64,000 nt of DNA, taken from Antedon mediterranea. Lineage: Eukaryota > Animalia > Echinodermata. Positions 1 through 64,000 of the stretch are shown piece after piece. The notes beneath the pieces were generated by a model. The model was not told the DNA's origin and did no database searches. It was given only the letters and a program-made list of their open reading frames with translations. The DNA lies in the NCBI RefSeq assembly GCF_964355755.1, contig NC_092673.1, forward strand, positions 6,758,001 through 6,822,000. Reading direction: 5' to 3'. Position 1 is the first letter of the stretch; the number at the start of each line of letters is the position of its first letter. The translations under genes were made by a program, and so were the position numbers.

Positions 1-166
1 TAATGTGTATGTATAAAAATCAATTCATTTGTATTGTACATTTGTTCATTCGTCGTTATTTATTATTGATAAATATGTGTCCGTTTTAAATTTTACGTGC
101 AAGCGATTACAATAAAACATAACATGAAGCGAGTTTGCAATGTTTTGTCTGGTTCTGTAGTAATAT

Positions 167-1350
167 CAAAGAACTTATAACACAAGAATCTCCTGTTCTT
201 CAATTTGCATTCAAAACACAGTATCGGAAGTACAGGGTTAAAAGGTCAAACTGGGCGACGCCATTTCACAGCATGGAGCAGCGCCCCCTCCAAACTAGAA
301 AGTCAAAACTATTAATTCCTATAGAGGGCTCAGTCAATTACTCTATCCCCCCTATCAGAGCCATATATAAAGAGTTACGACATTGAAAATTAGAAGCCAT
401 TTTTGTGTCAAAGAATTCGCACGCTGAGGGCGCGCGCGTCTATTTTATATAGCGTTTTCCTGTAGTTCATGCATTATTTTTAGATTTTTTTGTCTATGAA
501 ATAACGCTTATATTCCGTTTTTATTTTAGTAATTAATTTGATTAATGGTATTAATTTGGTAACATATATATATATATTGTGTCTATAATAACAAAAGAAT
601 AAATGCTAGGGCCTACAGTACATGCAAGTCAGGATACATCAAAGCATGAACCAATACAAATTCACCCCTCTTTTTATACAGTATAATTATGCTCTCCGTG
701 TGTTTTTGATACAAACTTTCAGAGACTCGTTCATTATTTCATTTGTAATAATTTGCCTTTATTATTTTAATAGTGTTCATACCCTATTCAATATATTAAC
801 AAATATATCCACGACACTTTATTATTTTCATTTAGTCATCAAAGCATGCAATATGAATTGAAAATATTACACAATTGTTATTAATAGGACGTAGTTATGG
901 GATGTTTCGTTCCAAAATCAATCAATCGAACTTTATAATGGACTAGCGCACGCGCGCGCAATATTCTTTGCCGCAAGTACTTTTCTGTACGCTGTGCTCA
1001 TCGATATTTTACCGTAAAATGTGCAATTACATTTTTTTTAAATATAAGAAAAAGTTTAAAGTATTTTCTTGCTCCTATACTTTACATGAATTAACGGAGA
1101 CAAGTTTGACACAAATTGATCTGCATATCACGTGACTATAATCCAATGTCCAACTCTTTATTATATATACGGCTCTGCCCTATAGTATTAGCAGTCCCCC
1201 TCTATGATGTTGACTTTCTAATTTGATGCGGGCGCGCTTCTCCATGGCTCACAATGGCGCCACCCATTAGCTCTATTCTATCCCACAATGCCTTTCGAAA
1301 TTGTTATGGTCTTCGGACGAACAGGAGATTCTTGTGTTATAAGTTCTTTG
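167..1350. mobile_element. Degenerate ~1.2-kb foldback / non-autonomous DNA element
   Basis: Perfect 32-bp inverted repeat 167-198 / 1319-1350, with further degenerate inverted matches about 252-390 / 1140-1266. True termini and TSD not resolved. Confidence 0.6.
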
Positions 1351-2716
1351 GTAATATCCACTATGTTCATAAAGCATAAACAAAAACACGAAGTAAAAAG
1401 AAACGCCAACATGTTTTGGGAACAAACTAACCACCACCAAAAAAAAAGAAGAATAAAAAGAAGGAAACAAAAAAATCTTATATAGGCGTAACAAAGATAC
1501 AAGTCTACTTTATTGTCAAAATCTTAAAATGTTGAGATATATTTTGTACCTTAGTAGATCATTAAATAATACAAAGTGATAAATATTTAAATAAATGATT
1601 TTACTCGTTTACTATTAATTTAAAGTTTTGATTAAACAAATTGCATGCCATATAAAGTGTTGAAAATCTGAAACGGTTTGTGGAAATTGTTTTCTGTGTC
1701 AATCTAGCTAGCCCTTCCTGATCTGTTAATAAGAGTGTGATGGGTGGGATGTGTCTTGTATAAATTAGTTAAAATGTCTTAAAGATGTATTGTCTCTTGA
1801 AACACATTAAATGAAGGTCAAAATATTAAATTAGCCATATCAAAGTATAATATATAATATATATAAATATACTTTAAGTCGAAAATTCGAGCTAAAAACA
1901 ACAAGTTTACGTAATTAACAGGTAAATTAGTTTGAATACATTCCGTCTGGAAAATCGTCGCGAGCGAAAGTAAACAAATATTTCAAACCACGAGTATGCA
2001 TTATGCATGATGCTAATTAGGATTGTTTACAACTCGTCACGGTTGAGAAGGTGTTTTCACACAGATTGAAGTTTTATGATTATCCATACAGAGTAGCCAA
2101 AGAAGCGCGTTGCATTATGAGATATGTTTTGATCGAAAACTTTGACTGGAAGTCAAAGTTATTTTTTGAACAAAAAACGTCTGTATTTCAGTTAAATACA
2201 TTTTTTTCGACTAATTTTTGGTTAAAGTTAATAACTATTATGATACTTCAAAATGACCCACTTTTTTCGAAATATTTTTGTAACATTTGTTTGGGAATTA
2301 GTCAAAGGGACAATAAGTATAAACATTTAAATTCGGCACACTTAAATTTATCGGCTCTGATATGCATTTTATAAGCATAAAATAAGCTTTTTTTCCCCAA
2401 ACTTTATTTTCAGAGAGACGATAGGGCAGTACTAATAGGAATAAAGTTGCAAACATTTTTAAAACATTGTCGAAAATGATCATTTTTTTTAGTCACGCGA
2501 ACGATGTAAAACAAGTTACGCCCTCTGTTGGCCGCTTGGCGAATGCACGAAATAAACAAGGTTTTCGTAGTAATAAATTGAATATAAAATTACGTTTTTT
2601 AGTAATTTATTATATATATTATATCAACATTGTCAATATCAATAAAATACGGATTGTTAAACACCTTTAAAAACTTGATAAATACCCAAAAAAAATAACA
2701 GGAATTTGGTCTAAAG

Positions 2717-2837
2717 TGAGACGTTTCGGCCCACAAAGTGGGATGTTTTGGCTCAAAAGTGGGCCGAATCGTCCCACCAAAAGTGGCCCGAATAGTCCCG
2801 GGCCGAATCGTCTCAGGGCCGAATCGTCCTGGAACCT
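2717..2837. mobile_element. Solitary end of a DNA transposon with GGCCGAATCGTC subterminal repeats
   Basis: Four GGCCGAATCGTC-like motifs plus one inverted copy, ending ...CCTGGAACC. No partner end found. Confidence 0.5.
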
Positions 2838-2891
2838 GACAACCAACTCCGGAGTGTCTCCGGAGTTTTGCTTTTGGTGTGAATGGGGTAT

Positions 2892-3320
2892 AATAGAGGA
2901 CGATATCATTATTTAATACATCAAACATAGAGGGCGCTATTATCAATATTCTTAAAATCATGGGTAAAACTAAAAGTAGAAAAACACAACTGATTCAAGA
3001 AGTGATGTAGAAAAAAATTAGAAATTAAAAACGGCAAATGCATATTAACAATAAACACCAAACAAAAATTGAAAATTAATACTCAAGAGTAAAAGCAAAT
3101 GGTTGTCTTGTGATAACCGCAAAATATATAATAGCGCCCTCAAAATGGTATGCATGGAAATAAACGAATATTTCATGAGAATGGTCACGAGCACTCACAT
3201 GACGGACCTCCCTTTAGATAAATGAAATATCGTGAGATTTTACGAAATCATGTCCAAACTAATAGAGGACGATATTGTTAATTTTTTTTGTCAATACATC
3301 AAACATAGAGGGCGCTATTA
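2892..3320 (+). repeat. Dispersed direct repeat (about 2892-2943 and 3261-3320)
   Basis: AATAGAGGACGATAT...AATACATCAAACATAGAGGGCGCTATTA occurs twice, with a partial inverted copy ATAGCGCCCTC near 3131. Confidence 0.6.
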
Positions 3321-3555
3321 AACATTTAAATTAGGTTTGTCAGAAAAAATACGATGCCAACTTATTTTTTCAATTAATAAACAATACATGAATTTATTTA
3401 TTATAAATATCTTTATATCTTAATATCGGGACATTTTTTTTGTTTATCCAAAATATCCGGACGAAATTGGAAATATATATTACGTTCTATATAAAGAACA
3501 TTTATTGAGCGCCAAACGATAATGTTTACAATAACATATTAATTTTCATATTTTC

Positions 3556-3649
3556 TTTTTAGCTCTATAGCTCACTATGTCGGTCGGTTGGTCGGTAAAC
3601 CCAACTCAAATTTTCACACGCGACTGCAGTCATGTTTATGGCCTTGTTT
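3556..3649 (+). mobile_element. Helentron-associated short element (HINE/DINE-1-like), 5' hairpin deleted
   Basis: Shares CTCTAYAGCTCACTATGTCGGTCGGTTGGTCGGT...CACGCGACTGCAG.CATG..TATGGCCTTGTTT with the copy at 36892-37000. Confidence 0.65.
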
Positions 3650-5970
3650 ATATAAACTTGCAATTTGTTCTTATTTTGCACTAATTGATATGTTTCAGTC
3701 ATTGAGGAGTTTTGAAATAAATAAAAATGAATAACTTCGACGATAACGACAATTGATATCATAAACTACTCTCTTAAAACCTACTGCTTTTAAGCCTGAT
3801 TGTTCGAACTAAAGTCCCAACACGAATTACTTAAGTTCGACGATGTGTAAGCGAGGTAGTTGACCTTAGAACATCACATTGATTAATGCCTAATTGTCAT
3901 TGCGAGTAAAAAAAAAATGCAGCCTGTATTGCTTTAATCCTATTTAATCCCTTGCGACTTCTACTTTCTTTGTGTTTTGTTTATTAATCTTCGTACACGC
4001 TGTGGTGTTACTTGATTTTTCCAATACACTAGATAGTGGCAAATAGCACTACTCTGATAGATGAATAATGTATCGTGTCTCGGGCCATACATTGCTTTCT
4101 TTTCTCTTGAGTAATGGAATTTTGTGTGAAATCTGAATTTTAATCCGAATGAACACAAATCAACGACGTGAACACACTTGCTGACAAATTTATTTAAGAT
4201 GATAAACGAAGAAAATGTAATGCCGGGTATTAATCAATAAAGGATGGATAACTGAATGTGAAGAAATAGATAGATGAGTTGATTAATATGAAGAGAATCA
4301 ATAAATAAATAGATGAATATGTGAATTGATTAATGAATGCAATACATAGTAGGTGAAAGAATAGCTGAATAAATGCTGTACACAATATTTGATAGGTAAT
4401 ACAGTATTATGAATGTTACACAATGGAGAAATAAGTTTCTCCGTCCTCTATGAGGACTAGGGCTGCATCAAGAGAGGCGACTTACTCTTGCGGTATCCAA
4501 GGAAAAATTTGAATTCTTTCGAGGTTCTTTTAGTTATTCTGCAACACATTTATACAATTTATTACCAGTTGTCATAAAAGATTCTTCCAATATTAATTCT
4601 TTTAGTTTAAAAGAATAGTTTTATTGTAATTATTTTAATGCCATGTATATGTTTTGTTTGTAATACAAATAAATGACTACCGAGATGGAATAGTGATGGA
4701 AACTATGTTGAATTCCAATAAAAAACTATATATATAATATAAACATAAATCAACTATCATTAATATTTTATTTTTTACGATTTAAGAGCACATATTAATG
4801 ATAAAATTGGTTATTTATATATATTATATTGTTCAAAATAGAATAAAATAAATAAAATAAATACATATTGTCATTGTACTTCCTATTTATGTGTCGTCTT
4901 ATATGTGCTTTTGTAGAAGTAAATACTATAGAACTCTTCGATGAACACCCCTATTGAAGGGACTTAAAGTGTGGTGGATTCCCAATTAAGAGGACAATAT
5001 ATTTTTAACAGCAAAGAAGACCAAACAATTTTATTCATATACCGTTATTAATACAAGCAATTGATAAGAAATTATGATACTTTCTCTAGTTTTTCTTTTC
5101 AATTTCTTTAGTCCAGCAATTATTGTTCATTTTGGATATTTATTCTTTCTTTTTTCCCGGAAGTACCTACTGTCCCCTTAACGGGGTTTACTGTATCAGT
5201 AATTTACCTATATTTCGTTCTGACCCGTACTAAATAACCCATTTATGAAATAATCTATCTAATTGAAACGAACTAAACAAAACAGAAAGCTAAATAAAAA
5301 ATTAACGAACACACAAAAATCGATTTTAAAACATCGTCTCACACATCCATAAATCACTGAATATACTAAGATATTTACTTATCCTGCAAAAATCTTATGA
5401 ATGCTAAATGAAATGAAAATAAACCCAAAATGACGTTAGATATTGAACAAAGCAGGCGAAATATTAAACGAGATATCGCTAAGAGCAACAAGTCAAAAAA
5501 TAATAAAATATAATTCAATTTATGAAATTCTTCACTGTCACACACCTTACACAAACGAAAGTCTGTTTATTCTGTTTAAGCTCACCATCTATAATGTTAA
5601 TAGGTTATTTACATTGTCAAAAACCTGTGTGATTGATAACATTAATTGCACCGTTTGTCATCCTTTATATTAATTTCTTTTAATTTTGTCGATTATACAG
5701 TTAGAAATGATTTTTTTTCATACAAAAGTTTCACCTGTTTACGAAAACACGAGGAAATTGAAAGACGAAAGAGGGTTAATAATTCATTAGAATTTTTAAA
5801 TAGAAATTCGAATTATTTATCCTGAAACATCGATGTGATTAAAGTTCAATAATATGAATGGGAAACATAAAGAAACCTATAGGTAAAAAAAAATACGCAG
5901 AATAAGAAACAAGAAAAGAAAAACAAGGATATTTACAAACTATTGGAATGGTAAATCTATACTGAAAGAT

Positions 5971-6247
5971 TATTTATTTTATTTTATTTTTATTTTTTTA
6001 TTTTTTTATTTTTTTTATTTCATACTCATCCAACAGCGAGTAACCCGCCAATTACAGGATGGATAAACTATTTAATAATTTCACAAGACAAACATATACA
6101 CAAGATGCTCTACATAAACAAAGACTTATTATTAAGTCTTTGGGAGTGGAGTTGTAAATTGTCATGAGAAAAAAACCCTGACATATGACAGGACTTGAAC
6201 CCAGGACCCTTGGCAGCCAAGCATCATAACCACCAAGCCACAGCTCC
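5971..6247 (-). mobile_element. tRNA-derived SINE
   Basis: Minus-strand head GGAGCTGTGGCTTGGTGG (A box) ... GGTTCAAGTCC (B box), with an A-rich (AAAAT)n tail at about 5971-6020. Confidence 0.65.
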
Positions 6248-7061
6248 ACTCCTATGATTATGACTCTTATGATATGTTTTGTACTAAGAATGTAAAGAAA
6301 GGTGAGTGATTGTCACAAAAGACAAATAAAAAGTATATTTATATGAGAAATAGGCCTACATTAAATTATTTACTCAAAAACTAAAAAATTAAACATTGTT
6401 TTGATTAATGATCAATTGTGTGTTATTACTATTAGATACACATTTCAATTTCTATTTTTTCATCAGAAGAATGAAATCACAATTACAGTTTCATTCTTCC
6501 CTGGTTTAATTGCATTACTATTTTGTGGTATATTAGGCCTACTCCTGCAGGTTTTACTTACTGATAGTATTATAAAAATAAAGATGATTTGATGTTGCTT
6601 AGTAAGAGCTAACAACCTACAGTAGGGCCTAACTATATATAAATGAAATATAAGTTCTTATTATTAAGATATTGACAATGATAATGGCTGACGTATTTAA
6701 GTTTCTACTGATGTTAGATACATTTTTTTTAACGTTGCAAAACCTCTGTATACATCAATCACTTAATTACCCTTATTTTTTGCGTTTTGTGATGGCACTA
6801 GTTACGTTTCGTCATGCACGAGTAATTTCTGAATGACGTATTGCAAATAAGAGTGGCCTATGCAATCGTCGTTCATTACGAGTACCATCGGGTTATAGTC
6901 CGGTATGCATCTGCATCATGATATTGCAACAAGCAAGACATTTTGAAAATAAAGGTGGAATGAATTTAGATGTTTTGTACCTCAGGAGAATATTGACAGA
7001 CATCACAGTTTTATAAATTAATTAATAATCAGGCAACAACAAATAGCTTGATTGTGTTAAG

Positions 7062-7193
7062 TACACTATCAAACTAGTTTGACTAAAAAGTGTGATGTGT
7101 CCAAATATGGTAGTGATATGCTCAAATATGGTAGTGATATGACATCATCATGTCCATATATAGGCACATAAAGTTTGATGTGTATACAGAGCT
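7062..7193. mobile_element. Harbinger/Tourist-like MITE family A copy
   Basis: TACACTATCAAACT...AGTTTGATGTGTATACAGAGCT-TTA with internal CAAATATGGTAGTGATATG repeats. Confidence 0.75.
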
Positions 7194-7525
7194 TTAAGGA
7201 GTATTAAAAGAGACAATCGATTCTGTCGCTGTTTATGAATAAATATCAATAGATCCAAAAACAAAATAGATCAAATTAATATGATATTTGGTTCTTATAA
7301 GTGTCAAATATAATTATATATATTCATATATAGTATGTTGTTTTGTAGAGCACTCTTCATTTCGAAACGGTGCATTTTTGTTGTGAATACTATTATCATT
7401 TTGCAAAGCACGCTCGTTGAGCGTGTGCACTCTTTGTGTTCATAATCAGTGTACCATGTCCCGCATACCTGGCTCAGCCTATATATTGTGCCAGTTCTGC
7501 GGTACATTTCATTTCGAAACCTGAG

Positions 7526-7570
7526 CTGCACTGACAAGATCTAATAAGATCGAAACAGTACTGTCTGCAG
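7526..7570 (+). ncRNA. Type I hammerhead ribozyme, probably inactive copy (core G8A)
   Basis: Same fold, but the core reads CUGACAA (A at 7536) instead of CUGACGA. Confidence 0.7.
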
Positions 7571-7700
7571 ATTGGATATCTCGTTGAGCTTGTGCTCTCT
7601 TTGTGTTCATAATCAGTGTACCATGTCCCGCATACCTGGCTCAGCCTATATATATATATATTGTGCCAGTTCTGCGGTACATTTCATTTCGAAACCTGAG

Positions 7701-7745
7701 CTGCACTGACGAGATCTAATAAGATCGAAACAGTACTGTCTGCAG
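7701..7745 (+). ncRNA. Type I hammerhead ribozyme, intact copy (predicted cleavage after C7740)
   Basis: Stem I CUGCA/UGCAG, core CUGACGA, stem II GAUC/GAUC with loop UAAUAA, GAAA, short palindromic stem III CAGUACUG, GUC cleavage triplet. Confidence 0.88.
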
Positions 7746-7867
7746 ATTGGATATCTCGTTGAGCTTGTGCTCTCTTTGTGTTCATAATCAGTGTACCATG
7801 TCCCGCATACCTGGCTCAGCCTATATATTGTGCCAGTTCTGCGGTACATTTCATTTCGAAACCTGAG

Positions 7868-7912
7868 CTGCACTGACGAGATCTAATAAGATCGAAACAG
7901 TACTGTCCGCAG
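7868..7912 (+). ncRNA. Type I hammerhead ribozyme, core intact, first stem I pair mismatched (predicted cleavage after C7907)
   Basis: CUGACGA, GAAA and GUC are all present. The 3' arm is CGCAG rather than UGCAG, giving an A-C mismatch next to the cleavage site. Confidence 0.75.
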
Positions 7913-7944
7913 ATTAGATTGGATCAAATCAAATCAAATCAAAT

Positions 7945-8224
7945 CAGGCAAAGAACATTAATTCTAAACCGCCCGGTGATATACTGAAATTTAATTAATT
8001 AATTTGAAACGATAAAGATGAGGAAATCTGTGAGAATAAGAAAAAGTCGCCCCAACCGAGACTCGAACTCAGACCACTGGGGCTTTCATGGTATTGTTTG
8101 AACTCGATAAACATATCAGACAAAGAACATTAATTCTAAATCACCCGGTGATATACTGAAATTTTAATTAATTAATTTGAAACGATAAAGATGAGGAAAT
8201 CTGTGAGAATGAGAAAAAGTCGCC
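7945..8224 (-). repeat. ~107-bp direct duplication (about 7945-8051 and 8117-8224) with a tRNA-SINE head remnant
   Basis: Two near-identical copies. The spacer contains GAGTTCGAGTCTCGG (B-box-like) on the minus strand. An (AAATC)n run precedes it at about 7924-7946. Confidence 0.6.
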
Positions 8225-9149
8225 TAATTATATACTTTTCATAAACCAGTTCTGTTTGTCTGACCTATACTAGGAATTCTAAATTCAGCATTTGCACTCG
8301 CTGTTCACATTCAATGTCTTTAATCATATAAAGATTTTAGAGTTCTCTAATACTTTAATAGAGCGTTAACAAATTAAAATGACCATCGATATGGCAGTGA
8401 TACGTGATTCATTGTCACTGATAGAAATGATGAATGAATAGTTTGCGAGTATACAGACGTCATAGTGCCAGTTTTATTCAAATGGCGCCAATTTCCAAAG
8501 GAAATGAAATTTTGACACCTTCTTTCAGATTAACAATTAGAAAAAAACGTAAATTATTTCCTTTTCAGATGTTACACTAATAACATTGTAAAATGTAGTT
8601 TTTCTTATTATCATTAACGTGATGTCTTGTTCAATTTTATTTATGCAAGATCATTAGGCCTAGAAAATTCACAAACAGTTTGTATACGAGAAGAGTACTT
8701 TCTCGTGTTGAAATCACGTTTTATATTAGACACTACGACATTTCATTTTGCTCCAGCGTTACACGCATGTATCACAAGGCAACATTGGATTCAACGTCAT
8801 TTAGGTTGTACCGACAGGTGGCAATACGCTAGCAATTGTCTTAAAGTATCTTTCCAAAATTAAAGATTATAAACTGGCTATTTCTTTGTCATCGTCAACG
8901 ATAGTATTTAAAACTAAGTGTTGTATTCCGCCGAGATGGATGACATGGCAGCACAAAATCATGTCGGTGTAAATAAGCTTTATATGTGATGATTGTGCAG
9001 GTTAGAGGAAAATAATATTATGTAAAATAAAATAACAAATTCAAGATTAACAGTAAAAATATCGAGATGATAAATCAATAGGTTAATCGATTAGACAAAA
9101 ACAATATGGGCCTATTTTGTTGTTTTGACTATTAGGATATACTAGTGAT

Positions 9150-10145
9150 TTGGTACAGTCACTGAAACGGTATTGGAAGGTAGTCTACTGGAATAGTGAT
9201 CTGGTACGGTAGTGGAACATAAATGCTGTACGGTATTTGATTAAAAATGATGTGTTACGGCATAAGAAAGTGTTGTGGTACGGTATTTGAAGAGAGTGAT
9301 GTGGTACGGTATTTGAAGAGAGTGATGTGGTACGGCATTGGAAGAGTGATGTGGTACGGTATTTGAAGAGTGATGCGGTACGGCATTGGAAGAGTGATGT
9401 GGTACGGTATTTGAAAAAGTGATGCGGTACGGTATTGGAAGAGTGATGTGGTACGGTATTTGAAAAAGTGATGTGGTACGGTATTTGAAAAAGTGATGTG
9501 GTACGGTATTGGAAGAGTGATGTGGTACGGTATAGAAAGAGTGATGTGGTACGGTATTGGAAGAGTGATGTGGTACGGTATTTGAAAAAGTGATGTGGTA
9601 CGGTATTTGAAAAAGTGATGTGGTACGGTATTGGAAGAGTGATGTGGTACGGTATAGAAAGAGTGATGTGGTACGGTATTGGAAGAGTGATGCGGTACGG
9701 TATTTGAATAGTGCTGTGATACGGTATTGGAAGAGTGATGCGGTACGGCATTGGAAGAGTGATGTGGTACGGTAATTGAAGAGTGATGTGGTACGGTACG
9801 GTATTGGAAGAGGGATGCGGTACGGTAATTGAAGAGTGATGTTGTACGGTATTGGAAGAGGGATGCGGTACGGTATTTGAATAGTGATGCGGTACGGAAT
9901 TAGAAGAGTGATGCGGTACAGTATTGGATGTTATGTTGTACGGTATTGGTACCGGTACAGTATTTGAATAGTGATGCGGTACGGTATTGGAAGAGTGATG
10001 TGGTGCGGTATTGGGAGAGTGATGTGGTACGGTATTTGAATAGTGCTGTGGTACGGTATTGGAAGAGTGATGTGGTACGGTATTCGAAGAGTGATGTTAG
10101 GCCTACGGTATGGGAAGAATGTGGTGGTATTTGAAAAGTGATGCG
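9150..10145. repeat. Minisatellite, 24-26-bp unit GGAAGAGTGATGTGGTACGGTATT, about 40 copies
   Basis: Directly visible tandem array. It generates ORFs 9185-9751 and 9928-10134. Confidence 0.95.
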
Positions 10146-10975
10146 TTATTCAATTGGTTTTAAAATAAAATAACATAAAAGAACCATTACAGAGACGTGA
10201 TTTAATTTGTTTAATAAAATATTGAGTTTTCTTAGGCAAAGATTTTTGATCTGTTAGAAGAAAAAGCACCCAGGTATAAACATTTCTAACGAACATAAGA
10301 CAGAATGGAATAATATCTACACATTGTAAAACAGATCTGTGTGAACGAGAAGGTAAATTGCAAATATTTCATCAATCCTCTTGATATATGATTAACCAAT
10401 ACACACAACTCCTACTAACGAAATAATGATCTCAATTTTGAATTTAACACCGTCTTATCATTATGTTGTAATAATTCATATGATTTCTATCCGTACAAAT
10501 GGAAAGCTTTCGTTTGAAATACACTAGGGGCACATTAAACTTCTCTCAATTATCGGCTGTAGCATATGAATATCTCTACTGAGATAGTTTTTAATCAGAA
10601 CCAAGGCAAAACTAATCATGAATCTATGAAGCAGAAAATAAAGTCGTATTGAGCAGAGATGAAATTTTTAATAGTTTGTCTCGTTAACACCCATCAGTGT
10701 TATTGGATCGTTATTAGATAACTTGCAAGTAGTTGTCGGAGATAGATACCAGTGCACGAGTAACTTCTAACGTAAATGACGTCTAACTTACGGTATGCTA
10801 CAATTAAGACATAGAGATAGTTTATCCAATTCTCATTGTGTAAACTAAACACACTGTTATAAGCAAATTCTGAAAGTGACAGTCAGTATATAATTCTCAT
10901 ATATGTGTAAATATAATATATGATGTCGTATTTGTGTTTATATTGTGGATTATATAACCTTCCCAAATGTTATTT

Positions 10976-11040
10976 AAGTTAAGCAACGTTGGGCTCAATT
11001 GCGTACTGGATGGCCGACTGAGAATATCGCGTTGGTGCTG
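10976..11040 (+). pseudogene. Degenerate 5S rRNA fragment (pseudogene or 5S-derived SINE head)
   Basis: AAGTTAAGCAACGTTGGGCTCAATTGCGTACTGGATGGCCGACTGAGAATATC resembles the internal control region of animal 5S rRNA (AAGYTAAGCA...GGGCC.GGTTAGTACTTGGATGGG.GACC..CTGGGAATACC). The 5' half is absent. Confidence 0.5.
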
Positions 11041-12203
11041 ATGGACTATCTAATCCACAATATCTAATTAAGTGACGTCATTATCAATAAGACCAATAAT
11101 CATATCGTTTGAATATTTAGATTAGACAACTTAAAGGTTTGTTAACAACGTCTAAACTATAGTATCACTTATGTAAAAGCCATTACTGCAATTCATATAG
11201 CAAAAGTATAAAGTATTCAAGGATTAAAATTTGTGATGTTAATTACTTATCATTATTCAGTTATGGCATACGGCGATTATTAATCGTTATAATTTTTGTT
11301 CATGAATTAACTTGAATTTCAATACCACTTTAAGAGAAATTTAAAACGTATGGTAAAACAAAGTCATTACTATTTTTGAATTAAATGAAAATAGTATGAT
11401 TATAATATGCAATTAGGCCTACAATATTCCTTAATATCGAAAAGGCTAGTCTAGTGTTTAACAGTAGAATAGATCGCCACCGTGCAATAGTATGTTCGCT
11501 ATACTCGATAACTCATGTGTCTATTGCTTGAGTGAATATAATACTGCACATTGAACGGTTCCAAGTTCCCAATCCAATAAATATTTTCCAGAAAATGTGG
11601 GATATTTACGGGGCTTCTGGCATAGTGCACATATATTGATATAGGACCTTATATTTTAGACCCAGTTAGTACGCCCTGCTAGTACCTCATTGACATCGCA
11701 TGCAAAACCAAGGAGCTTACACACACCCGAGGGGCACATAGGCCTACAAAACGCCGGTGTTGCTAGGCGATATGAAAGGGTATACTTTACACTACGTTAT
11801 ACTTCTTTAAAAAGGACACAAAAATAATCGAGGACCACCACCACAATCCTTAAGACAAACACAATCAATTTAAAATAGATAATAAAACAAAAAGAGATAA
11901 TATCCCAGCTTAAAGTGTTTAAACATAAAAAATCCTTATAATTACGTCAATAAATTATTCAAGGGTACAAAATTAATGAATCAAAACTAAATTAAAAAAC
12001 GGTGTATGCAATTCCAAAGGAAATAGAAATAATGTGTTAAAATTAATGATTTTATTAATGAGGCAATCTGTATGAATACGGTAGTAAATCATTCACCGTA
12101 GTCCATCTATTGAATCTTTTAGCTTTGCAGCCACTAATAACTGAATTTATAGCAACTTGATTTATAGCAATTTATAGTAGTACGTACTTATTGGCCATTG
12201 CTT

Positions 12204-12455
12204 GTCAACGGTATAGCGAGCGGTTAAAACAGTGGAACCGTAATACCTTCCATAACATCGGAAATGATTCGAACCTCACTCGCTTCATGGGTCTGGTGGT
12301 AGAAGGAGTCTTATCGGATAAGTACTATAAACCATAGGTCCAGAATAAATACTTTAAAGAACCTATAGTTCGAGACGAGTAGGACCCCGGTGTAGTGGTA
12401 TACACACAGCCACTTATAACTCATCATGGGGGCTCTTGAAAACAAATAATAATTA
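12204..12455 (+). mobile_element. tRNA-derived SINE with Deu/Nin-like central domain
   Basis: A box TAGCGAGCGG and B box GATTCGAACC, then CGGATAAGTACTATAAACCATAGGTCC...TTAAAGAACC...GAGTAGGACCCCGGTGT resembling the Deu domain (recalled from memory), and an A-rich end. Confidence 0.55.
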
Positions 12456-12946
12456 ACATTAACGGTAAAGCTCCGGGCTATAATGACATTTAAATTGATA
12501 ACAATTATGATGACGTAATAACTAGTATTGGACGAAACACAACGCAAGTGAATCGATCAAATGCACAAGCGATAATTTGGATAATCCATCGCGTCGCGAT
12601 CGTTCAAATACTTGTGACGTGTTTGCGCTTCCGTCATCGTCCTTGCGTTTCGTCCATGTTGAAAAGCAAGCTTTATGATCTTTTTGAAAATCAGCTCATC
12701 ATATTATATTTAATTTAAGTACTGTATATCAATAAAATAATAAAATAGCCGATTCTCTGTATATCTTACGTTTTTTCTTCCAGGTCTAAAGATCTCTAAA
12801 GATAGCTATCTGTATTTAATACTGATGTACGGTATTTTATTTAAATTGACAGAGGACCCCTTTATATCAGTTGTTTTTAAATGAAGACCTGCACGGGTAA
12901 TCATCTTTAACGATGGTACATAAAATAAAGTGTGTAGCTTAGGCCT

Positions 12947-13095
12947 ATTCTTATTCTTATTCTTTTATTGCCAAATATAAAATACATGAAGAACACGATA
13001 TACAAAAAAACAATAGAACCAACTGAGTGAGCTGGCAGGGGACACAAAAGCGAACCTAATCACTGTGACTTAAAGCCTGTGTCCCCCACTCACCC
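12947..13095 (-). mobile_element. 3' end of an L2/CR1-type LINE (stem-loop plus microsatellite tail)
   Basis: Stem GGGGACACA...TGTGTCCCC followed on the minus strand by AATAAA and (AAGAAT)n. Confidence 0.5.
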
Positions 13096-14926
13096 CCTAT
13101 TAGTGTATCACCTATTATCAGGAAACTACAAGTGTGCGCTGTATATACTGTACGTCAGACCAATGGATTCAAGTGTACTAAAGACATTGGATTTTGATAG
13201 AAACTGTTTCACAGTCTTTCAAAAATATTGGAAACGTTGTTAACATGTCCTTATGTTAACATTATTACCAAATACAGTAATCGACTCCTTACAACAACAT
13301 GGAGACGGACGGAAAAGGGACGGAAAAGGAACGAAAGGCATTAGGATGGAAATCTTGGAACGATGTAAAGCTTGTGACCAAAGACTGGGTGGGTTCACTG
13401 CATGGAGACAAACATTTTCAGATTCACGGGCTTTTCTATCAAAACAAAAGCTTAATTTTCATCTAAAATGTATGTTAAAATAATTTAAAATATTTTATAT
13501 TATATATTTTATGCCTTTATAAACATTGGTAAATGATATTGAGCAACTGCTTCATGGGCGCATTAAACCACCACAGTATTCGACAGAATGAACTTATTCC
13601 GAGCTGAAAAAGAGACATCTCTGCCAAAAAAATAAACAATTAGATAGACTATATGTAATGATTCTCCTGACTCTTGCACAATCATCATTCATGCTCTTCT
13701 TAGTTGATTTACGTATCTCTCAGAGGTGATTATGTCATCGAAAAGCATAAACAAGCCAAGTGGATTTTCTCGTTAACAACATCCAACATCGTGGCCAAAT
13801 TTGGATTTTAATAATTCATAAATCAAACAACAAGTTTTATTCACTAGAGCGATACAAAATAATCTCCTTATAATACAGTTCAGCTACAACTTCATTGCGT
13901 CGTTATATCCAAGTGATTAGGCGATAATTACTATGTCGTTAATGGTTTATAACGACGTAACGGCCAATGAGCTTTCGCATGCGCACAGAGATTAGTAAAT
14001 TATCGTTGAGAATGCACAATAAAATAATAGTATACGTGTAAACATTAGAGATAATTTCACACCTATGCCGATAATTATAACGATGAGAGTACAAATAGAC
14101 AGAGGGTGTTTAATAGAACGATGTTTGTGTATACATTACCAAATTCTATCTATTCGCACTATCGTTATGTAATCAGTCTATTTTGATCCAATACTTCCAA
14201 ATACACCAGACTAAACACTATTTGAAAATGTATATGGAAATGTTACTTTATATTCCTTGAATTCAATCACAAATTAGTTATGTCATCAGACCGGATATGA
14301 TCTTTCGCCCATAAAAAAGTACAGTTCCGTATAATTTCTATGATTGCTACATACAATAAATCAAAGTCTTAAAGAAAATATATAAAATAATTTGCCCACA
14401 AGCTAAATGAATTATCTATTTTTCTTTAAAGGCATAATAATAGATTGATTTTAACGATATGAATTAAATTAAAATCTTATTTTATAATGTTCAATTTACG
14501 ACGTATTCATTCGAGACGGTATAAAGTCGGACGCTTCACAAACAATTTAATCACATGTAATACACTCTGCTTGCGTGGATAAATAAATACATTGTTATTA
14601 AATATCATGCGATCCTAATAAATTTCCAATTATCTATTACTAATTTTCAATTTCTTTTGTAGCAAACAAATGGGTTTAATTTAGTAGAAAAGTAGGTATT
14701 TTATATAAATCTATCTTTTAGATGGACGATGCGTGTTGTTCATTTAGTATTCAAATTGTAAATAATAAAAGAATAGCTTTATATGGCTTGGCGTTTGGCA
14801 GCAGCAATGTGTTTGTTAAATGTTATTATTTTTTTTCTATTATATTGGTGCTTTCGGATTCGTTTACCCTTTACGGATGTGAGTTACTTATGTGATCTTT
14901 CCTCGGTCATTTCTTGTGGTGTGTAA

Positions 14927-15072
14927 AGCTTTGTCTCATATCAAATTAGTTTGACAAAAAAAAGTGTGATGTGCCCAAATATGGTAGTGATATATTATCA
15001 AATATGGTAGTGATATGACATCATGTTTTCCAATACCACTTTTTTCACATACAATTTGATAGTGTAGACAGC
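14927..15072. mobile_element. MITE family A copy
   Basis: TAA-AGCTTTGTCT...TTTGATAGTGTAGACAGC-TTA with the same internal repeats. Confidence 0.75.
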
Positions 15073-16492
15073 TTAAGAAACAGAGAACATTTGTTTCCGA
15101 TATAAGTTACGATCAATTATACTCGTATTAAATGTTTTAGACCGTTTGAGTTTGAGAATTTGAGAAAGGTCTATATCTCAGCTATAACGATATGCGTTTA
15201 TATACAGTTATATCGATATTAAGATTTCAATTTTGTTTAAAATTGTTTTAAACTTGTTAATTTGTCATGACCACTGACACATTTAGAAGGTTAGCATGAA
15301 TGATGAATGCTAGCCCACGCAGCCATGGAGCAGAGAATGGCACACTAAATCGCGTATTTCACAAAATGGTCTGTTTTAATCTGGCCGTTGAATAGAACAA
15401 TTCACAATAATATTACCGGTGGATGAAACGAATTAACCAACGCAAAATGATACGACATCATCCAATCAAGTTTCAGTGATAAACTTGGACTGTAATTTGT
15501 TAGAAAACCCAACTAAAATTATTTCCTTCCATTAGGCCCTATAGCAGTTAAGAAATGGAATCGAGAATAATGGTGCTGTTAACCTTTTTTCCTCAAAGCC
15601 CATATATTTGGTGATGGTGCAGGTATATCTTTAATTAACTCTTACGGAGGACTCATTGGTAGCTTTTCATTTATTTTAATTGTTGATATTGTTAGTTATT
15701 GAAAGAAAGTCTTTGAATTTGATACATGGAGAATATCTTGTTTTACAGTAAGATTCGATGATATGGATCTATCCGTTTTGTATACAGGTCACTTGAGTGT
15801 TCAGCAAAATTGGTAAAAGGCCACGAGTACAATGTCTTTTGCTAAGACGATTTGGATACTTTAATGTAATAGATCTTGCGATGTATGGCCTAACAATACA
15901 GTACAGAAATGTGTTACAGAAATGAGAAAATGAGGTTAACAGTGTTAAGACAAGTCGTGGCTTCGAGGCAATTCGTACAATTTCCAATAACAAGGTCGCG
16001 AGTTCAATACTTGCTTTTAGCATCTTTTAATTTCATACCTCTTAACACTTGTAAATAATTTATATAAAACCCTTCATTTCTCGGCGTTGAGAAGGTGGTT
16101 CGTGACTGTCACCGAGTTCTATCAGATTTGCATTAAATAGTGTTAATATTGAATATGATAGACTGCTGATATGAGGCCTATTTGATAAAATGGCAAAAAA
16201 ACAGTTATGACCGTATAATTCACTGGTCAACTCGCTGGCGTTGCGTTTTTAAAGGGGAGCAAATTTAAAGTCTACAACATTAGTGAATACCACTAAAGGG
16301 GAATTAAATATTTACTCACTTAAGTGAATGGCTTATAGTAGCCTACACAAATATATCATTCACTAGAGTGTGATTGTTGAATATGTACCTGTAGCCACAC
16401 CACATTTAACACAAATATAAAATTTTATCAAGAAGCTTTAAACTTTTCAATGTAGATTACATAACCCGATACCTGATATATAATATATTTTC

Positions 16493-16562
16493 TACCTCCG
16501 CCAAGGAGGTTTTTATGTGTTTATTAATTAATCGGGGACGGAGTATGTATCTACCTGATGCA
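16493..16562 (+). mobile_element. Short degenerate HINE-like element of a second family
   Basis: 5' TACCTCCGCCAAGGAGGT hairpin and a degenerate 3' GGACGGAG-TATGTATCTACCTGATGCA subTIR plus hairpin. Confidence 0.45.
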
Positions 16563-18628
16563 AGTAAACAAACGTTTAAAATAGGTAGTTAGTTGTTTTT
16601 TTTTCTATATGAAATATCAGTTAATGAATTTGTTTAGTTTACTTCGTTTCAGCAATATGCATGGTTTATATCTAATATCACTTTTCACAATAAGTACTTA
16701 TTATTTAATTGTATAATTCTCTGACAATTCTCTACAACTGCTTAACTGTTTAACTGCTGCAACGTGGTCCACAAAAATGGTCCTTAACGGGAAGCATACA
16801 TGTATTTCCAATTACTGTATTGTGCTTCAATTATGTTAGCTTTGAAGACAGTGATTATTTGGTAAGTAATACTCGTAGCCATTGGGTAAATATGGATCAA
16901 TTTGGATTATAATGACAATTGTGAAATACACATTATTTCGCCGATTCTCTTATAAGTGTATGGTATTATAGCCAATTGTGTAATGCAATTCAATGTATCA
17001 CATGTGACTGTACATGTGACCTAACCTATAGTCTTTTGTAAGAAAATATTAAAAATCATTTTATTGCAACTGATATTAGAAATTTAAAAAAAAATTGTTT
17101 AATCAATGGGCCAATAGTTATATGAATAAAATAAATATTTAGCGATTTAAAGATGTTGCGTTTAAAGGCGATTAGATTTATTACATTATTTTATTTACAT
17201 ATTGATATACATCTAATACTACGTGTCCCTTCCTATGGGTGGCTCATCATCGGTAAGCTCATGTATAGCTTTTCTGCATGCACAACAAATCGCACTGAGT
17301 TATCATGATGAAGTCATTTTAATTACTAAAATTGGGCTAAAATCAAATAACTTACTGAAAACAAATTTAAGAAAATCGTAGAAACTCAAATGATGGCGTA
17401 AATATTTATACTAACGCCCTCTGTTGAATGATTTTATCACTATAATTTGATATTTGTACAATTATTAATGTATGCTTAATTTGGTAATATCACTACAATA
17501 TTATTGATAGTCTCTTTGAAGTTTTATTTTATTTTTATCTTGCTGTGTATTTATTTAGATTATCTATGTTCTTTGGTCTGGTTAGGCCTACGTTGGAGGT
17601 TGGAAGCATCATTTGTAGGACAGAATAGGTAGTGTGTCGAACGGCGCCTCGTACTTGTACTTAAATAGAGGTGTCGGAATAGACGTATATTGTTTAATAT
17701 TGGTTGTAGTACAAACACTATTGTCACTCATTCGTTTAAAAAAAATGTCCCCTGGTGTGTCCAAATGGAGGAGTTCTATACCCATACCATTATCATTATA
17801 TACTTTCATTGATATCATATTATAATATAATATTAATATTATTGATTATCTGTACTGTAATGTATCATCATCCTTTTATTATCATAATTAATCAATATTA
17901 TTATAATACATTATATTTATTAAATTATCTAATTTTCAGTCAGTTATAATGTTTTAGCACTATCATAAATAGCGTTATCATTAATATGTGATATGAAAAC
18001 CGTTAGTTGTTTCATTCATTTAAAATTATGTTCCTCAAATTACACACGCAAGCTACGAAACACATTACTTATCGACACAAATCAAACCATCTAACAAGTA
18101 AACAACATTAGATAATGAAATCAGATATTTTGATTGCAAAGCACAATCTCTTCAATATAACTTGGATTACAATGAAATCTTAGTTTTAATATGATTCGAA
18201 AAAAAAAAAATCATTACAAACTCGATATTGTCTGCGTTCATCAGCAGACGATGCAGAGAAGTTTAATTAGCGCGAAAATCACATCGTATTGTTGTTTGAT
18301 GATTTTTATTATCTGGTTTTGAAGCAATTTTCTGGTGTATATAATATAGGCCAATTTATTATTCGCATTAACTATATACTTTTGTTGATAAAGAGCAGGT
18401 AATATTGCTTTAGGCCTATTCAACAATGATGGTTATTGCGAGCTGAATCAAACGCAATATGCACAAACTACGCTTGGTGGTAGAGAAACGATTTCAAACA
18501 AATTTTATTAATGTTTTTGTTATTAATTTACTATAAGAAGAATATAAGAATACAACTGCATTGTTATTTTTGGCACACATAGAATTTTGTACATGCACCC
18601 ACAGCGCTTTAATTTTGCAAACAATTTT

Positions 18629-19014
18629 TGTCTACACTATCAAACTTTATGTGCCCATGGACACGATTATATCAAATTTTGGAATAATTTATCACTCAAC
18701 ATAAAACATAATACATCAAAAATTAATTTCATAAAAAATATAACTGAACAACTATTATCGAGATACTGATTAATGCTGGCCCACCTCTTTCTTTTTGTCA
18801 TAATTGTGGTTTTCTAATTATTGTATAATTATATTATCAAAATCGTTTGCACTGAACAGAATATTTGTAAATCAGGTGTAAACCATTGACTAGCGAAAGC
18901 TATTTGTTTATACCGTTTTGCCTTTGGTAATAAAGAATTATGAATATCACTACCATTGGGTATATCACTGCCTTGTCGCACTCTTTTTGTGAAACTAGTT
19001 AGTGTAGACAGACC
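18629..19014. mobile_element. MITE family A copy split by about 280 bp of other sequence
   Basis: Left end TGTCTACACTATCAAACTTTATGTGCCC at 18629; right half TATCACTACCAT...AGTGTAGACAGACC-TTA at about 18946-19014. Confidence 0.55.
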
Positions 19015-19066
19015 TTAACAAAAGTTCATAACTCCTTCGATAGTATACATTTTCCATGTGTATTAA

Positions 19067-19220
19067 AGGGTAGGTCCAGGTTTGAAATTCCTATTATTAT
19101 TTTGAAATAAGCACCTTTTTGAAGAAAACAAGCGGTGCTACTGTACAGGACGTATTCGTAATATATTATTGCAAGGTTTTTATGCCTATATTTTAAAAAT
19201 ATTATACCCGGATCTATACT
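19067..19220. mobile_element. TTAA-flanked MITE (Kolobok-like termini)
   Basis: TTAA-AGGGTAGGTCCAGG...CCGGATCTATACT-TTAA. A second copy ending CCTGGAGCTACCCT-TTAA (19474) was duplicated with about 75 bp of right flank (units about 19071-19300 and 19335-19554). Confidence 0.65.
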
Positions 19221-19555
19221 TTAATAGAATTTAAAAAAAACGAATAAAGTAGTCCGAAAGAGATGTAATGTATTCATTCTCAATTGAAAAAAAATCGGAT
19301 TTGGAGATTAGGTTCTGGCCGGGTAACGCACTAATAGCTCCAGATTTAAAATTCTTATTATTTTGAAATAAGCCTCTTTTTGAAGAAAAAAAAAGTGGTG
19401 CTACTAGACTGCTAATATATTGCAAGGTTTTAAAGCCTATATTATAATATATTTTTTATACCTGGAGCTACCCTTTAATTACAGAATTTAAAATAAACAA
19501 TTAAGTAGTCCGAAAGAGATGTATTTATTCATTCTCAATTTAAGAAATCGGATTA

Positions 19556-19660
19556 TAGCACAGTGCAGCGCCTAAAAAAGGGCCGGCTGAGGTGGACCAG
19601 TAGGTGCAGTACACCGGGGTAACCCTCTATCATCCGAAAGATGCACCGGGTTCTTTACCG
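19556..19660 (-). mobile_element. Fragment of a Deu/Nin-like SINE
   Basis: Minus strand GTAAAGAACCCGGTGCATC...AGAGGGTTACCCCGGTGT, similar to 12356-12395. Confidence 0.4.
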
Positions 19661-20715
19661 AAAACTCATGATTGGCCGTCTTTTTAAAAAATACTGCATT
19701 TAAGAACCAATAGTATACACATCAAAAACATGGAACTACACAGCAGTAAAAGTAGTTTTACGACACCAGAAAACCAGCCATATTGTAAATGAAAGCCCTT
19801 GAATTTCATGAAAAATACATGCGATATGTGTGTTATTTTTATCATCATCCCATCACTGTGTAAAATGTATACAGTAATTTAAAAATGCATAAATCGTTAT
19901 GAAACACAGAATCTCTAAGCCTATAATAAAGAAATCTAGCATTTATTTTGTTACTTTTACCGATTATTTTGGATTATATTATTTATTGTATTTTTAGACG
20001 TTTGGCTTCTGATTTCCCCACGGATTAGTTGTGTTCAAGTACGATATTTTACAGGACTCTAGAGATTTAATATGCTATATTTACGTTATACCTTTTGATC
20101 GCGTCTGAATGTTTTGCTTAATGCGAATCACTATGTCGCTTTATTTCTGTACGCCCTTAATTATGGTATATCGATCTCTAGTAAATTACATAAAAATATA
20201 GGGCTGCAAAAGTGACAGTCAGGGTACTACACCAGCCCGAGTACGATCGAGAGCAGAGTACCAGATTTCAGAGCCGAAGCTATCCTCTATAGTCTTAGTT
20301 TAGTTTCAGATGCCATGTTTGTTTGCCGGGTAAACAGCAGTTGAAGTGTCAGACTGACCAATGATATGACAAAGGCAAAAGGAAATAAGCGTTATATTTT
20401 CTATACATTTCAACTGTATTTCAAATATTTCATTTTAAAGATGCATTGTTCCCCTGAATTTTTTTTTGGCTGAATATGCCATTTTAATGTCACGTAATAG
20501 TTATCCACTATGAACAAATATTGAATGGGAAAAAAAATGTATTTATCTGTAAAAAATAGTCAAATTGGCTGCCAGCCAATCGATTTTGGTTGAATTTTAC
20601 CATTTGTTTTCATTTCATATGAGAAAACATTTGTTTCTCTTTTTTTACGGAAGAGTTAACTTTTTTTAAACTACAAAATAATCTATTCAAAGTCTGATTT
20701 AATTAATCTTCGTTT

Positions 20716-21559
20716 GTGTCTAGAAAACTCAGATCTAGAAAACTCAGATCTCAGACTTTTCTAGATCTAGAAAACTCAGATATCTGACTTTTCTAGATCT
20801 AGAAAACTCAGATATCAATATCTGGGGTTTCTAGTTCCAAAATGGAACTAGAAAACTCAGATCACCATATGATTGGTTGGTAGGTCATTTGGATCATTCC
20901 ATTAGTAATCAGAAGGTAGGTCATTTGAAATACTAGAGTATATTATTGAAACTGGTTACTGTGTACGTTTTCTTACTTAACATGTAGAAGCGGCCGACGG
21001 CTTAAATAATAAAGAAAATACAGTGCACGTTACCGTTAAAATGTAGGCTTAAAAATTAGGTATGTACGAGTTGGTGTGGGTACGAGTTGGTTGAGGTACG
21101 AGTTAGCCAAGTTGGGAAAAGGTACGAGTTACGACCACTTCTAGCCTAGTACCGGGCCAGGCCTACTCTTGGCGATACATCGCGATAGCGCCCACACGTT
21201 GAGCCGTAAAATTGAGTTTGCAGGCTCGGCCTAAATACCAAGCCTACATTTTAAAAGGTGTATACTGTATTTCTTTATGATTTAACATAGGCCGGTACTA
21301 AGTTACAATAATAATTATTATTAGTAAGAAAACGTATAATACTGTAGTATTTCAAACAAGCTACGGTACCCTCTGATAATAATAGAACGATCCATTTGAT
21401 GATCTGGGTTTTCTAGTTCCATTTTGGAACTAGAAAACTCAGATATTGATATCTGAGTTTTCTAGATCTAGAAAAGTCAGATATCTGAGTTTTCTAGATC
21501 TTAAAAAGTCAGATATATCTGAGATCTGAGTTTTCTAGATCTGAGTTTTCTAGACACCC
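20716..21559. mobile_element. Foldback MITE with TCTAGAAAACTCAGA subterminal repeats (MULE-like)
   Basis: About 150-bp near-perfect modular TIRs, with degenerate inverted symmetry continuing inwards. TSD CTTCGTTT at 20708-20715 and 21560-21567. Confidence 0.85.
21059..21137. mobile_element. Nested fragment with GGTACGAGTT repeats
   Basis: Four GTACGAGTT motifs sit near the centre of the foldback element and have no mirror in the other arm. Confidence 0.5.
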
Positions 21560-24500
21560 CTTCGTTTTTCATGTTTTTAGTAGACAATGCATCTTTTGTC
21601 TGATTGAGACAAAAGTATGCATAGACCAGATCCCAATTAAAGAGATAATTAATATGAATACTGTTTTATAAATGTTATTTTTGGTGATGAAATGAAAGGA
21701 ATAGGCCACACTTAAATAAGAAGAATTAGACTATAGGCCTAAAGGCATATAAACAATAATTATATGTAACATAAATTACAGACAAAATACAATATTTTTT
21801 CCTTAGTATAGCAAGTTCATCTGTTTACTATTTTCAATGACAGCTGTCCTTCCTTGACTCATAATGACTTGTTCAATAAAAAGGTGCATATGAAATTGAT
21901 AGAAACCTATTTTGCATTATAATATATTTTGTATATATTTGATATTTTGAAATAGCATTTTGTAAAAATCTCTGTAATTCAAAACCGAACTAGTTTAAAG
22001 CTGAGTTACAAAAACATAAATAAACCACGTGATCTTATTCCGATTAATATATTATTTTACCATAACCTAGATCTTAAACTGTGATCTTCGGTTACTTGAG
22101 GAAATTCATATCACTTCAGAGGGTAGTATGCTATACATTCTGGGATGCCGGGTCACTTTTCTTTTCAATAGCAATTAAACCTAATATAAAATACAGTATC
22201 GCTTGAAAGTTGATGAATTAAGAGTTAAATGGCAGGCGTCTTGTATTGGTTAGAATAGTAATAAACATTTGTGAAGTTTGATTTTATACGCAAGTGATGT
22301 ATAATAATTGGCAGATTTAGAAATAAAAGAACAATTAATAGAAACAATTGTGTGACGTAATAGACTCAGTTTGCACAATATTGGATCAGACATTTGATAT
22401 AGGTACAACTAATCTATTTTAAAATATATAAATTTGTTTAGATTTACATACAAGACGCGTTTTTTATAAATGACTAATAAATTAAATAAATAAATAATAA
22501 ACGAATTATCATAATATATACATACAGTATTAAAAAAAAAACAGGAATTAAAATTGAGAGTGTATCATATGCATTCAAGGCTAACGCTGGACCAAGACCC
22601 ATATTTTGTAAGCTGTTACGTTATAAGGATAATCACAATAATATCTATAATATCTAATGTGGGTAAATAGCGTCTAAAAATGTTTATATTAGCCATGTAA
22701 GTAATGTGTATGTGCTGTGCTATAACATGTTGAAAAACGTTTCGCTCTCATTTTAGAGCACATTATAATAGTTATAAAAACCAAGAGATTCACGGTGAGC
22801 TAACTTTACCCAGAATATTATAAACATCGCCCTCAATTTACTAAAACTTTTTATAATGGAACATGACCACAACTTGACTATATTTGATTAAGTATTGATA
22901 AGAAATTTAATGACAGTACATGCTTAAAATCTGAATCCACGATAATGTGTGTGCTGCAATGTCATTTATAAAAACATGCTTATTATTGATACACACTCCC
23001 TGACTCAACGAAGAACACAGTGCAAACCGAAAAATCTGTATTGCGTCAATCTACGTGCTAACTCGAACGTTCCAGTTCAGTGAACATGTTGACAATGTGA
23101 ATCCTACCATAATAGTACAATAACATTAATCAACAACAGTGTTAAGGAACACAGACCCTGTTATTGCAACATACTACATTGCCTCTTTCTATTCATTAAT
23201 CCATGCTCTCTTACCGACATACTGAACACATAGCCACCCTAGCAAGATAGTAGACAACGTAGGGATCAAAACCTGTTTTTCCTGTGTCGCTATCAAAAGA
23301 AACAATAACAACAGAATTTCTACCTAAAGTATTGTCATCAATTAGGCCAAGACCTAAACTTAGGCCTATAATTTCTTCAGTTGCTATACGCTTGCATTGT
23401 CCCGTTTTGCTGACAAAAACGAACCACCAACCCCCAGTAAAAATCTAGGATGCAATCTTGCCTAGATCATGATTACATAAAACAATCTAGGTCAGCAATA
23501 TTGAGTAACCTTTGCAAGCAATAAACCAGTAAAATAAAACATCTGGCAGGAAATGAAACATTTTAACATAATGCTGTTAGCAAAGAAGAGCTGGGTGAAA
23601 TATCGAATACTACAGGCATGGTACAGGTGACCAATTAATTGAATGTTGATACTAATGCGGTACGCACGTAATGAGATTTAGGCGCGTTAGAAAAAAAAAC
23701 AATTGGGGCAGATTGACTAAAAACAATAACATAAAAGAAAGGCCTTTTAAATGACACACAGATATCATCCCACAGACGTACACAACTTAAGTTGTAAAGC
23801 TGCACACCTACAATGTTCTTATTTAGCTAGGTATCATGCAATGTTGCCTATAATTATTATTTCTAACAGTAGAAATGATCGCAAGTTTAATCTACAGCAG
23901 TAACTTCACAAAGGTAGGCCTAAGATTCAGTTAAATGACCTTGCAAATAATTGAGCAACAACCACCAGTAATAATCAATTTTAAAGGCCTAACGCAATGA
24001 TTTCGTAACAGTCAATAGATGTATAATGTTCTTGCAAGTTAACATGAAATTCAGTCACCATCATAATTCATAAAGATTATATTATTAGCAAAATTGAGGA
24101 TTTAAAATGGCCAGCCTAAACTAACGTAAGGTAGAAAATATAATTACATCAGTCTTATGCCCTCAACGTTATAATACAATACAAGTTAAGCTTAAAAGTT
24201 AAAACGAAGGTAAGTAATGTTGACTTAATTGATTGACTTGAACTTTATTATCGCAGTTCATGATTAAGCAAATTGAAGTTGAACATAAAATATCGCATAT
24301 AAAAAATACAAACATTGCTTTCAAATATTTGAAAATAACATGTGACCGACAAGGGTATACAAAAACAATGCACGGCAGAGAAACAACTGGCACACGTAGG
24401 CCTACTAGCAAGGCTCGTTTGATTGTCTTGCTCTGAGAGACATGGGATAAAAAGCATGCACTATCAAGAATAAAATTCATCAAAACTCCATCGATTATCT

Positions 24501-27016
24501 ATTGAAAACTGAATATTTTGTGAGTTTTGATGGAAGTAACACTGAGACATCTTCAGCGGACACCCAGAGGCGACTTCTTCCTCTCATTGATACAATAATT
24601 ACACTAGGCCTATACATTGATATAAACAACTTATAACTGCAGACAGTAATATTAGCATGAAATAGAAAGTTTTGGCTCGTATTACACGATCATTGAAACG
24701 AAATATACGTTTATGGATTTTGATGATCTTCTTTCGGTTGCATTCAGACTATTTTTGAATATACTTTTTAGTCACATTTCAGCATCAGTCGATTGGTTAA
24801 TTACACTGACTCTATATAGAGTCATATAATCCAGTTTATTGATACATTCTATAGCACCATTGACAACGTAATCAAAGAAATCTATTATTTAAACACATTG
24901 ACAATGACAAGATATTGTAATTTGTACTTTAAAAGGCAATTCTAATAATTAATGTAGACGCCTCATACGTATAATTAGAATCAGTGTATTTCAGAGACCG
25001 TATACCATCAATTCATCTTCCCTTTTTTCTTATTATATACGAACTTAAATGTTTAAGTAACATATTCTAAAAATAAAACTCTAATTTAGATTTACACGTT
25101 TATAGCAATTTCTTGCGAGCTGTAAGATGTACTGTAATGAGACAAATGTCTAGGGGTAAAATTGAAAAGAGGTGACTGAAGGAGTCATGCTTTAATCATC
25201 AACAGCTTCTAAAAAGAAATACATTTGTTTCATAGAAAAACAATTTTATTACGATTTAAACGCGTGTCCTACGTTTTTAAAAGCTGGAGACAATGCCTAG
25301 CTTTTACTTTCTCAATGTATCGAACTATTACAGGTAAATGGAGAAATAAAATAGGGAAATTCGCAGGCACAACTCTGCACCTAACATCCATTTATTTGCA
25401 CCTTGATGATTGATTTTCCAAAAAGATGTATTAAAGACGATGTTACATAAAGAAGAGGGACCATTCTTTGAAACAAATTTGAAGGAGCAAGTTTTTTCTG
25501 ATGTCCCGAGGAACTATCGGTATGTGTCTCGCCTTCTCCTTGTTGAGGGACTTTCGTCGATCTACGAAGTAGGACCTAAGTTACGTTAAGCACATGCGGA
25601 GACATATATTAGTATATAATTACGATACGATATTAAATACCATTTTAAGTCTATAGCCTAAATCTTTTAAAGTGCAGTTTCATCAACACTTTTACGCATG
25701 CGCATTTTAGGTCATAAATATCTAACATTTGCTGTAATAATATTATTTGATAAAAACGTATAACATCGTTGATTGTTCTTTCTTTATCCTTTTAAGCAAC
25801 AACTAATAAACCGACAAAAAGACATGAGTGCTTTACTTAATCATATACCTGCCTAATTGATACAAATTATGCCGAAGATGATCAATTATTTAGCAGTAAA
25901 TTGTGCAAAATTGAAATGGATTGCTTTCACCAGAAGATTTATGCAGCTTATAAAAACAACTCGTCGTTAATATTTCAGTCAGAGAGCTGCCGTACACTTG
26001 TTTCAATTGAGGCATTAATTGATTTTTTTATACGCCTACCTTCGCCTTTACATTTTGTTATTTAATAAAGGAAATGAAACGAATTGATTGGGATGGAAAC
26101 GCTGAAATTTGCTGTGCCTTTAGCTATCATATCGCATTGCCGTTAGAGCGGTGCGTTAGTATGATACGCTATCATTATTATTGGCTTCTTCGAATACACC
26201 GATTGAATTTTACTAAAATACCGCGCGCGTTAGCCAATCAATGATTTAATATTCAGATGATTATGTTTTCAGATGGATGCATTTTTACGGGGAGTTCGTG
26301 GTGTCCAGAATAACATTTACTTTAAATGTATTTTACCGTGTCCACCTGTCCATCGTGTCCACCTGTCCATCGTGTCCCTTCGCTCATTATATTATATGTG
26401 TCTTCTGGGTGTTGTATGAAATTAAGATTCATATTAAAGTATTTCCTCAATTATTAATGCTTCGTTTCATTCTCAACATTCAAAACATTTTTCATTTGTG
26501 TTTTACTTTCCCGTAAATATTTCATCGATCGTTATACTTGTTTTTGTTTTAGTTTTATTTTATTGTGTTCGTTTTATCACAGTTCGCAAAATATACTTAA
26601 CTTCCACGTGATATGAATTTAAGACGGCGTCATATCCTTTAAAAATGTTAGAGAAATTTAATGTGTCTGGTGTTTTTACTGCATCGAATATTGATATATA
26701 AACTGTGTGAAATGAAAGCAGAAACAACAGACATATTAGTAAGTATTCAGTAAGCAATAATATTGTGTTTGGTGGTATTTTTAACAGTTGAGATGCAAGA
26801 ATTAGGCTATGGTTTTATTCAAAATGTGGGGATAGGGATGATTGAAGGAGACGAAAAGAATACGGGAGGAGCGGAGAGGAATGAGAATAAATAATAGGTC
26901 AATTGACCATTTAGAAGAAATCAGTCTTTCCATACCACTTGGGCGTCACAACAAAATGAATACAATAATAGTAATTGTTGTCGTGTAATCATTTACCGAT
27001 TTGCCTTACCAAAGTA

Positions 27017-27485
27017 CCGTAAAACTTCGAAAAGAAGCCCATGGGCTTAAACCTCGAAAAGAAGCCCACCTCGAAAAGAAGCCCCCCTCTACAGTTTGCA
27101 AAAGTACTCTCGAAAAGAAGCCCATCTCGAAATGAAGCCCCCTGGGCTTCTTTTCAAGATAGTATGGGCTTCATTTCGAGACAGACTACTCATACTGTAT
27201 TGAGATGATGACGAAATTATTGTATTTGACGGTGAATCATAGGACTGTTTTTTTGCTTTGTTTTTTTAATTGGTACATTAAACATAATTTCATGGTTGAA
27301 AAAATGTCTCAAAAGTCACATTATTGTAGTAGAAATTCACAAAATTAACAGCATTCATTTCGAAAAGAATCCTCCCTCTACAGTTTGCAAAAGTACTCTA
27401 AAAAAGAAGCCCATCTCGAAAAGAAGACCATCCAAGAGCACTAAAAAAAGAAGAAGCCCATGGGCTTCTTTTCGAGGTTTTACGG
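27017..27485. mobile_element. Tc1/mariner (pogo-like) MITE with TA TSD
   Basis: TA-CCGTAAAACTTCGAAAAGAAGCCCATGGGCTT...AAGCCCATGGGCTTCTTTTCGAGGTTTTACGG-TA with internal CTCGAAAAGAAGCCC repeats. Confidence 0.88.
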
Positions 27486-29629
27486 TATGTAGGCTCAGAA
27501 GTTAAAGGCCTGCGTCTGGTCTGGTCCCATAACCGACTTTGGCTTTGTCCAAGGCCTGGGATTAGATAAGTTGATGTATAGGATTATGTTAAATAACAAT
27601 ATTGACAATATATCTGTCAGTGTGACATAACGAAGCACCTGAACGCGGTGTGATCCCAGAGATCTAACTTTTTACGGGGTCGTTATTATCGCAACCATCA
27701 AGCACTATTAGGCCTAAGATTATAAAAAGCAGGGAAGAGTGGCATTGCACTCTTCACTGTTAAAGAAGAAACTTACCTGTAGATCTTCGACTGTTCGTTG
27801 AGAATCACCTGTGTTAGACATATATAATCCCTTAGATAAACGAAACATGACTTCCTTCACTTTAGACCCCAAGAAAATGAGTACGGTTATGTTCTAGCGG
27901 TATGTCATAGTGTATAATTGTAATGCTAATTACTAACGGCTGAAACAAATATTCTCATTTAAATGTCAATACATTACAACGTTTGTAAAGATCCTATTAG
28001 AATACTTAAACAAAATAACGTGTTCGGCGTTTTCATTTTTGTGTAGATGTGAGTTGTCAAAGTAAGTTGGATATAGAAACTTTTTCATGGGTAGTTCAAA
28101 CCTTAAATGGTAGGCCATACATCTAAATATAACAGCATTTAGGACTACTGTAGATCATAACTAATTTTAAAATGGGAACTTTCCATAGAAAGGACACATG
28201 GGTATATGGATGTGCAATGATGCATAAGGAACGAAGATCACTAAACAGATGCAATAATAAGATAACTAGGCCTAATGATAATAAAGTACAAAAGGGGAGA
28301 GGAGGGGGGGGGGCTTGAGGGTAGCCTTATGTTGGGGATGTTTTGCATATCACATCCACCAACATTTTACTATTATACAATGTTTGGGTTATTGTAGATA
28401 GGAATTTATTACGGCGTCACGTGGAGAAATGTTCGTCTATGTTTTCCCCCTCCCCACTAAAAGTGAGGACGGGGTAAATTTGTTTGCATTGTCCCATTGT
28501 CCCAAACACCACATATTGATGGTGGCCATTGCTGTTGTTGTTATTGAAGGACTCCTATCATTGTCTACTCTTAGAGAGTAACAATAGGTTACATCTTAAC
28601 ATCATCGCCATAATACAAAACATATCAGCCAAAAGTGCCAGTTTTGCTCATAAAATGTGTGACATCACCAACACAACGCTATGAATGATAAGTTAATTTC
28701 TAGACTATTAGCAGAAATGATATTCTTCGATGAATCTTTAATAATGCCAAACAAAAAATCCATTCACAAAGTGCCTATTAGAGTATTTGCTCAATTTCGT
28801 TTACAACAGCACTAATGCGACTAATAGCAAGCTCCTCATGATATTAATGATATCACGTTATTGAACACAATAAAAATAAAACAAGAACTCATAAAAAGCA
28901 ATGCAACATATCGAAACGTTAGCGTGTTAACAGATATGGTTTTATTCACATCTAAATACTGCTTCGAATGAAACTGCAGCAGTATGTTGCTGCCACGATT
29001 GACTTGAACAGAATTCAATGAAATATCTGATTAGATTTTGCAAATGTTCTTTGAATTGCTAAATTCTTCGAGGAGCTAAATTTGTGAAATATGGCGAAAC
29101 TTAATATCCATCCATTGCAAATTTGGTTGTGCGTGTACTTTACATTAAACTAAAAGCTTTTAAAGTTCGTCGTAATGAGAGCGCACTTAGCTAAATCGGC
29201 TTAAATCTATCTCAATTTTGCGTGTTACTTATATTACGTTCTATTTAGTAAATGGACTTCTGAAAAGGCCCTAAGTAACATGTAAGAGACTACGCCACGA
29301 ATCTGCATTTAATAAGTGCGTACACACGCTCGGAAGGTCCGTCGATTAACGGTTAAATGGAAATTATAATCGATTTCTATAGAGCTGCAGTGAAATAACA
29401 TCGTTATTAACGGGGGAAGAACTCAGTAGACGGTAACTTAACTTGACAGTATTATTCCATCGTATACACATTTTACATTAGTTCCATAGATTGACAAGAA
29501 CAAAGTAAATCTGTTTCTATTCTTTGGAATAACCGGGTAATATAACAACGCATGTTTGTTTCAAAATACCATTGCTTTTAGAACATTAACTTTCATCCAA
29601 TTCTCTGTACTGTATCTCCACGTATATAG

Positions 29630-29787
29630 AGTATAACATATGCATCATGTGTGACGCCTGTATAATAGGCCACAAGCCAAACAAAACATTAACCTTAACA
29701 ATACAGGCGTCACATGTGATATATTATGTGACACTGTATAAATTTGTCTATGATGCATTATACATACAATACGGATAATCGGTTACT
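29630..29787 (+). repeat. Dispersed repeat, related to about 56045-56177
   Basis: Shared ACGCCTGTA...AGGCGTCACATGTGATATA..ATTATGTRACACT...GGATAATCG with an internal inverted TGTGACGCCTGTAT/ATACAGGCGTCACA. Confidence 0.55.
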
Positions 29788-30261
29788 ATATTTTGAATGA
29801 GGTGACGGATACGGTAAAAATCAATGAAAAAGACACAATGTCAGCTTTGAGCTTGATATCCATGTTACAGCGTTTTATACTTACATAAGCGAAGTACAAC
29901 CAACAAATATTATAACAGTACCACGTTTCTACAAGCGGTAATATGTGGCACGATGAAAATGATATCTTTATAAGGGACCATGTCAAAATTAATCTACCGC
30001 AGTCACTGCAGTAACTCAATGTTGCTTACTCTTTAGCCTGCTTATGCAAACAATATAGAATAATTTTGACATGATCCCTAAATATAATTTAAAATAAAAC
30101 ATATTAGGCCTAGCATAACAAAATAATTAAACTCAAATAACGGTAAATAGTAATTATAATATAATTATTTAAATACTACAATCTAGTATTATAATCTGTA
30201 AATTTAACAATAAAACTATAATAAGTAATAATCGTTATTTCAATAATAATAATTAAAAACA

Positions 30262-30267
30262 TTTATT
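30262..30267 (-). terminator. Candidate poly(A) signal of LMO4 (3' UTR about 30245-31123)
   Basis: AATAAA on the minus strand (TTTATT on plus) followed by U-rich sequence, about 860 nt after the stop. Other AATAAA hexamers exist nearby, so the exact site is uncertain. Confidence 0.4.
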
Positions 30268-31123
30268 GTAATATACTCTTTTAAAATGAACAAAAACAAT
30301 ATAAATTGTAAAATCTGACAAAAATCGAACTAATTTTAAAACTGAAATAACATGAGCAAACGAGCATTCTCTTATTATGTACAAAGCTAGAATATTTTCT
30401 ATTTACAGCGGGCATTTACAAAGTTTTACATTAATTGGCATAAAATGCACATTTTATTTACACAGGTAAGCCGTCTGCTACTAATGCGCAGTCGCAGAAA
30501 GACAGTCAACAGTTAAGCATAACAAGGGGAACTGGGGCATTGTTTTTAAACTGTCTTTATTTCATCCCAGACACAACTTCAATTGTTTTAATTACTCGAC
30601 TCGATATTAAAATATTCTTCTTATTATTGTTCATGCTTTGAGACATCCGCCCTCTCCCGGTTATGGAGTAAGGAAATACAGTGACCTGGTAATCTTGAAA
30701 AATCTCAAAATACAACAATTACAGTTCATAATGAGCGCATAATATGATTATGTTGTGCGGTGTCATCCCCTTGTCAGTGGTAAAAATAAATGTATCAAAC
30801 ACGGTTTACGTATTCAAAAATGTCCACATGTTGTTCTTGAAAAGCGACGTATACACAATCAAACAAACAAACTTTGGGGTCAAAGCATTGGATCCCGAAA
30901 AGGTTAAGTAAATTTGACTTTGTTGATCCCAACTAGCAAACAATTTAGCATTTCTGTACAATAAAATGTTTACACGATTTAAACATGGCTGGCAGCTTGA
31001 AAATTAGACAAATTCTGTTTCAAGAAAGTTAAAACTATCTTCCAAAAATGTTCGAAGATGTAAACAGTTAAACTGCAGCCAAAGTAGCCGATGAAACCCG
31101 TCCCTTTCAAACGTGTACTCTCT

Positions 31124-31132
31124 TCAACATAC
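31124..31132 (-). CDS. LMO4: LMO4 terminal coding exon (Val-Cys-stop)
   Basis: Minus strand reads tcatatctttaatctttcag|GTA TGT TGA. A phase-0 join gives C-terminal ...NKVC*, like vertebrate LMO4 ...QKVC*, for a predicted protein of about 160 aa from the ATG at 59080. An AU-rich UTR-like stretch follows. Confidence 0.75.
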   Translation of the reverse strand, partial: VC

Positions 31133-31391
31133 CTGAAAGATTAAAGATATGATGCATTCATTATTTATGCAAAGTTGGTGTATATATTTCAAAATGAAGA
31201 CAGGAATAATTTGTATTAGCTCTCTGTCATGTTCTCCCTTACGGTTCACTCTTCCACCAAAAACAACATTACAACTCAAGGCTCCTAGCTTTCCGTGACA
31301 CGGATGCACCAATGATGTAAAATGTTGTAAGTCTAACTGGAGATCAAACCTGGACCAAAAAAGTTAAATGTGGAGAAAATAATTTTCATTG

Positions 31392-31790
31392 TTTTTTATT
31401 TTTATCTATTTAACTTTGTTTCACGAGGGCAGCTCTAACAGTTGTACTACAGTAGCCTACAGCTAACTTGAAGAGGCCATCTCAAAAACACTAAAAACTT
31501 GTACTAAATGCCGACATTCTAACATCAAGTTAACAGTAGATAAGTTAAAATTCATACAACAATTTATAAATGTTAACATCATTAAAATATAACCCTTTAA
31601 AATTCCAAAATAAATATAAAATAAACGAAACGAGACAGAACTCATTCAACAAATATAAAAAATTCATAAAAAAAAAATACATTTACAGTTCTACAGTAAA
31701 ACTTTATTTAATTAATCCGCTGCTTTCAACTTCGATAAATATCGGAAGGCTATCCTGAAATTTAGGCCACTAAAAGGTAGACGGTACACT
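31392..31790 (-). mobile_element. Decayed LINE 3' fragment (L2/CR1-like)
   Basis: Minus strand encodes PKFQDSLP (cf. the typical GPKLWNSLP ORF2 end), followed by a U-rich UTR, an imperfect hairpin and an A-rich tail. Confidence 0.3.
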
Positions 31791-32671
31791 TGCACGTGGG
31801 GTTTCGAACATTTACCAGCCCCGAATTTCACAAACATTCTAAAAAGTGCTACAACAGGTTAATAGAACGATTGAATGGAATTGTTATCGTGCAGTAGAAG
31901 TAATATCGAACCGGAACGTCATGTGATACAAACTTAACCAATCAGAGGAAGGATACACCCAGGAGGCGTGTTAAAATAAAAATAAACGCTGATACTACAG
32001 CTTTAATAGTTTCAACATATTAATATGAAGATTTTGATTTTCAAGAGTTAGTATATCACTATCCGAATGTAAGTACTGTATATTATTTTGATAAAGATTT
32101 GTTACAGTAGTAATGACTAATAAAACATGTTTACTCAAAAAAGTCTTTGAGTACCACGAGATGGTATATCGTAAAAGATTTTATGATAAAAATATAACCC
32201 CACACTCATAGAACCAACAGTAGTTTCATATCAACCATCAATACAAACTATTTATTGTTTATGTCAAATTAATGAAAACGAACCGAGGGATAAGAGACAG
32301 ATTTGAGATAAATGGACTGGAATTGAGAAAGAAGTTGAATGAACGGTCACAGAATAACAAATTTAAAACTCGCAAAGAAAGCAAATGAACACAGAGAATG
32401 TAATATAACACGAGATTTACATCTCAAATCAATGCTTTTTAAACACATCTTCGGCAGAATAATTGTGTATGCATTTTATCCAAATGTCCATCCGACTAAT
32501 TTATCTCTGTCCGTTAAATCTACTCGCAATCAATTTGGAGTTTCGTTTTGAATTATAGCTCAGATAGCTACAGTTGACTCATTAAAGAAAACATAGGCGA
32601 TTGCTGACGAGCGCATGATCAGAAAAAGCAGACGACAAAACTAAACTAAAACGGTCGTACATAAACATTGC

Positions 32672-32950
32672 CGGTCGTGGGTATCATTTGTTACAGTTTA
32701 TTATTGGTCGTGTCATATCTATATCAATCATGTCATATCTGTATCGGTCTTGCCATATTATTGAAGAGTCGTGTCTACCTGTATCGTCCGTCATACCACT
32801 TTTGGTCGTTTTATACCTGTATCGGTCATTTTAAACCTATATCGTTTAGGTCGTACCTGATCTGCCGAATCTGCATCGGCCATGTCATATCTGTTGTTGT
32901 TGTTGTTGTTGTTGTTGTTGGTCGGTCGCTTTATACAATCATCGGTTGCG
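32672..32950. repeat. Degenerate ~20-bp minisatellite (ATCGGTCGTGTCATATCTGT-like) with (GTT)n
   Basis: Visible periodicity. It explains ORF 32668-33084. Confidence 0.7.
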
Positions 32951-35900
32951 AAATAATCTGCATTAATATGACGCGGCTTGTCATTTCAGTGATAATAATT
33001 AACCACGTGATGCCGGTAGCTCGGTCAACTTTTTGTACAATTGTCTGCATTTTTTTAATTTCTTGCTTGAGTGATGCGTTCTAATCAATTCTGATTAACG
33101 CCATGATTGCCGACGTAAACTTAAAATTCTACATTAGAGGGGTTAGGAGCAATAATTGACTTATTTGTTGCATCAACACAATTCGTAGAAATTAATATTA
33201 CTGCAGTGGATAAAAAGTAATGTTGTTTAGATTATACATTTGTATATCACAGACATTCTATCATCTAAGATATATATTCTCTAATTAATAACGTGCAATG
33301 TTTCAATCAGCGACAGCGGCGTATAAACGTCGTACCTCTATTGTCAGCGTGGACGCGCGCGTACAATGACGTGTCCACTGACGAAAGTGACGACGTACCA
33401 TTATTATTAGTGTGGACGCGCGCGTACAATTGACGTGTCCACTGACGAAGGTCACGACACAGGCCCACAGCTATAGCTTAAAGTATTGTTTCCCGATAGA
33501 AATAGTTGAAATTGTATAATATAACTAACATTTTAATAATGTTAAAATTGTGTTAGTTATATTATTATAATTAATTATAAATTACATTAATTAAAATGTT
33601 TACTCCTATAAACGTAATGTGAACATCATAGATTGGATTAAATATTTTGACATAATGTCGTCATTTGAATGATTGAATATGCAACGTTTTCTAATTTGTG
33701 AATGTTTTCGTAAGCGTTAGTCAACAGAATTCAATTAGAGGCAGAATGTCAGACAGTGTTTGTTTTAATTATTGAAAGAATAAATCTAACACTACAACAA
33801 TCAATAAAAATATTTGTTGTTTTTATAGGATCAGCAATACACACACACGTTCTCAGTATATAATTTGTCCAGTATTATATGCAAATTATATATTATAGAG
33901 TCACATGCACCACATGTGACTCCTGTCTTAGGCCATAAGCATAATACACAAGTGACATGTAATGCAGAATTTGCCTACTGGACATTAATAATGCCACCTC
34001 TGGAAAAACTCGTAGAGAGAATCGGGCGTTGTGTACGCGCTCGTATATCTTTGTCACATCTGTCATTATTAAATAAATAAAAAAAACTTTAATATGGAAA
34101 GGATATCAACTATTCTTGGTGAAAGTGTGATTTTACCGAGTAAAACCCACATTGCTCACAGTTCTTCTTAAAACAGAACGTGGTACGCCTCCTGTCAAAT
34201 TAAAAGTCAATTCTTAGGCCTACAGAGTGACGTCGAATAGATTGGCATGCAGCTTTCTACACGTCCGTACGCTCAAAACTCAAACTAATTGCCACAGTAA
34301 TCAAATATTTATAACATCGTGTTAAATAACATATACGAGAGTTTGTTAATATATCTTCTCCGATATCGCATCGTTGCTAACTCATTAAAACTAACTCTCT
34401 ATTGTTATCCGAACTGTTGTACATAATGGGTTTCTATGTTTCATGTCGAATTTAATATCGAATCGAGCGATTTCAATTTCAACGGATCAAATAATCAGAT
34501 TGTTTATCAATGAACTTGGTCGCTGTACAACTTGTAATTAGATTTTGGCAAAAGCTTTGTGTTTCGTAACCCGATTAATATTACATAATTAGACACTAAT
34601 ACACTAGTTCGTCAATATTATTATGCGTGCTCAATATAATGGAAATCTAATATCAGAAAGGGCATTTTCAGGCGTCATAGTAGTTTTACTTAATATACGG
34701 TACAATATGCAGGCCTCGGTCTACACAAATTTTAATAATTTTTAATTAATTATAGATTTGTCGACATTGTAGGGTTTTTCAAAGGAACTATTATTACCTA
34801 TCCTTACTTAATACTTATCATCATCATTCTTCATACCACCGTCTTTATTAATTATATTGAGGTGTTTATCAAATTAAGCATCAACATCACCACCATTAAT
34901 ATCTGAATGATAAATTTCGTATTATCAACCACAATAATGTTTACCAATATCACCGATAGAGTTTTCATAATGTATATCACCAACGTCATCATAATATACG
35001 TGCCTACATTATCATCACCATCATTTTTCACTCTCTTTCCTACACTTTTGCACAGACACCGATATTCTCATTCAATTCAATCAACATTCCTTTATTTCCT
35101 TCTTTATATAGGATCGAATGGCATAACATAACATATAGTAACATACAGATTCCTTTACATCATAATGTGCTATACTCATATTCATAAAGCATGGTTTTAC
35201 ACCACACACAATTTAACGCCTCGTTCCCCATCCAATATTCTTTTCAATTACTTGCCAAGTGAAGCAAACTGCAAACAACTTCTCAAGATACAATAAACAG
35301 TTAGATTGCATAATGAATTATAGATGAGACGAGAGAGACATTTTATACTATACGGTTATAGCAGTCGATTATCGTACGGTATCATGTCTAGCGAAAATAA
35401 ACAGCCTGCAGTATCTAGTCATCTGAGGGGGCAACATGCCCAATCACAACACCTAACTCCTTATTAACTTAACCCTCTAAATCTCTCACTTATACAAGCA
35501 AAACCGCAGCATTGAACAAGGATATTTTGTGTCAGGAGAGGCTACATTTGTGATGAAGTTTTCTGTCAGAAGACGCAATAATGCATCCTGTTTTGTCTCT
35601 AGAGATGATACTGCTTGTGTCGGCGCATAACCCACCGGCTACGTTAGTGTTTATTCTAAACTCGATAATACCGAAAACATCATGTGCCAAGATCTGTATC
35701 CTATTTTAGAAGTTTTTAATACAAAATTAATTAAAAAGTTTTTTGTTATAATATGACCTTATGACATTGCTATTGGTTATTTACAGACCATTTGTGATCG
35801 TTATAAAAGCTTTTATTTTTCGTTTTACAAAGAAGTTAACGCGCCACGAAATTAATCACCTTCTAACAAAGAATTCGAATTTGAGGCAAAAGTTAATATC

Positions 35901-36891
35901 TTGCGGCATTTGACGTGGAAAATCGCACCCGTGTAAGTAATGTAAACCGCATTGCAAAAATATATCGGTTTTCAATTCAAGACATTTAATTAAGTACTGG
36001 TATTAATTAAGTGATGGATTTATTGAATTGTCAAGGTGGTAGAAGTTTCTAAAAAGGTATCAAAGGTCAATACAATAAACCAATCATTGAGCTGGACCTA
36101 ATAGTCTGCTTTGTACCTTCTGAAGCGTAAAATGACCGCGGGCTACTGGTGAATTATTGGAGTTTAAATTAACGAGCAATTTAGATCATTAGATTTAGGC
36201 CTATTATGGATTAATTTTAATCCGTTAATAAATGGCATTAATCAGGAAAAACAACCGTTTTCAATTACACTTATACCATACTCAAAATATCACCGACTGT
36301 ATAGTTGCATAAAGGCAACTGAAGAGGTTCATCAAATGTTATACGCACGTCACATGTGCAAGAACAATGAGGGCACTGTATTTCATATTACAAGGGGACA
36401 CTTTATCATGAAACGAACAATCAGAAATGTTATATGCCTACGGCCAACCCATTATTATTTTTGAGGGACCACAGCATACAGCGGTGGCGTTTACATATCT
36501 AAATTTCATAATAGGCCCATATTCTCTCCTCTCGAGTTATGGCATCCCACGGACCGAACAAGGTTTTACCGCGTCGTCGTCCGTCTCGAGTAATTACTTT
36601 TACGCATCCTAAGGTGTTTTTGCATAGCCACCAGACAGAATGATAAATGATGTACATAAATACATCATACAATTATGATCTACCTTAACAAATAACAATA
36701 CCGTTATACATTATTATTCTTATCGCTATAATGCTTCAGACATTTAGAATGAGTAATTAGCGATAACATGTGTGGGTTTAGGGTTGTCCACAAGCACTAA
36801 AGGCTTATCCGGTACGCTAGGCATATGGCTGCTTGGATGGAGTAGTAATGCTTCTAAATAATAATACATTTATCTACAACACTATTCAATT

Positions 36892-37000
36892 AAAACAAGG
36901 CCATATGCATGGCTGCAGTCGCGTGCTTATGTTAGTGTTTACCGACCGACCAACCGACCGACATAGTGAGCTGTAGAGTCGCGTTGCACGCGACTAAAAA
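36892..37000 (-). mobile_element. Complete ~110-bp HINE/DINE-1-like element
   Basis: Minus strand: TTTTT-AGTCGCGTGC (5' subTIR), adjacent inverted ACGCGACT, (GTCG)n microsatellite, GCACGCGACT (3' subTIR), hairpin GCCAT-GCAT-ATGGC, then a T-run. Confidence 0.75.
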
Positions 37001-37070
37001 GGGACGTATTAGTAGTGGGCACTATAATATTATACGTCAATGTGTTTATTAGGACCAAAGACACAGTTGC

Positions 37071-37368
37071 CAGGAATGGGTTCATGGGATATGCGAAAAA
37101 GTTTAGAAAAAAACCTTAAATAAATAAAAGAGTAGCATCATAGGCCTACTTTCGGATAGAACACGGGCCTAGCTTAAATTCTAAAGCAACGATTCTATGA
37201 CGTACCCAGCCCAATGACAGGAATGGGTTCATGGGATAATATGCGAAAAGGTTAGAAAAAAAACCTTAGATAAACAAAAGAGTAGCATCGTAGGCCTATA
37301 CTTTTCGGATAGAACACGGGCCTAGCTTAAACTCTACAGCAACGATTCTATGACGTACCCAACCCAAT
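37071..37368. repeat. Tandem duplication of about 147 bp
   Basis: CAGGAATGGGTTCATGGGAT...GACGTACCCARCCCAAT at 37071-37215 and 37218-37368. Confidence 0.9.
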
Positions 37369-38393
37369 TCCACTAGCACTTAACTATGTTGTTGCAATAC
37401 CAACACTAACATTGTGGTAATAACGTTAATCGTTGTAACACATTAGCTCTGGCATTCGCGTCAATTTAAGCATTTAATTCGTCTGAGTAACGTAAACATT
37501 TGCTCTGTACAACACCAACTAATTGATCAATATGAGGAATGTGCGGGTAAAATGATGGAACTCAGACAATATCACAATAAAACTAATGAGAATAATGTGA
37601 ACATAGCAAAGAAAATGTTTCAGGACGACGCGATTGGTTCAAATGATTTTTACGCATGGTGACGCTTTTTTGCCATATATGACGACGCGCTGAATACATG
37701 GTGACGCGTTGTCCACACACATCAGCAATGCACTCAACAAGATTTGCTGAGTTATTCGTAAATGATTTTAACTCGCGCGCTAATGGCCTTCAATTGCAGA
37801 GATTAGGAATGCAAACCTATTATAGCAACATCATTTCAAATCATCGCCATCATTATACTACTCATCATCATCCTCGTCCATTAACTTAAAAGTTTATTTG
37901 GGTACACATTTCCAAAGCACAGCTTATGTTACTGAAAATCGTCACATATCATATTTCCGTTAGGTTTAATACGTAAACTGCAACATGGACGGAATATGAA
38001 TTGAAATAATACAGATTGACATGTATACGCACACACATCAATACAATCACATTTGTATTATCAGTCAAATTTTACAGTTAAGAAACTAAACGTACGAATC
38101 AAATAATATTTTAACGACAGATACCAAGACCAATAAAACATACATAAAGTCGTATTGTTTCGGCGGAGATGAGGCAATGAATATCTTTACCGATTCAAAC
38201 TCCGAGTTGACATTAAAAGATTGACATTTTACAAAGGCGATAATTTGAGGCAAAAATGAATTCAGAGACCTTAAAAATATAATATTTGGTCTAAAAAATA
38301 TCCAATAGGCCTATATATTGAATTGTTTTTATCAAAAGTGCCACCACCAATAGACAACGCAGCGAGCGCGTTCAAATCTTGATAATGGCCGGT

Positions 38394-38469
38394 TTTGCAC
38401 GCGCGCGTCATATTTGTCTCACGTCACTGACTTTGCACGCGCGCGTCATATTTGTCCCATGTCACTGAC
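38394..38469. repeat. 38-bp tandem duplication
   Basis: TTTGCACGCGCGCGTCATATTTGTCYCAYGTCACTGAC twice. Confidence 0.9.
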
Positions 38470-38531
38470 AAGATTGTCCCACAATATATTGTCGGTGTTA
38501 AGACTAAATGTGGTTAAAATGGAAGGTCTAA

Positions 38532-38687
38532 ATCTCTGTCTACACTATCAAACTTTGTGACAAAAAAACGTGATGTGCCCATATATGGACATGATGTCAT
38601 ATCACTACTATATTTGGACATATCACTATCATATTTGGGCACATCACACCTTTTTTGGCAAACTAGTTTGATAGTGTAGACAAAGCC
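38532..38687. mobile_element. MITE family A, full-length copy
   Basis: TIRs CTCTGTCTACACTATCAAACT / AGTTTGATAGTGTAGACAAAG with TAA/TTA flanks (TWA target typical of PIF/Harbinger). Confidence 0.8.
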
Positions 38688-41600
38688 TTAGAGAAAAGAG
38701 ATTTTTCCCGAAATTATTTCCTCGGTTACATGCCCAGGTACACGTACGTACATGGTAATTTAAAACTTTTATTTAGATGCATAAATACTATCAGCTGCAT
38801 ATCGTCTAAAACAAAATTACTTTTACTATATATAGGTAGAAATAATATCGGTCATTGAATATACATAAGATAAAACTTAAGTACTCAGTTAGCTAAAATA
38901 AAACGAAACAACGACTGCTTAAAACATTTTGTTTGCACATTAGTCGGTGAATAATTGAATGGCTTTTAAGCGCCTGACCTATTTGTTGCGCTCACACATC
39001 TTTCTTTATGTGTGCTTTGCTTAACTAAATGGAATTGGACAAATATCTAAACTCGTTCAAATGAATCCCTGCCAACGGACATAGCAATTAATTACACGAA
39101 ACCAGGCGAAACAAAAGTAACATACGATTTCTGGATGTTCTCCGTAAGTGGTTTTTGTCGAGATGCTCTTAGCGAAACGATGAAAATAACCCTTAATGTA
39201 AGGGATTTGCCAGATACTACTGGCCTTCGACTTAACGCGTTTTTTATACTATCCACCTTCTATCTACATTAAAATTGAAATCTGATTTACGACATGAGTG
39301 AGCATGAATACAATCCATTCACAGAGATCGCCACTCAACACGCATTTCAGTAACATTAATACAATTACATTTACTACTATTAGCGCGTTCATATCACTAA
39401 TGCTCGTCGTCTTATATTTTGCTGGCTTTCAACAGAAATTAATTCTATATAGATATAGATAAAGAATAATCTTTCGAAATATGTAAATGTGTTCTGCTAA
39501 AGTATAGTAAATACGGGCGCTGGTGTTATTTGAATAATGAAGCTTGCGTTCACACTGCATGGACGTTAAAAGCAAAACGCATGTTTGACAAAGTGACAAG
39601 TCAAATGAACCATCGTTTGTGATTTGCCAATGACCACGTGTTCATGTTCTTCCCGTTGCCTTCTTTTACTAGTGAACTAAGCTTTACCCTTGACGTCATT
39701 CGCGCTAATTCACTACAAATAGTGCAATGGAAAGTGAGAAATGGCCAACCCTCTGTCTAAATCTCTTTCAACTCTCAAACGTTAAAAAATACAATACATC
39801 TTAAGTCTTCCACTCAGGCACATATATCTATACTGTAGATAACGCTCCGTTACCCGTCAGGAGGGTTCTCCCATCTCCTTGCTCCGCCTAAATATCAGCA
39901 AACCCTCGGACACAAACCAATCTCCAAACTTCGTTTAGTGCACCAGGGAAAAATTTCATTAGAAAATTTTGTTTAGCAAAATTGCTAATCAAACTGATTT
40001 TTTAGTCAAGAAACATAGTTTTGTATTGTATTTTTTGCTACACAATTGTAGAAATGTGTAGCAAAAAGGTTGTTTTGTATAGCTTTTTGCTATGCTACAC
40101 TGGCGAAATTATTCCCTGTGCACGCCAGCTATCAATCGCATACACGTTTTGCAGAATCACACTTCTATTAACCTCTTATTTTCGCGTTCAACAATCATCA
40201 TAACACACTTGATTATTCTTGACATTACATCATTTTTGTTCTTTTCAATAATCCATCAATTAGGCCTAAGTTAATTACTGTAATTATTCAAAATTCAAAC
40301 GGAAAATAATGTTTGCCAACCATCGTTAAATGGATTATACTTTCAAATAGGCAGTACCACTTTAGGCAAATCTGAGCCCATTTACTGGAGGGGTAAAGCT
40401 TTGGGGTATGGGCACTTAAGAAGCAGTGTTTATGCCTACAGTATTCTACGAAAATCATGATAATTTTATGAACAATATATATTTGTTTACAAGAATCGTA
40501 TTATAAAAATATGCCGTATTTTGGTACTAATCGCATTGCAATTACGGTATAATACATTATGTCATTAAAGGGTATTTGCGTTAAAATGATAAAATTGCAT
40601 TTTATGGCAATCAGTGTAAGCCTTGCGTGTAAATTGCATTGACAGTCATTATTTCTATTGTTTTTATGAAACGTTTTGTAATGAAACATTGTTACTCTGA
40701 CGTCATCGCTTCAAAGCGCATGCGCACAGCTAAAGAGATGGTTTTAATGGTTTCAGCCGGGACGCGCTCGTAATGAATGTCCGTAGATTATACAACACTC
40801 TCAATTTTCCCATTTGTGAGTTTAAATTACACCGTCAGATTGAGTTATTGCCAATGCATTAATGACAAATTTCAGGAGAAGATACGCATTTAACAAGGCG
40901 CACACAATGTACTCGTTCGATCAGTGGTGTGATGGCGTCTTAGAAAACGTCTAATACGCGAATGCGATCAGATTTCGATTGTTATAATTCGTCAGTGTTG
41001 CAATTAGTTGTTCTTGTTTGTATGGTAGCGTCCGGGTAGCGTAGAATATTAGGGGAAATTGGCTTGAATGTGTACATTGTGTACACGGTACTCTACCATT
41101 CGGTATAATGGAATATTTTGAAACGAGCAAAAGCTGTCAGCTCAATAAAAATAACAAATTTGGATATGACAGTACAGCGCGAATTAATGGTTCATAACTC
41201 ATTGCGAGGGCGTAAAGGAGGTCACCCCAGATTTCTCGGCAGACGATAGAATTGCAAGGGGTGGCTTAGATCAATCATAAAGGTGTTATCAGGCGTAGAA
41301 ATGACGTTATGAAAGACGCATCATTACTGTGTATCAATCGGTTTATAATTTATATTTAGGAATTATCAAAAAAGAACTGACATATTTAGAATAACAAATC
41401 GGTGCGAAGACAAAATAAGGAGCAGATGAATTTACACGAAAGCGGCAGAATTTGTCAACACAGTAATTACTTTAAGTGTTAGGATAGATTTAAAAACACA
41501 TTGCGTTAAGCTAAGCCAACTGAAAATTAGAAATTATTTCTGAGGTGTGAACGCAAGAAATAAATAGTATCTTTATGCAGATGATTTATGATGATAGTAA

Positions 41601-42946
41601 CAATTTCATATTTTTCAAATTATATATAATAAACATTATATTTAAATTAAATTAAGTATTATATTTAAATGAAAAAAAAATACTTGCTATCGAATCTTTA
41701 TTAATATCCGGTAACATTTTCAACCTCAGTAACATACACAACCACGATTCACCTACTGTATATTTAATTTGAACACTATCTAGGAAAGTTTCGTGATACA
41801 ACGTCACCTGCCAGTCACATCACTTGAAAAATATCAGGCGAATTAGGTTAGGCAATGTGTCACATGTGACAGTGTGCTACTACAACTTGTCCAGACACAC
41901 CAGAAGAGTTTTGCATTGCTATAGACCTATTTGAAATGCAAGGGGGACCCACCCACTCCCTCCTTTGGTTCCGCATATGCGGAGTTGGCCAAAAAGTTTG
42001 GTCCCCGTGCAAAACGCAAGTCGGAAGCCACAACGCAAGATACAAGACACACGAATTAACCAAGAACAGTAGTGGGAACCAAGCTTGGATTTTGAAGTGG
42101 GCAACAATTTGATAACGTGATAAGCAAGGCACGGTACCGTACAACTCCAAGTTCTAGGGTGAGGAGACACCTAGCAGTGAAGTACACACAGCAAAAACAA
42201 TTGAAAGAACGTATGCTGTCAATATCAATGAAGATACGTTTCCAATTTCCAACAGTTGTTAAAAGACAAAAAGCGTTACAAAAGCGTTACAGAAACGAGT
42301 GAATCTTGCTGCGTTTTATAATCGGTCTCGTATCCAATTTAATTTCTGAATAGAATTGTGTGCCGACACGATCGAATTCTTGGCATACAAATTAATTGCT
42401 TTTCGTATCGGTTCAATTTCTGACTTTAATTTAGGGTTAATTTCAGAGAGCAGTAATTGATGATTGATTTTGTATAAGAGACTAATTGCGTTTGCTTTTT
42501 ATAATGAATTCGATGAAGCAAGCCGCATCTCACAGCATGGCTTGCTCTGGCATCTGTTGATATCGGATAAAGCCATTCATCCGTAACATTGTATAATCTC
42601 ACAATTGATACAACACTACGGTAATAATGATAAAAACAATAATTGTGTCGATATTAAAAATGCGCTCGATTTAGTAAATAAACACTGCTGGTATTGTATG
42701 TCCGTGGATTAACATTTATTAAACTGTAAAACACCTATCATTAGTGTTTATTTAAATAAAACTTAAATATTTACGTTTTTCCAAATCGTGCAGTCAGGGC
42801 GCCACAACCCCGACGCAGGTTCTAAAGTCTTATTGGATAAAGAATTAAAATTTGAGGACCAGTGGCCTTATCTGGCACGTGTGCAATTTAAGTGAATCAT
42901 TCGGAAGAGAATTACTTATAAAGGGTGGTGGACTGATGATGAAGAC

Positions 42947-43026
42947 GATCGGAGGAGCTTACGAGATCGAAGAAGCTTAGGAGATCGGAGACGCTTACGA
43001 GATCGGCAGAGCTTACAGTACGAGAT
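42947..43026. repeat. 18-bp minisatellite GATCGGAGGAGCTTACGA, four units
   Basis: Directly visible. The fourth unit carries a CAGTA insertion. Confidence 0.85.
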
Positions 43027-43304
43027 ATGAGCATGAGTGATAGGACACAAATTGTACACGCTGGGAGAATATGGCCTTAGAATACTGATCTATTTTGCTA
43101 TGCAGTTAATAGCAAATCACCCAATATTCAATGTGAATAATGGCAAGAAACCCAGATCGAACGTAAACCAATCCTATGGTTCACAACGTATGGCACGCCA
43201 AAGACGTCACGAACCATTGATTCTTAGTGGCTATTTAAAACGATATATAAATTTAAGATAATTTAAGCAAAAGTAAATTATAATACAGTAGGCCTAGTAC
43301 ATAC

Positions 43305-43554
43305 CTTATTCCCGGCCCGAACACCTTTCGACATATTGCCCATATTGGTCGATTTGTAAAGTTTGCTGTGGTCACTTTCGCATACTGGACTTCCATTGAC
43401 CATCGTATATCGGTCACCAGGATTCAAAGGTATATGACAAGTACTACATGTAAAGCATTTTACGTGATACGCCTTGCCCTGCGCACGCATCACTAACTCG
43501 TTGGCGGGAATCTGTTGACAACAGGCAGCACATGCTCCACTATTTCCAAACATC
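43305..43554 (-). CDS. LMO4: LMO4 coding exon 2: LIM domain 2 and C-terminal tail
   Basis: Acceptor ttcttcatag|G completes the Arg codon (AG+G) in phase with exon 1. It encodes MFGNSGACAACCQQIPANELVMRAQGKAYHVKCFTCSTC...PGDRY...CESD, matching LMO4 LIM2 (LFGNSGACSACGQSIPASELVMRAQG). It ends at donor AAT AAG|GTATGT (intron starts 43304). Confidence 0.95.
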
Positions 43555-43785
43555 CTATGAAGAAATGGAGTTTTAATTTTGTTAATGAAAAATAATTACA
43601 AATATTCAAGATTGGTTTCATCGCCAACGTTACCTTTTCTTTCCCCAGTCATTTCGACTCAATGTGAAGTTGAGAGGATAGGCCCAATGCACTACGTTAT
43701 AGTAATGCTTGGCAGGCCCTAACCAGACCACACACGGTAGTATCAACCTACCCGGTGGTTCCATTTCAATAATATCAAATGATAA

Positions 43786-43876
43786 GGACATGATCATTGC
43801 CATATTTGGCCATATCGCTACCATATTTGGGCGCATCACACTTTTTGTCGCATACACTTTGATAGTAGACAGAGCT
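43786..43876. mobile_element. MITE family A, partial copy
   Basis: CATATCGCTACCATATTTGGGCGCATCACACTTTTTGTC...TTTGATAGTAGACAGAGCT-TTA. Confidence 0.65.
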
Positions 43877-45099
43877 TTATATAGGCTTTATACACAGCCC
43901 CACAAAGAACATTTGTAGGCACGGACTTTTAAGTAACAATTAATACATTAAATAAACCAGATCATTGCGGGGGCTGATATGAAAAGGTTATCAAACAATT
44001 TTGATTTTGAAGTGATCAGTGAAAGGATTTGTAAAAACATAAAAGGCAGACTACCGTACGTTACAAAGCAGACTAACATTACAGAGCATGATTGTAATAA
44101 TGTGCGCGCAACGTCGTAGACAATTATTACGTCACACACCATGGGGACTCTGAGCAAATTTTCTAATACTTATTTTAATTGCTAAGCGACATCTCTTCCA
44201 CTTCATTAGCTAATTGGATAATCATTACTATGCTAATTACGAACATTGCCATGACGAACCAAATTCTTATATTTTAATAGGGTTTTTTAGATGTTCGTTT
44301 AGATCGAATAAAAATATCAATAGGCCTATAGGACATAATGGTATCGTCGTATTTCATTCCCAAATCTAATAACACCCCGTTTGTCCAGTTTTGGTGTGAG
44401 ATGGCGACGACATCTTACAACTATTTATCTTTAATCCATCTTTAATAAAAGATTCATTAGGTAAGTTGGTTCCACCGAAGTTAGCGCACCACTGTGCCCA
44501 AGGAACCAACTTACCCGGGTAAATAAATAAAGCGGGAACGGGTTCATTGTGCTAGCGTTTGCTCGCGTAAACGCAGCTGAAAGCCGACACACAGACATAT
44601 ATCACGGTTCAGGTAGTGAACAGTCGTTATTGAATATAAAGCTAAAATATTCCATTTACAAAAGTAAAATTATCTGTGCAGAACAGCGATCAGCGTTTCA
44701 AGCCTAATAAAAACCATCATCGATCACAACAAATCCACTAGCTTAATTAAAAAACAAATCAAGAAACTGGACATGAACTTATGGAACGAAAATCGCCATA
44801 TTAATTAGTCCATTATTAACTGAAGATTGCCCGAAGTTCCACTAGTATCAGAAGTTGCCGATGAAAAGGTTATTCAACGCGAAGCACACTACATTGCTTT
44901 GACATTAATAATACTGGAAACGAGTTGAATGTAGAGTTATTCGGTAGTTTGAAACGTGTTTAGTGATACGGGTTGTCGATATGATTGAACTAAGGCAGAC
45001 GGTGTATCTATCTTCACTGGCACAAACGACAGGTTTGCAATCTCGCTGAACTGTTGTAACATAGTGTATAGACAATAATTAAAGACATTTATACAGTAA

Positions 45100-45314
45100 A
45101 GCTCTGTCTACACTGTCAAACTAGTTTTACAAAATCAGTGGGATGTGTCCAAATATTATGGTAGTGATATGACGTCATCACATTTTTTGTCACATAAAGT
45201 TTGATAGTGTAGACTAAGCTCTGTCTACATTATCAAACTTTATGTTACAAAAGATGTGATGAGGCACCGTATCGCACTTTTGTTGTCAAACTAATTTGAT
45301 AGTGTACCGTAGCT
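45100..45314. mobile_element. Two adjacent MITE family A copies
   Basis: AGCTCTGTCTACACTGTCAAAC...GTTTGATAGTGTAGAC is followed directly by AGCTCTGTCTACATTATCAAAC...TTTGATAGTGTA. Confidence 0.75.
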
Positions 45315-45377
45315 TTAGTGGCTGTGCTGTTCACACGGGCTTGGTTTAGAACATAACGAATCTTGTAAAACCTTATA

Positions 45378-45525
45378 CAGTGGAACATCTCCTTGTATGG
45401 ACAACGGACACCCCATGTAAAGATGGCACTTTTTGTGGAACAAACTAAGGATACTATGTTTAAAACTATATAGGCCTACTACAACTTCTGTTTAGTGGAC
45501 ACTTCCGTGGGTCACGGTTCTACTG
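45378..45525. mobile_element. Degenerate Tc1/mariner MITE with CAGT termini
   Basis: TA-CAGTGGAAC...GGACAC repeats...GGTTCTACTG. Confidence 0.5.
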
Positions 45526-47059
45526 CAGTATGGGGAGATATACAATATACACAACAAACAACATTTGTTGTTTATCTGTAAACAACAGCATTTATTTAGA
45601 ATTTGTTTGAGCTAGTTCAAAGGTGATTTTTAACAATGAGCAAAAATGGAGGGTTCCGACATATTTTTTAGAAGACCTTACTCCCTTTTTTGTACCTCAC
45701 AATCTAGTAATTTGAAACACATGTAGATAAATATCAATAATTATAAGACATTTCTCCATTTAATTTTTATCTTATACACATTTATTACATTTAAATATTA
45801 GATGTGTTTACACCTGGTAGCATCTGTACGCGGTCCGTGTTCCCTCCCGTGACCTGGTCATCCAATGCGCTACCTGCCGTCTTCTTGATATTGTACGGAA
45901 TTTGCATTTCATTCTACACCTGTTCGGAACCCTTTGATGTCTTTTCGACCCAGTGACTTTTAATATTATTATGATTAAATATAGATATTGGTACAATTCT
46001 CGGTCACAGTACGTAGGCCTATGTCATGATAGAAAGTGGCAATGCAAAACGATGTAGCAATACGTGGTATACCGTAAGTTCAATCATTCTTTGACACCCC
46101 ACACTTTTTTGCTGAATGGTGGTGTCGCACAGCGTATAAAAACGAAAAGAATGTATATATAAAATACAGTAATATCAGTAGTTAGGCCTACTGTAACAGA
46201 AAATATAATATTGATATGAATTGTGACTCACAAATTGTTTAGAGGTCAATTGAATATAATAATTCGAACCCAGTGAGAGTTAATACCATTCCCATGCCTT
46301 GTGAACGTTAACCTAATATTTCTATACTCAAATAGGTCAATTGCATGCCTTTTGCACAGTTACTATTCATTCACTTTTTAGCCCGAGTCTATATCTATAC
46401 TTTGCTTTATCACCACGTGACCAACATTAGTGACGTCATTAGAAACTTCACAAAATCAGAGTCAGTGCAGATATGTAACTAATCGGGTTGGCTTTCATTC
46501 TATGTATCAGAATTTCAATGCAGGGCATATAGCTATAACGACTTTCCATCTTTTCTAGGCCAATTAAGTCCAGAATTTTGTACTTCCCCGGAGGCTGTGT
46601 AACCGGCGATGAAACTTGTATATATTGTATTGTCCTCGATCTATTTTCACACCTGGGTGTTATACGATGTATTGTCATTGGCAATACAAAGTATGAATTA
46701 ATGGGTTAAATGGATGTAGGTCATCAGAGAAACTCCTGTTAATGCAAAGTAATGTTTTAAAACGCGTCTCCTGCTAACATCATTTTGACGTGATGACGCG
46801 TTAACGGCGCTGGATCATCGATAATCGAATGACAGCTATGTACATTAAAGTAAATAATTAAATGCTTAATGTGAATACACTCCACGATATAATAAAAAGA
46901 ACGTGATGACGTGTTACCAGAGCAAAGTTTATGAATAAAGAAAATTATTTATATAAAAAACCTGTTTATGTAACTGCGTTTTAACAATATCTAGACTATA
47001 CACATGATACACTATATACTCTAAAGCAGCTTTTAAGGAAAATTTAAGGTCGAAATAAT

Positions 47060-47180
47060 GCTCTTGTCTACACTATCAAACTAGTTTGACACAAAAAGTG
47101 TGGTGTTCCCAAATATGGTAGTAATATGTTTAAATATAGTATGTCCATGGGCACATCATATCAAGTTTGATAGACAAGGC
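47060..47180. mobile_element. MITE family A copy
   Basis: TGTCTACACTATCAAACTAGTTTGACAC...CAAATATGGTAGT...AGTTTGATAGACAAGGC-TTA. Confidence 0.7.
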
Positions 47181-50100
47181 TTAGATGGTTGATTGTAAGA
47201 TTATATAAAATGAAAAACCTTTGCACGCTATAACAGCAGCTGAGACTATAAAATCACACAAAACATCAATATTATTTACCTACATAAAATAAATTGTTTC
47301 GAATAAAGTTTATACGTCACGTCGCCACTTCGAAAATGTAGGGCTATAGGCCTAAATGTTGGCAAAACCGGAATCTACAATAGAATACTTAAATCTTTAC
47401 CATGTGCGGAAATGTATTGGTCGTGTAGGGCTTTTCAATTATTTATATGACTCATAAACCTAGGAACACCCAGGAGACTAAAATCATCGTCCCCTCCAAA
47501 ACCAAAAAGAACACTTTATTAACGAAAAGTGTTGGCTTCTATACTTTTAAGACCATGAGAAATAATAATTGAGACTCATCATCTCAAGGGTGTTATACGC
47601 GTTAATTAAGGAAGCTGATGCGGTAATTGTAACGATCTAAAAATCGAAGTCGATAACCGAATCTTTTGTTAAATATCTTGAATTTAGGCCTATACTCCAA
47701 GAAACATTTTTCTAAAAGAATTAACTAAATTCATTAACATTAATAATAATCATTTTCATTAAATATTTTCTCTCAAATGCTCCTCACTGGCCTTTTTAGT
47801 CTTGAGGACAACAAATATGAGCTTAACAACACAAGGTGACAACATAGGCCTATAGCAACATAAGAAATAAATAGTTTTAATCAACTAAATATTTCTATTT
47901 ATAAAAATTATTTAAAATAAGCAAAATAAAATTATTAGGCCTATATTATTTTGCTTATTTTAAATAGGTGATAAATCAATTATAACGAATCAAATATATA
48001 GACACAACTTGATATAATATTAATATCTAAAATGAAAATTATGAATATTTAAAGAGTTGGTGGAAAAGTATCCCCCACCCTCTGAATCTGCCATTCTATT
48101 GTTGTGGGTGTCATGTCTGACGTCATAATAAGATGAAAAGTAGGGCAGGTAGATACGACCATGACCGATAGCTAAATATAAGAAGTTTCCACGAGACAGC
48201 TGGAGCACTAACAAAAGTAGTCTTTAAATTATAAATGTGCAGTTATTTAATTCCTTGATGGAAAAACTCCTAATAAAATTGCATTTAAATAAGTTTATTT
48301 TTATTTCTGAATGATATATGACAACTGCTGATTGGCTGAATTGCGCGTAACGTTGTTACTGCCTAGAATGGCGGTTAAATGACCAATTTTGACTTGCTGT
48401 TTGATAGATTAACGTCGCATAGACCTGAATAAATAATAGATTGATGCAGTGTTTATGACAGTTCGTTTTCATCACGATGCCATTAGATAACATTTCACGC
48501 CGCTAGCCAAGCAAAATGATGAATCGTCTCTATGCACTGAATAAATGGCGCATTAACAGCGCGCGTCGTATAGCAGGCAATGAATAATTTTAACCAATCA
48601 GTATTATCGTTCTATAACATGCATAAGACTGTGTGAAGCAGGCTAATGAAACAAGAATTGACAAGGAGGTCACGTGATTGAAACTAAAAGAAACATGATC
48701 AATTTGTACTTTTAGTTTGTGCATTAATCACTTAGGCTAAAAGTAATATTTAATGAGTAACATACTCGGGGCACAAAGAAAGCATCAAATCAACAAATGA
48801 AAGTAAATGACGCTCAGAAAAATCATAATTAGACAGTCATTTCGAGTAAACTTTGTTTATGTTACTCCCAATTTGGGTCTTAATACATTGTCGTATCACG
48901 ACAGATCGCATTAGATCAGGTAGAACTCATTAGAAGACAATATATCAAGCAATTATTAACGGCTTCAGCAACCTTGCTATTTTCTCTGATTTTTTATATT
49001 CCTTTTCAATTCAATACAAAATCCATTTAGTATGTTTATTATTGTAAGGCGACACGATTGCATGAGATACTGAGTGTGCTTTTAGTGAAAGTAAATACGA
49101 TTTCATCGTAATGTACGTAAATTAAAATGCAAGGAAATCGTGTCGGGTCGCGATCTATATAATATCATATTTGATATTGTTGATGTCATGTTTGAATGGA
49201 ACTATTGACAGACCTTGAGAATCGTTTATTAGTATTAACTGTCTTTAATAACCCAGATAAATTAATATTCAATTTGATTACTAAAATAAATAAACAAAAC
49301 TGTCCGTTACATTTTTAAATTCGAGAAGTGGGGGACCACACCCATCTGAGAACCGAACGTGTGCGAGAGGGGCTTGAGTTTTGATTAGAAATGACACTCA
49401 ATAATATTATGTTTGTGGGGGGGGGGGGGGGGCTTTATTAATTAATTTAGTCAGGGAATTTGCATAGTTATACTGACATATTAAGTATAATAGTTTAAAA
49501 AATATGTCTTTGTTTTAATCATCAAAAAACAGGTTAGACGTGTTATGCAAAACCCTATTTTAAAGTACACTAACGTATTAGTAATCTAAAAAACTACCTC
49601 TTCTCAATTTCAGACGTTAGTGAATATTGGCTGACGATGACGAGATTAACGACGTCTTGTATGATCAGCCTAGGTACTCTACTACTAATGCGACTAATAT
49701 AATTGGCTTCAAATGAAAATTGACGATAATGGAAAATTTGCGTAACATATGAAACAATTTGGATTCGCGTTCGAGTGATGTCGATAATGCATTGGAGAAA
49801 TGAAGCAGTTTTTTTTATTCAAAACCAGGTTGACGCGAAAGTTAGCATGACTTATAGAACAAACTGTACATGAGATACGTCATAGATTAATGGAAATAAT
49901 TCCAAGTTAGAGTGGTCTACTAAATATGCTAAACAATTAGATGATTTTTGTAAGCAGAGAGATTGCTGATATACAAGAATGGAAAGTGACAACAAACACG
50001 AATAATCATCGCTAAGGGTTGAAACGTATAACAATGGGATGAAATAAAGCGGTTCTCTAACCTTGTTTTCCACAAAATCAATGAATCGAAATGTTTTACT

Positions 50101-51308
50101 ATAATATGTGACTTATCTAACAAAGAATCGTGATAGCCTATGAAATGGTAAATCCTTTCTCTGTAGTGTAGTCAATCACTGTAAAGGGGAATTTAACTAT
50201 AAGCATCATAACTATTACATGGATGTACCCGGTCAAAAACAATGACAAAGGTTTGTGTCGAGCGCAGTTACTACTAATGTGTTTTTGCTGATAATGCACG
50301 AACAATGTGTGCGATTGATTGAGGAACGATTAAAATAGACCCAAAGTAATGTTAGCATACTGCGTTAATGTATCCGAACAGCGATCCAGAAAATTACTCT
50401 AGGCCTTTGCTAAGTATCATGCAAATATATACGGATTATGTTCTAGATATTTTTTTAAAAGGTAATGCATGATCCATTATGAACCGTAGTAAAGTGGATT
50501 CTATTTTTTCTTTGGTAATCCTAGAATATATATTTCTTTCTCTGGGATCTATCAACGTAGAAGCTTTGGCTAAGGGGTCTCCAGCCCTAAAGGCATTAGT
50601 AATATAGTGTTTAGTGCCTTTTTCCTTTCCCCGTCTGTTTTCTCCGAGTTTTTTTTTTATAATATCGAGATTCAACTAAGTGCTTTTATATCAATAACCA
50701 TTAATTCTTAAGCTGACGTTTCTTTGAATGACACGTGGTCTCGCGAATGTTACCCCAGAAAAAATAGATTTAAGACGCTTGAATGAGATTGCTGAGCAGC
50801 AATAATCATTAGCTACGTTCTTGTTTACAAATTCGATACAAGTCATCTAATACAATCTAATGTAATATCTTAAATAGAATAAGAGCCGTTTCATTCCGCC
50901 ACTGATTGTTTTCAATAAATTATCTGATGTAATGAAAACAAGATCTATAGTTCCACTTATTGACGATAATCTTCATAGATTAAACGTGATAAGACGAGAG
51001 TAATAATTCGGTGACATAAATTGCAATTGTGGTTTCCATGTAGTTAAAGAACATTCTTTAATGTCGCATTTAATTCAGAAAATTATATCTTATTTTGGTT
51101 ATTTAAATACGATGAAAGTTAATCAATCAGATTTAAATATACATTCGATTAAACTCGGGACGTTTCGCGAGGATGTTGGCATGCCACACCTCTCATAACA
51201 GGGAATTTTGGACAGAATATCAATTTATTTAGCTGATAAACAACCCCTTCCGATGATAAATCCAGTTAAAAAATTGATAGATCCAGGCCGATGGAGACGA
51301 GAGCTTTT

Positions 51309-51770
51309 CCGAAGGTGCAGAGAGTGTCCAGAGGAGCAGAGTTTCCGGAGAAGCAGAGAGTGTCCGAAGAAGCCGAGTGTCCGGAGGAACATAGAGTGTC
51401 CAGGGGAGCAGAGAGTCTCTGAAGAAACAGAGAGTGGGAGGAGCAGACAGTGACTGGAGGAGCAGAGAGTGTCCGGAAGAGCAGAGAGTGTCCGGAGAAG
51501 CAGAGTGTCCGGAGGAGCAGAGAGTGACTGGAAGGGCATAGAGTTTCCGGAGAAGCATAGAGTTTCCGGAGGAGCAGAGAGTGTTAGGAGGAGCCGAGAG
51601 TGACTGGAAGAGCATAGAGAGTCCGGAGAACTAGAGAGTGTCCGGAGGAACAGAGAGTGACTGGAGGAGTATAGAGTGACTGGAGGAGCATAGAGAGTCC
51701 GGATGAGCAGAGAGTGTCCGGAGGAGCAGAGAGTGGCCGAGGAGCAGAGAGTGACTGGAGGAGCCGAGAT
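51309..51770. repeat. Purine-rich ~19-bp minisatellite (CCGGAGGAGCAGAGAGTGT / GACTGGAGGAGCAGAGAGT)
   Basis: Directly visible. It explains the five overlapping ORFs between 51208 and 51831. Confidence 0.92.
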
Positions 51771-52977
51771 TGCCCGGTAAAGCCGAGAATACCCAAGAGA
51801 ACCGAGAGTTACCGATAGTTCCTATACTCACAGATTACCGATGGCAATGTTACGATTTTAATGATTATTTATTTTATTAAACACGTAAACAACGAGTAAA
51901 ACAAACTTTACGAATTATAGGCCTAAATACTAATCTCTTAAAATGTCCACTGCGACCTAATTACATTACGTATTACTGTATAGATAAATGATAAAGAAAA
52001 ATCCAAGATAAACTATAATTAAAGAAAGATTTTTAACAGTATTCGACAGAATGAGGTGTTCCATTTAACAACTCAATCTTGAACTAACTATCATGTAATT
52101 CACTTGTTTAGGGGCATTGACTTTGACGAAGTAAGTCGATTGAAGAAATACCGCAATTGATAGATAGATGAATACCATCAGTTAATGAGTAGATGATTAT
52201 TAAATTCATTAAATTGATCATCAATGAACTCAATTCGTTCTTAATGATATCAACTCTCGCATATTGCAGTTATAATACGTCCAGGTACGCGCAACACACC
52301 GAAACGTTCGCTAATTGGATAAACGATTACCACGTGATACAGGATTTTACTTCGAAATATCGTCTTCAGGATCATCAAGATGTTGTCATGACGACGATTA
52401 AGAATCATCAATTGGTTCGATTGCCTCTTATATATTATTGATATCGCCATATCCGATCATGATGTTATTACATTATAAATTCGAATTGACGATTAAATTC
52501 TAGAATGCATTTTAACGTTACGTTATTAAAGTATTAATCTGGTTTTTAAAACATTTTCTTCGGCCATCGGAATATCAAACGTGCAGGTAAAGTATAAAAT
52601 TCGACCTCCACTTATTGAAGAAAACGTGTGTGTTCTAACGCTAATGGAACGAGTATGACACTACAAGCTACAGTGAAATTAATATCTACACAAATCATTT
52701 TAATGCTGAAGATAATAAGTATATATATAATTTATACTGTCAATGCGATTAATGGTTTTACTACCATGCGAAAGAGTATACTTGTCAGTTCCATAAAATA
52801 TAGGCGTGAAACACATTCAAAGTAGTACTGATGATGACAAAATATACACAAATGTTCACTCCTTTTTAGTGTGACAGATGATAAATACATTGTACACCAT
52901 AGAGCCCGTAGTTCCCCACAAGAAAAACTCTTACCGCACCACAACGCAACGCAAGGACACTCTTCAATTAATTCTAA

Positions 52978-53138
52978 AGCGTGGTTCCCACTAGCGACGC
53001 AACACAAGTGAATTGACCAATCACAAGCGATGGCTTATTCGCTTGTGATTGCTAACCGTCTATAACTTCGCTTGTCATTGGTTAAAACGCTTGCGTTGCG
53101 TTTACGTCCTTGCGTTACGTTCTAGTGGGAACCAAGCT
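52978..53138. mobile_element. Harbinger-like MITE family B, full-length copy
   Basis: TAA-AGCGTGGTTCCCACTAG...CTAGTGGGAACCAAGCT-TTA with internal inverted ACCAAT/ATTGGT motifs. Related decayed copies at about 12530-12672, 39540-39686, 42070-42086, 53150-53343, 54640-54745 and 55830-55955. Confidence 0.8.
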
Positions 53139-56100
53139 TTACAAGAAGATCACCGTTGCGAACGACGTATACGTAAGCAGAAAATAGTGTTGAATAACAT
53201 ACGTCTACGTCGTGCACCACGCGCGTGCTTTCGTCGTCCGATCCACTTGCGACAATCAATGTTATTTTCTTACGGCACTTGCGTCAATACGTGGCGTCTA
53301 CATCATTGTGGTGCGCTGCGCACTAGTGGAAAACAAGAAGCTTAAAGGGACACCTTCGTGACTCAACAAAGTAGTCCTACCTCATTAAAAAGGGAGCCCC
53401 TGAATAGGTTCTACTTTAGGGGAATTGTAATGTGTTTTTGACGGTTTTGGCGTTCCATGCATTTCTAAGCAGGTCAATATAGCACTATTTTTATATCCCT
53501 CATCTGTTTCCTTGAAATTGAAAAACATGTATCTAAAAAAAGTACAGTATGTGATTCCTCCGAGATGAGTGATGATTTAGGCTCAGGAGATAAAACATGG
53601 CGCCAAGCAGGCAATGGGCGCTGCACGGCAAGGTAAAGATAAGAAATGTATTAGAAAAACTGATTCATAAGTATAATGATAGAGTACACAACGATTGATA
53701 TTATAAGATGTGCTGTCTGATTGAGAAGATATTGACCTTGAAGAATAAACAAAACTCTTTGATTGATTTCAATTTAAAAAAAAAAGTTTTCATGAATTGA
53801 AGAATTTGCGTCCTCGGTACGGTAACGTTTGCCTACTCGTGAGGTGGGCCTCTGTGCTATATTTTGTATTGAATGAAAAGCTGGCCGAAGGAGGGTTGGT
53901 TGGTTGAACATTGCAAGGATTTCCTCTATTTCAAATAATAGAATTGTTGTTATTCATTGCAAAAAAAGTGATTTTGTTTAGGAGAACAATATGGCGTCGA
54001 TGTTGCAGATACTATGAAGAGGGAGGAAAGGAGAGGTGGATGGTGACATCCATTTATTTATTATGACGATTGACGATGAAGAAGATCAGGAAAATAAGAG
54101 GGAGGGGTTTGGTGGGTACATAGCACACGTATGACTGGGGGCGGCGGATAGAACATTTCGGAGGACATGTGATGAAGAAAATAATACACTGATGAAATTA
54201 TATATTAGTAAATAACAATAATTCGTTTTAAATAACTTAAATAGTACAGTAGGCCTAGTATGTTATGAGTGAATAAATTGCTTTACATGGGGTAGACACC
54301 TGACCTAGTTCCATCAATCCTCACTACACCCATCCCCTACACGTGGGGACCCGATCTACCATTTTCAATTTACGTTTCTAAATGGGCATATCGAAAGGTT
54401 GTCAACACGTTGGCATCTACACAAAAATACTCGCCATACCATCCACTATCACATGTATTCCCAAATGTAGATTAAAACACATGTAACTATGTCAAAACAC
54501 TCCAGTACGACAAACAACAAATCACAAACATTTCAAACCCCAATCTTTTGACGAGGAGGTGATGAAAGGATGCTCGATTAGGGTTTCATGTTTAGCCTCT
54601 GTTTTCCACCTTGCTGTTTTAGGTAAGAGCATAGAGGTAAGCGCAACGCAAGCGCGAGTTGACCAATGACAATTCGGATTCTCCATCTCCATCCTTGCAT
54701 GTGACTGGTCAAATTACTTGTGCTGCGCTTTACGTCCTTGAGTTCGTTGTATATTTTCAATATGTTGATATGACGTAACGTAAGTATAACGTCGCGCTAA
54801 GCACGGATTATCTTGTGCTTGGTCAAATTGCTGGAAACCTTATAGAATGGAAACCGAGTCAACCATAATGTTGAATAAATGACTCGAAATCAGTTGCAGA
54901 CGAGTACACTTGATTTTTAGTTTCCTTCTTTGTCGATTGTACACTATAATAACCTATTTTGTACCATTTTACCTTAAATGCTTATAAGTTTAAACTGTGA
55001 ACGTATGCATAACGAAAAGGTTATTGCGAATTTTATATTTTTAAAATAAGAACAACAATTCCTCACGACTGTAAACATTATTAATTTATTAATATAAGGA
55101 CCAATTGCCTATATATTAAAATAAAATACTCGAATGAATGATCGTTAATAACAGGCGTAACACATTTTAGGCCTATGTTAATATTTTAATCGTTTAGTTG
55201 AGATATAATCAGACATTTATAAGTAGGCGTCGATTAACGCCAGCAACTAAAAGAGTGTTTTTTATTTTGTTGTAATTTTGTTTTAATAGACTCGTTAATT
55301 AACAAAAATAAAGTAGCACTTTAGACATTAGATGTTTTAATGTGCATGACGGCATGTCCTATATAAACACTACCGGTATATTAATTACAATATAGCCTAC
55401 CATCCAAAATATTTTTAAGAATTTAGATATAGGCCTACTAGACCTATACAATAAAATGAACAATTAAAGTTAACAGAACATACCAGCAAGTCGAACTATA
55501 CCAAGAATAAGGAATATTAATTCATAAATTATACGGTACTAATTAAACAGATTAATGTAGTGCCTATTATATGTTCGTATTTAGCTTAAATTAGTATTTT
55601 GAAGCTACTTTGTTTCCACGTAGATAGCCGCCCGTATAGATTATAATTAGTTTCTTTTATTGGTAATTTGATAAAATCTAAACTACTTAATGGGAAACAT
55701 AATTAGCAATAGTTTATTTTTGTAAGCTGAAAGAAGAGCAAACAAGTTGAACGTACAGTACGGTATACCTTTATTTAAAGCTTGATTCACATAGTATTCG
55801 GAACGAACGCGCTGCCAATTCTACGAATAAAGCTTGGTTCTCAGATCGCAACGCAAAGACGCAAGCACAACACAATCGAGTTGACCAATGACAAGCAACA
55901 GTTCGGATAATCCATACCTTGTGATTGGTCAAATTACTTGCGTTGTGCTTACGTGTTTCTCGATTCGCGTACGCCTCTGTATCCCCGTGCACATGACATC
56001 AGTGTCATAGGCAACTTATAAAAAACTGTTTCGCATAATGTCACCATGTATAGTAACGCCTGTACGCTGAGGATGGGTTATAATCAGAGCCTATTTATTA

Positions 56101-58856
56101 AAGGCGTCACATGTGATATATAATTATGTAACACTCTATTACCTAAATTGTATACGCGATGCTGGATAATCGCCTATCATCAATGCTTGAAGACGAGTTA
56201 TTCAGTCATCGTAAAAAAGGGGAAGTACCGTAATTCTTGTATCATCGTGTAAGACAAATTGCCGACGGGTACCTTATCCTGTCAATCAATTCAATCTCCA
56301 ATGTTTATATCCACAAATCGAGTGCGGAGTACGTCAATATAGGTCTAATTAATGGTTTAATGAAGCCTATGCGTCGTGCAAATAGAATTTAATTCAAATA
56401 CTGTCTCGCGACTTTATTCTCGGACCATTAGAATCAATCGGTAATCAATACGATACTGATATACGTATATAATACAGTTGATTAATTCTGTATAAATAAT
56501 TGCATGAACGTGAAACACACGACGTTTGCGTCAACGGATCCGTAACAGACGACTGTTAAAATAGACTAGACTATATTACGCAATAAGCAGCTGCACACGA
56601 GATATATGCACTAATTGCGTCCCATAATATATGGATATTGGTGTGAACTACGATGACTTCACTAAAAATATTGTGGAGTTGGTTAAACTGTAAACAAAAG
56701 CAGATCTCCCCTTTTATTGAATGCCAACTTGCATAGAAATTACAACATAAATTAGCGCCCTCACCGGTTTATTATGATTTTATACCAAACTCATGTAGAC
56801 GTCTGTTCACCGTTTCCTTCAAGGTCAAATACAGTACAATATTATATATATTATATGTGTGGGTGCCTTCTAAGATCAAATACAGTACAATATTATATAT
56901 ATATATATATGTTTCACCAAGTAAGGTGGAATATTGAGAACATGAGTGTCAGAAAAAAGAAAGGGGGGAAAGAGGGTGAACTGAAAGTAATTCGAACTAT
57001 ACACAGGCTTCATTCATACAAATTATTACTTGCATAATTCTGAAAAAAAAACATATTCTTTCAACATAATATAGATAGAAAATGTTTGGTCAATTATATC
57101 CACCTTGGAATGTGTACTGAATAAGGGCTGGCTATAGTGTTATACATTAAATACATTTACAACACATTGCATCAATTGTTCGTTTCACACGATAAAGTGT
57201 CATTTTAATATTGGGTCCCTAAATAAATAGAGGTATACCTGAATATGGGTGTTCTAATTATGGTACCGTGTAACAACAGTAGGGGTTCTCCATTTCTCCT
57301 ATATACAGAGAAGTGAGTATATACATACTTTTTTCCCCATGCGATGTATTCGATTTGTCGATGTTCATTATATAACAATATAACAGCCTTAAACGCTATT
57401 CTAAATTGAATTCTTTAAATTTAATGCATAATGTCAGTTATCTTGTGATATTTTACAGAAAAAAACGCCACCTTTGATAACTTCGTCATGAAAGTCTGAA
57501 TGTTGTATATAGCGGGGCCTAGGATTTAGTCTAAACAGCAAGACGATATTTTTACATGATAGACACAATACTGGTAATGCAGGCTAACCATCAGCGCAAG
57601 GTCGGTGGTCAAATGTATGGGGGTTGGTTCGAGTCACACTCGAGAATTACTTTCTGTTCTCAATGTAGGTCTACTTAGTACAAAGTACAACACTACGTCA
57701 GAGTAGGGTCAACATCTGACCAATACTCAACTCTCTGAAAATCTACTCAACAGTATACTTAAATACATCATCATGTAGGCTAACAAAATAAAAGTTACAT
57801 ATATCATAGAGGTTACAGCTCAAAATGAGACTGTGGGGGTTATGAAGCACTTCCCGATTATGAATTAGTTCACTTGCGAAATCATCAATAATTTAATTAA
57901 AATTTAAATTGCTTTAATTAGCAATCTATTAACGTACATATCTCGACTGTACACTTTTCCCATTAACACTCGCTTTCGGAACTGCGAATATTAAAGCCAA
58001 GATGATATGGCTGGGGAGTGTAACTTCTAATAAAATATATCCAAAGTCTATCATTTACGTTTGATTAAAATTAATTTCCGTCTGCAGGAAAGAGAGTGTG
58101 TTAACGTTCTCCAATTAGACTGAATCTATTAATGAAAAGGCCTAAGCCTAAAGCGACCACTCATAATGCTTTATTGACGAAACTGTTGAAGCTTACGGCA
58201 AGAAATCATTAACACATCTTGCAAACATTATATTAATTAGAAATAGTTGCGCAAAATAGGTTGTGAAAGTTCTTGTCGTTTATTGGCCGCTATTTTTTCA
58301 TTAGTTTAATATGATTTATGAAATAAGTTTATGTATTAGTGGAAAGCAATAATAATCTATGTTTCGCTTTCTTGCTACATTGTCTGACGAGAAAAGGAAA
58401 CAGAAAAATGCTCGCGTACAAAAAAATGTACGGTTTAAACAGTGTTTGAACGCGCGCGTCCAATTCGCGTGTTTTGGGGGTTTCATCTGATGATATGATA
58501 AATTTAAAGTAGTTCATGTAGACTTTTAGTAGACTTCTTCTTAAGTCGTAATATACCGTTGAGTTGATAGTTGCTAGATATGTCAAGCGTCACATAAGTT
58601 ATCTTAAGCTTAATTTCACAAGTTACTATAGTGAAAACGTCGTATATTTCTGAACCCCACCTTAAACAAAGATGGGGGAAGGGATGGGCGTGAATCAAAC
58701 ATCTGAAATAGATTCACGAAAGCAGAAAGCAGCCTATAACAGAAACATTGATATAAATGGCGCTGTGGCAATTCAGGAAGGGAGAAGGATCAGATGGAAA
58801 ATAGAAATATTAGTGGAAGAAGTTAAACTATTAAATTCAATAAAATGGTGACTCAC

Positions 58857-59080
58857 CTCAAATAGTCTTTTTTACACAGGATCATTCCCCTCTTCGAATA
58901 GCACGATGGCCCAATATCCCCAAGTTGCGCATCACAACACGCGCATTTCAGACACCCGGTATGCCAATAATTATCAACAGCAAACAGTAAAAACCTGTCC
59001 ACAATGCTGCTTCCACATCCCGCGCAAAATCTGGCAGACGATGAATTCATACTGTTAGCTGTGTTTGCGTTTGGTCTCAT
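58857..59080 (-). CDS. LMO4: LIM-only protein (LMO4 class), coding exon 1: LIM domain 1
   Basis: Translation CAGC...DRFLLFAVDNYWHTGCLKCACCDAQLGDIGPSCYSKRGMILCKKDYLR has LIM Zn-ligand spacing and closely resembles vertebrate LMO4 LIM1 (DRFLLYAMDSYWHSRCLKCSCCQAQLGDIGTSCYTKSGMILCRNDYIR). It ends at donor AG|GTGAGT (intron starts 58856, phase 2). An upstream acceptor ttttcttttttgcag lies at 59104-59105, so the exon starts at 59103. Confidence 0.95.
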
Positions 59081-60469
59081 ATTTTCTTTACTTTCTGAAG
59101 ACGCTGCAAAAAAGAAAATGGGTTTCTTAAGTAGTTAATTTTTACAAGAAAAATTCGAACAATTTAAATTTCTGGCTCGGGAATAGTTAGGCCAACGGAA
59201 TGTAAAATACAAGTGAAAGACTTAATTACAATTAGTGAAGGTGCTTGTTGTACATGCTTGATCGAGCTTCAGATGAACAAGTTTAAACTAAATAGAAATT
59301 GTCGCCCGACCTACATCTTCGGCTTGATAGGAAAATACGGGTTTCGCACACTGAATATCTAAACGCGTTCAATTAACGGGATCTTTAACAGCCCGTCTTA
59401 CAACTAAACGGCTTAAATTATTTTATTAAGACGCAATAAACGCCATGGTGACGAATCCATTATACGACGAAACATAGGCAATATGCCATGTGAACTATTT
59501 CAGTCAGTTTATATTACGTTAGGCTTAATCTAATTGTGTGTTTTCTTGTTGATCGACGCATTGGACCCCACTTATCTGGTCAGAGGTAAGCCCTGGACAT
59601 CTGGCCTACCTGATTATAGCCGAGGTCTAAAGTAATGGTAGAAAAACATCATTAATTTTTATTTCACTATAGATATTCCACTTAATACTGTCAGCTGCGG
59701 GTCTAATTGGGACAATTAAAGGTAGAAGCTACTCCTCGACCACCCACAGAGACTGCGGATTCCAAAACACTGTATAATACTGCGACGCGAGAGGTTGCAG
59801 CGGTTCGTACGAGATGGCTACAATTATCTTCGCAAAGAACATTCACTTATCGTGAATTTTTAGGGTCGGTTAATTTCAGGTCACCGATTATCAGTAATAA
59901 CATATTCAATAATAACATGAATTCAATAAACCTGCGTTCTAGAATCAGATATCGCATATTCGCCTTGGCGTTAGCGAACGTTAAAGGACGGTATAACGAA
60001 GGACGAACGCAAATAGGCCTACAGTCCCAATAATGAATGTGTGACGGTATTTTGATTAAATTCATAACTCTACCTAACATGAGCTACAGTCATATTCGAA
60101 AACAGAATCACAATTATATAGAATGCATTTATAGAAACACAGTACCTAATGCCTTTCCGTTTAGCATATCGGACAAGGCCTCCTACAGGAAAATATTTCT
60201 CTTTTCGTAAAAACAAAATTCCATCCAGTGATATCTCAAATCGTCCATCAGAAAACACAGTGGTTCAATTTACAATGCACTTACCTTATGTCATGTCAAA
60301 AATGAGGGACATTAATATTATGTGATGTACATTTCTTTATCTCATTGTTTTCATAAGTCCCTTGGCATAATCCTGAGCACAAACACGTTTTTAATTTCTC
60401 GGGATTCTATGATTTATAAAGCTTTTAAGATGACAGCGTGATGGACGACGTTTTTTTTTATTGTGATTG

Positions 60470-60673
60470 TTCGTTTATTATACAGATTCATAAATAGATC
60501 AAAGGTATGGTACGCCATTTATCGGTTTATAACTTTAAAACATCACCAGGTCTCAAGGAATACATTGCGTGATACGTATTCTTTCTGTTAACATTTTTAT
60601 GACAATCCTTCGTTTATTATACAACACATTCACAAATGTAAAAGTATGGTACGCCAATTATCTTAATAACTTT
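60470..60673. repeat. Diverged ~65-bp direct repeat
   Basis: TTCGTTTATTATACA...GTATGGTACGCCA.TTATC...ATAACTTT at about 60470 and 60609. Confidence 0.7.
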
Positions 60674-62312
60674 CGATTATGACACACTCTGTCTGTTTCA
60701 TAGTCATCGCCTCGACCTATCCATCCACCTTGATACGTTGTCCGAGGAATCGAGTGACTAACGTCCCGATATGCAAACACAAATGAATATATAGTTGTTT
60801 TATTTATTCCATTATTGTTTTATAAGAACTCAATGGAAATGTATTAATTATTTATAGTTGTAGCTTATTTTGAATTTAAAATTAGCTTGAAAACGGTAGA
60901 CCTCCGTTTAATTTTTCTAAGGTCAAGGACCTTTTGTCTTTGTACGCCGCCGCACAACACGAGAAACAAGTACGTTCGATAATGGCTGTGTATAAGGCCT
61001 GTTCACACACATTTGTAAACGGAATGCAAGCCCAATGACATTACATTTTTTTGTCTGAAGAGGAGTTCATTTCTATACAACCAAGGCCAAGTAATATACA
61101 CCGTCTGAATAACAAAACAAACGTGCTACATAATCACTTTTTATAATACACTCACTATACTAAAACAAACATTCTATAGACACGAGACACGAAAAAGCAT
61201 CGTTATTGAAGCGCACAGGCAAAGAAGCGTTTTGTACCGAGGAGTGCATACAAATCGAATCAAAGCCATGGGTAGGCTTCAACAATACTGAGTGTAATGT
61301 TACAATTTAAACTGTTGGTTATGTTATTTTGAAGTATCGTGTAGTGTACACTCAGGGAATTAACGTATGCATTAATGTGCAGGAAGAATTCAAATAATTT
61401 CGTACCAGAAAATCCGCGGTGCAGTTTATCCGTAGAAAAGAAACAAGATCAGGCATAATGGCTAGCTACCAAGAAATTTGTATAAGTAGTCCGGTTCAAC
61501 CATCACACTTTTTAGGCGTATAAAGCATTTTCTAGCCCGACACTGGTTGTCCAAATTCAAGATATTAAATTAAACGTAAAAAAAAAGCATAGCGGGGCGA
61601 AAGAGTGTACTGGGACAGAAAAAGGAATAGGGCTGACATTAATTGTGTTATAGAGACCATAAATGTATAAATTATCAATAACACCTAAAAATATGTTACT
61701 CTCTCCTCCTAAACCACACGTTAAAGCATTTCCAATTTAATTCCCATTTTCACTCATTCGAGTATTTTGTAGAACAATTTCACAATCGGGCCGGTCACAA
61801 GGACGTCATCATAAATTCACTAATTAGATAGTTCCTGACCATTGAATGGGTATTGTAACCCGACCAATTTATGAAACGTAAATATATTAAGCCAAACAGT
61901 ATTCGGCCTACCGCATAAAAAAAAAAGTTCTCCCCAGCCTAATCATATGTTTTATGAGGATAACTTGGAAGCTATCCCAAAGGCAACGTCTTTAGTACCA
62001 TCAAAGGATAACATCTCTATGTCCTAATCTGTGTGTTTCTGCCATGTGGTAAAATACATTAGAAAAAACGTAAACTTGTCCTGTCATGTGTGAACATACT
62101 TTTCCATGTTCCAATCTCAACCGATGACACCTTTCGATATTTCAACACGTTTCAATGAAAATAATCAGCCGACATTATGACAACAACACGATTCAATAAT
62201 AAAGTAACATGGTACTCTAGTCTTGATAGGGTTTTAAACTATGGACATACTGTCCAGCAATCAGTACGCAGAGGACTGGCCCGGCATTTTGTTAAATATG
62301 TTTCGCTAATAG

Positions 62313-62575
62313 TAATAATTCAGGCGAGGGGCGACTAGGTCTAAAATTCGCACGAGGAGCGCCTAGGTCTAATAATTTGCACGAGGGGCGCCTAGGTCTA
62401 ATAATTCGCACGAGGGGCGACTGGGTCTAATAATTCGCACGAGGGGCGCCGAGGTCTAATAATTCGCACGAGGGGCGCCGAGGTCTCATAATTCGCTCGA
62501 TTGAGGGGCGCCGAGGTCTAATAATTCGAACCAGGGGCGCCGAGGTGAAATAACTGAGGCGACGGGCGCCTACGT
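62313..62575. repeat. CpG-rich 29-bp minisatellite TAATAATTCGCACGAGGGGCGCCGAGGTC, about 8 copies
   Basis: Directly visible tandem array about 3.2 kb upstream of the LIM1 exon. Confidence 0.92.
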
Positions 62576-64000
62576 CTCCAGGGTTCAAGTCTCCCTTTAT
62601 TAATTTATTTTAACAAATAAATCAATTATTAAGTGATATGAAAACGTTCTTTTTCCCTGTGTGTGGGTGTGTATGTGTGTTGGAGAGGGAGGGGGAGGGC
62701 GTTGAAAGAAAGGATTAATTTACGCGCTCCTCTTCCAATCCTCACCTAAAGTACGTTCTTCCATTCTTTAGTAAAAAAATGTAAAAATAATCTCAATGCA
62801 TTACGACTATAATGACATGATAAAAATACAATGGATGAGCTCAATTTTAAAACCTTTAAGAAAAATATATATAATAGTAATAATACGGACTGTCGTTTAT
62901 AAAACCTTTTGTAATCTAATTGCATAAGTTTAGTCTAAACACAGGTTCGATAGTTAACGGATACTATATATAAGGTAATCGATTACAGCGACTCATTGTT
63001 CGATGTTCTTATCTACACGAAGCGGAACGAACAAGACGGCTTTGAAATAATCTATAGTAAGCAGGTAGTGTTTTCTGGTTAAAAAAAGATTAAACATATT
63101 GCCCTTGGACTCTATCATTATCATCCCGATATCAAAACAAGCCACAACACCGGGAATGAAAACATGGAGAAGAGGAAGCAGGCCTGGAAAGTGGGAAACA
63201 GCCGCTAGATGGCTTCCTCCCACGAACAAAGTTTTACCGTTATCTGGCGTTTCGATAGACGCAATCTAAGCATAATTTCCTTACTTCTCGCGTACAAACC
63301 TCCTCAGAACAAAGCCCTCTACACGCAATATTAACGGAAACGCCCGCTAATACTCTCATCTTTCCGAGATGCTGCTATTAAGATGATTAAATAACAACAA
63401 CAGATAACGGAAACAATTGAAACAATGTACAACATAGAATTTAGTGATAAGACAATTTCTGTATTTATGACGTTGACTGCGTTTCCTCCTGTCCGCAGTG
63501 ATTATTGATGATATGGTTGTGGTTAAAGTAATCGAAGATACAAATTGACGTCTAAAAAATGTGATAAAATAGATAAAAATGCCTGCGATAACTATCAAAA
63601 AAAATATATACAATAAAATTTTAAAAATATGTATATTACGCGCTAATAATATAAAACGAGTGTTTAAGTAATAGGCCTATAAAAGAAAGTCGTATGAACA
63701 CGTGCCGTAAATTAATAAAAACGATATAAAAAGGTTTGTTGTTAGGGCGCTGCAGTGACCAATTAATATTTAGATGCGTACGGACACACGTAGTTTAATT
63801 AAGCGGCAAACAACCAACCATGCGTATAAACGATCGTCTGCAATTTAAATAATAATATGGAGAGAGATGTTCTTTTACAGTGTACAGTGTATATGTGAAT
63901 ACAGGTCACAAGCGTGTGTTCGCGTGGAGTACATTCATGTCAGGCCCGTGACGTGTGGAAAGGCCGTGTCCACACGTGCTGAAAAAGGTCACGTCAGTCA

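Follow-up and report, generated by a model that had tools for sequence, protein, structure and literature searches.

A hammerhead-bearing tandem repeat in a crinoid genome: a probable non-LTR retrozyme with candidate promoter motifs and a predicted blocking arm

Three short head-to-tail units, each containing a hammerhead ribozyme, lie in a 64-kb stretch of DNA from the crinoid Antedon mediterranea (hereafter the window, meaning the whole 64,000-nucleotide stretch that was analysed). The question raised by this locus is whether the units belong to a mobile retrozyme family and, if so, how such a family would be transcribed, cut and spread. The original prediction, made from the sequence alone, placed the array in the retrozyme class and in an echinoderm-like host, and both assignments held. 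The element is multicopy, dispersed and non-coding, and a sister organism has an empty site. An LMO4 exon that is 94% identical to that of Anneissia japonica identifies the host as a crinoid. We consider it probable that the locus represents a recent insertion from a dispersed non-coding crinoid hammerhead family belonging to the metazoan non-LTR retrozymes, and that it was likely copied by a Penelope-like enzyme. This class is well described (PMC7229834 and bioRxiv 10.64898/2026.07.22.740005, both in part), and the plain retrozyme reading extends it to crinoids, which is a modest step. The literature leaves two points unsettled, the transcription of animal retrozymes and the means by which their circles escape self-cleavage. 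For the first, the element supplies a candidate core promoter of 36 bp, and for the second a candidate blocking arm of 14 nt.

Units, hammerheads and predicted cleavage

Tandem Repeats Finder (TRF) returned one array at 7413-7919, with 3.0 copies and 93% matches (Table 1). Tandem units of 167 bp had been predicted; the three units are indeed head to tail, and the second is 175 bp long. The last bases of the GUC triplets are 7565, 7740 and 7907, which confirms the predicted distance of 167 nt between C7740 and C7907. The first two sites are 175 nt apart owing to an 8-nt (TA) expansion in unit 2. The bounds originally drawn around the array, 7413 to 7915, proved too narrow at both ends, as the multicopy element begins at about 7319 and extends 17 nt beyond the last cut, to 7924. 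The tail of unit 3 contains a 5-nt duplication (7911-7915 and 7916-7920). The GC content of the element is 42-44%, and no LTR-like flanking repeat was seen around the array in the 64-kb window. Among the window ORFs of at least 62 aa, 138 of 151 were scanned and gave 0 Pfam matches besides two LIM exons; the 13 ORFs outside the scan lie mostly in simple repeats. Rolling-circle translation was considered and dropped, given that the longest ATG frame around the 167-nt circle, on the ribozyme strand, is 22 aa.

Table 1. Features of the element and its immediate flanks, in window positions
Feature	Position	Strand	Remark
Left copy, 10-bp AT-rich direct repeat	7311..7320		Identical to 8225-8234
Upstream segment U, 5' part of the probable long unit	7319..7412	+	Multicopy in 4/4 runs; pairs with unit 1 (predicted)
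Predicted TATA + initiator-like motif, U	7327 / A+1 7359 (7327..7362)	+	Spacing 32
Predicted anti-hammerhead arm	7342..7355	+	Pairs with 7564-7571 and 7523-7529, both stem I strands
Unit 1, 167 bp	7413..7579	+	TRF and alignment
Predicted TATA + initiator-like motif, unit 1	7480 / A+1 7511 (7480..7514)	+	Spacing 31
Hammerhead 1	7526..7570	+	Core CUGACAA (G8A at 7536); predicted inactive as enzyme
Unit 2, 175 bp	7580..7754	+	Extra (TA)4 in hairpin loop; fold and alignment
Predicted TATA + initiator-like motif, unit 2	7655 / 7686	+	Spacing 31
Hammerhead 2	7701..7745	+	Only fully canonical one; predicted cut after C7740
Unit 3 + 17-nt tail beyond cut site	7755..7924	+	Sequence and alignment
Predicted TATA + initiator-like motif, unit 3	7822 / 7853	+	Spacing 31
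Hammerhead 3	7868..7912	+	Core intact; A-C mismatch in stem I pair beside C7907
SINE-like very high-copy repeat	7925..8224	-	About 1.7 copies of a 172-bp unit
Right copy, 10-bp AT-rich direct repeat	8225..8234		Identical to 7311-7320

Stem II, the GAAA, the palindromic helix III and the GUC are identical across all three units, as had been predicted. Two further elements expected in every unit were found only in part. The CUGACGA core is present in units 2 and 3, and unit 1 carries the G8A form; the CUGCA/UGCAG stem I is incomplete in unit 3, where the base after the site is C7908 and the 3' strand therefore starts with an A-C mismatch at the pair adjoining the cut. Hammerhead 2 combines a 5-bp stem I and a 4-5-bp stem II with a 10-nt palindromic helix III. 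The proposed Infernal check gave a divided answer: a scan of the whole window against Rfam at the gathering threshold yielded 0 matches, and below that threshold Hammerhead_HH9 (RF02275) fits all three hammerheads (E values of 7.3e-5, 3.1e-4 and 6.2e-4; 25.9-28.8 bits against a gathering score of 52). The core, the closing pair of stem II and the layout of loops 1 and 2 align with this family, whereas the crinoid stem I is one pair shorter and its distal stem is weak. The single match of a type I descriptor in the window is unit 2 (core at 7706), and 1,628 simulated windows with matched dinucleotide composition gave 3 matches, which places the hammerhead beyond chance.

The helix III letters form a perfect 10-nt palindrome, which makes no hairpin alone and has a computed duplex energy of -13.4 kcal/mol. 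Only site 7740 is canonical as a single ribozyme; therefore, no monomer would be freed if each hammerhead acted singly. The weak palindromic helix III would instead let neighboring hammerheads pair, so that core 2 would cut 7565 and core 3 would cut 7740. Each of these two combinations offers 5/5 stem I pairs and 10/10 helix III pairs, and site 7907 reaches 4/5 stem I pairs with any core. The product expected at this locus is likely a 175-nt monomer, 7566-7740, which paired hammerheads would release, and the natural hammerhead mutants present here predict this product only if the hammerheads act in pairs. Release of a monomer 7741-7907, as originally proposed, needs a cut at C7907 and is poorly supported, because the stem I pair adjoining that site is a mismatch whichever core is used; a mismatch beside the cut slows cleavage. 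Hammerheads with a palindromic helix III layout cleave as a pair (PMC4209133, in part), as do those of axolotl. Against the prediction, only one of nine predicted retrozyme dimers from Xenopus was cleaved in vitro (bioRxiv 10.64898/2026.07.22.740005, in part). The full hammerhead fold, calculated without tertiary terms, costs 4.0-8.0 kcal/mol relative to the ensemble in all contexts examined, the paired one (4.2-8.0) included, and secondary-structure energies would thus favor neither the single nor the paired mode. By analogy with work on coral, mussel and axolotl, a host RtcB-type ligase would then close the monomer into a circle.

Dispersed copies and the empty site

Among 22 sequencing runs from 8 studies, 20 contain part of the stretch, none of them being listed as RNA, and four were compared over 6900-8400: X1 and X8 from organism A, X2 from organism B and X9 from organism C. 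The small shares present in organisms D, E and F form no part of the evidence. All four consist of assembled contigs, in which RNA ends, strand and circles are invisible. X1 may be the source of the window itself, with 0-1 differences in the flank pieces. X8 was considered as expression evidence and rejected, as its RNA status is guessed and its depth pattern follows that of the DNA runs. Single-copy flanks have a depth of 233-266 in X1 and 47-59 in X2, and the element, summed over contigs, reaches 19,078-246,278 and 1,614-20,422, respectively, which is 20- to several-hundred-fold above the flanks in both. Because a summed depth is no copy number, the claim is limited to many copies. Depth climbs in the 5' to 3' direction, from 19,078 at 7360 through 56,440 at 7396 to about 184,000 at the body site in X1 (the last value being a sum over units 1 and 3), and from 1,614 through 5,854 to 10,933 in X2. 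The multicopy part starts at about 7319, which is 94 bp ahead of the array, and pieces begin at 7319 in X9 and at 7326 in X1.

Dispersal is suggested by contig pieces that leave the element at different places. Among the 32 pieces listed, beside 75,866 further ones, record 3 (X1) exits at 7326, record 22 (X8) at 7604, record 13 (X2) at 7785 and record 30 (X9) 7 nt past a cut site, and each continues for 253-1,723 letters that are absent from the listed stretch. We read these four records as 5'-truncated copies dispersed at other loci. The expectation of a multicopy, dispersed family is thus borne out by depth far above the flanks in 4/4 runs, by pieces running into other flanks and by an empty site. 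Record 30 starts at exactly 7413; this start was not counted in favor of the short unit, since a variant 30 letters on explains it. Among the contig pieces listed, none carries a 167-type junction at another locus.

The empty site comes from record 11 of X2, in which 37 letters separate 7180-7285 from 8253-8400 in place of the 967 found in the window; each side extends over more than 100 letters, and the depth is that of a single copy. The insertion reads as recent. The whole 0.9-kb block is missing in the sister organism, which offers an empty allele of the locus. Absent there are the hammerhead element (7319-7924) and, next to it, a distinct repeat of very high copy number (7925-8224); the two would stand tail to tail if the latter reads on the minus strand. 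The direct repeat flanking the block is possibly a target-site duplication of the whole insertion; a match of at least 10 to the flank arose in 35 of 5,000 random 26-mers. Given that it encloses both repeats together, it is not assignable to the hammerhead element alone. On its minus strand, the neighboring repeat has a motif resembling a tRNA T-arm and ends in (GATTT)4, which gives it a SINE-like appearance; its summed depth rises to 2.2 million in X1, and ARAGORN found no tRNA gene in it.

Copies end past the cut site, by 17 nt at this locus and by 7 nt in record 30, which points to an uncut multimer or a circle as the template and away from linear RNA cut at the site. Target-primed reverse transcription would begin a few bases beyond the cut on an uncut or circular template, and insertion at TA-rich targets would leave 5'-truncated copies. 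The reverse transcriptase involved would likely be Penelope-like. For the Penelope-like enzyme of anole, internal initiation, AT-rich targets and uncut templates have been reported (PMC11167929, in part).

Dead cores are rarer than a comparison variant in the unit body, yet they have spread. The G8A form accounts for approximately 2% of core depth in X1 and 5% in X2, and the comparison G>A variant of the body for 8% and 19%, all being rough shares with bin means as denominators. A G8 substitution (G8C) abolishes cleavage, and ribozyme mutants still insert in vitro (PMC11167929, in part). Because G8A occurs in multiple copies, spread is not wholly prevented by a dead core. Among the family variants listed, 0/44 constrained hammerhead positions and 9/122 others vary, a difference that is not significant (p 0.058). 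An origin of G8A by CpG decay was considered and was not supported, the window having an observed/expected ratio of 1.07 and no CpG depletion.

Elsewhere in the window, two LIM exons of an LMO4 gene lie on the minus strand (43281-43595 and 58856-59134), about 15 kb apart. The second of them, which provided the identity to Anneissia japonica LMO4 given above, is 62% identical to sea cucumber LMO4; the hammerhead element is located on the opposite strand, about 35 kb downstream. A short MITE-like repeat of extreme abundance, with inverted copies and internal repeats of 21 bp, occupies 7062-7169 and recurs at 14950-15030, 38527-38692, 43793-43872, 45097-45262 and 47064-47162, with a summed depth of 32 million in X1. 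Two stretches, 20716-21557 and 27015-27487, have long terminal inverted repeats with internal 32-bp or 17-bp repeats and are likely non-autonomous DNA transposons. Minisatellites are present at 9189-10143 (24 bp, strongly G-skewed), 51308-51777 (19 bp) and 62313-62553 (29 bp).

The long unit, its predicted promoter and its blocking arm

A contig joint in X2 runs from 7754 to 7319 with 20 other letters between, at a depth of 527, which is about 10 times single copy and one third of the depth at 7360. The joint therefore implies head-to-tail units of approximately 281 nt. This length, made up of U, the unit and the 20 nt, is probably that of the main unit of the family, and the 167-nt unit would probably be a deletion derivative that lacks the pairing partners in U. 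On the ribozyme strand, 7319-7579 (261 nt) folds at -81.3 kcal/mol (z -5.05, matched by 0/200 shuffles), and the other strand reaches z -1.95. The 167-nt monomer gives z -1.55 when linear and z -1.5 as a circle, for which 23/300 shuffles are as good. A z of -5 or lower also occurs in 3/70 window tiles, so that the value alone is not unique; the difference between the strands points to RNA. Long helices pair U with the unit body, 7369-7390 against 7436-7455, at pair probabilities of 0.98-0.99 and with five G-U pairs.

Two origins of U were weighed and rejected. As a decayed direct copy of the promoter and hammerhead it made a weak case, with 57/2,000 shuffles and 154/1,972 random tiles equaling the score. 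As for an inverted copy made at the DNA level, the finding of 10 G-U against 1 A-C mismatches (p 0.006) favors pairing at the RNA level; the symmetric alignment of U itself is not significant (202/2,000 shuffles).

Each unit carries TATATATT 31 nt ahead of TCATTT, whose A sits 15 nt before stem I. Four of the five TATA-initiator pairs found on both strands of the 64 kb fall inside the element, a pair occurs in 1/756 other tiles, and one arises in 9/20,000 monomer shuffles and 42/20,000 shuffles of U, figures that overstate the significance because the test was chosen after the motifs had been seen. Furthermore, the initiator matches of U and of the unit are not independent, since they share a 13-mer in which a palindrome pairs with the same palindrome in the other copy. 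The variant 7360 T>G, which makes up 58% of depth in X1, 100% in X2 and X9 and 2% in X8, preserves the TCAKTY form of the initiator. U also has three runs of 4-5 T, which would stop RNA polymerase III. In the fold of the long unit, the predicted arm has pair probabilities of 0.75-0.98. Forming stems I and II is calculated to cost 4.25 kcal/mol with the arm present, compared with 0.41 kcal/mol for an RNA beginning at A7359, four bases past the end of the arm.

These features suggest a model in which RNA polymerase II would start at the initiator, 31-32 nt behind the TATA and 15 nt before stem I. In the long unit, this start would lie just behind the blocking arm and would leave the first ribozyme free to fold. 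The complete model, in which each unit has its own polymerase II promoter and an arm, such that the ribozyme would be free in the nascent RNA and locked in the circle, is put forward tentatively, as we regard it as rather doubtful. If true, animal retrozymes would gain a promoter of their own and an explanation of how their circles escape self-cutting. According to the available text of PMC7761336, metazoan retrozymes do not seem to harbor promoters, and a 2020 review suggests read-through, no promoters having been observed. The LTR of a plant retrozyme carries a promoter (PMC12029980, in part). The accessible part of PMC7229834 predicts a free hammerhead in most metazoan circles and raises the question of what blocks it.

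Alternative explanations and known systems

The main rival is that the array represents a detached 3' end (pseudo-LTR, pLTR) of an autonomous Penelope-like element. In this reading, which we hold to be unlikely, 5'-truncated insertions scatter such ends widely, and local DNA-level duplication would then have made the array without any small circular RNA stage. A depth rising toward the 3' end and 5' truncation fit any target-primed element, local amplification of a Penelope terminus has been proposed (bioRxiv 10.64898/2026.07.22.740005, in part), and the lack of a 167-type junction elsewhere among the pieces listed is also in its favor. The hammerheads of Penelope-like pLTRs (PMC4209133 and PMC11167929, both in part) are type I with a 5-bp stem I, and some have a palindromic helix III, which in the pLTR of Saccoglossus kowalevskii(2) has the same letters as in the crinoid element (PMC4209133 supplement, in part). 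Their insertions likewise end slightly past the hammerhead, lie in AT-rich targets and are truncated at the 5' end. However, the minimal hammerhead of pLTRs has a helix II of 7-8 bp and an extra base between 9 and 10.1 (PMC4209133, in part), whereas the crinoid stem II has 4-5 bp and directly follows the core without an extra base. Moreover, the head-to-tail units implied by the joint from 7754 to 7319 leave no space for an ORF, and strong self-pairing of the long unit is confined to one strand. Neither a reverse-transcriptase nor a GIY-YIG ORF was found in the 138/151 window ORFs scanned. The crinoid element also differs in its short head-to-tail units and predicted TATA-type start, whereas the Penelope promoter of D. 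virilis is TATA-less (PMC2377424, in part).

A considerably less probable reading is that the retrozyme was mobilized by a LINE enzyme of the CR1/L2 type and that the block is a single chimeric copy, joined to the SINE-like repeat by template switching. Both repeats are absent together at the empty site, a single 10-bp direct repeat flanks the pair, and the junction shows a short letter overlap and a 5-nt duplication, all of which would suit this reading. Nevertheless, if the neighbor reads on the minus strand, a tail-to-tail pair is not made by one priming event, and one insertion followed by a second at the same AT-rich or microsatellite position would be simpler; the retrozyme also has no LINE-like tail of its own. 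Least probable is the idea that the hammerhead, the promoter-like motifs and the fold persist as relics within a satellite-like repeat now spreading only at the DNA level, for although 2/3 ribozymes here are damaged, unit 2 shows (TA) slippage and the conservation test is not significant, the dispersed copies with staggered 5' ends, the ends just past the cut and the clean empty site argue for retroposition, and approximately 95-98% of core depth keeps G8.

The preferred assignment to the metazoan non-LTR retrozymes was set beside hammerheads in viral and genome collections, in which no crinoid copy of the element was found. A stem II pattern scan matched one phage contig only (L001, the same as L002). 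In an intergenic region of this contig, 28 nt on the minus strand (1499-1526) agree letter for letter with the core, stem II and GAAA of the crinoid hammerhead, and Rfam gives no match there at E 0.05; the site is possibly a phage hammerhead of another type, and the resemblance is probably convergence. A pattern of core plus helix III, which imposed no pairing, gave 1 viral and 14 genome matches, and both stems are paired in 2/15 (L007 and L011). These two have the same stem I and helix III as the crinoid element, with stem II changed on both sides at 2/4 pairs, and the elements that carry them end in (TA)n, 7 nt beyond the cut. Both come from G001, a 12-Mb assembly filed as a bacterial MAG (L007, L011 and L018-L033), in which 24 Hammerhead_1 matches (7 over the cut-off), 64 reverse-transcriptase matches and microsatellites were observed. 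G001 looks like eukaryotic, probably animal, DNA within a prokaryote collection. The short hammerhead element at L011 590-756 (minus strand), which shares stem I and helix III with the crinoid one, lies between two (TA)n runs and has two copies in G001, and a Penelope-type minimal hammerhead is situated about 230 nt upstream. When 7319-7579 was compared with G001, only the hammerhead matched (E 0.009). U and L011 share an 11-letter word, which may be due to chance, and the L011 element is not notably structured (z -1.49).

A literature search found no crinoid or echinoderm retrozyme; most subscription papers and some supplements, which may list echinoderm families, lay outside its scope. Echinoderm hammerheads are already in print, as the PMC4209133 supplement (in part) lists minimal hammerheads from Strongylocentrotus and Patiria. 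In addition, the transcriptome of another crinoid species contains 1,875 Penelope elements (PMC11861897).

The closest known systems are the metazoan non-LTR retrozymes of coral, mussel and axolotl (PMC7229834, in part), which are also non-coding tandem units of 150-450 bp with one type I hammerhead each, a GC content below 50%, a weak palindromic helix III and dispersed copies. Variants in monomer size occur there too, such as 225/245 in Acropora. The crinoid host is absent from the species named in the accessible text. A target-site duplication, when present in metazoan retrozymes, is longer than 4 bp, and the 10-bp repeat here encloses the neighboring repeat as well. The metazoan monomer is highly self-paired, a property that the crinoid element shows over 7319-7579, its 167-mer being not notably structured. 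The predicted TATA-initiator pair sets the crinoid units apart from the seemingly promoterless metazoan ones (PMC7761336, in part), as does the predicted blocking arm from most metazoan circles, some mussel circles excepted (PMC7229834, in part).

Newt satellite 2 and Schistosoma Sm-alpha are comparable as hammerhead repeats with transcription signals of their own, for which cleavage as pairs is possible. The promoter of satellite 2 is reportedly of the snRNA type and that of Sm-alpha is said to be of the Pol III type, whereas the crinoid unit has a predicted TATA/initiator pair. The plant LTR retrozyme NbRZ1 resembles the crinoid element in having its own promoter upstream of the hammerhead, probably for Pol II, and in a complementary stretch that blocks the hammerhead in the circle; it differs in its type III hammerhead, LTRs, PBS, PPT, 4-bp TSD and Gypsy partner (PMC12029980, in part).
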